From: Deltaproteobacteria bacterium
Lineage (GTDB): Bacteria; Myxococcota_A; Polyangia; Fen-1088
NCBI GenBank assembly: GCA_033763315.1
Contig: JANRKS010000009.1
Location: 332,789-396,788, forward strand
Direction of reading: 5' to 3'
Length of the DNA stretch: 64,000 bases
Position numbers and translations under genes: made by a program. Below, piece by piece: positions 1 through 64,000 of this stretch (positions are counted from its first letter, which is position 1; each line of letters opens with the position of its first letter). The notes under the pieces were generated by a model that made no database searches, had not been told where the DNA came from, and saw nothing but the letters and a program-made list of their open reading frames with translations.

Positions 1-1503
1 ATGGCCGCATGTTTGTTTGCAGCGTATGCGGTTCGGCGCGCCCCCGCGTTGTCTGCCAGCTTGGCGTTCGCGACGCTGGTGGTTGTGGCGCAATCGCCGT
101 TTTGGCTGTTGGACGTATCATTTCAACTCTCTGTGCTTTCCGTATGTGGGCTGGCGGCGTTCGCTGGTCGCCTTGGTCCGAAAGCCGCCGCCGAAGGGGG
201 TTGGTGGCGCCGCGTTTGGGTGTGGTTTGGCAAGGCCATGGCGGCCACGATGGCTGCGGGGCTCGTCACGGCGCCATTGGTGGCATTTCACTTCGGGGAA
301 GTGACGCCCGCGGCGCCCTTGGGAAACCTCATCCTTACGCCTTTGGTGGAACTGGTGGTGGTGCCGCTGGGGCTCCTGGGTGCCGCACTTGCCGCTGCGG
401 TGCCTGCCTTGGCCAGGGTGATGTTGTGGCCCGCCAGCGTGGGCGCGGACGCCACGCTTTGGGTGGCGTCGCGGTTCGCGCACGGCGCGCCTGTGTGGCA
501 CGTCAATGCGTTGGGCGCGTGGGGCACAGCGGCCCTCACAATCGCAGCGGCCGCGATTCTGGGCGCTTGGATCGCCCAAACGAGTTTGCGGCGCAAGCTG
601 CTCTTGATCGCCGGAGGCCTATGTTTGTTTGCCATGCTTGCGTGGGTGCAACGCTGGTGGCGACACCAGCACAGTCAGGAGATGCAGGTCACCTTCTTGG
701 ATGTGGGGCAGGGTGACGGCGCGGTTGTGCAAGGCCCGCATGGTTTTGTGGCCGTGGTTGACGGCGGCGGCTTGGGCGAAAGCTTCGACACGGGAGCAAG
801 GTTGCTCACGCCCTACTTGCGCCGCCAAGGCATCAGCCACATCAACCTTGTGGTGCTGTCACACCCGCACCCTGACCACGCGTTGGGTTTATTTTCGGTG
901 CTGCAGAATTTTGTGATCGACGAGCTGTGGATGCCAGCCAGCGGCGAAGGGCCCGCACATGATGGCGCCTTCATTCGCAACCTGCGGCAAACAGCGCAAG
1001 CGCGCGGCACGCGCGTGGTTGAGCCACATGGATTCACGCGCGATGGATTGAGCGTCGAACCATTTGGTCCGTGGGACGGCGATCATATTGCCGCGCCTGC
1101 TGGCTTATCAGTCAACGATGCGTCTTTGTCCGTTCGTTTCGCGTTTGCGGGGCACGCGATCTTCTTCGCGGGTGATCTGGAAGGACCGGGCGAGAACGAG
1201 CTGGCCGAAGGCGCACGCAGCTTGGGGCGGTGGCCACGCAGCGATGTGCTGAAGGTTCCCCATCACGGCAGCCGCACATCCTCTTCGCAGGAACTTTTCG
1301 ACGCCGTCGGGCCAAGGCTTGCTGTGATCTCTGCCGGGCGCGGCAACCGCTTCGGGTTTCCGCACGCCGAGGTGCTGCGGCGTTACGAGCGGCACGCCGT
1401 GCCCATTCTGCGCACCGATCGCGACGGCGCGGTGCAACTGTCTTGGGGGAGGAAGGGGCCTGTGACAGCGACGTGCGTGCGGGGCCCTTGCCCCCCGCTG
1501 TGA
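1..1503 (+). CDS. comEC: ComEC/Rec2 DNA-uptake competence protein (5' part probably outside window)
   Basis: Competence-domain TM segment (SFQLS, PLGNL) followed by a metallo-beta-lactamase domain: FLDVGQGD, SHPHPDH, GDLE, KVPHHGS, NRFGFPH, RTDRDGAV. Confidence 0.93.
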   Translation: MAACLFAAYAVRRAPALSASLAFATLVVVAQSPFWLLDVSFQLSVLSVCGLAAFAGRLGPKAAAEGGWWRRVWVWFGKAMAATMAAGLVTAPLVAFHFGEVTPAAPLGNLILTPLVELVVVPLGLLGAALAAAVPALARVMLWPASVGADATLWVASRFAHGAPVWHVNALGAWGTAALTIAAAAILGAWIAQTSLRRKLLLIAGGLCLFAMLAWVQRWWRHQHSQEMQVTFLDVGQGDGAVVQGPHGFVAVVDGGGLGESFDTGARLLTPYLRRQGISHINLVVLSHPHPDHALGLFSVLQNFVIDELWMPASGEGPAHDGAFIRNLRQTAQARGTRVVEPHGFTRDGLSVEPFGPWDGDHIAAPAGLSVNDASLSVRFAFAGHAIFFAGDLEGPGENELAEGARSLGRWPRSDVLKVPHHGSRTSSSQELFDAVGPRLAVISAGRGNRFGFPHAEVLRRYERHAVPILRTDRDGAVQLSWGRKGPVTATCVRGPCPPL

Positions 1504-1637
1504 GAAGCAAATGCCTGATTTTGCTGGCGACCAGGAGCCGCTGATGCCGCTGCGGTGGCGCGGCTGGCGAACCGGCATCACACTTATAGAAGTAGCACTC
1601 GTTCAACATCGACTTACAGCTGACACCGGAGGACTTC

Positions 1638-2219
1638 ATGCGTCGAGCGCGCAAGAGTAAATCACCTCGCCAATCGGTTCGATTGGAAAGCTGTGTAGCC
1701 GAAATCATGGGAACGAGCCTGTTCACGCTGAGCCCCGACACGGCGGTGTCCGCAGCCTTGCGGCTGGCGTCCGACAAGCACGTGAGCCACTTTTTGGTGG
1801 TCGAGGACGGAGGGCTCACCGGAATCGTGTGCGATCGAGATTTGCACAACGCCGGCAAAGAAAAGCTGGTGGAGGATTGCATGACAACGCCCGTGCTGTG
1901 CATCGGCCCTGAAACCACGATCGAAGAAGCCACGGGCATCATGGAAGAGAACGCTGTGAGCTGCTTGCCGGTGGTCACCGGCACTTTCTTGGTGGGCATG
2001 GTCACGCGCGATTCGTTGGGCGCGCTGGATCTTGAGGCCGACCGCGACGTGCTTTCACCTGAGCGCGCCGAAGAAGCGTTGGTGGCGGCCACGCCGTTAA
2101 CATGCGTGGGCTGCGGTAGCCAACGTCATGTGGCACGCGATGTGCGATCGAATCTGATCCCCATGTGCCAAAAGTGTTTGGGCGGCGATGTGTGGGACGG
2201 ACGGCGCAAGGCGAATTGA
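1638..2219 (+). CDS. CBS-pair protein with C-terminal CxxC...CxxC putative Zn ribbon
   Basis: Two CBS repeats (VAEIMG...LTGIVCDRDL; VEDCMT...LVGMVTRDSL), then CVGC-x17-CQKC; GGAGG RBS before ATG. Confidence 0.8.
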   Translation: MRRARKSKSPRQSVRLESCVAEIMGTSLFTLSPDTAVSAALRLASDKHVSHFLVVEDGGLTGIVCDRDLHNAGKEKLVEDCMTTPVLCIGPETTIEEATGIMEENAVSCLPVVTGTFLVGMVTRDSLGALDLEADRDVLSPERAEEALVAATPLTCVGCGSQRHVARDVRSNLIPMCQKCLGGDVWDGRRKAN

Positions 2220-2243
2220 GCGGGACCGTTACGACGACGTCGC

Positions 2244-3515
2244 GTGCGTCAGCTACACTGGCGCAGGATTCCGCTGGTGCTTGCGCGCGTTCTTGAAACC
2301 ATTCTGCAGCACCGCCTGATTGAGGCCGGCCAACGCATTTTGGTGGGCCTTTCAGGCGGGCCGGATTCATGTGCACTGCTGCTGGCGCTGCAGAAACTGT
2401 CGCCACGGCTCGGGTTCGAAGTCCGCGCGCTGTGCGTGGATCACGGCTTGCGCGCGGAGTCTGCTGCGGAAGCCGCGCGCGTGGCCGCCATGAGCGCGTC
2501 TTGGGGCGTGCCGTGCGCGGTCGTGCGTGTCGACGTGGCGGCCTTGCGTACGGCGCACGTGTCTTGGCAGGACGCCGCCCGCCGCGCACGTTTGGCGGCG
2601 TTGGAAGCGGCCGCAGAGCAGGGGTGCGACGTGGTTGCCTTGGGCCACAGCGCTGACGATCAGGCCGAAACAGTGTTGTTCCGCATTGTGCGTGGCACTG
2701 GACTCCAAGGTTTGGCCGGAATTCCATACCGCCGAGGTGTGTTCATTCGGCCGTTGCTGGACATCCGCCGTTCTGAGATTGAGGCGTTCGTGGGCCAGCA
2801 GGGGGTGACGCCGGTGCGCGATCCCTCCAACGAAAACGTTCGCTACACGCGTTCGCGGGTGCGCCATGAGTGGATGCCATTGCTCGCGCGGGAAAACCCC
2901 CGGCTCGTCGAAGCTCTATTGGGGCTTGCGGCCGATGCGCAGGCGCTGCCGGGCCGCCCTGCGCCGGCAGGCGTGATCCCGCACGTCAGCCGGCGCGCCG
3001 CCAGGCAAATTCAACGGGCCAGCGCGCGGGGTGGCACGAGCGCCTTTGACGTGACCGGTGGGATCCTGGAAGTCACCTATGGGCGACGCAGTTTTCGCCC
3101 ACGTTTGGCGCCTCCGGCCGCGCCGCCCGAGCCGCTTGTCGTGGCCGCGGTTAAGACCGACCTGCACTTCGTGTGGGGCGCGGGAGCCGTTAAGTTTAAA
3201 GTCGGCGATGCGCCTGCGGGTTCAGGCGTGGCCTTTGACCACGAAAAGATTGTATGGCCACTCACGGTAAGACCGTGGCGTGCTGGTGATCGCATGCACC
3301 CGCGCAAGGGCCGAGGCTCCCGCAAATTGCAGGACCTGTTGGTGGACGCGAAGGTGCCCCGCGGTATGCGCGGCCTTTTGCCGGTGCTCGTAGATGCCGA
3401 TGACAACATCCTGTTTGTTCCACACCTTCGCGCCGCCCAAGCGGCCTCTCCCACCACCCAAACCAAGACATTCCTGGTCGTTGAGGCAGAAAACTTCGTG
3501 ATCTCGCCTAAGTGA
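2244..3515 (+). CDS. tilS: tRNA(Ile)-lysidine synthetase
   Basis: PP-loop SGGPDS, DHGLR, GHSADDQAET, IRPLL, DPSN...RSRVRH, C-terminal TilS_C (RPWRAGDR...KLQDLL...KVP); directly upstream of ftsH; exact start uncertain. Confidence 0.95.
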   Translation: MRQLHWRRIPLVLARVLETILQHRLIEAGQRILVGLSGGPDSCALLLALQKLSPRLGFEVRALCVDHGLRAESAAEAARVAAMSASWGVPCAVVRVDVAALRTAHVSWQDAARRARLAALEAAAEQGCDVVALGHSADDQAETVLFRIVRGTGLQGLAGIPYRRGVFIRPLLDIRRSEIEAFVGQQGVTPVRDPSNENVRYTRSRVRHEWMPLLARENPRLVEALLGLAADAQALPGRPAPAGVIPHVSRRAARQIQRASARGGTSAFDVTGGILEVTYGRRSFRPRLAPPAAPPEPLVVAAVKTDLHFVWGAGAVKFKVGDAPAGSGVAFDHEKIVWPLTVRPWRAGDRMHPRKGRGSRKLQDLLVDAKVPRGMRGLLPVLVDADDNILFVPHLRAAQAASPTTQTKTFLVVEAENFVISPK

Positions 3516-3532
3516 CTGGCAACCGCCCCGCG

Positions 3533-3561
3533 TTGACGGCATCGTATCGAAGAAGAATACT
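3533..3561 (+). promoter_or_regulatory. Putative sigma70 promoter of ftsH
   Basis: TTGACG-17 bp-AATACT in the tilS-ftsH gap. Confidence 0.45.
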
Positions 3562-3588
3562 TGCCTGCTGTTCTAGAAAGGACTCTAA

Positions 3589-5517
<1,929 letters not shown>

Positions 5518-5529
5518 GCCGCTTCGCTG

Positions 5530-6357
5530 ATGTTTGCCGTTGACGGGCGTCTACGTTCAGGGGCCCCCACCATCGTGGGGGTGCTGAATGTGACGCCCGA
5601 TTCTTTTTCCGACGGCGGCCGCTTCGCCAACGTGGATGAGGCCATTGCGTGCGGCGTGGCGATGGTGGACGCCGGCGCCCATTGGATAGACGTGGGGGGC
5701 GAATCAACCCGACCGGGCGCAGCGGTGGTGGATGGGGCCGATGAACTGGCGCGCGTGATTCCGGTGATCGAAGGGTTGGCCTCTCGCGTGGCGGGGAGAG
5801 CGCTGATCTCCATCGACACGTACAAATCCACAACAGCAAGGGCGGCCCTGCAAGCCGGGGCGCGCGTGGTGAACGACATTTCGGCGGGCGTTCTCGATGC
5901 GGGGCTGCTGAGCGTTGCGGCCGCCTTCGATGCGCCCGTGGTCCTCGGGCACCTGCGCGGGCAACCGGCCACGATGATGGACCACGTTCATTTCGATGAT
6001 GTGGTGGCCGAAGTGGTGGCGGAGCTGCAAGCGCGGGTCGAGGCGGCGCGCGCGGCTGGGTGCCACCACATTTGGGTGGATCCAGGCATTGGCTTTGGAA
6101 AGCGCCTGCCCCAAAATTTGGCGTTGCTGCGCCACCTGCGTGCGATGCGTGAAGCGCTGCAAGCGCCCATGATGGTGGGCGTGTCCCGCAAGCGATTCAT
6201 CGGCGAGCTGACGGGGCAAGCAGCCTCGGATCGCGGTTATGGCACCGCTGCGGCGTTGGCGTTGGCGGTGGACGCGGGCGTTGAGGCCCTGCGTGTGCAC
6301 GACGTGGCGCCAGCGCGGGACGTGGTGGCCGTGGCCAGCGCGATTGCGCGGGCTTAA
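5530..6357 (+). CDS. folP: Dihydropteroate synthase
   Basis: GVLNVTPDSFSDGG, DVGGESTRPGA, DPGIGFGK, SRKRF, LRVHDV. Confidence 0.98.
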   Translation: MFAVDGRLRSGAPTIVGVLNVTPDSFSDGGRFANVDEAIACGVAMVDAGAHWIDVGGESTRPGAAVVDGADELARVIPVIEGLASRVAGRALISIDTYKSTTARAALQAGARVVNDISAGVLDAGLLSVAAAFDAPVVLGHLRGQPATMMDHVHFDDVVAEVVAELQARVEAARAAGCHHIWVDPGIGFGKRLPQNLALLRHLRAMREALQAPMMVGVSRKRFIGELTGQAASDRGYGTAAALALAVDAGVEALRVHDVAPARDVVAVASAIARA

Positions 6358-6436
6358 GCCGATCAGCCGCGAAATCGCACCATCACCGCCCGGCCCAGAT
6401 GACGTGGCGGACCCCTGCGGTTAACATCGGTCCCAG

Positions 6437-7804
6437 ATGTCTGACACGCGCAAATTGTTTGGAACCGACGGCATTCGCGGCAAAGCGAACCAGTACCCTA
6501 TGACAGCCGAGGTGGCCTTGCGGCTGGGTATGGCGGTGGCTCATCACTTTAGGCACAAGGATCGCCGGGGCCGCATCGTGATTGGCAAAGACACGCGCCT
6601 TTCGGGCTACATGCTTGAAAGCGCCTTGGAGGCGGGCATCGTGGCGGCGGGCGCGGATGTGATGCTTGTGGGGCCGTTGCCCACGCCAGGCATTGCGTTC
6701 GTAACGTCATCCATGCGAGCTGACGCCGGCGTGGTGATCAGCGCTTCGCACAACCCTTACCAAGACAACGGCATCAAGCTGTTTGCCTCGGATGGCTTCA
6801 AGCTTCCCGACGAGGTGGAGGCCGAAGTCGAAGCTGTGATGGCGAAGATCGAAGCGGGCGATGAGGGCCACGCGGCTGGCGCAGACGAGATCGGAAAGGC
6901 CCTGCGCATTCAGGACGCCGAAGGCCGGTACATTCAATCGCTAAAGCAAGCGTTTCCCAAAGATCGCACCTTGGATGGCGTGCGTGTGGTGGTGGATTGT
7001 GCCAATGGCGCGGCCTACCAGGTGGCCCCACGTGTGTTCACGGAGCTGGGCGCCGACGTGATTGAACTTGGCACCAACCCTGACGGTCGCAACATCAACG
7101 AACGTTGTGGCGCTTTGTTTCCCGAAAACGCCGCCGCTGAAGTGCGACGCACGCGCGCAGAGATTGGCGTGTCACTTGATGGCGATGCCGATCGCTTGAT
7201 CATGTCCGACGAACGTGGGCAAGTGGTGGACGGTGATCAGATCTTGGCCATCTTGGGCCGGCACCTCAAAGCGAAGGGCAAACTGGCTGGCAATACAGTG
7301 GTGGCCACGGTGATGTCGAACTTGGGCTTGGAGCGTGCCTTGGCCGATGTGGGCGCAAATCTGATGCGTGCGTCGGTGGGCGATCGTTATGTGGTGGAGG
7401 CGATGCGCGCTGGCAACTTCACGTTGGGTGGCGAGCAATCGGGACACATCCTTTCGCTTGAGCACGCGAGCACGGGCGATGGCACGATGGCCGCGTTGTT
7501 GGTGATGGCGGTGATGGCCGAGACAGGCAAGACGCTGGGCGAGCTGGCCAAGTGCATGACGCGTTTTCCGCAGGTGTTGGTGAATTTCCGCGTGCCGCAA
7601 AAGATACCCATCGAAGAGCTGCCTGAAGTGCAGAAAATCATCTCGGAAGTGGAGAAACAGTTGGGTAAAGAAGGGCGCGTGTTGGTGCGGTATTCCGGCA
7701 CCGAGGCCAAGGCGCGCGTGATGATCGAAGGCACTGACGAGAACTTCATTGCCACACGCGCTGACGACATCGCGCGCGTGATGCAAAAAGCCCTGGTCAT
7801 GTGA
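6437..7804 (+). CDS. glmM: Phosphoglucosamine mutase
   Basis: [22 protein letters not shown] (phospho-Ser), DGDADR, GGEQSGH, RYSGTE. Confidence 0.98.
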
Positions 7805-7824
7805 ACGTGGCGAAGGAGCCCGGC

Positions 7825-9396
7825 ATGGCCAGCGTATTTACCGCCGCCCAAGCGCGGGCGTCAGATCAATTTGTGATGTCCACGTTGGGCTTGCCGGGCG
7901 TGGTGTTGATGGAAAATGCGGGGCGCGGGGTGGCGCGCGTGATTCGCCGGGCGCTGCTCAAGAAGAATCAGACGCTGGCAAACGCCAAAGTTGTTGTGGT
8001 GTGTGGTGCGGGGCAAAACGGTGGCGATGGCTTTGTGATCGCGCGGCACCTGCATCTGATGGGCGCGCGTGTGCAAGTTTATTTGGTGATGCCAGCGGCG
8101 AAGATCCAAGGCGACGCGGCGGTGAACCTGCGGGCATTGCAGGGCCTTGACGAGGTGCCGGTGGACGACGTGAGCGATGTGCTCGACGAAGAAGCCTGGT
8201 GGGATTGGCTCAACGACGCGGACGTGTTGGTTGACGCGATCTTTGGTACTGGTTTGCGCGCGGACGTTACGGGTGTGCCTGCGGTGGCCATCGCGGCGAT
8301 GAACGAAAGCCGCGCGCTGCGTGTGGCTGTGGACGTGCCGTCGGGGCTCAATGCCGACACGGGCCGGGTGCAGGGCGTGGCGGTCAACGCTGACGTCACG
8401 GCGACCATGGCCGTGCGCAAGCTAGGTTTGGTGGTGGATGCCGACGCGCCGGTGGGTGAGGTTGTGGTTGTGGGCCTTGGGGCCCCACCGCATGAGGATC
8501 CGGCCTTGGCGCCGTTTGTGCGTTGGGTGGAACCAGCTTTGGTGAAGGCCTGGCTGCCGGTGTTCGGTGCCGCCGCTCACAAGGGAACACGCGGGCACGT
8601 GCTGCTCGTTGCGGGCTCGGAAGGTAAAACCGGCGCCGCGGCTTTGTGCGGTCGTGCGGCGCTGCGTGCAGGTGCGGGCTTGGTGACTGTGGCCACAACG
8701 AAAGCCGCGCAGACGGCGGTGGACGCGAAGGTGTGGGAAGTGATGTCAGCGGCATTTACGTCCGTTGATGACGCCACCCCCGACAGCTTCGATGTGGTGA
8801 TGCGGTTGTCATCAAAGATGAAGTCGATCGGCCTTGGCCCAGGTTTGCCCACCGGCCCGGGAACAGCGGCTTTCGTGCAGCGGATGGCGGTGCAATGCGC
8901 TTTGCCGATGGTCATCGATGCAGAAGCGTTGAATCACATCGCTGCCGACCCCGGCGTTTTGATGCAGGCACGTGGGCCCCGCGTATTGACACCGCATCCA
9001 GCCGAGATGGCGCGGCTGTTGGGCGTCACAACAACCGACGTGCAGGCCGATCGCGCGACGGCAGCACGAACGCTGGCGCAGAAAACGCAGGCGATCGTGG
9101 TGCTCAAAGGCGCACGCACCCTGGTTGCTTTGCCGAACGGAACTCTTTATGTGAACCCTGCGGCGTCGCCCGCGCTTGGCACCGCGGGCAGCGGCGACGT
9201 TTTGACGGGGGCAATCGCCGCGTTGTTGGCGCAAGGGCTCACGGCGGAGCAGGCAAGTGTGTGTGGTGTGTTCGTGCACGGCATGGCGGCCGATGACGCC
9301 TGTGCTCGCTTGGGTTTGCAGCACCTTTTGGCCGGCGAGCTGCCTGACGCGTTTGCGCGCGTGCAAGCCGCCCTGCAGTCGGTTCCTCAGATCTGA
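7825..9396 (+). CDS. nnr: Bifunctional NAD(P)H-hydrate epimerase/dehydratase (YjeF)
   Basis: LMENAG, GQNGGDG, DAIFGTG, DVPSG, HKGTRG, GAGLV, TPHPAE, VLKG, GSGDVLTG; ATG 7825 chosen for its AAGGAG RBS (ORF track starts at GTG 7801). Confidence 0.96.
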   Translation: MASVFTAAQARASDQFVMSTLGLPGVVLMENAGRGVARVIRRALLKKNQTLANAKVVVVCGAGQNGGDGFVIARHLHLMGARVQVYLVMPAAKIQGDAAVNLRALQGLDEVPVDDVSDVLDEEAWWDWLNDADVLVDAIFGTGLRADVTGVPAVAIAAMNESRALRVAVDVPSGLNADTGRVQGVAVNADVTATMAVRKLGLVVDADAPVGEVVVVGLGAPPHEDPALAPFVRWVEPALVKAWLPVFGAAAHKGTRGHVLLVAGSEGKTGAAALCGRAALRAGAGLVTVATTKAAQTAVDAKVWEVMSAAFTSVDDATPDSFDVVMRLSSKMKSIGLGPGLPTGPGTAAFVQRMAVQCALPMVIDAEALNHIAADPGVLMQARGPRVLTPHPAEMARLLGVTTTDVQADRATAARTLAQKTQAIVVLKGARTLVALPNGTLYVNPAASPALGTAGSGDVLTGAIAALLAQGLTAEQASVCGVFVHGMAADDACARLGLQHLLAGELPDAFARVQAALQSVPQI

Positions 9397-11654
9397 ACGC
9401 CCAGCACGAATCCGGGGTACAAGCGGACGGTGGTGTCGCCGTCACGGTAAACCTTCTCAAGCACCCCGAGCCCGGCCTTGTAGTCCATCTTGTTCCAAGA
9501 CGTTTCCACGTTGAATGTGGGGCCGAGGGTAAGCGCGAAGTGCTTCGCGACGGAATAACCCAAAACCGCGCGCAAAGTGCCAAGCGTGCTGTCGCGCTCG
9601 CCATAGTCGGAACTGTTGCCCATCTGCGTGCCGACCACATCGAGATCCACCCACATCGGCCCGCCTGGTGGCGTGATGTGAAAACCAAGACCCAAGTGTG
9701 TGCTGTACGTTTGGCGATCATCGTCGCCCTTGGTGATGCCGCCGCCCAACACAGTGTAGAAGTGTCGCGCGCCGAGTTTCAGGCTCACGTTCGTGCGGCT
9801 CGTGTCGCTCGTATAGAACGAGAGGCCGTGGTAGCCGTCCCTTACAAAAGGAATGATGCCCACCGAAGCGCCTTCCATAGAATTGGCAACATTCACAACG
9901 CCAATCTGCGTGCCTTTGACTTTTGAGGCCACGTTGACGACGCCAATTTGTGCACCCGTGACAGTGCCACCGATGTTAACCACGCCCATCTGGAGGCTGC
10001 CGTCAAGAACGCCTGCCAGGTTGACGACACCCGCTTGGAACCCCTTGAACTCACCGCGGTTGACGTTTATCACCGCCGGCGCAAAGCCCACGAACTTGCC
10101 GCTGTTGTAATTGATGACGGCCGCTTGCACGCCTTTGAAGTCACCCTCAGACCAATTGAACATCGCGGCCTGCACGCCCGTGAAAGCGCCATGCGATACG
10201 TTCAACAGCGCTCCCGTTTGCAAACCGTAAAAGCCACCCAAGGCCATGTTGACGCCAGATGAGAACTGCGCACCCCTGCCATAGCCGCGTGACAGGTTAA
10301 GTCCTGTGGCGAATTGGGCGCCATGCATTTCGCCTTCAACGATGTTGCCGCCCAGCGATAGCTGCACCCCGCGCAGTTCGTCTGAATGGCCAAGCAGGCC
10401 CAAAACAAACCTGTGGCGCACCTTTTGTTCGGGATGCCCAGACAGACGCACGCCCGGGGCTGCGACCAGATCGAAAGCCACATCGCGCAGCGGCTGCGCT
10501 TCGGATTCACCATCACCGCGTAAGGTCGCCACAAACGAAGTGGTGGGCGCAAAGTCGTTCTGTGCCAGCTGACGGCGCTTGCCTTTTTCGAGCGTCACGT
10601 TGGTTTCAAAAGGACGGCCATCGGCATCAAGCAGCACACGGTACGTGCCTGGGCCGAGGCCGAGTTCCACGGGATAAACAGGCTCTTTGCGCAACTCAAC
10701 CAACAGGCGCCCGGCGGCGTCTCGCACGTAGATGCGTCCAGAGAGCGTTTCGTTGAGCACCAACGTGGCGTCGGTGGCGCGCAGATCCGTCATCACCAGA
10801 TCGCCCGTGCCAGCGAGTTGAATGTCGTACGCAGCATGTTGAGCGCCCGCGTGGCTCTTTTCTGTGCGGCGCAGGGTTTCGTCGTAAGCGAACTGATACG
10901 CTTCACCCAACGTCACCTTGCCGTCGCGGCTGCTGTCGGCGGCGCCGCGCAAACCAGAAACCAAATAATGTGTGAAGAAGGCCGCTCCCACGCGGTCTGA
11001 TTCTTGGGCCGATTCATCGGCGGAGCTGGCCGTTAAGAACGCGTGGCCACGAGCGTCGCTGCTGACGTCTGCAAGGAACGGCGCGCGCATGGCGCCGCCC
11101 TTGAGGCGAATCATGGCGCCCGACGAACATGAATCCAAAATGGCGATGCGTACGTCGGCGCCCAAATCTTGAATCCACTGGCGAAGCTCGCGGTACGTGA
11201 TGCGGTCGCTGCCCAGCAACAGGCCCTCTTCGTCAGAGTGGCCCGAGTAATACACGAACAATTCTTTGCGCGTGCCGGGTGCCTGCGCTTCTTGCAAGCG
11301 TGTGCGCAGCTTATCAAAGCCGATCTCCACACTGGTGCGGTTGGCGTTTGGCAACATGATGAGATCGCGCGGATCCAATCCGCCCAATTGCATGAGCACA
11401 TCCGACATGGCCTTGGCGTCAGAGTTGGCAAAGCGCAATTGTGCGCGGCTGCCACCGCCATTGTTTGAGGAAGCGATGAGCGCGTACCGACGCAGGTGCG
11501 ATGATGGTGCATGCGCATCGGCAAGCGCCGCGCGATCGACGAGGCAAAGCAGCGCAACGACGATCGCAAAAGCCAGAAGCAGACGTGCGATGAACAGCGA
11601 CAGCGCTTGCGATGCAAAGGCGGGCGCGCGAACAACGGTGCGAGAAGGCATCAC
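9387..11654 (-). CDS. Exported caspase-like (peptidase C14/orthocaspase) protein with GxQxxxxN beta-solenoid repeats and probable C-terminal beta-barrel
   Basis: Signal-peptide-like N-terminus; RYALI...N...LRFA.SDA, YYSGH (His) and ILDSC (Cys) dyad, FFTHYLVSGLRGAAD...DGKVTL; ~12 repeats; amphipathic strands ending in GFVLGVQI; start 11654 (GTG) or 11651 (ATG), overlapping the upstream stop. Confidence 0.9.
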   Translation of the reverse strand: MMPSRTVVRAPAFASQALSLFIARLLLAFAIVVALLCLVDRAALADAHAPSSHLRRYALIASSNNGGGSRAQLRFANSDAKAMSDVLMQLGGLDPRDLIMLPNANRTSVEIGFDKLRTRLQEAQAPGTRKELFVYYSGHSDEEGLLLGSDRITYRELRQWIQDLGADVRIAILDSCSSGAMIRLKGGAMRAPFLADVSSDARGHAFLTASSADESAQESDRVGAAFFTHYLVSGLRGAADSSRDGKVTLGEAYQFAYDETLRRTEKSHAGAQHAAYDIQLAGTGDLVMTDLRATDATLVLNETLSGRIYVRDAAGRLLVELRKEPVYPVELGLGPGTYRVLLDADGRPFETNVTLEKGKRRQLAQNDFAPTTSFVATLRGDGESEAQPLRDVAFDLVAAPGVRLSGHPEQKVRHRFVLGLLGHSDELRGVQLSLGGNIVEGEMHGAQFATGLNLSRGYGRGAQFSSGVNMALGGFYGLQTGALLNVSHGAFTGVQAAMFNWSEGDFKGVQAAVINYNSGKFVGFAPAVINVNRGEFKGFQAGVVNLAGVLDGSLQMGVVNIGGTVTGAQIGVVNVASKVKGTQIGVVNVANSMEGASVGIIPFVRDGYHGLSFYTSDTSRTNVSLKLGARHFYTVLGGGITKGDDDRQTYSTHLGLGFHITPPGGPMWVDLDVVGTQMGNSSDYGERDSTLGTLRAVLGYSVAKHFALTLGPTFNVETSWNKMDYKAGLGVLEKVYRDGDTTVRLYPGFVLGVQI
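9850..10380 (-). repeat. Intragenic ~15-16 aa tandem repeats (G-x-Q-x-G/A-x-x-N), LA_2272-like surface beta-solenoid
   Basis: e.g. FTGVQAAMFNWSEG, FKGVQAAVINYNSG, FKGFQAGVVNLAG, VTGAQIGVVNVAS, VKGTQIGVVNVAN; coordinates approximate. Confidence 0.8.
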
Positions 11655-12430
11655 TGTGGGTCCTTTTTGAAGGTCACTTGGAAGCTGGTGGTGTCGGCAG
11701 GCAACGCCGCGCCCGTTTGCAGCGCGGTTGTGATGGTTTGCGATTCAAACGGCGTGGGCGAAAGCACCAGCCAAAACCGTTCAAACCCTTTGGAGTTATC
11801 CAACTCGTAGGCGTTGGGAAGGCGGTTTTCACCGTTGGTTTGCAACGTGGGTGCGCGCCCAGGCACCGAAGGAAGATGCAGCGTGGTGGTGTTCGCTGCG
11901 TCGATGGACACGATCACGCCATAAGGGGCTGCCGCGCCTTGGGCGTTGGGGGGGACCACGTAAGCCACTTGCAGCACGTCGCCTGGGTGAACAACATCTT
12001 GCGCGGTTAGGCGTTCAGGTGCGCCTTCGCGTTTGCGATAGACGACGAGGTGAGGCTTGGCGCCTTTGATGTTGATTGTTTCTTCGCCCACGTCAGTCAC
12101 CAAGGTGGTGGTTGAGCGTGGCGCCACAGCGATGAGGACCAGTGCACCCACAGCGCCGAGCGCGAGGGCCGGTAAGACGAACGGGCGCCGCGCGGGCTTG
12201 TTCGTTTGTTGACCGGATCGACGACGGATTTCGTTCGCCATCCAGTGCGGTGGGTGACGGGAGAAGATCTCGTCGTCTGACTTGGCCAAGTTTTCCATGG
12301 CTGCGGCGAGGCCGCCTGGTTGTTGTTCAAGTCGTTGCCGTAACTCTTCTGCCTGAGCTTGCGGCAATTCGCCTTTGGCCAGACGTTCAAGCAGATATTG
12401 CGGCACGGGCGTGTGTTGGCGGTTTGTCAT
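11651..12430 (-). CDS. Putative single-pass anti-sigma factor (ActD-like / DUF4384-like periplasmic domain)
   Basis: N-terminal helical ASD-like segment (LLERLAKGEL...) lacking ZAS cysteines, TM (FVLPALALGAVGALVLIAV), Ig-like C-terminal domain (VHPGDVLQVAY...YGVIVSID...AYELDNSKGFERFW); start overlaps the ECF stop (TAATG). Confidence 0.75.
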   Translation of the reverse strand: MTNRQHTPVPQYLLERLAKGELPQAQAEELRQRLEQQPGGLAAAMENLAKSDDEIFSRHPPHWMANEIRRRSGQQTNKPARRPFVLPALALGAVGALVLIAVAPRSTTTLVTDVGEETINIKGAKPHLVVYRKREGAPERLTAQDVVHPGDVLQVAYVVPPNAQGAAAPYGVIVSIDAANTTTLHLPSVPGRAPTLQTNGENRLPNAYELDNSKGFERFWLVLSPTPFESQTITTALQTGAALPADTTSFQVTFKKDPQ

Positions 12431-12951
12431 TAATGCACCAAACTTGCGGGAAGGTCTGTGGCTGCCTCTTGTGGCAGACGTTCTTTGAGCACACGCAAAC
12501 GCTTGCGCACACCCGAAACGGAAAGCCCCACCTCCGCCGCCACCTCTTCCAAGGTCAATCGGTCCACGTAGTGCAAAACGGCGATGAGTTGCGTTGATGG
12601 AGGTGTGCCTGAAAACAGGCGCTGCAACACCCGGCGCCCCAGCGACAAGCTTTCACTGTCGCCGCCTTCGCCGAGCCCACTGATGTGGTGAAGCATCACG
12701 GTATCGGGATCGGTTTCGTGCTCGGGGTGCCGCTTCTCGGTCCGCAGCCGGTTGAGGCACACATTTGTGGCCGCTTTGAGCAGCAGCCCCGCGGGAGCTT
12801 CTTGGGTGAGTGTGTCTTGGCGACGCAGCATTACTACGAATGTGTCTTGCATGGCATCCAGGGCTTTCCCCTCGTCTTTGAGCAGGCGGCGACAGCGCCG
12901 CAGGACCATCGGTCCGAACTGCCTGTAGAGGTTTTCAACGTCGAGCGCCAT
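12430..12951 (-). CDS. ECF RNA polymerase sigma factor
   Basis: Region 2 (LYRQFGPMVLRRCRRLL...DAMQDTF...ATNVCLNRLR) and region 4.2 HTH (LTLEEVAAEVGLSVSGVRKRL); likely start ATG 12951, since the longer ORF overlaps the lipoprotein gene. Confidence 0.93.
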   Translation of the reverse strand: MALDVENLYRQFGPMVLRRCRRLLKDEGKALDAMQDTFVVMLRRQDTLTQEAPAGLLLKAATNVCLNRLRTEKRHPEHETDPDTVMLHHISGLGEGGDSESLSLGRRVLQRLFSGTPPSTQLIAVLHYVDRLTLEEVAAEVGLSVSGVRKRLRVLKERLPQEAATDLPASLVH

Positions 12952-12971
12952 TGGTGGGGTTCTTAACCTGA

Positions 12972-12999
12972 AACACCGGCGCGGAAAGAAAGTGTTACC
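12972..12999 (-). promoter_or_regulatory. Putative ECF promoter of the sigma/anti-sigma/caspase operon
   Basis: Minus strand GGTAACA-ctttctttccg-CGCCGGTGTT, about 20 nt before the ATG, with an A/T tract just upstream; same motif at 16640-16667. Confidence 0.75.
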
Positions 13000-13046
13000 G
13001 CGAAGATCAAAAAAATTTTGGCTCCACTGGCCCGGCGCGCTACGCG

Positions 13047-14114
13047 TCACGGGAGGACTTGGATGCTCATCTGTCGCCAGCCGGTGCCGCCACGCAGGTC
13101 GCGGACCACCATCCACAGTGACACCATGCCGCCGGTGGCAGCCGGGGGAACGTCGGGCGCTGTGAACACGTTGTCGAACGTCTTTGTGAGGGCCGCGGCG
13201 GTGCGGTCGGAGCCCAGGGCACCCGCTGTGGCAAACCACGAGACGACGGGCTGCTCCTTCGTTTCGATGATTTCAAGCCGGCTGTCCTGCAAGGCCGACT
13301 CGATGCTTTGGTAAGGCTCAAACGCGCCCTCTGAAAGGGTGGGCAGCAAGCGCACCTTCTCCTTGGCCCTCATAACCAACGCGCCATCAACGGGCGCAAA
13401 CGGGAGGCCTGCTGTGCTTCCGCGGGCAACGGACACGGAGGTGATCTGCGGGTTCTGGTTGGGCGTGCGCGGACGCACGGCAAGGCAACCTGGTACCGGT
13501 GCGTTTGCCTCACATACCCGAAAGCCGAAAGTGGTCGACAGCTCGGGGTTCCACTGGGATAGGTCCAACGCGTTTAATGTCACGCGCTTTTGCACCGTCA
13601 CAGTTTGCGGCCCGGCGTTCACAGTCAACACGGCCGACGGCCACGCCCCGTTGCCCAAGCCCATGGCCGAAGCGTCGAGGTGATAAGTGAACAGCTCTGC
13701 GGGCCACGCGGAAGCAAACGGGGCCACATCTTGCGCGCCGATGCCTTTGTCGGCCGCGGGCGTGCTTGTGCCCGTCATCGCCTGCGCAAACAGGGCGTCC
13801 AGCATGGGCCGCAGGGGCTGGGGCGCTTGATCACGAAGCGCCGGAAAGTTCGTGCACGCTTCGGCAGAATCCACCGGGCAGAACCGCCACGCGAAGGTCG
13901 CAGGCGCACCGCCGCGTGGATCGTCCACCAAGGCGGTGAACGTCACTTGCGGCGCGCTCCAGCCGGCTGTGCGATCGAACAGCACCTCCGGAGGCTCAGC
14001 CGCCACGGCCAACACGCGCAGGTCTTTGACTTCGGTGGGCTTGTCGCTGGGCTCACCGCAGGCAGCCACAAGCGTCGCGCTGGCTAAGAGTGAGAAAATA
14101 AGTGGGGTTTTCAT
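13047..14114 (-). CDS. Lipoprotein of unknown function, TonB-receptor associated
   Basis: Lipobox LVAA-C; DLRVLAVAAEPPE at the start and WMVVRDLRGGTGW at the end resemble myxobacterial TBDR-partner lipoproteins; start overlaps the TBDR stop (TGATG). Confidence 0.75.
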   Translation of the reverse strand: MKTPLIFSLLASATLVAACGEPSDKPTEVKDLRVLAVAAEPPEVLFDRTAGWSAPQVTFTALVDDPRGGAPATFAWRFCPVDSAEACTNFPALRDQAPQPLRPMLDALFAQAMTGTSTPAADKGIGAQDVAPFASAWPAELFTYHLDASAMGLGNGAWPSAVLTVNAGPQTVTVQKRVTLNALDLSQWNPELSTTFGFRVCEANAPVPGCLAVRPRTPNQNPQITSVSVARGSTAGLPFAPVDGALVMRAKEKVRLLPTLSEGAFEPYQSIESALQDSRLEIIETKEQPVVSWFATAGALGSDRTAAALTKTFDNVFTAPDVPPAATGGMVSLWMVVRDLRGGTGWRQMSIQVLP

Positions 14115-16609
14115 CAGATTTCACCTTTCACGCCCACGATGGGCAATACGGGCAGGCCACGAAGCTCGGTGCGCTCTGCATAACGGTAGTCGTATCCAAC
14201 GGCCTCCACGGGACGCCGGTTGTACGTGTTCATCACTTCCAAATAGCTGGTCAAGCTCCAGCCTTTGAAGTCCCAACGCTTGTCGAAGCGCAGGTCCAGG
14301 CGATGGAACGTAGGCAACCGTTCAGACGCACGCGCCACGGAGCCGTTTTGCACTTTATAGGTATCGCTATCAGCGTCGAAGTGGGAGCGGCCCTTCTCAA
14401 GTGGCGTTGTAGGGTTGCCAGATACGAGTTGGAAGCGGAAACCGAGTGACATCTTCCACGGCAATTGCCACGCGCCCACCGCCGTGAGGATGTGTGTTTG
14501 ATCGAACGGCGAAAGATACGTGCTGGCCACTTTCGGCAGTTCATAAAGCCGGGCCGATCCTGGATCGACGCTGGCGTATTGGTTGATGCCGCCGAGCGTG
14601 GCCGTGCGATCTGTGCGCGTGGAGCGCGACAAGGTATACGCCACCCAGCCGTTGAAACGCCGGTGCTCGGCCGGGTTGCGCTTCACCATCAATTCAAGGC
14701 CATACGAATGCCCGCGGCCGTCGCTCTTGAACAGCACAGGCGTGGCCTTGCCATCTTTGTAGGTCACTTCATCTGTGGGCGAGGGCAGATTGGATCGCCA
14801 CACATTGAACACCTCGGCGCTTAGGTTCACGGCTTCGAGACTTCGTTCGGCGCCGCTCGTTATATGCACGGCTTTTTCAGCCGAAAGATTGGGCTGGCCA
14901 AAACCATCAACCATCACGCCCGAAAAAAGATCGGGCAGTTTTTGGTAAACGCCGGCCGAGGCTTTCACCGATGTTTGCTCGTTGATTTGCCAGCGGCTCG
15001 CCAAGCGCGGCTGGAACGTGAAGCGTTCGGTGCTGTCGAAATCCAAGTGATCCACGCGCAAGCCAGGCGTCAAGGTCACATCGGGATGAGGGTTGACGAC
15101 AAGCTCCGTCCAATAGCCCTGGTGCAGATCTGTGTTGCCGTCCTTCCATGGGTCTTGTCGAGTGGGATCCACGATCAACGGCGATGGGTACGTGCGACCG
15201 AGGTTCGGCAGCTCGGTAATGAAGTCGGCGCTCCAATGGTAAAGCTGGCTGTCGATGCCGGCGCGCAACTTTATATAGGGGGAAAACGCATAGGTCGCAG
15301 TTTCTTTCCAGCTCAAGCTTGTGATCGTCACGCCCGAACGGTGTTGCGTATCGAGCTCTGCTGATTTGTCGCCGAAGTCCTGCTTCAGCAAGCCCGGCGT
15401 CAGCGCGGATTCAAGCGTTAGTTTGTTGCCAAAATACGTGTGCCGCACTTGCAAACGGTGAAATTGCACGCCGCCTGAGAGTGAGAAGTCAGCGTCTTCG
15501 GCTGATGTGGCACGCACGACTTTAAGCGTGTCGCGGGCTCCAAAGGCAAAGATGTCCCAACGTTGGTGGGCGTCGTGGTGTTCAGCTTTGATCTGATAAT
15601 CAAGGTAGGCGGGGGTCACGATGGTGGGGCTTTCACCGTCCTTGGCGGCCCCCTCAAGCAGTGCGGGCAAAAACGCATCCACGTAAGAACGGCGCCCGGC
15701 GAGCGCGAGCTTCCACGATCCCAGCGGCACGCACGTGAAGGCTTCTGCATCAATCGGATCGATCGAGGCCAGCGCGCGTGTGCGGTCGCAAGTTAACGGC
15801 TTGGTTTGCACATCCACGATGCCCGCCGTGGCACGACCATACTGCGCGCCAAAGCCGCCTGGCATGAAGGTGATGCCACCTAAGAACTCAGCGTTGATCA
15901 CCGACGTTAGGCCGCCGAAGTGATAAAGCAGCGGCACTTCAACACCATCGATGTACACGCCGCTATCAGCAGGGTTGGCCCCGCGCACGATTAACGCCCC
16001 ACCAATCCCTCCGGGCGCGCGGTTCATACCGGGCAGGTTCTCGACCACGCGCACCGGATCGCCCATCGTCCCGGGCACCGTCTTGATTTCACTGTCCGTG
16101 AGCACGATCTCCGTGACTTCACGCTTGGGACGCGACGCTTTTGCCTTCACCTCGAACACCACCGCCTCGGCTTGTGTCAGGCGGTAGCGCACGGGCACGT
16201 CCACGTTGGCGTCGATTTGCACCTCACCGTCTTTCGGATCGTATTCACCGCTCATCACCAACACGCTGTGCGGGCCCGTACGCAAGGGACGCACCAACAG
16301 GTTGCCGTCGGCGTCGGTTTCACCGCGCGCGTCGCCGTCAATCATCACGGTTGCGCCGGGCACTGGCTCTCCCGTCTTCCCGTCAACGAGCGTCAGCCGC
16401 AAGCCGCCGTGCTGTTTGATCTGCACAGGCGGCGGTGGTGCCATTTCGGTTGGTGCGGCGGGCGTCGCCTCGGGCGGGGGCGAGGTTTCCGTGGGCGTGT
16501 CGGTTGGCCCTTCCGCTTGCGGCGGCGCGGGATCCTGTGCCAAGGCGGCGTGCGCCCAGGCAGGCAGGGCGAGCACGCAAGCGATCGTCAGTCTGATTGT
16601 CTTCTTCAT
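14114..16609 (-). CDS. TonB-dependent outer-membrane receptor with N-terminal Pro-rich linker and carboxypeptidase-regulatory-like domain
   Basis: Signal peptide; DGKTGEPVPGATV; plug (PGTMGDPVRVVENLPG, IVRG, LYHFGG, GGFGAQYGRATAG); barrel motifs (QPRLASRW, GHSYGLELM, WVAYTLSRS, FDQTH, RLDLRFD, N.YN). Confidence 0.93.
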   Translation of the reverse strand: MKKTIRLTIACVLALPAWAHAALAQDPAPPQAEGPTDTPTETSPPPEATPAAPTEMAPPPPVQIKQHGGLRLTLVDGKTGEPVPGATVMIDGDARGETDADGNLLVRPLRTGPHSVLVMSGEYDPKDGEVQIDANVDVPVRYRLTQAEAVVFEVKAKASRPKREVTEIVLTDSEIKTVPGTMGDPVRVVENLPGMNRAPGGIGGALIVRGANPADSGVYIDGVEVPLLYHFGGLTSVINAEFLGGITFMPGGFGAQYGRATAGIVDVQTKPLTCDRTRALASIDPIDAEAFTCVPLGSWKLALAGRRSYVDAFLPALLEGAAKDGESPTIVTPAYLDYQIKAEHHDAHQRWDIFAFGARDTLKVVRATSAEDADFSLSGGVQFHRLQVRHTYFGNKLTLESALTPGLLKQDFGDKSAELDTQHRSGVTITSLSWKETATYAFSPYIKLRAGIDSQLYHWSADFITELPNLGRTYPSPLIVDPTRQDPWKDGNTDLHQGYWTELVVNPHPDVTLTPGLRVDHLDFDSTERFTFQPRLASRWQINEQTSVKASAGVYQKLPDLFSGVMVDGFGQPNLSAEKAVHITSGAERSLEAVNLSAEVFNVWRSNLPSPTDEVTYKDGKATPVLFKSDGRGHSYGLELMVKRNPAEHRRFNGWVAYTLSRSTRTDRTATLGGINQYASVDPGSARLYELPKVASTYLSPFDQTHILTAVGAWQLPWKMSLGFRFQLVSGNPTTPLEKGRSHFDADSDTYKVQNGSVARASERLPTFHRLDLRFDKRWDFKGWSLTSYLEVMNTYNRRPVEAVGYDYRYAERTELRGLPVLPIVGVKGEI

Positions 16610-16639
16610 GGTCCGTCCGATGTGGGGATTCCTCCCAAG

Positions 16640-16667
16640 AACACCGGCGGATGAAAAAGCTGTTACC
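16640..16667 (-). promoter_or_regulatory. Putative ECF promoter of the TBDR-lipoprotein operon
   Basis: Minus strand GGTAACA-gctttttcatc-CGCCGGTGTT, about 30 nt before the TBDR ATG; 17/17 flanking bases and the spacing match 12972-12999. Confidence 0.75.
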
Positions 16668-16742
16668 TAGAACTCAACGCCGTTAGAAGGTGCTGCCGAC
16701 CCCGGAATAGGGGTTGCGTCCGGTGCTGGCTGAAGGGCGATG

Positions 16743-17225
16743 TCATGGAACGGACGTCTCTTCGAGGGCCGCCAGCAACCGCAGCAGCGTTGCATGCATG
16801 TGCTTCGCATCGGCGGTCCCAATCACGTTGCCTAGCTGCGCTTCAAGCTCGCCCAACATGGCCAAACCCATGAGCAGCCCCTTTTTCCCGCGTGCCGAAA
16901 ACATCACCAACCGCGCGCGGCCATCGGCCGGATCCGCCACTTGCTCAAGCAGGCCCATTTCCACCAGCTCCTCCACCAATTGCCCCACGGCCTGCTTGCT
17001 GATACCCACACGTTCCGCCAAGACACCGGGCCGCGTTCCTTGCAGATCAATATGGGGGAACAAAGCTGTGTGTGAGGGCCGCACGTGTTGTTTGGTCCGT
17101 TTTTGCAAAAGTGCCAGCGCGCGCTCGTTGAGTAGACGCGCACACTTGAACAGCACCTGCGCCCAAGAAGCATTCTTGGCGACGGCAAGCGCGGCGGCAA
17201 ACTCATCGGAAGGGGGGGCTGGCAT
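16743..17225 (-). CDS. MarR-family transcriptional regulator
   Basis: wHTH LAERVGISKQAVGQLVEELVEMGLL and DPADGRARLV...G; ATG 17225 preferred over TTG 17234. Confidence 0.9.
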   Translation of the reverse strand: MPAPPSDEFAAALAVAKNASWAQVLFKCARLLNERALALLQKRTKQHVRPSHTALFPHIDLQGTRPGVLAERVGISKQAVGQLVEELVEMGLLEQVADPADGRARLVMFSARGKKGLLMGLAMLGELEAQLGNVIGTADAKHMHATLLRLLAALEETSVP

Positions 17226-17234
17226 ATGGTCCAA

Positions 17235-17276
17235 TAGTAAAGTGCACTTGACTAATTCGTCAAGTTTGCTTTACTA
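17235..17276. promoter_or_regulatory. Divergent overlapping sigma70 promoters with twin MarR-type operators
   Basis: TAGTAAAGtgcACTTGAC-taattc-GTCAAGTttgCTTTACTA inverted repeat; TTGACT (+) and TTGACG (-) -35 hexamers lie inside it. Confidence 0.7.
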
Positions 17277-17281
17277 AACCC

Positions 17282-17971
17282 ATGCCTGCCACAACGCTTA
17301 CGGAAATCGCAGACGGTTTATGGGGCTTGGAGGATGAGTTGAGCCTGCCTGGTGGCGCGAAGCTGCCCGTCAGAGCCACCGTGGCCGCGCTGGGCGATGG
17401 CGGCCTCGCGATCTACAGCCCCGTTGCGATGGCCGAACAGGCCGCCGCAGCGGTGGCAAAGCTGGGCCGTCTTCAATATGTGATCGCCCCTTCAGGCCTG
17501 CACCACCTTTACGTGGCACCCACGCTCGCCAAGTTCCCCGAAGCCAAACTCTATGCATCGCCGGTGGTGGCGAAAAAACGCAAAGGCCTTCGCTTCGATG
17601 GCGTGCTGACCGATGGGCTGCCGCCAGGGCTGGCCGCGGTGTTTTCCGCGCTGACGATCGAAGGCGCCCCTGCGGTTCAAGAAACGGTGATGGTGCACAA
17701 TCCCACCGGTTCGCTGCTCGTTACGGATCTGTTATTCAACATCACGCACCCTCGCGGTTGGATGTCGAAGTTTGTTCTCGGCTGCACGGGCACCAACGGG
17801 CGCCTGGCGCAGAGCCGACTTTGGCAGTTTTACGGCAAAGACAAAGCAGCGCTGAAAACCAGCACGCAAAAGATGCTGGATCTGTCGTGGGACCGTCTGA
17901 TTCCGTGCCACGGTGAAGTGTTGGCCACCGGCGCGAAGAACGCCGTGACCGCGGCTCTGCGCTGGAAGTGA
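17282..17971 (+). CDS. DUF4336-like (metallo-beta-lactamase-fold) protein
   Basis: R.TV..L.DGGL.IYSPV, IAPSGLHHLY, ETVMVH..TGSLLVTDL, WDRLIPCHGEV. Confidence 0.8.
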   Translation: MPATTLTEIADGLWGLEDELSLPGGAKLPVRATVAALGDGGLAIYSPVAMAEQAAAAVAKLGRLQYVIAPSGLHHLYVAPTLAKFPEAKLYASPVVAKKRKGLRFDGVLTDGLPPGLAAVFSALTIEGAPAVQETVMVHNPTGSLLVTDLLFNITHPRGWMSKFVLGCTGTNGRLAQSRLWQFYGKDKAALKTSTQKMLDLSWDRLIPCHGEVLATGAKNAVTAALRWK

Positions 17972-17975
17972 AGCT

Positions 17976-20300
17976 TTACGGGCGCGTCCAATTCGGAAAC
18001 GGCAAACCTTGTTCGCGGTTGTACCCGCGCACGTAAGACACGATCGTGTTTTGTTCATCCACCAAGATGAACGTGGGGGTGGCGCTAATCCCGTACGTCA
18101 CGAAGGTTGTGCGCCCTAGATCGCTGGCCACGTTATCCGGGAAGGGTTGTTTGCGCTTGGCGAAGAACGCGTCGAGCGTGCTGCGATCTTCATCCGTCAC
18201 CGCCAGGATTGGGATCTTGCGGGCCGTGGAGAACTGCATTAGCTCGGGCACGGCCGCTTTGCACGGCCCACACCACGTGGCCCAGTAAAACAGCACATAG
18301 GGCCCCTGCGCCAGCTTGGCGGGCGCTTGGCCGCGGTAACTTTCGAGCGGAATCAATGATTGCGCGTGTTCGCCTTCTTTGGGCCGCGTGGGCAGCTTCG
18401 GCAATTCGGAAGGGTAGGGCGATAGCGTGATGTTCACGACGCGGCTTTTGCCATCGCGCACGATGACCAGCGGCAACGGCTGCAAGGTCGGGGAGAGCAT
18501 TGTCCAACTGCGCACCTGGTTGTTGTCGGCGAACGGCGCGCCCGGCGGTCCCAGCACCACGTCGGAGGCGCGCAGCCCGGCTTTTGCCGCGGGCGAATTG
18601 GGGAACACGCGGCGGATCAAAGAAGCGCCCGAAGGCAGTTTCAAACGCGCGGCCAACTTATCGGCGGGTGGTTGAAACTCAATGCCCAACCATGCGGGAA
18701 AAACGGCCTGGGCTTGTGTGAGGTCGTCTTCGTATGAAGGCAACGTTGGCGCGGCCTTCTCGCCACCGCCTTCGTCGGCGCGCAGCCCCAGCCCGAACTG
18801 CTCACACTGCGTAAGCAGCGCCAAAGCCTTCTTCTGCGCCTCTGTGCCAGCCGTCTCCACCAACACGCGGCCCGCGATGTTGGCCAACACCATGCGCATG
18901 CGCAGCATCGCCGCCAAGCGGACCTCCATGCGGTAAGAAACTTCGTTCACTGTGTCCAATCGGTTGGCCACCAGCATCAGCCGTTTGTGGCGTTCGGCCT
19001 GTTGTTCAGTGAAGGGCACAAGCTCGGCCAGGAGCGCCGACGCCAAAGCGCGGCGTTCGCTTTGTGGCAGCACGTTGATCGCGCGCGGTTGCAAGCGTGC
19101 GTTCCACAGCGGCTTGCTCTTGAGGAAGTCGTGCAGGTTGCCGTTCGTGATGTCGGAAAGTGCGTCGTCCCAAAGTTTGCCATGCCGCTCAAGTTGCTCT
19201 TGCGCCTCTTGCAGCTGTTGCTCGGGCCCAGCCAGTTCCTTTTGGCTGCGCGGCGAGAACAACCCGTAAGAGCGCCCAATCGCATCTAGCAAGCGGATGT
19301 CCGGCTCGAAGCGCGCTTTGTCTCTCCACGCCTTCTGCAGCCACGCATCGATGCCGTCGTCGAAATCAGCGTTCGTTTTTTTTGCGTGGCTTTCCAGCAG
19401 ATCCAACAAGAACACGTCGCTTGTGCGCAAAGGCACGTCGGGCGAATCGTCGTTCACCAAGGTGTCTGTGTGTGCTTTTGCAAAATTGCGGCCTGCTTGC
19501 AGCGATTCGAAGAACCGAAAGGCGTGGCCCACGGCGTCTTGCCCGACGTTCTCGGGGAAACAACCGTAGGCAGGGCGATCCGCGGTGGATGAAAAATACC
19601 CGCACACGTTGCCGCCCGGCAGGCCTTGTTTGCCATGCGTTTGATAAAGGTTGGCAAAGCCGCCCGAAAAGCATTGCGACATCAAAGTCACCACACGCAC
19701 GCGCGGGTCGAACCCCTCCAGCAACACCCGCAATTGCCGCGCGGATATGCCTGCACGCGCGCCCCACAGAGTGATCTGGCTTTGCCACGGATCTTTGGTG
19801 TCGTTGTTGCCGTGGTCCGTGACAAACACCAACAGCGTGTCGCCTGGGGGAATCTTTCTGCGGGCCTTTTGAAACCACTGTGTGAGTTGCCCTTGCGTGG
19901 CTGGCTGCAAGGTGATGCCGGGCAACGTTGAATTGATAAGATCCAACGAAGGCGCCAGTAGCTCTTGCAGTTGGGTTCGATCCAACAGCCACAAGCCCTC
20001 CTCGGCCGTGGCGTCTAACACCGCCAGATCGGGCGCGGGGTCCGCACCATCGCCAGCCAGAACGCTGATGTGATCACGGGGCACATTCGCCTTATCCACC
20101 AACGCAAGAAACTGTTTGAGGTGCGATAGGTGTGAGCGGAAGTTTTGGTTGGGAGTTCCTCCCCCGCTGACCATCAATACGTGCACGTGCTTCGGATCCA
20201 CGCCGGCGGGGAGAGGGGGCGCGGCTTCTACGGGCCGATCGGCGTGGAGGTGGGCCAGAACAACCAGGACAGCAAGACAGGACGGAAGGCGTGAAGACAT
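17976..20300 (-). CDS. Exported clan-CD (legumain/C13-like) peptidase - helical region - PDZ - TlpA-type thioredoxin fusion
   Basis: Signal peptide; LLVFVTDHG and TLMSQCFSGGF dyad; PDZ (WLGIEF...VFPNSPAAKAGLRASDVV...IVRDG); FYWATWCGPCK...YGISATPTFILVD. Confidence 0.8.
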   Translation of the reverse strand: MSSRLPSCLAVLVVLAHLHADRPVEAAPPLPAGVDPKHVHVLMVSGGGTPNQNFRSHLSHLKQFLALVDKANVPRDHISVLAGDGADPAPDLAVLDATAEEGLWLLDRTQLQELLAPSLDLINSTLPGITLQPATQGQLTQWFQKARRKIPPGDTLLVFVTDHGNNDTKDPWQSQITLWGARAGISARQLRVLLEGFDPRVRVVTLMSQCFSGGFANLYQTHGKQGLPGGNVCGYFSSTADRPAYGCFPENVGQDAVGHAFRFFESLQAGRNFAKAHTDTLVNDDSPDVPLRTSDVFLLDLLESHAKKTNADFDDGIDAWLQKAWRDKARFEPDIRLLDAIGRSYGLFSPRSQKELAGPEQQLQEAQEQLERHGKLWDDALSDITNGNLHDFLKSKPLWNARLQPRAINVLPQSERRALASALLAELVPFTEQQAERHKRLMLVANRLDTVNEVSYRMEVRLAAMLRMRMVLANIAGRVLVETAGTEAQKKALALLTQCEQFGLGLRADEGGGEKAAPTLPSYEDDLTQAQAVFPAWLGIEFQPPADKLAARLKLPSGASLIRRVFPNSPAAKAGLRASDVVLGPPGAPFADNNQVRSWTMLSPTLQPLPLVIVRDGKSRVVNITLSPYPSELPKLPTRPKEGEHAQSLIPLESYRGQAPAKLAQGPYVLFYWATWCGPCKAAVPELMQFSTARKIPILAVTDEDRSTLDAFFAKRKQPFPDNVASDLGRTTFVTYGISATPTFILVDEQNTIVSYVRGYNREQGLPFPNWTRP

Positions 20301-20473
20301 GGCAGGGTTTGCGGCAGCGCGGCTCCGCTACGAAAGTCGAGCCCTGTACGGTAGCATCAGCGCGGCGCTTGCCCGAGAAAACCCGCTGGTGGAGCTAGGG
20401 TGCCTGAACATGAATCGTTGACGCTGTGTGTCAGCATGGACGACACCCTTCCGTTCGTGCTACGAGCGTCGCC

Positions 20474-21568
20474 ATGGCACTTTCAGTTGGCATTGTTGGC
20501 TTGCCCAACGTTGGCAAGAGCACCGTCTTTAACGCTTTGACCTCAGGGAAGGCGGCGGCCGCCAACTATCCGTTCTGCACGATCGATCCCAACGTGGGCG
20601 TGGTGCCCGTGCCGGACCCGCGCTTGGCGCGCATCACAAAATACATTCCGCCACAGAAGGTGATTCCCACGATTGTTGAGATCGTAGACATCGCCGGCCT
20701 CGTGAAGGGCGCGTCTCAAGGTGAAGGCTTGGGCAACAAGTTCCTGGCCAACATTCGTGAGACCAGCGCGATCTTGATGATGGTCCGTTGCTTCGAAGAC
20801 GAGAATGTTGTGCACGTCTCGGGCAGCGTGGATCCCATTCGCGACATCGAAATCATCGAGCTTGAGTTGGCGTTGGCGGACGTGACGTCGGCCGAGAAGC
20901 GCATGAAGAAGGCGCAGTCGGGCGCGAAGACGGGCAACAAGGAAGCCATCGTTGAAGCGGCCGTGGCGGAGAAGCTGTTTGCCCACCTATCCGATGGCAA
21001 AGCCGCCCGCACGCTCAAGCTCACCGAAGACGAAACGAAGATCGTTGATACGTTCGGTTTGCTCACCACGAAGCCCGTGCTTTATTGCTGCAACGTCGGT
21101 GAAAACGATCTGCCGAAGGGCAACGCGTGGAGCGACCAAGTGCGCGCGCGCGCCGCGGCCGAGGGCGCTGGCGTGGTTGTTTTGTGTGGCAAGATCGAAT
21201 CTGAACTCGCCGAGGTGGAAGAAGCCGAGCGCGCGGAACTGTTGTCTGCTTATGGCTTGGAAGAGCCGGCTTTGGCCACGCTGGCGCGCGAGTGTTACCG
21301 CTTGCTGGGCCTGCAGTCGTACTTCACCGCGGGCGAGAAAGAGGTGCGCGCGTGGACCATCAAGAAGGGCGCCACCGCACCGCAGGCCGCCGGCGTGATT
21401 CACACCGATTTTGAAAAGGGCTTCATTCGCGCGCAGGTGTATACCTTGGAAGATCTCGAGCAATACAAGAGCGAGGCCGCCATCAAACAAGCAGGCCGCA
21501 TGCGCATGGAAGGCAAAGAATACGTCGTGGTCGACGGCGACATCATGCACTTCTTGTTCAACGTTTAA
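20474..21568 (+). CDS. ychF: Redox-regulated ATPase YchF
   Basis: [44 protein letters not shown]-terminal TGS domain ([11 protein letters not shown]...EGKEYVV.DGD); ATG 20474. Confidence 0.99.
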
Positions 21569-21597
21569 CGCCCGCCACACGGCAGCGGAAGCGAAGG

Positions 21598-21623
21598 AAC
21601 CGGCCACGAGGCCGGTTTTCTTT
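21598..21623 (+). terminator. Intrinsic terminator after ychF
   Basis: AACCGGCC-acga-GGCCGGTT hairpin followed by TTCTTT. Confidence 0.7.
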
Positions 21624-21633
21624 GGTCACGTAT

Positions 21634-21693
21634 GTTTCGGTCAGGTTTCGCATAAGTTTCCTGAGTGCTAACTTTGTGGCCGTTGATTGTTTC
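21634..21693. promoter_or_regulatory. 11-bp-phased GTTTC direct repeats upstream of amtB
   Basis: GTTTC at 21634, 21645, 21656 and 21689, all in 11-bp register. Confidence 0.5.
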
Positions 21694-21737
21694 GGGTTTG
21701 AATCCAAAGTGTGGGATCTGCACTATGCGGCGCCACA

Positions 21738-23195
21738 ATGAACCGCCGTTGCTTACCCGTATTTTTGGTTGCCGCCGTTTTGGCGTTGGGCTCGTCCCTG
21801 GCGTGGGCCCAGTCCCCGGAGCGCACGGTCGTTGCGGCGGAGTTGGCGGCCTCGCAGGCGCAAGTGGCCGCGCTGAACGCTCGTTTGGACGACGTGGAAG
21901 CTTACCTGAAGAACACGCCACCCAAGGCGTTGTCGGGCGTGCCTGGACCTGGTCACAACGGCTGGATGATGATGTCGGCGGCGCTTGTGTTGTTCATGAG
22001 CTTGCCGGGCCTGGCCCTGTTTTATGGTGGCCTCGTGCGACGCAAGAATGTGCTGTCGGTGCTGGCGCAGTGTTTGGCCTGCGCCGGCGGCGTGATCGTG
22101 CTTTGGTGGGCCTTTGGCTACAGCTTCGCTTTCAGCAGCGGCTCACCGTGGCTGGGTGACTTGAAGTTCGCTTGGCTAAGCGGTGTCACCGCCGCACCCA
22201 ACGCCGATTATTCACCATGGGTTTCCCACAGCGTGTTTGCGATGTACCAGCTGATGTTCGCGATCATCACGCCTGCCTTGATTGTGGGCGCGATCGCGGA
22301 GCGCATGAAGTTCTCAGCCATCATGGCGTTTCTGTTTGGCTGGATGTTGTTGGTCTACTTCCCATTCGCGCACATGTTTTGGGGCGTGGATGGTTTCATG
22401 AATGGGGTGTGGAACGCCAAGGCTGGCATCAAGGGGATCGACTTTGCGGGCGGCATTGTGGTGCACATGACATCTGGGTGGTCGGCCTTGGCGCTGTGCT
22501 TGATCGTGGGCAAACGCACGGGCTTTGGCCGCGTGGCGATGATGCCGCACAGCCTCGTGTTAACGATGGTGGGCACAGGCATGCTGTGGTTTGGTTGGTA
22601 TGGCTTCAATGCAGGCAGTGCTGTGGCGGCCGACGGCGTCGCCGCCAACGCCTTCATGACCACCACACTTTCTGCGGGCGTGGCCACGGTGGTATGGACC
22701 GCGGTTGAATGGCTTCACCGAGGCAAACCCACCGTGCTCGGTATGTGCTCGGGTGCCATCGGCGGCTTGGCGGTGATCACACCAGGCGCGGGCTTTGTGA
22801 GCGCGAGCAGCGCCGTCATCATCGGCGTGGTGGCCGCGCTGGTGCCCTATTTCGCCGTTATGAAGTTGAAAGGCGTTTTGGGATACGACGATGCGTTGGA
22901 TACATTCGGCATCCACGGCGTGGGTGGCACGATCGGTTCGCTGTTGGCGGCTGTGTTTGCCACAAGTGAGGTGAACCCCAACCTCGCCACCAACTTAGGT
23001 GCGCTTATCAACCATGGCTTGTGGGTGGAGCAGGTCAAGGCGATGGCGATCACCGCCGTGTGGTCGGTGTTGGCTACCGTGGTGCTGGCCTATGCCATCA
23101 AGGCCTTGATTGGGCTGCGGCCCGACGAAGACACCGAAGAGCAGGGCCTCGATCAGTTCGACCACGGTGAGGTTGGGTACCACGCCGAGGCATAA
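21738..23195 (+). CDS. amtB: Ammonium transporter
   Basis: Signal peptide; PGLALFYGGLVRRKN, YQLMFAIITPALI.GA.AER, DFAGGIVVH, LWFGWYGFNAGS, DDALDTFGIHG; ATG 21738. Confidence 0.97.
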   Translation: MNRRCLPVFLVAAVLALGSSLAWAQSPERTVVAAELAASQAQVAALNARLDDVEAYLKNTPPKALSGVPGPGHNGWMMMSAALVLFMSLPGLALFYGGLVRRKNVLSVLAQCLACAGGVIVLWWAFGYSFAFSSGSPWLGDLKFAWLSGVTAAPNADYSPWVSHSVFAMYQLMFAIITPALIVGAIAERMKFSAIMAFLFGWMLLVYFPFAHMFWGVDGFMNGVWNAKAGIKGIDFAGGIVVHMTSGWSALALCLIVGKRTGFGRVAMMPHSLVLTMVGTGMLWFGWYGFNAGSAVAADGVAANAFMTTTLSAGVATVVWTAVEWLHRGKPTVLGMCSGAIGGLAVITPGAGFVSASSAVIIGVVAALVPYFAVMKLKGVLGYDDALDTFGIHGVGGTIGSLLAAVFATSEVNPNLATNLGALINHGLWVEQVKAMAITAVWSVLATVVLAYAIKALIGLRPDEDTEEQGLDQFDHGEVGYHAEA

Positions 23196-23204
23196 CCTGG
23201 GTGC

Positions 23205-24656
23205 TCACTTAAGCAGCGCTTGCACCACGTGAGCTTCTTCGACGCCCGTGAGCTTCTGATCCAAGCCTTGATACGGGAAGGTGAGACGCTTGTGGTCGAT
23301 GCCACACAGTTTCAGCATGGTGGCGTGCAGATCGCGCACGGCCACGCGCTTGTCGGGCAAGGTGTCGTAACCGAGCTCGTCGGTCTCACCGTGCGTAACG
23401 CCGCCTTTGATGCCGCCGCCTGCCAACCACAGTGAAAACGCTTTGATGTGATGATCGCGGCCATCGCCTTGGGCCATGGGCGTGCGACCGAACTCGCCGC
23501 CCCAAATCACCAACGTGTCGTCTAACATGCCTCGCTGCTTCAGATCGTTGATCAACGCGGCGCTCGCTTGATCGGTTTGTTTGGCGGCCGTTGGCATGTC
23601 GCGCGTGAGGTTGCTGTGGTGATCCCACGCGCGGTGGTAAAGCTGAATGAAGCGCACGCCTCGTTCCGCCAGCCGCCGTGCCATCAGGCAATTCGAAGCA
23701 AAGCTGCCATCGCCCGGCCGCGTGATGCCGTAACTTTGCAGCACGTGCTTGGGCTCGTTGGCAAAGTTGGTGAGTTCAGGCACGGACGTTTGCATGCGCG
23801 CCGCCATCTCGTACTGGCTTACGCGAGTGGCAATCTCGGGATCCAGTCGCGTTTGGTGTGACAGCCGGTCAAGGTTACGCACCGTTTCGATCACGCGCGC
23901 TTGATCATCCTCGGTGACGCCCGCGGGGCTGCCGGCAAAGTGCACGGCATCGCCCTTCGATTGAAATTGGATGCCTTGAAAGCGGCTGGGCAAAAAGCCC
24001 GATGACCATTGGCGTGACGAGATCGGTTGATCGCCCTGGCGACCCAAGCTGACCATAACGACGAAGCCGGGCAGATCGTCGGCTTCGGAACCCAAGCCAT
24101 ACAGCATCCACGAGCCCATGCTGGGGCGACCCTTGAGGATCGAGCCTGCATTCATGAAGGCGTGCGCAGGATCGTGGTTGATCTGTTCGGTGTACATCGA
24201 GCGGACGATGGCGATGTCGTCGGCAATGCCGCCAATGTGTGGGAAAAGTTCCGAGATCTCTTGGCCTGATTGCCCCCAGCGCTTGAAGTTCACGAACGAG
24301 CCCATCGCGCGCAATGTTGTGTTCTGCAATTGCGCCAGCTGTTGGCCTTTGGTCAACGACGCAGGAAAGGGCTGGCCGTGCAGCTTCTTGAGCGCCGGCT
24401 TCCAATCGAAGCTTTCAAATTGCGAAGGGGCGCCCGCCATACACAGATGGATCACACGTTTGGCGCGCACAGGAAAATGCGGCTGCGATACCACGCCTTT
24501 CCACGCCCCCGAGGCGCTGCCAGCCATCGCGCGACCCAACCCCAAGCTATAGGCGGCGGTGGCACCCAGACCGTACCCGGCGTTGCGCAAGAACGTTCGC
24601 CGCTGCAAAGCCGATAAGTACGCGCCGACGTTGTTCTCCCCTGTTTGCTTTGCCAT
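23205..24656 (-). CDS. DUF1501 family protein (Tat-exported, sulfatase-like; PVC-type)
   Basis: Tat motif QRRTFL; AKRVIHL.M.GAPSQ, NHDPA, RRLAERGVRFIQLYH..WDHH, GEFGRTP, GRDHH, DLHAT.L...GIDH. Confidence 0.92.
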   Translation of the reverse strand: MAKQTGENNVGAYLSALQRRTFLRNAGYGLGATAAYSLGLGRAMAGSASGAWKGVVSQPHFPVRAKRVIHLCMAGAPSQFESFDWKPALKKLHGQPFPASLTKGQQLAQLQNTTLRAMGSFVNFKRWGQSGQEISELFPHIGGIADDIAIVRSMYTEQINHDPAHAFMNAGSILKGRPSMGSWMLYGLGSEADDLPGFVVMVSLGRQGDQPISSRQWSSGFLPSRFQGIQFQSKGDAVHFAGSPAGVTEDDQARVIETVRNLDRLSHQTRLDPEIATRVSQYEMAARMQTSVPELTNFANEPKHVLQSYGITRPGDGSFASNCLMARRLAERGVRFIQLYHRAWDHHSNLTRDMPTAAKQTDQASAALINDLKQRGMLDDTLVIWGGEFGRTPMAQGDGRDHHIKAFSLWLAGGGIKGGVTHGETDELGYDTLPDKRVAVRDLHATMLKLCGIDHKRLTFPYQGLDQKLTGVEEAHVVQALLK

Positions 24657-27600
24657 TAGATCCTCGTCACCGTTTCATAGACGTTCAAAAGCACGCGACA
24701 CACCGAGCTCCACGCAGCGGTGGTGGCCGTTGTGGCCCCCAGCGGCAAGACAGGACCGGCGGCTTTCGCAGCGTCTTGTGCGTGTGCCTCATAATGAGCC
24801 TGTTGGGCGCGTAGGTGTGCCAGCAACGCCTGCGCTTGATCGCCCGAGGGCGGGTGCCCCGTGGCCAGCTCGAACCCAAGCTTGATGCGCTGGCTATCGT
24901 CGGACACGTGTGCGCGCAACAGGCGCACTGCCAAGCTCTGCGCGGCCTGCACGAACGTGGGATCGTTGAGCAGCGTGAGGGCTTGTTGTGGCGTGTTGGA
25001 AAGGGGGCGATCGGCCGTACATTCCTCACGCGAGGGTGCATCGAAATTTGCCAGCATCGGGTGCAAGAAAGTGCGTTGCCAATGCATGTAGAGGCCGCGC
25101 CGAAACTGCTGTTCATCGGTCTCGGTGATGTACTTGCGCTGAGGGAATTCGATGTTGTCGTAATAACCTTCGGGTTGATACGGAAAGACGCTGGGGCCCC
25201 CGCGTTGCTCGTTTAACAAACCGGCGATGAACAAGGCATTGTCGCGCACGAACTCCGCGTCCAAACGACGTTGCGATTGCCGCGCCAGCAAGCGGTTAAG
25301 CGGATCCACGGCCATCAATTCGGGGCGCGCGGTGGAATCTTGTTGATAGGTGTTCGACATCACCAGCAGCTTCACCATGTGCTTTACGTCCCACCCTGAT
25401 TCGATGAACTCAACGGCGAGCCAGTCGAGCAGTTCGGGGTGCGAAGGTGGTTCGCCCTGGCCACCCAAGTCATCGAGCACCGCTGACAGACCCGTGCCGA
25501 AGAACTGCTTCCATAAGCGATTCATGAAAGCGCGCGCTGTGAGCGGGTTTTCCCGCGAGGTGAGCCACCGTGCCAAATCCAATCGGGTGGGGCGGCGCCC
25601 ATGCGCGGTGGCTGTGGGGGGCAGGCCAGGGAGAAAATGCAAAACCGCCGGCGTGACGATGGGCCCTGATTCATCTTGCCAGTTGCCACGGGGAAGAATG
25701 CGTGTGACCCGCGGCTTCTGAGGCACCGTGACCACAAGCGGCGCTTTGCCGTCTTTGACCGAAAGCCACTGGCGCCGCTGTTGGTGAAGTTGCGTCAGCA
25801 GCTCGGGCGCCGCTGCGGCGGCCGCACCCGAGAAGGCGAACACTTCCTGCAAGGCTTGGGTGTTTGTGGTGTTGGCCACGAAGCGCGCGGTGGCTGATGG
25901 CAGGCGGTTGGGATCGGGTAGACCATCATCGTTGCCAAACGGGGGCGGCGCGTGCCGTGCCCCTGTGCTGGCCAGCGGCGACATTGACAAGGTGAAAGCA
26001 CCCACCGATTCCGAGCCGACGCGAATCACAAGTTTGTCCGTCGGCTGCAGCTCTTGGGGTTGCGCCAGTTGCCACACGGCACTTACGCGGTCGCGTGCGT
26101 AGCCTGGAGGCGTGCGCCATTCCTCTTTGTTATCGGGAAGCTGGTGCCCGTTGCGGAACACGGGCGCCGCCACATTGGCCTGGGCCGCGTCGAAGGCAAG
26201 CTTGATTTCGCTGTCGCCGCGAACAATCTTTGCTGAGAAGTAAACGCGAGCCTGGGTTCGATCGCTACGAAGGTGGCTGCCGTTGTGTTCGGAATGTGGG
26301 ATCAAATCAAGGCGCAAGCTCGCGAGCGGGCCCTGCAGGTTGGTGATCGTCGCGCTGACGCCGGGCACGTCCCAGGCGTCCAGCTTCTTTGTGTTGTGAA
26401 GGACGACGATTTGGTTTTCGACTCTGGCTTCCAGCTTCCCTTCTGCCGCAACCGTGGGTGACAGCGGAAGCCAACCGTCGGGGTGCTGCTTAATGAAGGT
26501 GCGCGTGTTTGCAAGCCACGCATTGAACGCCGACCTCTTCGCCTCCATCGTCTGTCGCACCAACTGCTTTTGCGTGTCTGCCAACCTTTGTTGCAGCACC
26601 TTGGCGCGTTCGACGAGAAAGGCGTTGCGCACCATGATCTCGGGCGCGAAAGGATCTTCGTTGCCAACGCCTTTGAGATCAGGGTTGGGCGTATAAGGAT
26701 AATCGGCATAAACGCCCCATTCGCGGATGTCGGAGAAGAACGCGCCCATGGAATAAAAATCTTGCGCGTTGATCGGATCGTATTTGTGGTCGTGGCACTG
26801 GGCACACCCAATCGTTGATCCCAACCACGCGGTGCCAATGGCCCGCACGCGATCGGCCATGTACTTTGCGAGGTATTCGCCGGGTTGGGCGCCGCCTTCG
26901 CGGGTCACCATGTTCAAGCGGTTAAACGCCGACGCCACCCGTTGCTTTTCGGTGGGGCGCGGCAGCAAATCGCCCGCCACCTGTTCAAGCGTGAATTGAT
27001 CAAACCGCTTGTTCGTGTTGAACGCGTTGACCACGTAATCGCGGTACGGAAACACGTTTTGGTTTTGATCACCGTGGTAGCCAACCGTATCGGCGAAGCG
27101 AACAACGTCGAGCCAGGGCACCGCCATGCGTTCACCGTAGTGGGGCGAGCGCAGCAAGCGATCGATTTGGCGCTCGACCGCGTTGGGCGTCTTATCCGCC
27201 TCGAAGGCGCGGAGTTGCTCAGGCGTCGGAGGTAAGCCAGTGAGATCAAGTGACAGCCGGCGTAGCAGGGTGCGGCGATCGGCGGCAGGCGAGGGCGCGA
27301 GTTTGGCTTTCGCCAAGCGGTCTTGGATGAAGGCGTCGATCGCTGACTTGGCTTTCGCCGGTACGCGGGGGCGAGTGAGCGGCACGTAAGCCCAATGCGG
27401 CTCATATTCCGCTCCTGCCTCGATCCATCGCCGCAGCAGTGTGATTTCCTCGGGCTTGAGCGCCTTGTGCACATCGGGGGGCGGCATCACGTCGTCCACA
27501 TCGGTGGCGTTGATGCGCTTCCACAACTCGCTCGCTTCTGGCTTACCGGGAACGATGGCCTCGTCTTTAAGGGCGGCGTCGCGCACGTCTAAGCGCAAGC

Positions 27601-27775
27601 CAGCTTTGCGCTTGGCGCTGTCGGGGCCGTGGCAGAAGAAGCACTTATCCGAGAGGATAGGCCGTATGTCGCGGTTGAAGCGGGGCACATCGTCCGGGGG
27701 CGCTCCCATCGCAACGCAAGGAGCGAACAACACGGCGGCCCAAAGAAGTCCCAAAGCGAGCGTTTGCCGGCACAT
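24656..27775 (-). CDS. Planctomycete cytochrome c (PSCyt1) + DUF1549 + DUF1553 protein
   Basis: FNRDIRPILSDKCFFCHGPD, LLRRLSLDLTGLPPT, YGERMA..WLD..RFAD, CAQCHDHKYDP, NPLTARAFMNRLW..FFG, PSHPELLDWLA, PQQAL.LLN; ATG 27775 gives a signal peptide. Confidence 0.93.
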   Translation of the reverse strand: MCRQTLALGLLWAAVLFAPCVAMGAPPDDVPRFNRDIRPILSDKCFFCHGPDSAKRKAGLRLDVRDAALKDEAIVPGKPEASELWKRINATDVDDVMPPPDVHKALKPEEITLLRRWIEAGAEYEPHWAYVPLTRPRVPAKAKSAIDAFIQDRLAKAKLAPSPAADRRTLLRRLSLDLTGLPPTPEQLRAFEADKTPNAVERQIDRLLRSPHYGERMAVPWLDVVRFADTVGYHGDQNQNVFPYRDYVVNAFNTNKRFDQFTLEQVAGDLLPRPTEKQRVASAFNRLNMVTREGGAQPGEYLAKYMADRVRAIGTAWLGSTIGCAQCHDHKYDPINAQDFYSMGAFFSDIREWGVYADYPYTPNPDLKGVGNEDPFAPEIMVRNAFLVERAKVLQQRLADTQKQLVRQTMEAKRSAFNAWLANTRTFIKQHPDGWLPLSPTVAAEGKLEARVENQIVVLHNTKKLDAWDVPGVSATITNLQGPLASLRLDLIPHSEHNGSHLRSDRTQARVYFSAKIVRGDSEIKLAFDAAQANVAAPVFRNGHQLPDNKEEWRTPPGYARDRVSAVWQLAQPQELQPTDKLVIRVGSESVGAFTLSMSPLASTGARHAPPPFGNDDGLPDPNRLPSATARFVANTTNTQALQEVFAFSGAAAAAAPELLTQLHQQRRQWLSVKDGKAPLVVTVPQKPRVTRILPRGNWQDESGPIVTPAVLHFLPGLPPTATAHGRRPTRLDLARWLTSRENPLTARAFMNRLWKQFFGTGLSAVLDDLGGQGEPPSHPELLDWLAVEFIESGWDVKHMVKLLVMSNTYQQDSTARPELMAVDPLNRLLARQSQRRLDAEFVRDNALFIAGLLNEQRGGPSVFPYQPEGYYDNIEFPQRKYITETDEQQFRRGLYMHWQRTFLHPMLANFDAPSREECTADRPLSNTPQQALTLLNDPTFVQAAQSLAVRLLRAHVSDDSQRIKLGFELATGHPPSGDQAQALLAHLRAQQAHYEAHAQDAAKAAGPVLPLGATTATTAAWSSVCRVLLNVYETVTRI

Positions 27776-27801
27776 AGCTAGGGCAATGTTGGTCTGAATG
27801 C

Positions 27802-27815
27802 GGTTGCATGCAACC
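27802..27815. promoter_or_regulatory. Perfect 14-bp palindrome, candidate operator
   Basis: GGTTGCATGCAACC in the divergent gap between the DUF1553 and DUF2330 genes. Confidence 0.4.
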
Positions 27816-27947
27816 CGGCAGATGCCGGCCGCGTCGTTTGGCGTGACTTTTGACCTAGGCCTTGTGGTCACGGTCACCTCGAGTATGTCTTAAGTGTCTT
27901 ATGGCACGACGCGATCGGTCAGTTCACCGTCATGATACGGTGGGGAA

Positions 27948-29642
27948 ATGCTGAGACTTTGCACGCGCGGTTGCCTGTATTTGGGTGCGCTGGTCCTGGC
28001 CCTGTGGTCGCCCCCGGCCTCAGCCTGTGGCGGGTTCTTCTGCTCACAGCTGCCGGTGGACCAAACAGCCGAACGAATCATTTTTGCCCTAACGCCCACC
28101 AAAACCACGGCGTACATCCAAATCAACTATCAAGGCGACGCAGATAAGTTTTCGTGGGTGGTGCCCGTGCAGGCTGTGCCCACCATCAAGCTCGGCAGCC
28201 AGAGCACCTTCGCCGCTTTGGAACCGTTGACGGCACCACAGTTCAACCTCGATTACGAGGGGCTCAATCCCAACGACACGTGTGGCCCTAGCTTCTTGGT
28301 TGATGAGGGCGCATCGCCACCCAGCAGCAGCAAGGATGTGCAAGTGATCGATGCCAAACAGGTGGGGCCATTCGACACGGTGGTGCTCAAATCGAGGAGC
28401 GCGGCCGAATTGGTGACGTGGCTTTCAACCAACGGCTACACGCAACCCCCAACATCAACGCCACTCATTGATCATTACGTCAACAAGGGAATGTACTTTG
28501 TGGCCGTCAAGTTGAACAAGTCAGCGTCGGTTGGTGAGATCGCGCCGTTGGCATTGGAGATGGACACGCAAGAGGCATGCGTGCCGTTGATTCTCACGCA
28601 GATTGCCGCGGTCCCCAACATGCCGGTCATCATTTACGTGTTGGGCAGCGCGCGCGCGTTCCCGCGCAACTGGTTTCACGTCGAGATGAACCATGCGCAA
28701 GTCAATTGGCTGCAAGGTGGCAGCAATTACGTGAAAATGGCGACGGCCGCCATCAACGAAGCCGCAGGCCATGGGTTTATCACGGAATTCGCAGGGGCAG
28801 CTTCCATCGCCAAAGATCGCATTCTTCAACCGGGCACGCTGAGCACCGTGGGATTGGCCGGCGCGACGTCGCCCACTGCGGTGTTGCAGCAACTTGTTCA
28901 GGCGGGCTTTCCTCGTGACGCCAGCATGCTCGCCATCCTGCGTGAGTTCATTCCGCTGCCCGCCAGCCTTGCCGAGCAGGGCATTGATGACCGGACGTTC
29001 TACAACAACATCGCGCAGTACGAGCCGCAGCTCAATGGGTTCCAGGTGGATAGCGCCGGACTCATCAAAGCGTTGCAGGAGCGCGTTGTTACGCCATTGG
29101 TGGAGGCGCAAGCGATGTTTGACAATGCCACTTACCTGACGCGATTGATGGCCACTGTATCGCCTGACGAGATGAACCGTGATCCCTTGTTCTTGTTGAA
29201 TCCTGATCTGCCGCCCGTCTCAAACCTGCACACGGCGAAGGTTGGCGGCATGTGCGGCAACGACGGCGTTGTGAAAAACCTGACGCTTACGCTTGAGGAT
29301 GGCCAGGTGCTCTCATTGGGAGACACACGTTTGTTCGACGGCACCGTCACGTGGAAGTACGAGGAGCAACTGCCGCGCGCCAAACGCATTCAATTGGTGG
29401 GGGCCACGGGACAAGCCGTGACCATCAAGCGAACCGAGGTCAAACGCATCGATCAAGAGTTGAACAAGGAGCTACCCGAAGTCGTACGGAGCCGTGCGAT
29501 CGCCGATGGCGCCATCGAGCCTGCCGTTCCTGTGGCCAGTGACGACAGCGGCTGCAATTTTAGTGGCCGTGCGGGCACGCCTTCACTTCTGGCTTTGCTG
29601 GCGTTGGCCGCGCTTGTGGCCCGGCGCGCGCGTCGGACCTAG
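27948..29642 (+). CDS. DUF2330 domain protein with MYXO-CTERM sorting signal
   Basis: Signal peptide then CGGFFC...[30 protein letters not shown]...SP.EM; C-terminal SGC-linker-hydrophobic helix-RRARRT. Confidence 0.88.
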
Positions 29643-30565
29643 CGCTTTTGATCCGCGTCTAACGCCTGCAAAACGGCGCTGTAGCCGCCGCTGACGACGC
29701 GATCAAACTCTGCGTTGTCAGCAGACATGGCGTTGTCAGCCACGGGATCCACACTTACGGTTACGCTCAACAGTGGGCACTTCATGGCCTGGCTGTGCAA
29801 CACGGCGTGCCCACTGACGTTGACGGCCAGCAGCCGCGCGCGCGGGTACAAGCGGCAAGCGTCTTCCACCGGCACGGCGGCAACCCGGTCGGAACCAGGA
29901 TCCACGTAACCTGCTTTTACGGGATCGAAATCCTTAAAGATGAACGGGTTCGCAATGCTGCGTGAAATGGCATCGGCCAAGTCGCCCGTGCGCGCGGTGA
30001 CAAGCTGCAATCCGTTGCCTTGCCGTTGTTGATAAAACGTGGCGAACCCGATGGGCAGTTGCTCGATCTGGCGCCCGTCGTAGAACTTCGTGAGCACACC
30101 GCTGAAGCGTTGGATGGCCACGGTGGGTGTGGCGCGCATGCCAGCGGCGGCACCGGCACCTGCGCCCAACGCCAAGGGAACGGCGGCGGCGCCTCCGGTG
30201 ATCACGGCGGCAATGGCGGCGCCAACGAACCCGCCGATCATCGCGTTGCGGCCCACGTCCCATTCCGTTTGCTGGCGATAAAGCGCGATCAGCTGTTGAT
30301 ACCTATGCCTTATGGGCGCCGTGGGAGCCGAAGCGTAGAGGCCGCCGACGAGCGCGCCCATGCTGGTGCCAGCGATGCAATCAATGGGGACGTGTCGCGC
30401 CTGCATCGCTTCGATCGCGCCTATGTGAGCCAACCCCGCCGGGCCGCCCGCCGAAAGCACGAGGCACGTGGGGCGCTTGTGCTCTTGTGTCCATGAATGC
30501 GCGCATCCCGTCAGCGTGACAGCGAGCAAAAGCACAAGCGACTGGCGCCGTGGTGACGTGCTCAT
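29639..30565 (-). CDS. Patatin-like phospholipase lipoprotein
   Basis: Lipobox LTG-C; [20 protein letters not shown] nucleophile, YVDPG variant of DGG; ATG 30565 overlaps the upstream stop (ATGA). Confidence 0.85.
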
Positions 30566-31443
30566 GGAGCGGCCACCGGCATGCCCAGCGTTTGCCGCAC
30601 GTGTTTGAACTCGGGCGTCCAAGCCAACGCGCGCGTGCGCACCGTAAGCGTCGGTGCCGTATGGCGCGTTGACGCCAACACGGTGGCGTGGGTTCCGCAC
30701 GCAAACAAAGAGATCAGCGCCGCCTTGCCTTCGCGCGGAATGACATCTAGTTGCTGCAGCACCTGCAGGCCCAGCTGTGACGTGGCTGACGCCACGCGGG
30801 GCGCTTGAGCTGTGGCCGCGACCATCACGAACAACCCGCCGGGGGCGAGGCAAGGTGCCGCGGCCTGAACATAATCTTCCACGCCTCCTCGGTGTTCAAA
30901 ACGGCAGGGCGCGCACTGTGGTTTGGTGCTTTGCACTCCAGCGCGGGCATCGAAATAGGGTGGGGTGCCTGTGATTAAGTCGAATGTGCCAAGCGTTGCA
31001 CGCGTGCGAAAGTCCGCTTCGTGCAGCCGCACCCGATCGGTGAGGCCGTTGTACGCCAACGATCGGCGAAGCAGGTCGGCGCTTAACGATTGTGCTTCGA
31101 TGCCCTCGCTCTGCAGTTCGGGGAAGCGCCACGCCAGCATCATTAAAACCGAGCCGATGCCGCAACCGAGATCAAGGTGGCGCGTGGGCGGGGCGGGCAG
31201 CAGCGTGGCCGCGAACCACGCTGTGATCAGATCGTCCAACGACCAACGGTGGCCATCTTGACGCTGAAATATGCGGAAATCGCCTGCCAAATAACAAAGA
31301 TCTTCGCCGGTGGCGGGCGCCAGATCCGCTCGACCTTGCGGGCCCCGTGGTTGCGGCCCACCCGGTGCCCACCCCAAAGGCCGTCGCGCGGGGCGCACAA
31401 TGCCCGGCGCTTGACCTTTATGGTTCTGTGGTGAGGTGAGCAT
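30562..31443 (-). CDS. SAM-dependent methyltransferase, tRNA1(Val) A37-N6 (YfiC/TrmN6)-like
   Basis: [34 protein letters not shown] (NPPY variant), CRFE; start uncertain. Confidence 0.8.
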
Positions 31444-31531
31444 CGCTGGCCCGAGTATGGCGTCTGGGCTGGCGTGAGGCCACTGTGCACGCAACTTGAG
31501 GTGCGGCTGGGCTTGGCCTAGTGTGTTGTGA

Positions 31532-32419
31532 ATGACGATGACGACGCGCGCGCGGGAGCCCCTGGTGGCTGTGATTGGCGGCAGCGGCTTTTACGATTTG
31601 CCGGGCTGCACGGACCTCGAAGAAGTGGCGGTGACGACGCCATTTGGGGCGCCGTCGGACAGCGTGCGGCTGGGGCGCATGGCGGGGCGCCGCGTGGCGT
31701 TCTTGGCGCGCCACGGCCGCGATCACACGCTTTTGCCGCATGAAGTGAACGCGCAGGCCAACATCTATGCCCTCAAAGATTTGGGTGCGACCCACATAGT
31801 TTCCGTATCGGCCGTGGGATCACTGCGCGAGAACATTGCGCCCGGTGATGTGGTGTTGCCGCACCAGTTTATCGATCGAACGGTGCAAAGGCCGCGCACC
31901 TTCTTCGGCCAAGGCGTGGTGGCGCACATCGCGTTTGCGGATCCGATCTGTTTACGGTTGTCGGCGCACATGGAGACAGCGGCGCGAGCCATTCCGGGGC
32001 AAGTGCACACAGGCGGCACGTACGTGTGCATTGAGGGGCCACAATTCTCCACGCGCGCCGAGTCTGAGCTGTGGCGGCAGTGGGGCGCCACCGTGGTGGG
32101 CATGACGAATTTGCCTGAGGCGCGTTTGGCCCGTGAGGCTGAGATCTGTTACGCTACCTTGGCTTTGCCCAGCGACTACGATTGTTGGCGCACGCACAAC
32201 GAACAAGTCACGGCGTCTGAAGCCTTCGACACGCTAAAACGAACGGTGGACCGGGCGAAGGCCATTGTGGCGCGGGTGCTCTCAAACGTGGACGCGGCTG
32301 CATCTTGTGCCTGTCAGACCGCGCTGGACGCGGCACTGGTAACACCTGTGGCGGCGATGGGGGCGGCGCAAAAGCAGCGCCTGGCGGCGATCTTGGCCCG
32401 TCGGCTGGTCCAAGCGTAA
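31532..32419 (+). CDS. mtnP: S-methyl-5'-thioadenosine phosphorylase
   Basis: IGGSGFY, TPFGAPSD, FLARHG, SAVGSL, QFIDRT, EGPQFSTRAES, GMTN.PEA.LAREAE, DYDCW. Confidence 0.95.
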   Translation: MTMTTRAREPLVAVIGGSGFYDLPGCTDLEEVAVTTPFGAPSDSVRLGRMAGRRVAFLARHGRDHTLLPHEVNAQANIYALKDLGATHIVSVSAVGSLRENIAPGDVVLPHQFIDRTVQRPRTFFGQGVVAHIAFADPICLRLSAHMETAARAIPGQVHTGGTYVCIEGPQFSTRAESELWRQWGATVVGMTNLPEARLAREAEICYATLALPSDYDCWRTHNEQVTASEAFDTLKRTVDRAKAIVARVLSNVDAAASCACQTALDAALVTPVAAMGAAQKQRLAAILARRLVQA

Positions 32420-32518
32420 GGGCGTGGTGGCGCGCGCGGCCGCTTGGTACATTCGCCTGAGGTTGGGCAGCGGCGCGCGCCGCCAAACCTTTTCTTGAAC
32501 CCGTCAAAGGAGCGGTCC

Positions 32519-33001
32519 ATGCAAATCGAGAGTCGCAAAGTCGTCACCTTAGAGTACACCCTCACCGACGAGGGGGGTGACGTGCTGGACACGTCCAAAG
32601 GCGGTGAGCCATTGGTCTACCTGCACGGCTCGGGCAACATCATTCCGGGCCTCGAAAGCGCCCTGGCGGGCAAGGGTGAAGGCGAATCGTTGAAGGTCAC
32701 TGTGTCGCCCGAGGACGCTTATGGCGATCGCGATGAGGATCTGATGCAGACCGTGCCGAAGTCGCACTTTGGTGATGAAGAGCTGGAAGTGGGCATGCAG
32801 TTCCAAGCCCGTGGGCCAGAAGGTCCCGTGTTGTTGACGATCGTTCGTGTGCTTGCAGACACCGTCACCTTGGATGCGAATCACCCGCTCGCCGGGAAAA
32901 CGCTATCGTTCGACGTCACCGTTCTTTCGGTGCGCGACGCCACGCTTGAGGAGCTGACGCACGGCCACGTTCACGGTCCGGGCGGTCACCACCATCACTA
33001 G
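32519..33001 (+). CDS. slyD: FKBP-type peptidyl-prolyl isomerase SlyD
   Basis: VVTLEYTL, PLVYLHG..NIIPGLE.AL, PEDAYG, DANHPLAGKTL.F.V, His-rich tail; AAGGAG RBS before ATG 32519. Confidence 0.95.
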   Translation: MQIESRKVVTLEYTLTDEGGDVLDTSKGGEPLVYLHGSGNIIPGLESALAGKGEGESLKVTVSPEDAYGDRDEDLMQTVPKSHFGDEELEVGMQFQARGPEGPVLLTIVRVLADTVTLDANHPLAGKTLSFDVTVLSVRDATLEELTHGHVHGPGGHHHH

Positions 33002-33106
33002 CGCGTGTCGCGGGCGGCGACAAACGCGCGGCCACCACGCGAAACGACCTCGAAAGCAGCGATAAATGCGATAGTGGCTGCGGCCGGCCCCGGGCCGGCA
33101 ACTCAC

Positions 33107-34453
33107 ATGTTTGACCTCGCCTTAATTCCCAAAGACGTTCTCGGCGTTTGCCAGCAACTGCACGCCGCCGGACACCAAGCGCATTTGGTGGGCGGCGGCA
33201 TTCGGGATCTTTTGTTGGGGCGGGAGCCCGCCGATTTTGACGTGGCCACCGATGCGTTGCCCGATGTGGTGATGCAATTGTTCGGCGCGCGGTATGCGTT
33301 GCCCACCGGCCTGCAGCACGGAACCATCACGGTGCTGGCCGGCACGCCGCCGCGGCACGTGGAGGTCACCACGTTCCGCGGTGAGGGCGAATACCTTGAC
33401 GGCCGACGCCCTTCAAGCGTTTCATTTTCCGCGACGCTGCATGAAGATCTGGCGCGGCGTGATTTCACGATGAACGCGATCGCGTTCGATCCGATTGCGG
33501 GCGTTTTGACCGATCCCTTCCACGGGCAAGACGACCTTGGCCGCAAGTTGGTCAAAGCCGTGGGCGATGCCGTTAAGCGCTTTGAAGAAGATGGCCTGCG
33601 GCCCATGCGCGCGGTGAGGCAAGCCACGGTCCTGGGCTTCGCGATCGAGCCTGCGACGCTGGCGGCGATTCCGCAAACGTTAGATTCTTTTCGCAAGGTC
33701 TCCGCCGAGCGCATTCGCGACGAGCTTTTTAAAATGTTTAAGGCGCCGCAGCCATCGGTGGGACTGCGCTTGATGTTGCAAAGCGGGTTGCTCGCGCATG
33801 TGTTTCCAGAACTTGTGGCGTGCGTTGGCTGCAAGCAAGAGCCGTCGCACAGCTTGGATGTGTTCGATCACGTCTTGGCCACGCTCGACGCTTTGCCGGC
33901 GCGCTTTGATCTGCGTTTGGCGGGCTTGCTGCACGATGTGGGCAAGCCCGTGGTGGCGACCCACGCAAATGGCGAATGGACCTTCGCCGGTCATGCGGCG
34001 GCGGGAGCCGCTTTGGTGGCCACGATCGCGGAACGCCTGCGCCTTTCAGTCGCGGAGAAGAGGTTGGTGTGCGACTTGGTGGCGCTGCATGAATTTGTTT
34101 ATCAACCCGAGTTTTCTGACGCCGAGGTGCGCCGCTTGCTGCGCTCTTTTACCGCCGAACGCATCGCAGATGTGGTTGCGTTGCGGGTGGCAAACCACGC
34201 CTCACATGATGCCACTTCCAAAGCGCAGGCGATCACATTCGCAGCGCGGGTCGCCGCGGTGATGGCACAACGCCCGCCGCTGGCGACGAAGGAGCTGGCC
34301 GTCGACGGTAAAACACTGATGCAAGAGCTGAACATCGCCCCCGGAAAACAGGTGGGAGTGATGTTAAATGCGATGTTGGACTACGCGCTCGAGGATCCGA
34401 CGCGCAACACACGTGAAGCGCTTTTGGCGTGGGCGCGCGCGCGTCAGGTGTAG
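33107..34453 (+). CDS. cca: tRNA nucleotidyltransferase (CCA-adding class II) with HD domain
   Basis: LVGGGIRD...DFDVAT, flexible loop TTFRGEGEYLDGRRP, EDLARRDFTMNA, EDGLR..R, ERIRDEL, LLHDVGK; ATG 33107. Confidence 0.88.
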   Translation: MFDLALIPKDVLGVCQQLHAAGHQAHLVGGGIRDLLLGREPADFDVATDALPDVVMQLFGARYALPTGLQHGTITVLAGTPPRHVEVTTFRGEGEYLDGRRPSSVSFSATLHEDLARRDFTMNAIAFDPIAGVLTDPFHGQDDLGRKLVKAVGDAVKRFEEDGLRPMRAVRQATVLGFAIEPATLAAIPQTLDSFRKVSAERIRDELFKMFKAPQPSVGLRLMLQSGLLAHVFPELVACVGCKQEPSHSLDVFDHVLATLDALPARFDLRLAGLLHDVGKPVVATHANGEWTFAGHAAAGAALVATIAERLRLSVAEKRLVCDLVALHEFVYQPEFSDAEVRRLLRSFTAERIADVVALRVANHASHDATSKAQAITFAARVAAVMAQRPPLATKELAVDGKTLMQELNIAPGKQVGVMLNAMLDYALEDPTRNTREALLAWARARQV

Positions 34454-34455
34454 CG

Positions 34456-37017
34456 TCACTTTTGGATCACAGCGTCCTCGTTGCTGAACGGATGCATCGA
34501 ATGTGCTTGCCGCAAAAATGCGTACAAATCGCGGACGCCTTGGACTGTGAGTGTGTCCAGCAAGCCGTCGGGCATCAACGACGCATCGGCTTTCGTTTCT
34601 GACACGAGATCCGCTTTGGCGATCTTCACAAGTTGACCGGCGGCGTTCGCCAACGTGATTGTGCCGTCGGCGGCGACGTTTTTAACCATGCCCACGTATG
34701 ACGAGCCGTCGCGCGTTTCAAACTGCCGCGCGCTCCACACAACATCGAGTGACGGGTCTAAGAGCGATTCCAATAGCCGTGCGGGGCGCTCGTCGCCCAT
34801 GAACGTCAGTGGGGGCCCGACGTGGCCCCCCAAAAGTGCCACACGATGGCAGCGAGCGCATCCCACGCCAGGGTGAACAAAGGCTCGTCGCCCCGCTTCG
34901 GCATCACCGGGCTTGGCTTGCAAAGCGCGTTGCCATTGTGCTTGGTCCTGCGGCCGTACCTCGGGCGTGACGTCTTCTGTTTGCAAAGCGAAGCGCACTT
35001 CTTCACGCAATCCCGCGTCAGCGCGCGGGGTGGCCAGCGTTTTCAGCGCGGACTCCAAAGCGGCGACCACAAACTTGTCCCCCAAAGCGGCGCGGAGGGC
35101 GCGCGCCGTCTCCACGCGCACGGGACGCGCGGGATCCGCAAGCAGAGGGGCCAAACCCTGCGCGTGGCCGTGCATGGCCAAAACGCCGATCGCATCCGCC
35201 CGCACTGTGGTCGCAAAACGTGCGTCCTTGGCAACCGCTTCTAGGCGCGGCCACATCGTGGCAAGAGGCGTTTGCGCCAACCGCCAAAGCGCCTCCTGCT
35301 GAGCGCGAACTTGAACTGGATTCTGTGCGGGTTGGGCAAGCCGTTGCATCAAGTCATCGGTCGCTGCAACCGCAAGATCAGGAGCGGGCGCATCTTGTAG
35401 TAGTGCTGTGGCTGCTTGATACACATGCCGCAGCCGCAACGACGTGGGCTTGCGACGGGCCGCCCCCGCCAATGCCTCCGCGTCTTGGGCGCTCAACCAT
35501 CCGGCCTCGGTGCCGTAGATGATGGCGGCCATGCGCACATCGAGTGCCGCATCGTTAAGCGCACGCAAGATGATTTCTTTTGTCTCAGGTGCACGTCGAT
35601 CCCACACGTTTTGTGCCTGCTTGAACGCCAACAAAGCTGCAAGTCGCTGCTTTGCTGACCTGGACGTAAGCCATTGCCTGGCCGTGCGCAGCTCAGGTTC
35701 ATTGGCAAGCGCGGTGACAGCCGCGCTGAACGAGAAGGGATCCGCGTCAGTGGCTTTTGTGGCCAAGGCAATTTGCGTTGCACCGAGCGGTCCGGTTGAA
35801 CCACTGAGCGTCAATAGCCGCGCGCGTGCGGGTGAAATCGCGGGCGCTGGCAAAGGTGCCGCCGGCTTGCGCGGCGAGAGGCGCCAAATGCGGCCAAGAC
35901 CGTGAACGCTATAGTCACGTTTTACCCAATCAGTAAAGAACACGGAGCCATCGGCCGCCGCCGCCAACGCCACCGGTCGGAAGGAACGGCCGCCCTGCAC
36001 CAGGATCTGCAAATCGGATTTGACGCTCGCGCCACTGGCACGCACCGTGTTCACTTCGATGCGCCGATCGGCCCACGAGGTCACCAATACCTTATTCGCA
36101 TAACGTTGCGGCCACCGCAGGTGGACGGTTGAAAGCACGCTGCTGGCGGCTTCGCCGGCCATCCCCGCCATCGGCAGCGTGCCCGGCAACTCGCCGTTCC
36201 AAGCGACGAAGGCATGGTCCGCCGTGGCGCCGTAACGGAAGCGAAAACCGAAATCGCCACCGCGCACCAGATCCAGTAAGCGATTTGGCGGTCGCGTCTC
36301 TGGATCGTCGTCGATGGCCAGCAACATGCCATCGCCGTGAAAAGTAAAGCCGAAGGGATTCCAAAAGCCGGTGGCATAACGCTCAAGCTGTGTGCCATCG
36401 GGTTTGCAGCGGAACACGCCGCCACCTTCACCCTCGCCACCGCGCAACGTTCTGCCATCGCGCCCCTGCAGGGAATATGTGTTCCCTTGGTTGTCACCCA
36501 CGCCCACGTAGAGCCAACCATCGGGCCCGAAAATAAGGTTGCCCAGCCCGTTGTGCGGGTAGGTGGTGGCGCTGGTAAGCGTGAGCAGCGTCTGCGATGA
36601 ATCGGCTTTGCCGTCGTTGTCTTTGTCTGTCCACGCGGTGACTTTGTTGCGCTCCACCACCACAACGGCCCCGTCTTGCCGGACGGCAAGGTTCATCGCG
36701 AATGTGAAGCTGTCGGCGAACACTGTGCGCGTCTCGAAGGTCCCGTCGTGATCTTTGTCTTGCAAACGCACCACCTGATCGTGCAGCGGCCCTTTGTAAG
36801 CGGCAGGGCGAAAGTGGGTGTGCGACTGCACCACCAAGAGCGCCCCTTGCGCGTCCACGGCCAAACCAATGGGCGTCACAACCGCGGGCTCAGAAGCCAC
36901 CAATTGCAACGCAAGATCGGGATCCGAAACGTGAGGAACCTCAATGGTGCCGGCCATGGCCGCAAGCGGCGACAACAACAACGCCATCCAACCGGCGTTC
37001 CGAAGGATAAACAGCAT
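34456..37017 (-). CDS. PVC-type membrane-dehydrogenase-like beta-propeller + HEAT-like repeats + c-type heme domain
   Basis: Signal peptide; ASEPAVVTPIGLAVD, FGPDGWLY, ATGFWNPFG, FRPV...DGSVFFTDW; CARCH heme motif, GPPLT, LLESLLDPS, SLMPDGL. Confidence 0.85.
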   Translation of the reverse strand: MLFILRNAGWMALLLSPLAAMAGTIEVPHVSDPDLALQLVASEPAVVTPIGLAVDAQGALLVVQSHTHFRPAAYKGPLHDQVVRLQDKDHDGTFETRTVFADSFTFAMNLAVRQDGAVVVVERNKVTAWTDKDNDGKADSSQTLLTLTSATTYPHNGLGNLIFGPDGWLYVGVGDNQGNTYSLQGRDGRTLRGGEGEGGGVFRCKPDGTQLERYATGFWNPFGFTFHGDGMLLAIDDDPETRPPNRLLDLVRGGDFGFRFRYGATADHAFVAWNGELPGTLPMAGMAGEAASSVLSTVHLRWPQRYANKVLVTSWADRRIEVNTVRASGASVKSDLQILVQGGRSFRPVALAAAADGSVFFTDWVKRDYSVHGLGRIWRLSPRKPAAPLPAPAISPARARLLTLSGSTGPLGATQIALATKATDADPFSFSAAVTALANEPELRTARQWLTSRSAKQRLAALLAFKQAQNVWDRRAPETKEIILRALNDAALDVRMAAIIYGTEAGWLSAQDAEALAGAARRKPTSLRLRHVYQAATALLQDAPAPDLAVAATDDLMQRLAQPAQNPVQVRAQQEALWRLAQTPLATMWPRLEAVAKDARFATTVRADAIGVLAMHGHAQGLAPLLADPARPVRVETARALRAALGDKFVVAALESALKTLATPRADAGLREEVRFALQTEDVTPEVRPQDQAQWQRALQAKPGDAEAGRRAFVHPGVGCARCHRVALLGGHVGPPLTFMGDERPARLLESLLDPSLDVVWSARQFETRDGSSYVGMVKNVAADGTITLANAAGQLVKIAKADLVSETKADASLMPDGLLDTLTVQGVRDLYAFLRQAHSMHPFSNEDAVIQK

Positions 37018-37097
37018 CGGCCTACTAGACGGCACGCGCTTCTCGTCGGCAACCCCACTTTGTTAAGACACCACGCGGCGTGAATCGCAGAGGACCT

Positions 37098-37736
37098 TCA
37101 GTGTGATCGATCTAACAACGATTCCAAAAGCGCTTCGACGCTGGTCACCGTCTTTGTGCGCCGCAACGCTATTGGGGCGCTGATCGATTCGGAAGATCTG
37201 CGTATGGCTTCTGTGGCGATGCCGAGTTCTGGCAGGGTGAACGTGCGAACCTGTGGGGCCGCTTCCTGCATCGGCAAATCCGCTGATGCCGGCACACACG
37301 CCACCACGCAGGGCCACGGCAGCGCCACCGTGGCGATCTGCGAGGCCCCGTGAACGGCCACGTGCATGTGTTTCCCCCGCACATGCGCTGCGTGGGCTTG
37401 CGCGACGAACGGCACGTTCCATTGCACAGCCAAGGCGGCGCCGAGAAGGCCCGTGCCAGCGGCGTTTGAGAGCACGCCGCAAAAAATAGCGTCGCACCCC
37501 ATGCGTTGCACAGCTGTGAGCAGGACGTGAGCAAGCGATTGGCTGTGCGGTCGGGCAAGCTCAGGCCCTGTGATCGCCACGACCGAGGCCACGCCGCGTG
37601 GCACAGCGTTGGGCGCGAACGTGTCGTTGCCTGCATGCACCCAGCACACCTCTGCGTTGTCGAGGCCTAGCGCCAACGCGGTGGCGCCCAACGCGGCTGT
37701 GCCGGGGTTGGCCTCCACGCACACAGCAATCTTCAT
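37098..37736 (-). CDS. Highly divergent ETF beta-subunit-like protein
   Basis: MKIAVCV start, DAIFCG..S...TG..GAALA...NVPFV, VALPWPCVV; ATG 37736 overlaps the upstream stop. Confidence 0.65.
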   Translation of the reverse strand: MKIAVCVEANPGTAALGATALALGLDNAEVCWVHAGNDTFAPNAVPRGVASVVAITGPELARPHSQSLAHVLLTAVQRMGCDAIFCGVLSNAAGTGLLGAALAVQWNVPFVAQAHAAHVRGKHMHVAVHGASQIATVALPWPCVVACVPASADLPMQEAAPQVRTFTLPELGIATEAIRRSSESISAPIALRRTKTVTSVEALLESLLDRSH

Positions 37737-38635
37737 GAGCGTACCCGCGCGCTTTGCCACGCGGCCCATCCCACTTGCGCGTTGATCCGCCAACGAGCGG
37801 TGAGCCCCCGCGTTCCCCGCGCCAAGGCCTGGTCTCCCACCCATCCAAAGGCGGAACCCGGAGACATCATCAACGGAACGGGCCACCAAGCCTTTATGTC
37901 GTTGGTGAACAGCACGGCATGCTGCGGACACAACATGCCGTACATCAAGCGCGCCTCATCCGCGCTCACCCTGCCAGGGCCGTCACCCAACAGCAGGCTG
38001 GCGTCCTCGCAGCGATTGGCCAAAAGCCGCGTCGTTTGCACGGTGAGCTCGGCCTGTGCGGGCAGATCCATAACCTCAAGTTCAGCCGGTTGACCGCCAG
38101 TGACCGTTTGCGTGGTGCCATTGCATAGCGTGACAACGACCATGCGTTCGGCTTCGATCACATCAAGTTGCTCAATGTTGTCGCTCGCCACGCGCTGCAA
38201 GCGCAGTGTGCCCACATCACCCACGTCGAGGTTCGCCGGCCCCACCGTCACCTGTGCGCGCGGAAAAAATTCTGCAGGTAAGCGCGACGCCAACACGGGC
38301 GCCAATTGAACGGCGGGGGATCCGGCGGCAAAGATGAAGAGCCGCGGGCGAAGCTGTTTGGCCATCGCCTCCAAGAATGCGCCGTGAGAGACGTAAAGTG
38401 GCAGCGCCCCGGCCGCTGCGTTTGACCACAGCAGCACTCGATCCGCTCCCGCGCCGCCCAACGCGGCGGCAATCTCATCAAGCGTGGAGGTGTCCACGCC
38501 CGGGTGTGCGACCGCCGCGTGAATGGTGGCGCCGAGGGCGCGCGCGATGAGCCGGGCCTGCGCCAACGCAAAACGCGCGCCTGGGGTGGGTTGCCGATCC
38601 TCGGCAAGCTCGGTGTAAACCACCAGATTGGCCAT
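37733..38635 (-). CDS. Highly divergent ETF alpha-subunit-like protein (FAD motifs absent)
   Basis: LVVYTE, GADRVL, LAPVLASRL N-domain; relic EDASLLLGDGPG; no GQTG or GISGAIQH motifs; ATG 38635. Confidence 0.6.
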   Translation of the reverse strand: MANLVVYTELAEDRQPTPGARFALAQARLIARALGATIHAAVAHPGVDTSTLDEIAAALGGAGADRVLLWSNAAAGALPLYVSHGAFLEAMAKQLRPRLFIFAAGSPAVQLAPVLASRLPAEFFPRAQVTVGPANLDVGDVGTLRLQRVASDNIEQLDVIEAERMVVVTLCNGTTQTVTGGQPAELEVMDLPAQAELTVQTTRLLANRCEDASLLLGDGPGRVSADEARLMYGMLCPQHAVLFTNDIKAWWPVPLMMSPGSAFGWVGDQALARGTRGLTARWRINAQVGWAAWQSARVRS

Positions 38636-38793
38636 GGGTGAGGTTTGCAGTCTAGGGGGGCGGGTTGTGGTTAAGCAAATGCAAAGAACCTTTTGCCTTT
38701 TGCCTGTTCGCGTTGGCCAGAACAGCGCGGAAACGTATACTGCGCTCGCGCTGTGGTTTGGCCACGCCACCGCCGCGAAACCCGATAGATTCA

Positions 38794-41700
38794 ATGTCGT
38801 CCCGCCCCCCAGCTCCACCGGACGCCGCATCTAGCCCGTCCGCACCCAGCGGCGCTGGCGATGCCAAGGCCATTGTTTTGCCCGTGGGCAGCGCCGAAGC
38901 GTCCGTCTCTGAGATACCCACGCGCGAGGAAAGCCCCACCGTGGTGCTGGCGCGGGACGAAGTGCACTTGTTGGTGGCCGAGGCCGAAGCCAGTGGCGAC
39001 AAAGCTTGGTCCAGCCGCGTCTTCTTTGAGGCTGCTTATCTGCAAGAGACAGCGCTTGAACAGGAAAAGGCCGCCGCCCGCACATACGCGAAGTCACTAA
39101 CGACGGATCCCACCTTCCAGCCAACGGCGTGGCGCTTGCGGCAACAGCTTTCGCGGCAAGGTTTTTGGGAGAACCTCATCCGTGTGATTGAGGCCGAGGC
39201 GCGCTTCGCCAGCAACACGCGATCACAAGATCGGTCGGATTTGCTGCTGGAAAAAGCTTTGCATCAGTGGCATCGGTCGCCACGTCCCGAACTGCCGCGT
39301 GACAGTTTTACAGAGGCGGTGCAAGCGGATCCCAGGAACCGCGCCGCGCTGATGGGTTCGTTGTTGCACGCGCTTGGCGGCGGTCACCTTACGGAAGTCG
39401 AACGTGCCTTCGAGGGCCTGCTGGAAAGCGCCACATCGGCCACAGACACGGCGGCCTGGACGGCCGCTTTGGCCACCTGGCTGTTAACTTCGCAAGCCGC
39501 CAACAGCGATCCTCTGGCCCGTGCTTCGCGCGCGGTAGACGTGCTGCTGCGTGCGTTGGCTTCCGGCGTGCGCGAGCCAACGTTGTTGGCGGCACTCGAT
39601 CGCTTTTCATTGGCCGCCGGCGACGAACGCCTACGCTTAGCCGCGTTGCAAGCGTGGGACGACGCCGCACCGGCGGCGCGATCCGCTCACATGGATGCCG
39701 CGCGCTTGGTTGCGTTGCGCGAAAGGGCGCGTCGCCTGGCGGCGCAAGGTGATCTTGTGGGTGCCGCGCAAGCGCTTGACCGCGCGCTTTTGCTCGAGCC
39801 TGAGCACCCCGTGGTCGCCGCCGATCGTTTAGATTTAGCCGTTCTTGCCGGACGCGTGAACGTCTTCGATGCGTGGCCAGGATTCAATGACGATCCTGCC
39901 GTGCAAGCCGAACTTTTGTTTCGCCGCGCGGATATGGCGGTTCGGCAGGGCGCGTGGGGAGAAGCGATGGGCGCCTTGGGGCAAGTGTCGCCGCACGCCG
40001 ATTTGGATGACCTGTGCTTTGCCGAGCGGTTGCGCACGTTGGCAGGCTTGCAAGACGCGCACGGCATGGCGCAAGCCTATGAAGCGCATGCCGATGGTTT
40101 GCTCGCGCGTGTGCCCGCACACGACAACGAAAAGAAGGCGTTGCACGAAGTGGCTCACCAGTACGTGCGCGCCGGCGTGCTGTGGGAGGCCGAGTTGGCC
40201 GACAGCGAGCGCGCCGAGACGCTTTACAGCCAAGCCTTGGCGATGGTGCCTTCATACCGGCCCGCGCTTGAGGGCTTGGCCTCCGTGTTCACGCGCGAAG
40301 GCCGCTGGGAGAGCCTGGTCGATCTTGTAGCCAGCGACGCAGCCGCGGCTTCGAATTCGACGCGCGCTTCAGCGCTGCGTGAGTCGTTGGTTTTGCTGAA
40401 CCGCGATTTGCTCTTCGATTGGCAAGCCGCGATGGCGGCGCAGACGGCGCTGCTGCGTGACCACGAGGACGCACGCGGCCTGTTTCGCTGGCTTGATCTT
40501 GCGGCCTTGCTTTCGCAGAAGGATCCTTCGGCGTTGTCTGATGCGTTGGCGGCTGTGTCGCGCTTGAGACAAAACGCGCGTACAGGCACAGGACGTGCGG
40601 CGTTGTCTCTTTTGGGCGCGCGGCTCGTGATGGGCACGTCACGCGACGCCGAAGTTGATGCGCTTTTAGACCGCGCGCTGGCTGACGATCCGCTTTCGTT
40701 GTCAGCGGCTTTCATAGAACGGCGCTCGCGTGGGGAACCAACGCGGGTGCGTATGGCGTTGCAGAAGGAGCTCGATGCCCACGCGCGCGCAGCTGCCACA
40801 GCTGATGCTGCGGCTGTCGATCGTGTGCGTGCCCTGCGTTTTCGTCAGGCCTTTGTCTCGCTGGAAGCGGGGCAGGCGGCGGACGCGCTGTCAGCACTTG
40901 AGCCGCTCGTGCGAGCAGGCGATGTGTTCGCGTTTGCTTGGCAAGTTGATATTGTCCGCCGCTTGCGCGATCCCGCGCTGCTGCGCCGGTTGTTGTTGAC
41001 ACCGCACGCAGGTCCCGAAGACGCTTGGTCGCAAGCGCAAGCCGCTCACGAGCGCGCTGAGCTTACTCTCCTGCTCGCGCAGTGTTGGGAATCACTCGGA
41101 CGCCGATCCGACGCAGCAGAGACGTTTGCGCAAGCTGCCGCCCTTGCCGAACAAGATGCGTCCGGGGACTTTGCCGTACGAAGCCACTTGGGATGCCTCC
41201 GCAGCGCTGCGGCGGAAACCAACATCGCGGTGACCGTGGCGTCGCTGCAAGCTTTGTCGGACCTCTTCAGTGGCGACCTTGCCGCCAGCTTCGCGCAAGA
41301 GGCCCAGCATATCTTGCTGGCCACGGGCGGTGCCATAAGCCCGGCCGCGGTTGTGCCGGGTGACGTGAGCCTATCGTGGTTGGCTGCGGCGCGCGGCGAT
41401 GACGGGCGGCGGTTTTGGGCGTGTTTGCAGCAAGTGGCGGAGGAATCCGAGCCGAGCGCAGCGCGCGCGGCATTGTGGCTGCATTTGGCGCTTGACGCTG
41501 CCATCAATGGATACGGCGATGCGGAACATGCTTTCGCTTCGTCCTACGAAACGGTCGCCACGCCCGCCGTTGAGGTGGCTGTCGCGGATCTACCCGGCAT
41601 GACCGTGCCGGTGGCGTTCGTCGAACAGCTTTCATCAGCTCGACTGGCTCGCTTGACGGACGCGGCTCGCGCAGGCGACGAAGCGAGTGCGGCGCTGGCG

Positions 41701-43698
41701 TCATTGGTGGCGCTCGAAAGCGCGCACGCGGCGGAAACGGATGGGCGCCTTGGCGCTGCTGCGGCCACATACGCGCTCGTGCTTGAGCTGCGACCCGATT
41801 CACTTGAAGCGCTTGAGGGCTTGCGCCGGTTGGCGCAACTGGCGGGCGCCCGGGCACACGAAGCGTGCTTGCTTGAACGCATTGGGGATTCATTAACCAG
41901 CGCCACGGCTGCGGCCGCTCACTACGCCGAAGCTGCGTTGCTCGCTGAGGCCGACGGTGAAAACGACGTGGCCGTTCGCCTGTTCTACAAGGTGCTGACA
42001 CGCGCACCCAGCGATGACGAAGCATTCGAGCGGTTGTTGGCCCTGCAACGCTCGGCCGAGGCGTGGCCCCACGTGGAAAACCTGCTTGGTTTTAAACTCA
42101 CGCAACTTGGGCACAACCCCAAACGCTGTCTGCCTTTGTGGCTTGAGCGGGCCCGGCTTCGCTACGCTCATTTGAACAAAGTAGAGGCAGCGCTTTTAGA
42201 TTGGCGACGAGCGTTGGCCGTCGATGAGGACCTCTTTGAGGCGCAATGGCGGTTGGCGCAGGCCGCGCGCGAACAGGGCGCGATCCCCGCCGCGCGCGCG
42301 CGTTTTTTGTTCGCGTCGCGGTGCCGATGCGACGAGCCCGTCATGCTCGTCGAATGCCTGATTGAACTTGCCGAAGTCTGCCGCGGGCAAGGTGATAGCG
42401 CTGCCGCGAGGGCGGCGCTGAACCGCGTGCCGGAGGTGCTCGAACACGTCACGGAGCCTGCGCTGCAGCGGTTGGTGCCTCTGTGCGTGGCACTTGGCCT
42501 TGCGCCGCTGGCCGAACTTGCCTTGCGCAAAATCGCGGATCAGCACGCGGGGAGCACGCGCGCAGGCTTTTTGTTGCAAGCGGCCCGGGTGCTTCGTGAC
42601 GCGAATCAGTGGGATTCGGCTGCGCGCGCCGCGGGTCACGCCATCGCGGCGGACCCGTATGGCGATGCCATCATCGACTTTCTCGATTTCCCGGCGTCAG
42701 TTCGCGAAAGCGCCCCCTTCGATGTCGCGCAGGCGTTAAACGAAGTTCTCGCGGACGTCTGTGGTGAGGGGATGTTTGTGTTGCCCAAAGTGGCGCTGCT
42801 CGATGCGTACGCGAACGTTGCGGGCCAAACGTGGCGCCAGAACGTGGTGGCTCAATTGTTGTTCTTGCTGGGCCAAGGCAACGCCCGCGGTGTGGCGCAC
42901 ACCATTTCAGGCAGCATCGACACAGATACGTTGTTTGCGTTGGGCGCGCACGAAGAGTTGCCGGCCGTTGTTTCTTCCATCCAGGCTTCGTGGCCCGTCT
43001 TGGCGCCCGCCGTTCACAAGGTTTGGTCCAGTGCGACCAATGCACCTGCTGGTGTGCGTTCCCAACGGATGCAGGCGGCCGAGGAGCCCCGCCTCGATTG
43101 GTTCTTGGCAGCAGCGCGCACCCTTGGCCTTGATGACGTGGCCACCTTTGCCACGCCTGCAGAAACCCCGGTGGCAATCTTGTCCACGCCCACCAACGCC
43201 GTCGCGTTGGCGCCGAGTGTGTTGGGCGGCGATGCTGGCAGCCGGTTTCGCGCGGCTCGTGCGTTGGCGTTGCTGAAGTTGGGCGTGCCCTTCTTGTTGG
43301 CGTCAACCGATGTGCAGCCCACGGTGCCTTGGGCTGTGGCTGCGCTGCGCGTGGTTGCGTCTGGGGGCGTGGCCGCTGGCGACACGGAGCTTGAACAGAA
43401 GCTTGCGAAGGCGATATCCAAAAAAGCGATCAAGGCTGCCTCTTTGGGGAACCTCTCGTTGGCGACTCCATCTGACGTGACACAGTGGCTTGCACAATGC
43501 CAACGGGCGGCGATCAGGTTCGCCTTGGCCGTGGCGGGCGACCTTCCTGAAGCCACATACGCGCTGGTGGGCTCACGAAAGCTGGAAAACGTGCAAGCCG
43601 ATGACAACGCGCGGGCGCTGATTGCGTTTGCGCTTTCGCAGGCGCACCAAGATTTGCGGCAACGCCTTGGCCTTCAAAATGGGGGACCGCGTGGCTAA
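38794..43698 (+). CDS. Giant TPR-repeat protein (~1630 aa)
   Basis: Many TPR-like helices (YSQALAMVPSYRPALEGL, VLELRPDSLEALEGL); C-terminal R.AL...GDL...FALS...LR.RLG domain; ATG 38794. Confidence 0.8.
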   Translation: MSSRPPAPPDAASSPSAPSGAGDAKAIVLPVGSAEASVSEIPTREESPTVVLARDEVHLLVAEAEASGDKAWSSRVFFEAAYLQETALEQEKAAARTYAKSLTTDPTFQPTAWRLRQQLSRQGFWENLIRVIEAEARFASNTRSQDRSDLLLEKALHQWHRSPRPELPRDSFTEAVQADPRNRAALMGSLLHALGGGHLTEVERAFEGLLESATSATDTAAWTAALATWLLTSQAANSDPLARASRAVDVLLRALASGVREPTLLAALDRFSLAAGDERLRLAALQAWDDAAPAARSAHMDAARLVALRERARRLAAQGDLVGAAQALDRALLLEPEHPVVAADRLDLAVLAGRVNVFDAWPGFNDDPAVQAELLFRRADMAVRQGAWGEAMGALGQVSPHADLDDLCFAERLRTLAGLQDAHGMAQAYEAHADGLLARVPAHDNEKKALHEVAHQYVRAGVLWEAELADSERAETLYSQALAMVPSYRPALEGLASVFTREGRWESLVDLVASDAAAASNSTRASALRESLVLLNRDLLFDWQAAMAAQTALLRDHEDARGLFRWLDLAALLSQKDPSALSDALAAVSRLRQNARTGTGRAALSLLGARLVMGTSRDAEVDALLDRALADDPLSLSAAFIERRSRGEPTRVRMALQKELDAHARAAATADAAAVDRVRALRFRQAFVSLEAGQAADALSALEPLVRAGDVFAFAWQVDIVRRLRDPALLRRLLLTPHAGPEDAWSQAQAAHERAELTLLLAQCWESLGRRSDAAETFAQAAALAEQDASGDFAVRSHLGCLRSAAAETNIAVTVASLQALSDLFSGDLAASFAQEAQHILLATGGAISPAAVVPGDVSLSWLAAARGDDGRRFWACLQQVAEESEPSAARAALWLHLALDAAINGYGDAEHAFASSYETVATPAVEVAVADLPGMTVPVAFVEQLSSARLARLTDAARAGDEASAALASLVALESAHAAETDGRLGAAAATYALVLELRPDSLEALEGLRRLAQLAGARAHEACLLERIGDSLTSATAAAAHYAEAALLAEADGENDVAVRLFYKVLTRAPSDDEAFERLLALQRSAEAWPHVENLLGFKLTQLGHNPKRCLPLWLERARLRYAHLNKVEAALLDWRRALAVDEDLFEAQWRLAQAAREQGAIPAARARFLFASRCRCDEPVMLVECLIELAEVCRGQGDSAAARAALNRVPEVLEHVTEPALQRLVPLCVALGLAPLAELALRKIADQHAGSTRAGFLLQAARVLRDANQWDSAARAAGHAIAADPYGDAIIDFLDFPASVRESAPFDVAQALNEVLADVCGEGMFVLPKVALLDAYANVAGQTWRQNVVAQLLFLLGQGNARGVAHTISGSIDTDTLFALGAHEELPAVVSSIQASWPVLAPAVHKVWSSATNAPAGVRSQRMQAAEEPRLDWFLAAARTLGLDDVATFATPAETPVAILSTPTNAVALAPSVLGGDAGSRFRAARALALLKLGVPFLLASTDVQPTVPWAVAALRVVASGGVAAGDTELEQKLAKAISKKAIKAASLGNLSLATPSDVTQWLAQCQRAAIRFALAVAGDLPEATYALVGSRKLENVQADDNARALIAFALSQAHQDLRQRLGLQNGGPRG

Positions 43699-46600
43699 GA
43701 AAAATCCCCCCGCAACGTCGTCTGCCGCGGCACCACCTGAGGCCTTACCCAACCTTGCAGATTGGGAGCAAGCGATTGATACATGGGACGCGTCGATTGG
43801 TGGACTTGAAGATCTGGCTGAGCCGACGGCCGGCGACCCCGTTGCGGTGAAGCGCAACGAAACGGCGGCACCGTTGGGCGTTGACGCCCCGAGTTTGGGC
43901 AACGTTCCCGATGTTGCCACAAATGCGAGCCACAGTGACGTTGTGCTGATCCCCGATGTGGCTGCTTTGTCGGCGGCACAAGCGGCACCCGCAGCGCCAC
44001 CGCCGGTCCTCGTCGACAATCACGAAGTCAGCACTAAAGATGTGGACGCTGAACCGTCAGTCACACAGACGAGCGCTGACCTCACCGAGCCGCTTGTGCA
44101 CCTCACGGTGTCGCCGGAAGAAGTGCTGTTGGCTGAGGACGTCGTGCTGGAGGATGATTTCGATCCATTCAACACGCCGGTTGCGCCCGACGAAGACATC
44201 GCCTTACAGCCGCCGCCGTTCGTCGAGACGCGGCGCCTTGATGGGTTCGTGGGCGATGTAGATTGGCCGTCCGTGGCGGCTCCCGCCACCGGCCCCACAA
44301 CCGCGTACAAAGAAGAGCGCCTCGCGCTGTTGGCCGATGAGCTTGAGGCACGACAAGCGGAGGGCGCCGCACCACAGGCGATGGCTTGGGTGGCTGTTGA
44401 GGCCGCGCGTGCCGCGCACATGGCACAATCTTCGGAATTGATGGCGCGCTTGATCGAGCGGGCGTGCACGCTGGATCCACACGCCGTGGCGCCGCGCCGA
44501 GAACGCTTGCGGTTGCACGTGTCGTCGCCTTCGCCCGAAACAGCGTATGCCGCTGAGCTGCTGCCATTGGTCACAGACGTTAGCGAGCGTGCGGGCGCGG
44601 AGCGGCAAGCGTATGCGGATATATGTGGCACATTGCGCGCGCTTGCCGGTCACCGTGGCGTGCAACGCAATGACGATCTCGATCCAGGCTTAGCGTTGCG
44701 CGCGGCCCGCGCCTACTTGGCTTCGGACGATGTGGTTCGCGCTTCGGATGCCATTGCCAGCGCGGGCCGTGCACTGGGTGGGCGCGTGGGGGCCCAGTTG
44801 CTTTTCGTAGGGGCGCGGCTTCTTGAGACACGCTCCACCGGCGACCGTGGCGTGGCGTTGCGCGAACAAGCGCGTGCGCTTGGGCCTGCGGCGCCCGGCA
44901 ACTTGATGGCCACTTTGCGTTTGGCCGGCGCCTTCTCGGCGAGCGACACTTTGGCTGCCTTGCAACGTTGTTTGGCTGAACTTACCGATGACAAGCTCAA
45001 GTCCGCTTTAGGGCGTTGGGCCGCGAGCTTGGCCGAATCGCTTGGCAACACCGCGCTGGCTGCCGAGCTTTTGGTTGCGGTGGTGGACGGCAAACCGCTT
45101 GTGCAGTTGCGTGTGTCAGAACGCATCTCGCTTTTGCCGTTGCACATCACGGATGTGATCGACAATCCGGAAGGGTGGGCGGAAGGGCTGGAGCCTCAGG
45201 ATTGTGCGTTGTTGATGGCTGCGGCCGCTGAGACCGCCTTGCGAATCGCTCGCCCCCACGACGCTGTCGCTTTGCTGCGGTTTGGCCTGGAGGCCGCGCC
45301 CCGGGCGGTGTTCCCAGCGATGCTCGCCGAGCGGCTTTGCCACTCTGTATCGGATGACAGCGTAAAGATGCAAGCCTTGGCCCTGTGGGCCGAAGGCGAC
45401 CCGGCGCGCACAGGCTTTGCCTTGCTGCAACGGTGCGCAGAGCTTGCGCACTCACCTGACTCTGACCTGCGCCACAACGAACTTCTTAAAGAGCAGACCG
45501 TGGCTTGTGAGGCTTTGCCTACGGACGCGGCGTTCTTGCCGTTCGCATGGCACGAGCTCACACAGCGGCGTTTCGCCGAGGCCGCCTCCCTGCTCGAACA
45601 CGGCGCCGCTCGTTTTGAGGCGATGGGTGAACTTGAGCTCGCAACGTTGCTGCGTGAACGCGCCGAAGACGCCAACGTGGCGCAACTGCCCACGCGCGCC
45701 GTGGTACGTGCCATGGCGCGTTCATCCACCATGGAAGAAACGCTTGATCACCCTCGTGTGCTGGCGCTGGCGCCGCTTGAGCACGCCGGTGAACCCGCGG
45801 CCGTTGCATCGGTCTACCGGGCCGCCGCTATGGCTTCACGGACGGTTGGCCTGCGGGTCATTGAAGCGTCTGTGTGGATGAAGACCGCTGGCCAGCGCCG
45901 CGAAGCCATTCAATTTCTGCAGCCGCGTTGGGGGCAAGACAAACCCTCACCCACGTTGAGCTTGCTGCTGCGTGTGCTTACAAACACGTTCGATGATCCC
46001 GAATCCGCCGCCAGTGTGTTTGAACGCTTGGCTGCGTTCGCCGACACCAACGATCACCGTTCTTTCTGGTTGTTCCGCCGTGCGGAAGCGCTAGCAGGGG
46101 CAGGGCGTTTTGCACCTGCCGCAACGGCGCTTGGCGAAGTGGGGCCGGGCCCGCTTCAGGCCGAGGCGCTCGTTGCGTATCGGCGCACGCTGTGGTCCGC
46201 CCGTGCATTTGCGGCGCTTGATGCTCTTTTGCGCGACGAAGCCGATGGCTACCTGGGCGTGGGCCAAACAGATAAAGCGAGCCACGTGCTGGTCGAACGC
46301 GCCTTCGTGCGCGCCGAGGGGCTGCATGATCTTGAGGGCGCGTTGGCGCTCTTTCAAGAAGCGCTGGCGCTCGAACCGTCTGCCGTATCCGTGCCTGCAC
46401 TCGTGATGGCGGCCATGCAAAACAATGTGCTCATGGTGCAGCAGTGTTTGTCTGCCTTGGCCGCCTCCGGCGACGGGGACGCAGCCTTGCTTCGCCTCCT
46501 GTTTGCTGAGGCACGAAACGATTGGGCCGCCGCCTCTTCATGTTTGCTGCAAGCGCGTGACTTGGATCCACAACGTCTCACCCTCATCGCTCGCCAGTTT

Positions 46601-48703
46601 GGCCCAGGCTTATCGAGTGAAGGATGGCTAGGTTTGGTGCAGGCGTTGTCATCGCGTGTGGACGGTGATCCTCGCTCCGTGCAGGCCTTGCGGGTGCGTG
46701 CCGCCGAAGCCTTGGCACGCGAAGGCGATCTGGCTGCAGCTCAAACGCAACTCACTACGGTTGTGCAAACCGAGCCCACCAACTTTGCGGCCTTGCGCCT
46801 ACAAACGCGCGTGGCGAAAGCCGCAGGGGACACCGCCCATGGCCTGTCATCCCTGATTGCGGCGGCGCAGGCGTCGTCGGTGCCCTCACATCAAGCGCAG
46901 TTTTATCTTGAAGCCGTGCACCTCGCGGGCAAAAGCGACGTGCGTATAGAGGCGTGGCTGCGGCAAGCCTTGGCGTCTGAGCCCGCCAATGAAACCGCGT
47001 TTTCGGAACTGCGCGCCTTGTTGGCCGACCGTGAAGATATCGTCGGGCAGGCTGAGCTCATACGCGTGCGTCAGCAGTCGCCCTTGCGCCTAGAAGAAGC
47101 CAAAACCTTGCATCTTGAGCGTGCCTCGCTGTTGGTGCGCAGCGGTGACAAAGCGGCCGCCAAGACCGAGCTGCGTGCGCTGTTGTCACGCGATCCCAAC
47201 GATGCCGTGGCCCTGCGTGAGCTTGTAGAGCTTGAATACCAAGACGGCGCCTATTCGATCGCCGCCGAGATCTATTTGCGTTTGGCGCGCTTCGAAAATG
47301 CGCCCGAAAATCAGATCGAGATCTTCCGTCGTTTGGGCCGCATCTACCACCGGCGGCTCTCAGATCCCAAGCTTGCGGCCGGGGCTTTCGAACGCGTCGT
47401 AAAGCTGGCACCGAACGATCTCGATGCGCTGTCAGGTTTGTCTGACATCTACACCAAGCAAAATGATTTGCCGCGCGCCATCGCTGCCACGGAACGAGCT
47501 GTGGCGGTGGAGCCCGACGAAAAACGCCGCCTTAGCTTGTTGTTGCGCTTGGCTTCGCTTCACGAAAAGAACGGCAACGCGCGTGTGGCGGGCAACCTGT
47601 TGCGCCGCGCGCACGATCAAGCGCCACGCAGCTTGCAGGCGATCGGTGAACTTGCGCGTTACCTCGAACGCCACAAGGACACACAAGGCAGGCGCGTGCT
47701 GCTCGACACTTCGCTCGGCCGCCTGCACGAAGATTTGCGCCGCTTTCCTGGCGATCTATCAGCGTTGCGCGCCATCGTGCCTGTTCTGCGGTGGTGTTCG
47801 CGCGCGGCGGGTTCGGCGGCCTCCGCGCAACTGCTGGCGGCGCTCAGTGACGATCCGGTCGAACGGCGTGAGCTGCAGGCGTGGTCGGCGCCCGACGCGA
47901 AGGGCCGCCGACTCACACCTTTGGTCAACCCCGAGGTCGACGAGATGTCGTACCCCAGTTTGTTGCCACCCGGCATCCGCCAAGTCATGCGTGTGCTTGG
48001 ACCATCGCTGTCGAAGGCCAGCCGCCCCGATCTGCGCAGCTATGGCGTCACGCGTGCCGAACGCATCGGCGTGGCCGAGGGCCCGCGCGCCATCGTCGAC
48101 GCTTTGGCCGTGGATCTCGGCGTGCGCGGCTTCGAGGTTTTTGTGACCACGGACGTACCTCACGCACTGCTGGTCGAGCCGGGCGATCCGCCAGCCATTG
48201 TGCTTGGCTCTGAACTCGTCAAGCGAGGTCCGACGGCCGTTCGTTTCGCCGCGGGTTACACCCTGCGGTTGGTGGCCACGCACTTTGATCTGCTGGCGTC
48301 GAGCAACCCGGGACCCAAGGTGTTGCTTACGGCCTTGGTGCGCCAATTCTTGAACGTACCCCCAGATGACTCTGTGGACGAAGCGGCTGTGCAGCGGGCG
48401 TTGCCCCGGCTGCTGAAGGCATTGGGGCGCTCGCAGCGTGCTGAGCTGCGACCATTCGTCGCCGAAATCGCCAGCCCGGATAGCCTCGCCCATGTCGGCA
48501 ACAGCGTGCTTGAAACCGCGGCGCGCGTGGGCTTGCTGGCGTGTGGTGATCTCGCCACGTCTATCCAAGTGTTATTGGCCGCGGCCGGACAGCCATTGTC
48601 GCCCACCAATTTGGCGGCCTCGCCGGTCGCCGCAGGCCTGTTCGAGTTCGCGTTGTCCGCCGACTACGAGTTGCTGGTGCGCGCCATCGAGTCTGTTTCG
48701 TAA
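43691..48703 (+). CDS. Giant TPR-repeat protein (~1670 aa) with acidic N-terminal region
   Basis: GTG 43691 overlaps the previous stop; TPRs (LLSRDPNDAVAL, VVKLAPNDLDAL); C-terminal RVGLLACGDL...FALSADY domain. Confidence 0.8.
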   Translation: MAKKNPPATSSAAAPPEALPNLADWEQAIDTWDASIGGLEDLAEPTAGDPVAVKRNETAAPLGVDAPSLGNVPDVATNASHSDVVLIPDVAALSAAQAAPAAPPPVLVDNHEVSTKDVDAEPSVTQTSADLTEPLVHLTVSPEEVLLAEDVVLEDDFDPFNTPVAPDEDIALQPPPFVETRRLDGFVGDVDWPSVAAPATGPTTAYKEERLALLADELEARQAEGAAPQAMAWVAVEAARAAHMAQSSELMARLIERACTLDPHAVAPRRERLRLHVSSPSPETAYAAELLPLVTDVSERAGAERQAYADICGTLRALAGHRGVQRNDDLDPGLALRAARAYLASDDVVRASDAIASAGRALGGRVGAQLLFVGARLLETRSTGDRGVALREQARALGPAAPGNLMATLRLAGAFSASDTLAALQRCLAELTDDKLKSALGRWAASLAESLGNTALAAELLVAVVDGKPLVQLRVSERISLLPLHITDVIDNPEGWAEGLEPQDCALLMAAAAETALRIARPHDAVALLRFGLEAAPRAVFPAMLAERLCHSVSDDSVKMQALALWAEGDPARTGFALLQRCAELAHSPDSDLRHNELLKEQTVACEALPTDAAFLPFAWHELTQRRFAEAASLLEHGAARFEAMGELELATLLRERAEDANVAQLPTRAVVRAMARSSTMEETLDHPRVLALAPLEHAGEPAAVASVYRAAAMASRTVGLRVIEASVWMKTAGQRREAIQFLQPRWGQDKPSPTLSLLLRVLTNTFDDPESAASVFERLAAFADTNDHRSFWLFRRAEALAGAGRFAPAATALGEVGPGPLQAEALVAYRRTLWSARAFAALDALLRDEADGYLGVGQTDKASHVLVERAFVRAEGLHDLEGALALFQEALALEPSAVSVPALVMAAMQNNVLMVQQCLSALAASGDGDAALLRLLFAEARNDWAAASSCLLQARDLDPQRLTLIARQFGPGLSSEGWLGLVQALSSRVDGDPRSVQALRVRAAEALAREGDLAAAQTQLTTVVQTEPTNFAALRLQTRVAKAAGDTAHGLSSLIAAAQASSVPSHQAQFYLEAVHLAGKSDVRIEAWLRQALASEPANETAFSELRALLADREDIVGQAELIRVRQQSPLRLEEAKTLHLERASLLVRSGDKAAAKTELRALLSRDPNDAVALRELVELEYQDGAYSIAAEIYLRLARFENAPENQIEIFRRLGRIYHRRLSDPKLAAGAFERVVKLAPNDLDALSGLSDIYTKQNDLPRAIAATERAVAVEPDEKRRLSLLLRLASLHEKNGNARVAGNLLRRAHDQAPRSLQAIGELARYLERHKDTQGRRVLLDTSLGRLHEDLRRFPGDLSALRAIVPVLRWCSRAAGSAASAQLLAALSDDPVERRELQAWSAPDAKGRRLTPLVNPEVDEMSYPSLLPPGIRQVMRVLGPSLSKASRPDLRSYGVTRAERIGVAEGPRAIVDALAVDLGVRGFEVFVTTDVPHALLVEPGDPPAIVLGSELVKRGPTAVRFAAGYTLRLVATHFDLLASSNPGPKVLLTALVRQFLNVPPDDSVDEAAVQRALPRLLKALGRSQRAELRPFVAEIASPDSLAHVGNSVLETAARVGLLACGDLATSIQVLLAAAGQPLSPTNLAASPVAAGLFEFALSADYELLVRAIESVS

Positions 48704-48742
48704 GGTGCCGCGCCAGCTGTGGGCGTGTTACAGTGGGTCGCA

Positions 48743-50203
48743 ATGGCCGTGGGAGAGCTGCAACCGCCCCAGGAAGAGTCCTTGGTCGGGAAAGTTGTTT
48801 CGGACCGCTATCGCATCATCAAGAAGTTGGGCGAGGGCGGCATGGGAGCCGTGTATCTGGCCGAGCACGTCTTCATCGAGAAGAAGGTTGCGCTCAAAGT
48901 TCTCTCCCCGGATTTTGCGCGCAAAGCTGATCTCACCGCGCGCTTTCTCCAAGAAGCCAAAAGCGCCTCGCGCATCGGCCACGAGAATGTGATCGACATT
49001 TCCGACTTCGGTCAATCGCCCGAAGGCCTTGTTTACTTCGCCATGGAGTTTCTCAAGGGCGAAGATTTAGGCCAGGCCGTGCGCGGCGGTGGTGCGATGC
49101 CCTGGCGGCGTGCCAAGCCGATCGTCATTCAAATCTGCAAAGCCTTGGGTGCCGCTCACGCCAAGGGCATCATCCACCGCGACATGAAGCCTGAGAACGT
49201 CTTCCTGATCGAAAAGGAGGGGCGGCCGGACTTCGTGAAGCTTTTGGATTTCGGCATCGCCAAAGTGCAAACCGAAGGTGGTGAAGAAGGCCCAAAGCTC
49301 ACACGCACCGGTATGATCTTCGGCACGCCGGAATACATGGCGCCCGAGCAAGCCGAAGGCAAAGTCTGCGATCAACGTGCCGACCTTTACGCCGTGGGCT
49401 GCGTCATCAACCACCTCATTGCGGGTCAACCACCGTTTCAGGCCGACAATTTTGTGGGCATGCTGACCAAGCACCTGCTTGAGGCGCCCAAGCCACCCAG
49501 CGTTCTGAATCCACGCATGGGGATCACCGCCGAGCTCGACGCGCTGGTGCTCAAGGCGCTGTCGAAGCAGCCGGAAAAGCGCCACCAAAACATGGCCGAG
49601 CTGATGGCGGCGGTTGAAGCCATTCCCACGGGAGACGAAGACAGCGCGTCTGGATCGGGCACCCGCGGGCCCGTTCGGACGCCCGCCCCCGGCAGCATGA
49701 CTCGCCCGATGGGCGGCGCTGAAGTGATGCCGGTCATCGCCACGACCAACCGCACCTCGAACACGGCCTTGCTTTCAGATGGCGATGATTCGCCGCTTCG
49801 CGAGCGCACCGAATTCGTGGGCGGCAAACGCAGCAACAAAGGTGCGTTGGTGGTGGGCGGCATTGCCTTGGGCGTGGTTGTGGCGCTCGGCTGGCTGCTG
49901 TTTGGCCGCAGCGCAGCGCCGCCAGCAACCGTGGCACCTGCGCCCACCGCGGCCGCTCCCACGCCTGCGGCAGCGCCGGTGCCTGCCGCCCCGCCGGCGG
50001 CGGCTCCGACGCCGGCGTCAAAACCACCCGAGCCTGCAGAGGCCCCGCAAGAGCCACGCGCCGTCGGCAAACATCGTGAGCCGCCTGCGCCCAAATACCG
50101 GCGGATTGTGGCACCCGATGAGCCGTCAACGCCGCCACCGACGCCAAAAACAAAAGAGCCCGGCAATACACCTGCCGAGCTCAAAGGTTTTCCGGGCGAG
50201 TAG
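48743..50203 (+). CDS. Membrane Ser/Thr protein kinase (Hanks type)
   Basis: LGEGGMGAVY, VALK, HRDMKPEN, DFG, GTPEYMAPE; TM helix; Pro/Ala-rich C-terminal tail. Confidence 0.96.
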   Translation: MAVGELQPPQEESLVGKVVSDRYRIIKKLGEGGMGAVYLAEHVFIEKKVALKVLSPDFARKADLTARFLQEAKSASRIGHENVIDISDFGQSPEGLVYFAMEFLKGEDLGQAVRGGGAMPWRRAKPIVIQICKALGAAHAKGIIHRDMKPENVFLIEKEGRPDFVKLLDFGIAKVQTEGGEEGPKLTRTGMIFGTPEYMAPEQAEGKVCDQRADLYAVGCVINHLIAGQPPFQADNFVGMLTKHLLEAPKPPSVLNPRMGITAELDALVLKALSKQPEKRHQNMAELMAAVEAIPTGDEDSASGSGTRGPVRTPAPGSMTRPMGGAEVMPVIATTNRTSNTALLSDGDDSPLRERTEFVGGKRSNKGALVVGGIALGVVVALGWLLFGRSAAPPATVAPAPTAAAPTPAAAPVPAAPPAAAPTPASKPPEPAEAPQEPRAVGKHREPPAPKYRRIVAPDEPSTPPPTPKTKEPGNTPAELKGFPGE

Positions 50204-50237
50204 CGAAGCCGCTTGGGCTTCGCCGAATGGTCAACGA

Positions 50238-52493
50238 CTAGAAGCGCTCGCGCCGCGGCTTTGCCACTTCACACACCAGGCTGCGGCCGTTGTGTTCGCG
50301 GCCGTTCAAGGCCTCCACCAACGCCTGCGCTCGGCCTTCTTCCACGTTGATGTAGCTGTGGGTGTTCATCACCTCCACGGCGTCTCGCGACAAGCGCACG
50401 CCCGCACTCTCAAGCAGGGCAACCACGTCGTCGGACCGCACGCGGTCCTTACGGCCCAGGTTTAAGTACAAGCGCGCGCCCGAAGCCTCGTCTTGCGCTG
50501 GTGTTGCGGTGCGCGGCACTTCGCCGCGCGGGGCGCTGCCGTCGTCCTGCCACACCGCCGCGAAGTCATCAGCCTGCCGCGCGGGTCGCGCCTCGCTTGC
50601 CACCGCAGGGCGCGGGCGTTCCCCGCGATCGCTCCGGTCACCGCGATCGCGTTCGGGGCGTCGTTCGCCACCGTCGCGCTCCGGTCGTCGCTCACCGTCG
50701 CGGAACCGGTCTGGACGTGAGCGCCGGGCGTACCGATCGTCTGCGCCAAGGTCAGCAGGTGCCGTGGTTGGCGCATTCGTGCTTTCAGCGCGCGCCGCCA
50801 CAGGCGCCGGTGCCACTACGGGCGGCGCTTGGGGCGCGGAGGTCACAACGGGAGGCCTCGGCGCCACCGGTGCTTGCATCACTGAGGCGCTGGCCGCTTG
50901 CTGCTCCAACAAAGCTTCAGCCGTCACGGGATCTTGGTCCTGTTCGCGCCTCGGCGCACGCTCACCGCGTTCGTAACGTGAGCGAGGACGTTCGCCACGG
51001 TCGCGGAAGTTGCCGCGTTCCCGCTCCCCCCGATCGCGCTCGCCGCGCGGCCGCTCGCTGCGCGTGTGAACCGGCTCGGGGGCGCCCCCCGCGCTTTCAT
51101 CAGCCGCAACACGCTCCTTCACAGGTTCAACGGGCCGCGCTTTGCTCAAGCGCTCCTTCAACAACGCCGCAATTAAGTGCTCCGAGTCGAGCCCTGTCAT
51201 CACCCGCCGTGCCAGCGCCCGCCATTGGGGGCCCGGCTCCGCTTGCAGTTGCTTACGCAACGCTGTGATGCTTTCGCCTTCACGGCGTGCCTGAATTTCG
51301 CCCTCAGACGGCAGCGTCCGCTCCTCAGGCTTAATCTTGTAAAGCAGCTTGAGGTAATAGAACGAGCCCACCTCCGTGGGACCAATCAGGGACACAGCCA
51401 CGCCGTGGCGTCCCGCGCGCCCGGTACGTCCCGTGCGATGGATGTACGATTCGGGCGAATCCGGAAACGAGAAGTTGAACACGTGCGAGATGTCATCGAT
51501 GTCGATGCCTCGCGCCGCTACGTCCGTGGCCACCAAAAAGCGGATGCTGCCTTCGCGCATGCGCTTCATCACCTTTTCGCGATCGGATTGCGAAAGGTCA
51601 GACGAAATCGCTTCGGCTTCCATGCCCTTGCTGCGCAAGAACTCCGCCACGCGCCCCGTCTCCTCGCGAGTGTTGCAGAACACGATGCCGCGGCCCGGGT
51701 TCTCGAACGCCAAGATGCGCAGCAAGTCGCTTTCCCGGTTGGCCCCGTTGACGGCGTAATAAAGGTGGCTGATCTCCGCCACGCCCACGAAGTCTGCCGA
51801 CAGTTTCAAGTGGGCCGGATCGCGCAGATACCGCCGCGCCAGGCGCTTGATGGCTTCAGGCAGTGTGGCTGAAAACAACATCGTCTGCCGCGTCGTCGGC
51901 GTGTGCTCAAGAATGCGCTCGATGTCTTCTTGAAAGCCCATCGAAAGCATCTCGTCGCACTCATCCAACACCGCGCAACGCACCCGATCCAACTTCAGCG
52001 TGCCCCGCCGCAAGTGATCCAGGATGCGGCCCGGCGTCCCGCAAACGATCTGGCCGCCCGCGCGCAGTTGCTCCACCTGGCGCCCCATGGGTGCGCCACC
52101 GTAAACCGGCACCACCGTCAGCTCTCGGTGGGCCGCGATGCGCGCCATCTCAGCCGCCACCTGCAAAGCCAACTCACGCGTCGGCAGCAGAACGATCGCC
52201 TGCACAGCCTTTTCGTTGGGCTCCACCATGCGGTCGATCAACGGAATGCCAAAGGCCGCTGTTTTTCCCGAGCCCGTGCGCGATTGCACCAGCACGTCGC
52301 GGCCTGACATCACCACGGGCGCGGTTTGGCGCTGAACCTCCATGGGGGCCGTAAAGCCCATGTCTTCCAGGGCGCGCAGCACCTCTGGTCGCAGGCCCAA
52401 GTCTGCAAAGGTGCCACGTGCACTTGCCGGCTCCACCGCACCCACTTGCCCCGCCGTTGCCTCAGTCACATTCTCAGTCATGGCTCTTTCCAT
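50238..52493 (-). CDS. DEAD-box RNA helicase, DeaD/CsdA-like, with DbpA-type RNA-binding C-terminal domain
   Basis: Q motif, TGSGKT, PTRELA, TPGR, DECD, SAT, ARGID, HRTGRTGR; LYLNLGRKD C-terminal domain; start 52493 or 52481. Confidence 0.93.
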   Translation of the reverse strand: MERAMTENVTEATAGQVGAVEPASARGTFADLGLRPEVLRALEDMGFTAPMEVQRQTAPVVMSGRDVLVQSRTGSGKTAAFGIPLIDRMVEPNEKAVQAIVLLPTRELALQVAAEMARIAAHRELTVVPVYGGAPMGRQVEQLRAGGQIVCGTPGRILDHLRRGTLKLDRVRCAVLDECDEMLSMGFQEDIERILEHTPTTRQTMLFSATLPEAIKRLARRYLRDPAHLKLSADFVGVAEISHLYYAVNGANRESDLLRILAFENPGRGIVFCNTREETGRVAEFLRSKGMEAEAISSDLSQSDREKVMKRMREGSIRFLVATDVAARGIDIDDISHVFNFSFPDSPESYIHRTGRTGRAGRHGVAVSLIGPTEVGSFYYLKLLYKIKPEERTLPSEGEIQARREGESITALRKQLQAEPGPQWRALARRVMTGLDSEHLIAALLKERLSKARPVEPVKERVAADESAGGAPEPVHTRSERPRGERDRGERERGNFRDRGERPRSRYERGERAPRREQDQDPVTAEALLEQQAASASVMQAPVAPRPPVVTSAPQAPPVVAPAPVAARAESTNAPTTAPADLGADDRYARRSRPDRFRDGERRPERDGGERRPERDRGDRSDRGERPRPAVASEARPARQADDFAAVWQDDGSAPRGEVPRTATPAQDEASGARLYLNLGRKDRVRSDDVVALLESAGVRLSRDAVEVMNTHSYINVEEGRAQALVEALNGREHNGRSLVCEVAKPRRERF

Positions 52494-52538
52494 TCTCGTT
52501 CCAATCTCGTTCTTCGATGCTCGCTATATTGTCGCGCG

Positions 52539-53135
52539 CTAACGCAGGGTTCTCGCGGCCTCGGTCAAAGCTTCGAGGCGGTTGTGAACGCCCTGCAACC
52601 GCGGCACCTGTTCGTTGCCGAAGCGCTTTAGCTCGCGCGTGTAAGTTAAGTGGATGGCGCCGAGCTCGTCGTGAAGTGACGCCATTTCATCACGTTGTTT
52701 GCGGTACTGATTGCCAGCGGGCGCTTCGCCAAACCGGCATTGCTGCCCCAGGCGGCTCCAACGCTTCCGCCACAAAGCGCCTTCGTCTCCCCAACGCTGT
52801 GCCTCGGAAGGCGTGTAGCCAGCCAACAAGTTGTGAAAGCTGCCAAGGTGCTTCTCAAGCGCAAACCGCACATCTGAGAGCTCCTCCAAGCATGTGCGCA
52901 CTTCGTCCGCCGTGAACGTTTCGCTCACGGGCGTCGCCGCTGATGCCGGAGGGTTTCGCCGTCGAAAGATGGTCACCGCCACCGACGTCAAAACGTAGAT
53001 GCTGCCCAGCACAGAAAACGACACAACCGACCACGCCAAAAAACGGCGATAAGGTCGATACTCAGTATTACGATCCGGGGCTACCTGTGTGGACAATGGC
53101 TGCCTTGACTCCCAGCGAGGAGTCGACGATGTCAC
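52539..53135 (-). CDS. Hypothetical single-pass membrane protein with helical extracytoplasmic domain
   Basis: ORF fills the gap co-directionally; TM (FLAWSVVSFSVLGSIYVLTSVAVTIF); two Cys in a helical domain. Confidence 0.65.
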   Translation of the reverse strand: MTSSTPRWESRQPLSTQVAPDRNTEYRPYRRFLAWSVVSFSVLGSIYVLTSVAVTIFRRRNPPASAATPVSETFTADEVRTCLEELSDVRFALEKHLGSFHNLLAGYTPSEAQRWGDEGALWRKRWSRLGQQCRFGEAPAGNQYRKQRDEMASLHDELGAIHLTYTRELKRFGNEQVPRLQGVHNRLEALTEAARTLR

Positions 53136-53222
53136 ACCCGGAGCGCCGGGCGTGCGATGTGCAGGACGGTACGGACCCGCAGACCGATTGTCAACAGCGG
53201 CGCTTGTCTATCGCCGGGCGAA

Positions 53223-54812
53223 TCACTCGAATGACGGCTCTAAAACCGCGTCTTCGTCCATCGGCCCGCGGCGTGGCTTCTTGGGCGGTGGATCTTTCGA
53301 GTCGGTCTTCACCACAGGTTTCGGTTTTGAGCCGCGGGGGTTCACGGCCACAGGCTTGCGCTCGGCGGGGGGAGGGGGGCTTGGCTCGGCCACACGCACC
53401 GCCTCCAGATCCACTTCCACCTTCGACGCCACGTCCGGTACCACCGAATCGTTCTTGTCCTGGAAGCCGGGTTTCCGAATCACCACGTCAATCGCGGTGT
53501 TGCTCTGGGGAAAACTGTGCTCGAACGGCGTTGTTCCCAGAACAGCTCCGGTGCTCTTGAGCACAACCTGCGCGCCCGCCGGCGTCGATAAGAACCGCAC
53601 CTCCACCAATTGTGGCTTCGCGGGTGCCGCCGGAACGGGAGTTGTAGGCACGGGCTCACTCGGCTTTTCAGCCACAGGCGCCGACCCACCACGTCCAAAC
53701 AACAAAAATGCCGCCAAGCCACCCACAACCACAGTGCCAGCCACGCCGATCATCAAGCCCTTTTTGGACTTGGGCACTTCAAGGTCGTCGCCCAACTCGC
53801 CTGCCCCTTGGCCGAACGTGGTGGGAATGGGGCGCTTGATGCCGGTCGATTTATCGCCCGCGCCGAACACCATCTGGCCGCTCAACGCTTCAGCGGGGTT
53901 GGGCCGAGCGGCCGGAACGCCGTCCATCGAACCCATGGATTCAAGCGAAGGGGCGTTGGCCGCGTAACCCTGTGGATCCAGCATCGCCGTGCGAAACTCG
54001 CGCATCGATTGGTAGCGCTCGTTGCGATCCTTCGACAGCGCTCGCAGCACCACTTTCTCGTGGTACTCCTCAAGAGTTGGGTTGATCGCCCTCAGTGAGG
54101 GCGGCGCCTGCGTGATGTGCTTGACGATGATCTCGCCATAACCTTCACCACCGAAGGGCACCTTGCCCGTCATCATCTCAAACAAGATCACGCCCAGCGC
54201 GTAAACGTCGGACCGATGATCCACGTCCGCGCGGCCTTCGCACTGTTCAGGCGACATATAGTAAGGCGTGCCCATCACCGAACCCGTGCGGGTTTTGTGG
54301 GTCACCTTTTCGTCGCCCTGGGTCAGCTTCGCCAACCCGAAATCCAAGACCTTCACGAAGTCGGTGCTGGAGCCGCGGTTGATGAGGTAAATGTTTTCAG
54401 GCTTGAGATCGCGATGAATGATCCCGTGTTCGTGAGACGCCGACAGAGCGTCTGCCACTTGCGCCGCGATTTTCAGCGCCCGCGCGGCTGGAAAGCGATG
54501 TTCATGGCTGATGCGATCCGCGAGCGCTTCGCCCTGCAGGAATTCCATGACGAAGAAGAATTCGCCGTCATCCGTGTTGCCGAAGTCGCTGATGTCAACG
54601 ATGTGCTCGTTGCCAATCTGGTTCACCGACTTCGCTTCGGTCATGAACCGCGAAACCACCTCGGGGTTCTTTGAAAGCTCCGGATGGATGGCCTTGATCG
54701 CCACCTTCTTGCCGATCACGGGGTGCTCGGCAAGGTACACCACGCCCATGCCCCCTTCGCCTAGCTTGGCGGTGATCTTGTAATTCCCGACCGTCTGTCC
54801 GACCGAAATCAT
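53223..54812 (-). CDS. Membrane Ser/Thr protein kinase with PEGA-like domain
   Basis: LGEGGMGVVY, HRDLKPEN, DFG, GTPYYMSPE; TM; STPAGAQV...LGTTP...KPGF. Confidence 0.96.
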   Translation of the reverse strand: MISVGQTVGNYKITAKLGEGGMGVVYLAEHPVIGKKVAIKAIHPELSKNPEVVSRFMTEAKSVNQIGNEHIVDISDFGNTDDGEFFFVMEFLQGEALADRISHEHRFPAARALKIAAQVADALSASHEHGIIHRDLKPENIYLINRGSSTDFVKVLDFGLAKLTQGDEKVTHKTRTGSVMGTPYYMSPEQCEGRADVDHRSDVYALGVILFEMMTGKVPFGGEGYGEIIVKHITQAPPSLRAINPTLEEYHEKVVLRALSKDRNERYQSMREFRTAMLDPQGYAANAPSLESMGSMDGVPAARPNPAEALSGQMVFGAGDKSTGIKRPIPTTFGQGAGELGDDLEVPKSKKGLMIGVAGTVVVGGLAAFLLFGRGGSAPVAEKPSEPVPTTPVPAAPAKPQLVEVRFLSTPAGAQVVLKSTGAVLGTTPFEHSFPQSNTAIDVVIRKPGFQDKNDSVVPDVASKVEVDLEAVRVAEPSPPPPAERKPVAVNPRGSKPKPVVKTDSKDPPPKKPRRGPMDEDAVLEPSFE

Positions 54813-54972
54813 GGGGAGGCTAAGTCCTTGGCCTTACTGGCGTTTTCAACACGTTGGGCCACGATCACCCATTTCCTCGTCATCGTCAAGATGGCCTGTT
54901 CCCTTAAACCAAGCCAGGCAATCGTGGTTCCATCCACGTCTTTAGACACGCCTGGCGCGGTTTTCTGCACCT

Positions 54973-55824
54973 TCATCCAAAAAAAATCGACCGGCGTTCC
55001 AGCAACATCTCGGCAATCATCGTGTCTACCTGGGTGCGTACGGCTTCAGCGGCCTCCAAAACAGCCGCCGGATTGTCTACGTCGACGGGCAGCACTTGGA
55101 TCGGTTTGCCGATCCGAATCGTCCATTTGGTGGGCAGTGGCATAAGACCGAGTGGCCCCAGGAAGGGAAAGGTGGGAGTCACCGGGAAGTAAGGCAGCCC
55201 CAGCCACCGTGCCGGCGCGTTCAGCTTGCCGATCACCGGGTGAATCTCTTCGGCCCCCACGATGGCGGTGGGAATGATGGGAACACCAGTGGTGGTGGCC
55301 AACCGAACGAACCCCCCACGGCCGAACCGCGTCAGCCGGTAACGCTCTCGATAAAGCTTACCCACCCCCCGCAGGCCTTCGGGGAACACCGAAACCAGCT
55401 CACCGTGTGCCAATAAGTTCGCCGCGTTTTCCATCGAGGCCCGCACGCCGCCAAACCGCGCCACGACTGGTGCCATCATTTTGGAACGAAACGCGAAGTT
55501 GGCCACCAAGGGGCGCGGCAGGCGATGCGCGCTGTGCAGCTTTCGCACCCCGTAGGCCAGCAGCATGCCGTCGTAGGGCAGGCCACCTGAGTGGTTCGCC
55601 ACCAAAACAGCGGGTCCCGAAGCGGGGATGTTCTCAAGGCCCGAAATCTTCACGCGGAAATACTTCGACCACAAGAACTCAAGCAACGGGGTGACCTTCT
55701 GGAAGAACGCCTCGTCGAAGCCCATGTCAGGCAGCAAAGCCGGATCCGCGCCATCCGATGTGCGGATGGCTTCGTAAACGGCCTTGCCTGCTTCAATGAC
55801 TCCCGTATCGGGAAGGGGAAACAT
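54973..55824 (-). CDS. Lysophospholipid/glycerol-phosphate acyltransferase (PlsC superfamily)
   Basis: GLENIP, NHSGGLPYD (HxxxxD-like), FPEG, GFVRLA...VPIIP. Confidence 0.88.
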   Translation of the reverse strand: MFPLPDTGVIEAGKAVYEAIRTSDGADPALLPDMGFDEAFFQKVTPLLEFLWSKYFRVKISGLENIPASGPAVLVANHSGGLPYDGMLLAYGVRKLHSAHRLPRPLVANFAFRSKMMAPVVARFGGVRASMENAANLLAHGELVSVFPEGLRGVGKLYRERYRLTRFGRGGFVRLATTTGVPIIPTAIVGAEEIHPVIGKLNAPARWLGLPYFPVTPTFPFLGPLGLMPLPTKWTIRIGKPIQVLPVDVDNPAAVLEAAEAVRTQVDTMIAEMLLERRSIFFG

Positions 55825-55826
55825 AA

Positions 55827-58523
55827 TTAGCCCCTGGCCACAACGTCGGCCACGGTCGCGCGCCAGGCGTCCAACACTTTGCCCAGGTCAGCGGGTTTTG
55901 TGCCTCCCCCTTGCGCCATATCAGGCCGGCCACCGCCCTTGCCATCGATGGCTTTGACAAGTTCACTCAATATTTTGCCCGCGTGAAAACGCGGCAAGGC
56001 ATCTTTGCTCACCACGCTTACGACTGAGACTTTGTCGCCTTCGCTGCCCACCAACACAACGATCGATGGGTTCAGTTTGTCGCGCAGTTTGTCGGCTGTT
56101 TCGCGCAGAATTTTGGCGTCTGACACGGGCACGTCTGTCACCAAAACCGAGACATCGCCGATCTTTTGCGCACTTGCCGTGAGGTCTTTGCCGCCGCCCG
56201 AAGCCAGTTGCGACCGCAGTTTCTCAATGTCCTTGTCGCGGCCGCGCAGTTCGTTGGCCAAACGCTCAACTTTCCCTGCGACCTCAAACGGCGAAGACTT
56301 GAGCTGTTCCGCGGTGCTTACAAGCTCATGCTCCATCCGGCGCACAAACAACGCAGCACCTAGCCCGGTTACCGCTTCGATGCGGCGAACGCCTTGGGCC
56401 ACGCCCGCCTCTTCGACGATTTTGAACAAGCCAATATCACCGGTGCGTTGCACGTGCGTGCCGCCGCACAGCTCTTTTGATTCAGCCATGCTCAACATGC
56501 GCACCGTGTCGGCGTACTTTTCACCGAAGAAAGCCATCGCGCCGGCAGCCTTTGCTTCTGCGATCGGCACCACGTCTGTTTGCACAGGCGCGTTGTCGAC
56601 CACGCGCGCGTTCACCAAGTCCTCCACCTTTTCCTTCTCATCGCGTGACAGCGGGGCAAAGTGTGAAAAGTCGAAGCGCAACTTCTCCGCACCCACGAGC
56701 GATCCCTTTTGCGCCACGTGTTCGCCCAACGTGGTCCGCAGCGCCCAGTGCAATAGGTGCGTGGCTGAGTGGTTGCGTCGAATGGCGTTGCGATGAGCGG
56801 CGTCCACGCGCAGATCGAGGGCGTCGCCCACCTTCACTTCGCCGCGCGTAAGTTCCGCGATGTGCACCGAAAGCCCCGTCACGGGCCGCTTCGTATCCAA
56901 GATGCGCACGCTGCCTGCCGGGCCTTCGGCCGTGCCGATGTCGCCCATCTGGCCGCCTGATTCACCATAAAACGGCGTCTCTGCACACACGAACGCAAAG
57001 CTGGTGGCCGCGCCTGCAGCTCCCACTGACACGCGCTCCACTTCTTTGCCGCCCGCCACCAAAGCCACAACTTGACCTGGGGTTTGCAGCGTTTCGTAGC
57101 CCAAAAATCGGGTGGCGCCCACACGATCCGCAACCGCTTGAAACACAGTCTCAACCGCCAGTTCGCCCGATCCGACGAAGGAAGCGCGCTTACGTTGCGC
57201 CTCCATTTGTTCTTCAAATCCTGCCTCGTCAAGCTCAAGGTTGCGGGCGTTCGCGATCACGCGCGTGAGATCCAACGGAAAGCCGTATGTGTCGTAAAGC
57301 CGGAATGCCAGTTCGCCTGGCACCACCTTGCCTGTCAGCTTTTGGCTTTCGTCACCCAAGATACGAACGCCACGATCCAACGTCTCTCGGAAACGGCGCT
57401 CTTCTTGGTCTGCGACTTCCAAAATCGTGCCGCGTCGCTCGTCCAATTCAGGGTAAGCCGCCGCCATCAGGTCGATCACCTGCGCCGCCATCTTGGCGAA
57501 GAACTGCTCCTTAATGCCCAACAAGTCGCCGTGGTAAATCGCCCGGCGCATGATCCGGCGCAGAACGTATTCGCGCCGCGTTTTCTCCGGGAACACGCCG
57601 TCGGCGATCAAGAACGCCGTGGCGCGCGCGTGGTCGGCGATCGCCCTCAGCGAAACCGATGTTGAATTCTCGCGAAAATCCGCCGGGTCGAAAGTCTTCT
57701 TCGCCAGCTTCGAAGCTGTCTCAATGAGCGGTGACAGAAGATCTGTTTCGTAGTTCGAGCGCTTGCCCTGCAGGACCGCGCACAAGCGTTCGAGCCCCAT
57801 GCCTGTGTCCACCGACGGGCGGGGCAGGGGCGCACGCGTGCCATCGGGCATTTGCTCGAACTGCATGAACACCAGATTCCAAATCTCGACCCAGCGATCG
57901 CAATCGCACGCAGGGCCTTGGCAGGGGCGGCCTGCCGCCACTTCGGCGCAGGGCAAGTCATCACCCTGGTGGTAGTGGATTTCGCTGCAGGGGCCGCACG
58001 GGCCCGTATCGCCCATCGCCCAAAAATTGTCTTTGTCGCCAAGCGAAATGATGCGCTCATCCGACACGCCTGCGATCGACTTCCACAGCTGCCGGGCTTC
58101 ATCGTCCGAGTAATGGACGGTGAAGACCAATCGATCCAGCGGCAGGCCGTAGACCTCCGTCAAAAGCTCGCTGGCAAACGTAATGGCGCCTTCTTTGAAG
58201 TAATCGCCGAATGAGAAGTTCCCCAACATCTCGAAGAACGTATGGTGACGCGCGGTGCGCCCCACATTTTCCAGGTCGTTGTGCTTGCCGCCCGCGCGAA
58301 CGCACTTCTGCGATGTGGTGGCGCGGCTGCGTGCCCGACGGCTTTTGCCCGTGAACACATCCTTGAATTGATTCATCCCCGCATTGGCGAACAACAAGGT
58401 GGGGTCGTTCTGGGGCACGAGCGAGGAGCTGGCCACCTCTTCGTGGCCTTTGGCGGCGAAGAAATCGAGGAAGGCACGTCGGACGACTGAAGCGCTGCGG
58501 AACCTATCGGAGGGATGCGACAT
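55827..58523 (-). CDS. alaS: Alanine--tRNA ligase
   Basis: DPTLLFANAGMNQFK, HHTFFEMLGNFSFGDYFK, DTGMGLER, NHSATHLL, ELCGGTH, GGGRPDMAQ; ATG 58523. Confidence 0.99.
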   Translation of the reverse strand: MSHPSDRFRSASVVRRAFLDFFAAKGHEEVASSSLVPQNDPTLLFANAGMNQFKDVFTGKSRRARSRATTSQKCVRAGGKHNDLENVGRTARHHTFFEMLGNFSFGDYFKEGAITFASELLTEVYGLPLDRLVFTVHYSDDEARQLWKSIAGVSDERIISLGDKDNFWAMGDTGPCGPCSEIHYHQGDDLPCAEVAAGRPCQGPACDCDRWVEIWNLVFMQFEQMPDGTRAPLPRPSVDTGMGLERLCAVLQGKRSNYETDLLSPLIETASKLAKKTFDPADFRENSTSVSLRAIADHARATAFLIADGVFPEKTRREYVLRRIMRRAIYHGDLLGIKEQFFAKMAAQVIDLMAAAYPELDERRGTILEVADQEERRFRETLDRGVRILGDESQKLTGKVVPGELAFRLYDTYGFPLDLTRVIANARNLELDEAGFEEQMEAQRKRASFVGSGELAVETVFQAVADRVGATRFLGYETLQTPGQVVALVAGGKEVERVSVGAAGAATSFAFVCAETPFYGESGGQMGDIGTAEGPAGSVRILDTKRPVTGLSVHIAELTRGEVKVGDALDLRVDAAHRNAIRRNHSATHLLHWALRTTLGEHVAQKGSLVGAEKLRFDFSHFAPLSRDEKEKVEDLVNARVVDNAPVQTDVVPIAEAKAAGAMAFFGEKYADTVRMLSMAESKELCGGTHVQRTGDIGLFKIVEEAGVAQGVRRIEAVTGLGAALFVRRMEHELVSTAEQLKSSPFEVAGKVERLANELRGRDKDIEKLRSQLASGGGKDLTASAQKIGDVSVLVTDVPVSDAKILRETADKLRDKLNPSIVVLVGSEGDKVSVVSVVSKDALPRFHAGKILSELVKAIDGKGGGRPDMAQGGGTKPADLGKVLDAWRATVADVVARG

Positions 58524-58569
58524 GAGGCGGCGAAATCTAGCAGAAGTCGCCGATATTTGTTGCCTTCTC

Positions 58570-59829
58570 TCACTCCTTGAAGCGGTCAATCTGGAAGTCG
58601 TCAGGCATGGTGTTGCCGCCCACCCGCGTGGCGGTCACCTGGCGAACCTGGGTGTCGCTGGCGCCACCCAAACGTGCTCCCGGGTCGTAGATCTGGGCCC
58701 CATAAGCGTTCGATTGTCCCTGCGCCGCCCCGTCCGCCCCGGCCGAGCCGCCTTTGTTGAAGCCGCGGAAGTGCAAGGCGAAGTCGTCGGGGTTGGTGGC
58801 GTTGGCCACAGCGTCGTCGTACGTGATGATGTGTCGCTGGACCAATTCCGTAAGGGATTGATCGAAGCTGATCATACCGTACGGGTCGCGTCCCGTGTTG
58901 ATGGCGTCGCGAATCTCCCGCGTGCGCTTCGGATCCGCGATGAGCTCCTTGACGCGCGCCGTGTTCACTAAGATCTCCACGGCCGGAATCATTGCCTTGC
59001 CATCGGCGCGAGGGATCAAGCGCTGCGACACAACGCCCTTGAGCACCGTCATCAATTGCAACCGCGCTTGCGCCTGCTGGTGAGGCGGGTAAAGCGAGAT
59101 GATGCGGTTCACGGTTTCCACGGCATCAATGGTGTGAAGAGTCGAAAGCACTAAGTGCCCCGTCTCTGCCGCCGTCATTGCGATCTCGACTGTTTCGATG
59201 TCGCGCATTTCGCCCACCAGCACCACATCCGGATCTTGCCGCAGCGCCGCCCGCAGCGCGCGCGAAAAGGAAATCGTGTCGAACCCAACTTCGCGTTGGT
59301 TCACGACGCTGCGGCGATCTCGAAAGGTGTACTCAACGGGATCTTCGATCGTTACGATGTGCGCCGCGCGGCGTGCGTTGATCGAATCCACCATGGCAGC
59401 CAGCGTGGTTGATTTGCCGGAACCCGTAATCCCTGTCACCAGCACCAGCCCACGCTCTTCGGTGGCAAGCTCCAGCACCTTCGCCGGTAAATTCAGCGTT
59501 TCGAAGGGTGGCACGTCTGGGGGAATCAAACGCATCACCATGCCCACCGTGCCGCGCTGCTGGAACACGTTCACGCGGTACCTCACACCATCTTGCGAGG
59601 CATACGCCAAGTCCACGTCCCAGCACTGCTCGAACTGTTGCCGCAAGCGCTCGCTCATGATGGCGTTTGCGAAATTCTTGAGCACCTCTTTGGTCAAAGG
59701 CGGCACGTCTTTTACCGTGCGCAGGTCCCCCTTGATGCGGAAGATCGGCGGCAAACCCGCCTTCATATGCACGTCGGATGCGCCAAGTTGTCGTGCCGCT
59801 TGTAAAACCCGATCCAAAACTGTGGTCAT
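58570..59829 (-). CDS. pilT: PilT/PilU-family type IV pilus retraction ATPase paralogue
   Basis: ASDVH, GITGSGKSTT, TIEDPVE, QREVG, ALRQDPD...GEMRD, AETGHLV.STLH; AIRNLIRE replaced by RVKELIAD. Confidence 0.88.
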   Translation of the reverse strand: MTTVLDRVLQAARQLGASDVHMKAGLPPIFRIKGDLRTVKDVPPLTKEVLKNFANAIMSERLRQQFEQCWDVDLAYASQDGVRYRVNVFQQRGTVGMVMRLIPPDVPPFETLNLPAKVLELATEERGLVLVTGITGSGKSTTLAAMVDSINARRAAHIVTIEDPVEYTFRDRRSVVNQREVGFDTISFSRALRAALRQDPDVVLVGEMRDIETVEIAMTAAETGHLVLSTLHTIDAVETVNRIISLYPPHQQAQARLQLMTVLKGVVSQRLIPRADGKAMIPAVEILVNTARVKELIADPKRTREIRDAINTGRDPYGMISFDQSLTELVQRHIITYDDAVANATNPDDFALHFRGFNKGGSAGADGAAQGQSNAYGAQIYDPGARLGGASDTQVRQVTATRVGGNTMPDDFQIDRFKE

Positions 59830-59997
59830 GGGCAACTTTCGTGACGCTCGAGTTTCTGCAGAGACTACCGCCAGTTAACCTCGTTACACTGGCGCGGAAA
59901 CTTGAGGAGCCGCCCGCGGTCGCCGCGGCTACACCGTCGCCTGTGTATGTGCATCGAGGTTTTTGATCTTTGGCTCCACGTGCCCTAGGGTGATGAA

Positions 59998-61044
59998 GTG
60001 TCCAAACGCAACCCTTGGACGGGCCAGGAGATTCTCATCGTCGATCAGGACGAGCGGGTTCTGCGTGGCTTGGAAAAGCTGTTCGTCGAAGCGGGACTTC
60101 TCGTCACCGCGGTGAGTGATCCCGATCGCGCGCGTGAATTGGTCACAAATAAGTTCTTTCCTGTGGTGCTAATCGATCTAGATACACCCAGCATCGAGCA
60201 GGGGCTGGATTTGCTCCGCTACGTCAAGGATCGCTCGCCGGTGTCACATCCGATCTTGATGACCGGCCGTCGCACATTTGAGGCGGGCGCCGTGGCGTTT
60301 CGCGCGGGTGCGGTCGATGTGGTGCCCAAAAGCCAGGACGCCGTTTCGTATCTGCGTGATCGCGTGACCCGCGCCTGCCAGGAGGTCGAAGCCAAGACGG
60401 ACAACGCACGCCTGATGGCTCAAGTGGCGGAGACGCACGAAGAGTTCTTGCGCGAGATGATGGATCTATCAAAACGCCTTGTGGATCTGGAAGATCGCAT
60501 CTTGGCGCGGGAGAATGGCTCTTCGCCGTCGCTGTCCGACGCCACCTTGGTTACGGTGCTGTTTGTCGACGACGATCCGACCTTGTTTACGGCTCTCGAA
60601 AGGCTTCTTCCCACAGACCGGGGGTGGCGCCTGCGCATCGCTCAAAGCGGTGGCGAAGCCCTGGACGCGGCCTCGCAGTCGGCCCCGCGGGTCGCGGTGA
60701 TCAAAGAAACGTTGCCTGATTTGCCAAGCTCCATGGTTGTAAAAACCATCCGGTCTGCGAACCCCGAAGCGATGATCTTGTTGTTCTCGCCACCGTCCGG
60801 TCAATCGGTGGGTGAAGTGAAGGTTGTGGAGTCATCGCGCCTCATCACATTGGTGCCTTCATTCACGGACGCGGCACAGATGGCGTCGTCGCTTGAAGAA
60901 GTTCGCGAAGCCATCAAACAAAAGGCCAAGGAGCGCCGTTACCTCAAGGTGTTTCGCCGCGATCATCTCGAGTTCATCAACCGCTACAACCGCGTGCGCA
61001 CCAAAATCAACGAGCAGCTCGGCAAGAAGCCCGGTCAGGCCTAG
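59998..61044 (+). CDS. Response regulator with two receiver domains joined by a coiled coil
   Basis: REC1: ILIVDQD...LIDLDTP...MTG...PK; REC2: VLFVDDD...AQSGGEAL...VIKETLPD, with the phospho-Asp apparently replaced. Confidence 0.8.
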   Translation: MSKRNPWTGQEILIVDQDERVLRGLEKLFVEAGLLVTAVSDPDRARELVTNKFFPVVLIDLDTPSIEQGLDLLRYVKDRSPVSHPILMTGRRTFEAGAVAFRAGAVDVVPKSQDAVSYLRDRVTRACQEVEAKTDNARLMAQVAETHEEFLREMMDLSKRLVDLEDRILARENGSSPSLSDATLVTVLFVDDDPTLFTALERLLPTDRGWRLRIAQSGGEALDAASQSAPRVAVIKETLPDLPSSMVVKTIRSANPEAMILLFSPPSGQSVGEVKVVESSRLITLVPSFTDAAQMASSLEEVREAIKQKAKERRYLKVFRRDHLEFINRYNRVRTKINEQLGKKPGQA

Positions 61045-61066
61045 CGATGCGCCCGCCCTGGGCGGC

Positions 61067-61603
61067 CTAATGAGTTGCGTTGATTACACCGATGAACGGC
61101 AAATTCCGGTAGGCCTGCGCGGCGTCGAGGCCATACCCCACCACAAAATGGTCGGGGATGTAGAAGCCCACGAAGTCCACGTCAACGTCCACCCGGCGCC
61201 GGCTCGGCTTGTCCAACAGGGCACACACGCGCAGGCTGGCCGGGTTCCGTGCCTTAAGAATTTGCTGCAGATACCGCAGGGTTAGCCCCGTATCCACGAT
61301 GTCCTCCAGCACCAGCACGTGGCGCCCTTCGACGGGCAGTGACAGATCAGCCGCCACCTCCACCACCCCAGACGTCTCGGTCGCGTCTCCGTAGCTGCGC
61401 AAGGTCAGAAAATCGCACTGCAGTTCTCGGTCAATCCGTCGAACCAAATCGGCAGCGAAGATGAATGCCCCTTTGAGCACCGTGACCACTGTTAAGGGCC
61501 CCGCAGGGAGTTGCCGCGTGATCTCGGCCGCCAAAGTGTCTAAACGGTGGCTAATTTCATCGGCGCTGATCAAACTTGAAACGTTCTGGGCGGGTAGGGG
61601 CAT
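61067..61603 (-). CDS. hpt: Hypoxanthine phosphoribosyltransferase
   Basis: VLKGAFIFAADL, SYG, VLEDIVDTGLTL, LLDKPSRR, FVVGYGLD..Q.YRNLP; ATG 61603. Confidence 0.97.
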   Translation of the reverse strand: MPLPAQNVSSLISADEISHRLDTLAAEITRQLPAGPLTVVTVLKGAFIFAADLVRRIDRELQCDFLTLRSYGDATETSGVVEVAADLSLPVEGRHVLVLEDIVDTGLTLRYLQQILKARNPASLRVCALLDKPSRRRVDVDVDFVGFYIPDHFVVGYGLDAAQAYRNLPFIGVINATH

Positions 61604-61642
61604 GGCGGTGGGGTCCCTCAAACGGCGTGTGAGCAACAGGGC

Positions 61643-61670
61643 GGAACCCTTTGCGTCCGCCGGTGTCATA
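61643..61670 (+). promoter_or_regulatory. Putative ECF (sigmaE-like) promoter of the TPR lipoprotein
   Basis: GGAACC-16 bp-GTCATA immediately before ATG 61677. Confidence 0.5.
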
Positions 61671-61676
61671 GAATTC

Positions 61677-62966
61677 ATGCAAATGTCGCAAGAGCGCAAC
61701 CGTGACGTTCAAGGAGTGCCAGTCCGCCGGGGGCCGCGCCGCTTGGGGCTCTGGGGCACCCTTGCACTTTCGGCCCTGGCCGCGGCGTGTGGCGGCCCTC
61801 AGCGCAAACCCACCGCCCCAGCCGGCGAGGTCACTCACTTCGACATGGACCCCGTGCAAATCACGGCCACGAAGAAAGACGGCCAGCTGCAAGTCGACGC
61901 CTACGACGCCGAAGAGCTGTTCGAGCGTGCCAGCCAAGCCTACAGTCAAAAACGGCTGGATGAGGCGTTCGCGAACTACGAACAGTTGCTGAAGACGTTT
62001 GCCCAGTCGCCCCAGGCCAAGGCCGCGAAATACAACCTGGGCTTGGTTCTGCAAGACAAGGGCGAATGGGCCAAGGCCGCGGAGCAGTTCAAGAGTTTCA
62101 TTGACGCCTACCCCGATACGCCCGACGCCAAAGACGCCTTTTTTCAGATGGGCATTTCGCTGGCCGAAGCGAAAGACTGGGCAGGCTCGGAGAAGGTCTT
62201 TATCGCTTTGGCGGACCGCAAAGATCTGACTGCCGATGATCGGGTGGAGGCATTGACCCGTCGAGCGGTTGCACGCTTCAACCTAGAAGATCTGGACACG
62301 GCTGAATTCGTTCTCAAGGAAGTGTTCCTTTATAAACGCCGCCTTGAAGCCACGAATGAAGAGCGCCTGGAAACCGACTATTTTCTTGCCTTGGCGCAGC
62401 TGATGTTGGGCGAAATCTCACACAAACGTTCAAACACCGTCGCGCTGCGATGGCCTGAACCGCAGATGAAAAAGGACCTTGAAGAAAAGGCCAAGCAGCT
62501 GCTGGAGGCGCGCCGTCGTTACATTGATGCCGTCCGATACGGCAATCCCCGCATCGCCTCCATGGCGGCCTACCAAATCGGCATGCTGTTCCAGGAGTTC
62601 TACGATCAAGTCATGGCGGTGCCTCCCCCTCAGGAGCTGGGTGCCGCAGGCCAATCGGAAGAGCGTGGCGTCTATAAGGAGGAGCTCCGGGGCAAGTTGC
62701 GCATTGTGTTGGAGAAAGCGCTGCGAGGCCACGAGCACAACATTGAATTGTTCGAGCGGTTGGGTGTTGAAACCGAATGGGTCACCAAGTCCCGTTCGGC
62801 CATCGATAGGCTTCGCCAACTGCTTGACCAGCCTGTTGACGTCGCCAATCCAGCGGCGCCGCCTTCCATGAAACCCGAACCGGCGCCGCCGAACCTCGAC
62901 AACGCCGCGCCCGCCCGCCGCGCACCCTCCGACGATGCCGCCGGTGGCGCCCGGCGGATCCTGTAG
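61677..62966 (+). CDS. TPR lipoprotein (BamD/CpoB-like repeats)
   Basis: Lipobox LAAA-C; TPRs (AEELFERA..AY, AKYNLGL, FIDAYPDT...DAFFQMG); start 61677 or 61683. Confidence 0.8.
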   Translation: MQMSQERNRDVQGVPVRRGPRRLGLWGTLALSALAAACGGPQRKPTAPAGEVTHFDMDPVQITATKKDGQLQVDAYDAEELFERASQAYSQKRLDEAFANYEQLLKTFAQSPQAKAAKYNLGLVLQDKGEWAKAAEQFKSFIDAYPDTPDAKDAFFQMGISLAEAKDWAGSEKVFIALADRKDLTADDRVEALTRRAVARFNLEDLDTAEFVLKEVFLYKRRLEATNEERLETDYFLALAQLMLGEISHKRSNTVALRWPEPQMKKDLEEKAKQLLEARRRYIDAVRYGNPRIASMAAYQIGMLFQEFYDQVMAVPPPQELGAAGQSEERGVYKEELRGKLRIVLEKALRGHEHNIELFERLGVETEWVTKSRSAIDRLRQLLDQPVDVANPAAPPSMKPEPAPPNLDNAAPARRAPSDDAAGGARRIL

Positions 62967-63165
62967 CCCGCCAGACCCGGCGCTCCCTCGCGAAAAGAGT
63001 GGGCGGCCCACCTTTCGCATGCGGTCGCCCACATTTCTTGAGGAACTCTTTGCCGAGTCGCCTCCGTGCGGCTATCTTCGCCTCCCCCCGCAGGACTATT
63101 CACCGGCGGGGGACGTTCATCACCTCGCGTCAATCGTCTGCGGGCCCATATAGCCTGCAAATCGC

Positions 63166-63194
63166 TTGACACGCCGGTGACGGCGAAGTAAACG
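63166..63194 (+). promoter_or_regulatory. Putative sigma70 promoter of the tRNA-tuf operon
   Basis: Perfect TTGACA, 17 bp spacer, then TAAACG. Confidence 0.5.
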
Positions 63195-63287
63195 TTCGCG
63201 CTCTAAAACCAACGGGGACTGTGCGCCCTGCGGGTCACTTAACCTAAATCACTAAAATTAAAAGATTTCTTCAAAAGAGCGGCAGGC

Positions 63288-63363
63288 GCTGGCGTAGCTC
63301 AATTGGTAGAGCAGCTGATTTGTAATCAGCAGGTTGCGGGTTCGAGTCCCATCGCCAGCTCCA
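63288..63363 (+). tRNA. tRNA-Thr(UGU)
   Basis: GCTGGCG acceptor stem, CTGAT-TTGTAAT-CAG anticodon arm, GGTTCGAGTCC T-loop, encoded CCA. Confidence 0.97.
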
Positions 63364-63429
63364 TAAGAAGACTAAACGACCCCATAAACGAGAGACTAAA
63401 AACTTAATCGACTCCTCACCGCACTAGCT

Positions 63430-63511
63430 GGAGGGATTCCCGAGCGGTCAAAGGGACCAGACTGTAAATCTGGCGCCTCAGGCTTCGAAGGTTCGAATCC
63501 TTCTCCCTCCA
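63430..63511 (+). tRNA. tRNA-Tyr(GUA)
   Basis: GGAGGGA/TCCCTCC acceptor stem, CCAGA-CTGTAAA-TCTGG, long variable arm, GGTTCGAATCC. Confidence 0.97.
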
Positions 63512-63587
63512 CTAAAAACCTAGCCTAAGCCTATTTTCCTTTTCAACTAACCCTAACGGAGAAGCCACCAAGCTTACTTTGCAATTT

Positions 63588-63660
<73 letters not shown>

Positions 63661-63715
63661 CGGAACCTAACGGCCCCGACCCACGATCAATTAGTCCATA
63701 GTCGCGATTCCAAAC

Positions 63716-63788
63716 GCCCACGTAGCTCAGTTGGTAGAGCACGTCCTTGGTAAGGACGAGGTCACCAGTTCAATCCTGGTCGTGGGCT
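63716..63788 (+). tRNA. tRNA-Thr(GGU)
   Basis: GCCCACG/CGTGGGC acceptor stem, CGTCC-TTGGTAA-GGACG, AGTTCAATCCT. Confidence 0.97.
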
Positions 63789-63835
63789 CGAAGGACATCA
63801 AATAAAGAAACGAACCGACCTGCGGGAGAGCAGAA

Positions 63836-64000
63836 ATGGCGAAAGAGAAATTCAACCGTAATAAGCCCCACTTGAACGTTGGCACCATTGGTCACGTCGA
63901 CCACGGGAAGACGACCTTGACGGCCGCGATCACGAAGGTGCAAACCGACAAGGGTAAAGCGAACTTCATGGCCTACGATCAAATCGATAAGGCACCAGAA
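63836..64000 (+). CDS. tuf: Elongation factor Tu (N-terminal part; runs off the window)
   Basis: Manual translation [33 protein letters not shown]...YDQIDKAPE; follows the canonical Thr-Tyr-Gly-Thr tRNA cluster; missing from the ORF track because it is truncated. Confidence 0.98.

Follow-up and report, generated by a model that had tools for sequence, protein, structure and literature searches.

Can an exported caspase switch on an ECF sigma factor across the cell envelope? The question is raised by the window analysed here (the whole 64,000-nucleotide stretch of DNA), whose minus strand carries five co-directional genes in two units with overlapping codons: a TBDR gene followed by a lipoprotein gene, and an ECF sigma gene followed by those for a candidate anti-sigma and an exported orthocaspase (Table 1). 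A sequence-only reading had described two translationally coupled units, and the TBDR/lipoprotein (TGATG, stop overlapping start), sigma/anti-sigma (TAATG) and anti-sigma/caspase (GTGATG) junctions, read directly in the sequence, confirm this. As the best reading of the locus, the caspase is predicted to be the site-1 protease for the anti-sigma, to which we assign a probability of about 0.5. The earlier interpretation as a whole is partly supported.

Table 1. Positions in the window of the genes, promoter motifs and protein features discussed in the text.
Feature	Position	Strand	Extent	Details or basis
TBDR	14114-16609	minus	831 aa	Pfam
Lipoprotein	13047-14114	minus	355 aa	lipobox LVAAC
ECF sigma	12430-12951	minus	173 aa	ATG at 12951; Sigma70_r2, TIGR02937
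Anti-sigma candidate	11651-12430	minus	259 aa	single-pass; model, position
Exported orthocaspase	9387-11654	minus	755 aa	start GTG at 11654 or ATG at 11651
ECF-type promoter motif GGTAACA-N11-CGCCGGTGTT	16640-16667	minus		30 nt upstream of TBDR start codon
ECF-type promoter motif GGTAACA-N11-CGCCGGTGTT	12972-12999	minus		20 nt upstream of sigma start codon
Lys122-Gly123 codons, candidate cleavage site	12062-12067	minus		linker/domain junction; conservation
C14 domain	10773-11501	minus	aa 52-294	His139, Cys176, then R183-x-K185-G-G
β-solenoid of LA_2272-type repeats	9834-10493	minus	aa 388-607	NCBIfam NF047436, 54.2 bits
8-strand outer-membrane β-barrel	9390-9845	minus	aa 604-755	C-terminal; VIA

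A conserved triad and its promoter motif

The ECF sigma factor scored above the cut-offs of both Sigma70_r2 (38.8 bits) and TIGR02937 (56.6 bits). Together with its two downstream neighbours it forms a triad that is a real, strongly conserved core unit, the caspase adjoining the anti-sigma gene in 36/36 relatives' loci. The 36 distinct genomes are covered jointly by two sets: 29 non-own loci, in which a caspase homologue was adjacent in 29 and sigma in 28, and 20 loci with flanks of roughly 9.5 kb, in which the corresponding counts were 20 and 19. Overlaps of 4 nt link sigma to anti-sigma in 15/19 loci and anti-sigma to caspase in 14 of the 18 same-strand loci. This gene-neighbourhood survey bears out the earlier claim that such triads occur in other genomes, and no description of a sigma/anti-sigma/caspase triad was found in the literature searched. 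Two loci count against the best explanation: in one relative (G354) anti-sigma and caspase lie behind the motif without an adjacent sigma gene, and an own-genome paralogue pair (C24) has sigma and anti-sigma with no caspase in view.

The motif GGTAACA-N11-CGCCGGTGTT matched twice in the window, where 0.03 matches were expected; at least two matches were obtained in 0/100 shuffles. A slightly looser pattern found the same two sites only in the whole genome (7,633,441 bases), in which the reversed-motif control gave 0 matches; the same promoter-like motif does therefore precede both units, as had been stated. Among the window and 19 relatives, GT[GA]AC-N16-GGTG lies upstream of sigma in 18/20 regions, and a weight matrix made from these 18 sites scored the TBDR-upstream site at 27.0 bits, the joint top match in the genome. 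With the motif upstream of its own gene, the sigma factor looks autoregulated.

The TBDR comprises a signal peptide, a Pro-rich linker, CarboxypepD_reg (71-144), Plug (170-263) and a 22-strand-type TonB barrel (372-787) by Pfam. The lipoprotein matched no Pfam or NCBIfam family and groups with unnamed proteins in a family rich in Myxococcota, the nearest Atlas cluster having 914 members and no family. The order TBDR then lipoprotein is kept in orthologous loci. The motif also lies upstream of the TBDR orthologues in G401 (65% identity), G413 (54%) and G385, while the other 25 TBDR loci, namely 24 paralogues (30-40% identity) and a second G413 copy (58%), gave no matrix match above 17 bits. The TBDR-lipoprotein operon thus appears, by this motif, to be sigma-driven in this bacterium, in keeping with the earlier proposal that the ECF factor induces both itself and the TBDR, and to be a regulon member specific to a lineage of four genomes. 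In a phylum-wide sample the TBDR adjoins the triad in only 1/20 loci, which marks it as a predicted output peculiar to this lineage.

In the 20 relatives' loci, nine extra matrix matches above 17 bits were found against about 0.2 expected, as estimated from the own-genome background. Besides the TBDR and lipoprotein, the candidate regulon includes solenoid-barrel paralogues (L044, L047), a TSP3-repeat protein, a weak OMP_b-brl protein and a small barrel-like protein at C34 of the own genome. Where the caspase is divergently transcribed (2 loci), a separate copy of the motif precedes it in both. The caspase could be an output of the sigma factor rather than its activator, induced to process or clear envelope proteins, with TBDR, small barrels and TSP3 proteins as co-induced envelope components and with envelope stress sensed in another way, for instance by a general site-1 protease or directly by the anti-sigma β-sandwich. 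Such a role would agree with a caspase that always stands behind the sigma's motif even if transcribed separately, with the envelope nature of the remaining candidate members and with the paralogue pair lacking a caspase. However, adjacency in every locus, and overlapping codons in most, is unusually tight linkage for mere regulon members, and we regard this alternative as rather doubtful.

An orthocaspase with a predicted outer-membrane anchor

The caspase was modelled as a signal peptide, a C14 domain, a β-sandwich, a β-solenoid and an 8-strand OmpA-like barrel. Peptidase_C14 scored 32.5 bits (Pfam cut-off 21.4), and by VIA the domain matched Arabidopsis metacaspase 4 (6w8r; Z 18.6, rmsd 3.0, 207 aligned) and MALT1 (Z 16.8), the top Foldseek matches being MALT1 caspase-Ig3. 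The His-Cys dyad (SGH139, DSC176) is invariant in 21/21 aligned orthologues, and so, in the orthologue alignment, is Asp174, which precedes the catalytic Cys by two residues. Metacaspases carry at this spacing the S1 Asp that selects basic P1 residues, a role that Asp174 may share. The N-terminus is a hydrophobic leader, and most aligned orthologues have short, typical signal peptides. The caspase is exported with an intact dyad, as the sequence-only reading had it; what that reading overlooked in the layout was the C-terminal barrel, which by VIA matched a designed TM barrel (6x9z, Z 15.7), OprF-N (4rlc, 14.5), NspA (13.2) and OmpA-TM (11.5).

The solenoid matched the β-helical antifreeze protein 3p4g by VIA (Z 19.2, rmsd 2.5, 211 aligned). 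Given the modelled solenoid and OmpA-like barrel, the caspase would be a periplasmic protease suspended from the outer membrane, the periplasmic side of the solenoid being inferred only from the membrane placement of known 8-strand barrels. The solenoid-barrel module carries an N-terminal STN in P0264 (E 8.8e-29, STN at 51-99), and STN is present in 27-43% of the members of Atlas clusters resembling it.

The solenoid had previously been cast as a ligand sensor: a soluble ligand would bind it and render the caspase active, and the TBDR would import the same ligand in a non-STN form of cell-surface signalling. In four genomes the sigma operon and the TBDR operon have the promoter motif in common, which is consistent with this, as are a TBDR without STN and an anti-sigma without FecR, both confirmed by Pfam at E≤0.01. 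However, an outer-membrane barrel follows the solenoid, whose repeat number differs among orthologues and which is absent from some of them (L041, L050, L051), so a stalk or tether fits better than a sensor. The inverse relation between anti-sigma linker length and caspase C-terminal length (Spearman −0.44, p 0.048, n=21, not corrected for relatedness) likewise hints at a spacer role. No link was found for the TBDR as importer of a sensed ligand, and since it so rarely lies beside the triad, its ligand cannot be the general signal. We consider ligand sensing by the solenoid quite improbable.

A candidate cleavage site in the anti-sigma linker

The anti-sigma model (pLDDT 86.3) has predicted cytoplasmic helices (11-73), a TM helix (88-101), a disordered linker (104-120, pLDDT<50, with confident domains on both sides) and a periplasmic β-sandwich (127-256). 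The N-terminal domain matched no Pfam family and its A3 profile no solved structure; relatives match NCBIfam anti-sigma models weakly, and position, architecture and these matches make the protein a candidate anti-sigma. At E≤1e-30 its family numbers 2136 cluster representatives. The sandwich is a divergent DUF4384-like domain, with weak DUF4384 matches in 9/16 family members.

Disordered linkers of 17-39 residues join membrane to sandwich, and the juxtamembrane linker ends in a near-invariant R-x-K-G. Position 122 is Lys in 167/170 rows of the alignment, 123 is Gly in 168 and position −2 is Arg in 137; Lys122-Gly123 is invariant in A1 and A3. The linker therefore holds a plausible cleavage site, as judged by conservation. 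Of the 83 proteins with the caspase signature, 77 contain R-x-K-G-G, all with a fixed 14-residue span after D-x-C, and the remaining six keep Arg or Lys at this position. An R-x-[KR]-G common to anti-sigma and caspase, lying in the former exactly at the end of the disordered linker, is left unexplained if the caspase is a mere output. Two points count the other way: the own anti-sigma has Asn instead of Arg at −2 (INIKG), and the invariant residues that closely follow the catalytic Cys may serve the structure instead of autoprocessing.

Alternatively, the sandwich might hold on to the caspase as a bait or an inhibitor, so that the anti-sigma would report caspase occupancy and would not be the chief target, and signalling would follow when other substrates, such as damaged outer-membrane proteins, draw away or activate the caspase, much as in a partner switch or protease trap. 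MG domains of alpha-2-macroglobulin and complement proteins are among the closest folds to the sandwich, but at middling Z values of 8.0-8.6, a range near 8 that the fold-comparison tool calls uninformative and that may reflect no more than a common Ig-like arrangement. According to bioRxiv 10.1101/2022.08.17.504292, DUF4384 is often fused to protease domains and is the C-terminal domain of some Csx30 proteins, substrates of a caspase-like protease. Plain cleavage fits the present data equally, and an invariant basic residue in a disordered linker suits a cleavage site better than an inhibitor, which makes a bait unlikely.

A proposed envelope module and its known relatives

If the caspase is the site-1 protease, its barrel would anchor it in the outer membrane and a rigid β-solenoid stalk would keep the catalytic domain in the periplasm. 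Upon an envelope signal, possibly outer-membrane state or envelope geometry, the caspase would mature at its own R-x-K-G-G loop and cut the anti-sigma, presumed to bind sigma, after the Lys of R-x-K-G, here Lys122. An M50 site-2 protease (M50 proteases are encoded in the genome) and cytoplasmic proteases would then complete its breakdown. The freed sigma would transcribe its own operon including the caspase and, in this lineage, the TBDR-lipoprotein operon via the second motif copy. Co-transcription of the protease with its own substrate and sigma would create a positive loop, and the gate that this demands counts against the site-1 reading.

In the FecA/FecR/FecI system, a signal passes from an outer-membrane protein through the periplasm to the inner-membrane anti-sigma of an ECF sigma factor. 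Similarly, a TBDR gene is predicted here by motif to lie in the regulon, and the solenoid-barrel module bears STN in some other proteins; in contrast, no STN is present on this TBDR and no FecR on the anti-sigma, and the outer-membrane partner would be a caspase-bearing 8-strand barrel, not the TBDR. In the Sigma-E/RseA/DegS/RseP system, a dedicated periplasmic site-1 protease cuts the anti-sigma and an M50 protease acts next. The proposed site-1 step and the M50 genes recall this pathway, whereas DegS is an inner-membrane PDZ serine protease and the protease here would be a caspase-fold Cys protease with an outer-membrane tether, which shares an operon with its presumed substrate. With orthocaspases (e.g. 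Microcystis MaOC1, PMC6426788), metacaspases and MALT1, the enzyme shares the C14 fold, the His-Cys dyad and an expected basic P1 preference, and with the MALT1 paracaspase a caspase domain followed by an Ig-like domain; unlike them, it is exported, predicted to be outer-membrane anchored and encoded next to its candidate substrate.

In the type III-E CRISPR craspase, as described in bioRxiv 10.1101/2022.08.17.504292, Csx29 (TPR-CHAT) cleaves Csx30, which with Csx31 holds RpoE. There, as proposed here, cleavage by a caspase-family protease takes place in a linker of the protein that binds sigma, and some Csx30 C-termini are DUF4384, which the sandwich weakly resembles; in that description, however, craspase is cytoplasmic, RNA-guided and CRISPR-linked, CHAT rather than C14, and has no membrane or outer-membrane anchor. 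The closest known system is DdvS/DdvA of Myxococcus xanthus, in which a myxobacterial ECF sigma is likewise paired with a single-pass anti-sigma, and a periplasmic caspase-fold His-Cys protease is proposed to cut first, ahead of RseP (PMC11506125, PMC6061681). The periplasmic TPR-CHAT domain of DdvA, proposed to autoproteolyse before RseP (PMC11506125), contradicts the earlier statement that caspase-fold proteases acting on anti-sigmas have been described solely in cytoplasmic CRISPR contexts. In DdvA that domain and the anti-sigma form one polypeptide, and action in trans between the partners of a dimer has been proposed (PMC11506125, PMC6061681), whereas here a separate gene encodes the protease, a C14 orthocaspase predicted to be outer-membrane anchored, the anti-sigma has a small DUF4384-like sandwich without the zinc-binding CHCC motif, and there is no CBASS or CRISPR regulon. 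The triad has an even chance of being a self-contained envelope module that combines an autoregulated ECF sigma factor with a single-pass anti-sigma and an outer-membrane-anchored orthocaspase.

The triad and its five-gene setting

The five genes share one strand (table), and the start and stop codon overlaps claimed in the sequence-only reading (TGATG, TAATG and GTGATG) were all confirmed from the sequence. The sigma factor scored 56.6 bits against TIGR02937 (cut-off 42.9), 38.8 bits against Sigma70_r2 (cut-off 24) and 24.3 bits against Sigma70_r4_2, slightly below the cut-off of 25.7; on these profile scores, the 173-aa product classifies as an ECF sigma factor (sigma-70 group 4). The TonB-dependent receptor (TBDR) exceeded the cut-offs of PF07715 (33.4 bits) and PF00593 (74.9 bits), corresponding to the Plug and TonB-dependent barrel domains. 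In agreement with the earlier statement that the receptor lacks STN and that the anti-sigma candidate is not FecR-like, Pfam searches at E ≤ 0.01 returned no STN domain (PF07660) on the TBDR, the N-terminal extension of which is CarboxypepD_reg, and no family whatever, hence no FecR or FecR_C, on the anti-sigma candidate. The defining features of FecA/FecR/FecI signalling are thus absent from the locus, and since there is neither STN nor FecR, we do not assign it to that class.

Coordinates of the genes, modelled protein segments and related loci (nt in the window unless a contig, a fetched locus (L) or residues are named)
Feature	Position	Strand	Description
TBDR	14114-16609	minus	831 aa; CarboxypepD_reg, Plug, TonB barrel; no STN
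Lipoprotein	13047-14114	minus	355 aa; lipobox LVAAC; no family match
ECF sigma	12430-12951	minus	173 aa; Sigma70_r2 and TIGR02937 exceed cut-off
Anti-sigma candidate	11651-12430	minus	259 aa; no family match
Anti-sigma segment	residues 11-73		four helices, cytoplasmic (model)
Anti-sigma segment	residues 88-101		TM helix (model)
Anti-sigma segment	residues 104-120		disordered, pLDDT < 50 (model)
Anti-sigma segment	residues 127-256		beta-sandwich, confident (model)
Caspase	9387-11654	minus	755 aa; Peptidase_C14 (PF00656) 32.5 bits (cut-off 21.4), residues 55-239
Caspase segment	N-terminus		leader; short signal peptide in most aligned orthologues
Caspase segment	residues 52-294		caspase fold; Z 18.6 Arabidopsis metacaspase 4 (6w8r), 16.8 MALT1 (3v4o), 15.6 Geobacter GSU0716 (3bij)
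Caspase segment	residues about 295-370		beta-sandwich; top Foldseek matches MALT1 caspase-Ig3
Caspase segment	residues 388-607		beta-solenoid; Z 19.2 to beta-helical antifreeze protein; LA_2272 repeats (NCBIfam)
Caspase segment	residues 604-755		8-strand barrel; Z 15.7 designed TM barrel, 14.5 OprF-N, 13.2 NspA, 11.5 OmpA-TM
Phosphoglucomutase/phosphomannomutase and NAD(P)H-hydrate repair genes	6437-9396	plus	4-nt overlap between the two
MarR-family regulator	16743-17234	minus
Thioredoxin-like protein	17976-20300	minus	774 aa; thioredoxin-like/AhpC-TSA at 662-763
Further triad, own genome	contig 28, L054:4991-8061
Further triad, own genome	contig 11, L056:4974-7845
Sigma/anti-sigma pair, own genome	contig 24, L055:5611-7304		no caspase in view
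Matrix match, own genome	contig 34, 238087-238114 (L053:2088-2115)	plus	23.5 bits
ORF after this match	L053:2125-2664		179 aa
Solenoid-barrel protein	L044:12512-13846	plus	no caspase head
Solenoid-barrel protein	L047:8241-9575	minus	no caspase head
G354 anti-sigma	L045:9552-10358	minus	contig 18 of genome G354
G354 motif	L045:10415-10442	minus	29.8 bits

On the caspase side, the gene is met by a convergent bifunctional NAD(P)H-hydrate repair gene (YjeF_N + Carb_kinase), the reading frame of which overlaps that of the caspase by 10 nt (9387-9396). On the other side, about 75 nt lie between the end of the MarR-family gene, which is upstream, and the TBDR promoter motif; further out follows a protein with only C-terminal Pfam matches, its first ~660 residues being without family. 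The Pfam matches among the scanned neighbours (6437-9396 and 16743-20300) were to phosphoglucomutase, NAD(P)H-hydrate repair, MarR, DUF4336 and thioredoxin families, and none was to a Cas family.

A word search recovered 18 relatives of the anti-sigma candidate, 16 of which were used to build a family profile. At E ≤ 0.001 this profile matched 6807 cluster representatives, of which 2136 remained at E ≤ 1e-30; the 150 matches listed are almost all 250-300 aa in length. Of 401 genomes sampled from the phylum, 138 gave a match at E ≤ 1e-5. One relative carries the NCBI name 'ActD-like protein'. We then surveyed gene neighbourhoods in two sets: the best 29 loci outside the own genome, and 20 loci with ~9.5-kb flanks, 13 from genomes of the first set and 7 new. 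The statement of the sequence-only reading that such triads occur in other myxobacterial genomes was borne out, as a caspase homologue adjoined the anti-sigma in 29/29 and 20/20 loci, and a sigma factor in 28/29 and 19/20. Four-base overlaps joined sigma and anti-sigma in 15/19 loci and anti-sigma and caspase in 14/18 same-strand loci, the caspase being divergently transcribed in two loci of one family. A TBDR and lipoprotein adjoined the triad in just one of the 20 flanked loci (genome G385), there downstream of the caspase. The conserved core is the triad rather than the five genes, and this module is real, widely conserved and apparently uncharacterised.

The only flanked locus with no adjoining sigma gene is that of genome G354, in which a copy of the promoter motif directly precedes the anti-sigma and caspase genes with no sigma gene in between; the cognate sigma may be encoded elsewhere or have been lost. 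Within the own genome, contigs 28 and 11 carry further triads. The caspase profile spans only the first ~363 positions of their ~547-549-aa caspase frames, and their C-terminal parts therefore differ.

Architecture of the caspase and the anti-sigma candidate

The caspase was modelled from a 21-sequence alignment (mean pLDDT 82.8) and its fold compared by Foldseek and VIA. In addition to the profile match and the structural neighbours (table; Foldseek against MALT1, E 1.3e-5), the His-Cys dyad noted from the sequence alone (His139 and Cys176) is invariant in 21/21 aligned orthologues. Profile, dyad and caspase-hemoglobinase fold all place the protein in Peptidase C14. A typical signal peptide in most aligned orthologues likewise upholds the earlier view that the caspase is exported. 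Asp174, ahead of the catalytic Cys, is also invariant, in keeping with the preference of metacaspases and orthocaspases for a basic residue at P1 (PMC6426788). By comparison with metacaspase structures, this residue suggests a proteolytic activity with Arg or Lys at P1.

R183, K185, G186 and G187 are invariant in the same alignment. Extending the comparison to 83 proteins with a caspase signature, drawn from 120 that share the C-terminal module, showed that 77 carry R-x-K-G-G with constant spacing from the preceding D-x-C, the other six keeping Arg/Lys there. This position lies roughly where caspases process their own inter-subunit linker.

Downstream of the protease, NF047436 (LA_2272 surface repeat) matched three stretches with 54.2 bits (cut-off 25), and the number of solenoid repeats differs among aligned orthologues. 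The terminal barrel had no sequence-family match and is predicted from fold matches (Z 11.5-15.7), its strand count being taken from the DSSP string and not from coordinates. In known 8-strand barrels both ends are periplasmic, so the modelled solenoid and caspase would project from the outer membrane into the periplasmic space. The sequence-only reading had taken the solenoid for a ligand sensor and the TBDR for the uptake route of that ligand; a solenoid that varies in repeats and leads to a predicted outer-membrane barrel, and a TBDR rarely linked to the triad, argue against this model, which we consider very unlikely.

The solenoid-barrel module also occurs under other N-terminal heads. 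The protein P0264 (module match E 8.8e-29) bears an STN head at residues 51-99, and P0288 and P0280 bear CarbopepD_reg_2 heads, P0288 with an additional weak STN match. A further protein, P0190, combines the module with half a response-regulator receiver domain and may have a miscalled gene start. In look-alike clusters of the Atlas protein cluster resource, mostly from Bacteroidota, 27-43% of members carried STN and 28% FecR_C; as these shares are below half, the association is no more than a lead. FecR-type anti-sigma factors are contacted by STN, and the presence of this domain on the module supports the module as a candidate outer-membrane platform for signalling across the periplasm. What the window adds here is evidence, at the level of sequence, for an anchor module common to caspase and STN-bearing proteins.

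The anti-sigma model (pLDDT 86.3) comprises a cytoplasmic helical domain, a TM helix, a disordered linker and a beta-sandwich. The sequence shows no HxxxCxxC motif, and the window protein matched no Pfam or NCBIfam family; its relatives P0012 and P0010 matched the NCBIfam anti-sigma models NF052375/NF010501 below their cut-offs (E 1.3e-7 to 3.5e-4). DUF4384 (PF14326) scored 12.6 bits on the window protein (E 0.15), under the cut-off of 27, which leaves it outside that family, and gave weak matches in 9/16 family members (best E 0.0029), thereby suggesting a resemblance only. Fold matches of the sandwich were middling (Z 9.2 to the Ig-like AGS-C domain, 8.0-8.6 to macroglobulin domains); Foldseek returned nothing at E ≤ 0.001, the best being a RhoGDI-like Ig fold (E 4e-3), and a profile of the family alignment A3 had no match among PDB sequences at E ≤ 10. 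Conceivably the sandwich serves as a bait for the caspase or as its inhibitor, a reading that we regard as improbable. The linker itself, 17-39 residues of low complexity and variable sequence, is always closed by a conserved motif, in which Lys122 is K in 167/170 rows, Gly123 is G in 168/170 and Arg stands at -2 in 137/170; the window anti-sigma has Asn at -2. A short motif of this kind is common to the inhibitor family and the protease, in which it reads R-x-K-G-G.

Promoter motif and predicted regulon

Copies of GGTAACA-N11-CGCCGGTGTT precede the start codons of sigma and TBDR at distances of 20 and 30 nt, respectively, confirming that both units are headed by the same promoter-like motif. 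These two matches, against 0.03 expected in the window, are also the only ones in the whole 7.63-Mb genome, in which the reversed control gave none. GT[GA]AC-N16-GGTG preceded the sigma start codon by 20-64 nt in 18 of the 20 regions compared (the window and 19 relatives), which points to autoregulation of the sigma factor. A weight matrix made from the sigma-upstream sites, on which true sites score 21.4-30.5 bits, gave 27.0 bits for each window site, the top of the genome.

The third-best match in the genome, on contig 34, sits in a gap after a large gene and directly precedes an ORF. The encoded signal-peptide protein matches no Pfam family, has a sequence pattern resembling a small beta-barrel and may also belong to the regulon. 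Two other matches (C32:202958, 22.7 bits; C31:152181, 20.3 bits) were without plausible downstream gene and were treated as chance.

In the loci of 20 relatives, the matrix found nine extra matches above 17 bits, compared to about 0.2 expected as estimated from the own-genome background. They precede the TBDR of G385, the two caspases with divergent transcription, two paralogues of the solenoid-barrel type, a TSP3-repeat protein, a protein weakly matching OMP_b-brl and one gene without assignment; another, grouped with the solenoid-barrel paralogues, lies just beyond the anti-sigma of locus L046, at a contig end that cuts off the following gene. The caspase could be a mere output of the regulon, which we hold to be unlikely. 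In two loci (L044 and L047), an extra solenoid-barrel protein with its own motif copy comes right after the triad.

Among TBDR loci, the motif preceded the orthologues of G401 (a genome of the same genus that shares the five-gene layout; 65% identity, 24.0 bits), G413 (of the same family; 54% identity, 17.9 bits) and G385 (22.8 bits), while none of the other 25 loci (24 paralogues with 30-40% identity and a second G413 copy with 58%) exceeded 17 bits. Because the motif is limited to orthologues in four genomes among the TBDR loci compared, the TBDR-lipoprotein operon is predicted to be a lineage-specific member of an envelope-protein regulon. The second promoter copy, a new element contributed by the window, points to this operon as a likely output conserved in those four genomes.

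Proposed sigma switch and known systems

Given the conservation, architecture and motifs observed, the best-supported reading is that the module is a protease-gated sigma switch. We consider it plausible, with a probability of roughly one half; its topology, binding, cleavage, signal and promoter dependence are predictions. The outer-membrane-tethered caspase would mature itself at its own R-x-K-G-G and cut the anti-sigma after Lys122, an M50 protease, a type present in the genome, would complete sigma release, and the freed sigma would drive its own operon together with envelope genes, here including the TBDR pair. Such a loop would be self-amplifying and therefore needs a gate, for which zymogen maturation and physical reach across the periplasm are candidates. 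Anti-sigma linker length falls as the C-terminal part of the caspase lengthens (Spearman -0.44, p 0.048, n 21, kinship ignored), a weak correlation that gives no more than a hint of a spacer role. More broadly, the module could be a general platform showing periplasmic heads, STN in some proteins and caspase in Myxococcota and others, to inner-membrane anti-sigmas, with a rigid stalk and a flexible linker gauging proximity so that R-x-K-G is reached only upon a change in the state of the outer membrane or in the spacing of the envelope; this extension is rather doubtful.

Among known systems, DdvS/DdvA of M. xanthus comes closest; there the anti-sigma carries a periplasmic TPR-CHAT caspase-fold domain with proposed autoproteolysis before RseP (PMC11506125, PMC6061681). 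Caspase-fold proteolysis of anti-sigmas is thus not confined to the cytoplasm, contrary to the sequence-only reading. Unlike DdvA, the anti-sigma here is a 259-aa protein with only a ~130-aa beta-sandwich and no fused TPR-CHAT, and the protease is a separate gene. In type III-E systems, Csx29 is the protease acting on Csx30, the C-terminal domain of which is in some cases DUF4384 (bioRxiv 10.1101/2022.08.17.504292). In contrast to that cytoplasmic TPR-CHAT craspase with its Cas7-11 and array, the caspase has a signal peptide and a predicted outer-membrane barrel, and its scanned neighbours include no Cas family. CHAT-domain proteins also appear in the ECF54 gene context (PMC8999054). From all these caspase-fold/anti-sigma systems the triad differs by a separate, putatively outer-membrane-anchored C14 protease, a small anti-sigma and no defence-island link.

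Literature searches pairing ECF/anti-sigma with caspase, orthocaspase or Peptidase_C14 gave no description of the triad among the best matches listed, and those on DUF4384 gave no ECF/anti-sigma/caspase operon, judged by titles and abstract openings. In the ECF reclassification (PMC7826278), the main text and a partial supplement do not contain 'caspase', and the partial supplement gives DUF4384 only for ECF25 anti-sigmas. The triad is plausibly a new form of regulated anti-sigma proteolysis.

Bacterial caspase homologues are widespread, and to our knowledge almost none has a known physiological substrate. The triad offers a specific candidate, the next-door anti-sigma with its near-invariant R-x-K-G, in a mechanism that is directly testable, and the second promoter copy makes the TBDR-lipoprotein pair a likely output and a natural reporter. 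If correct, the switch would inactivate an anti-sigma in a new way, with the site-1 cut made by a Cys protease tethered to the outer membrane, and would extend the caspase-anti-sigma theme of DdvA and type III-E to a very large family. Should the platform reading hold, it would amount to a trans-envelope sensor that is built on a caspase and acts on a defined substrate. The STN heads on relatives of the anchor module hint that signalling across the envelope may follow a broader principle of design.
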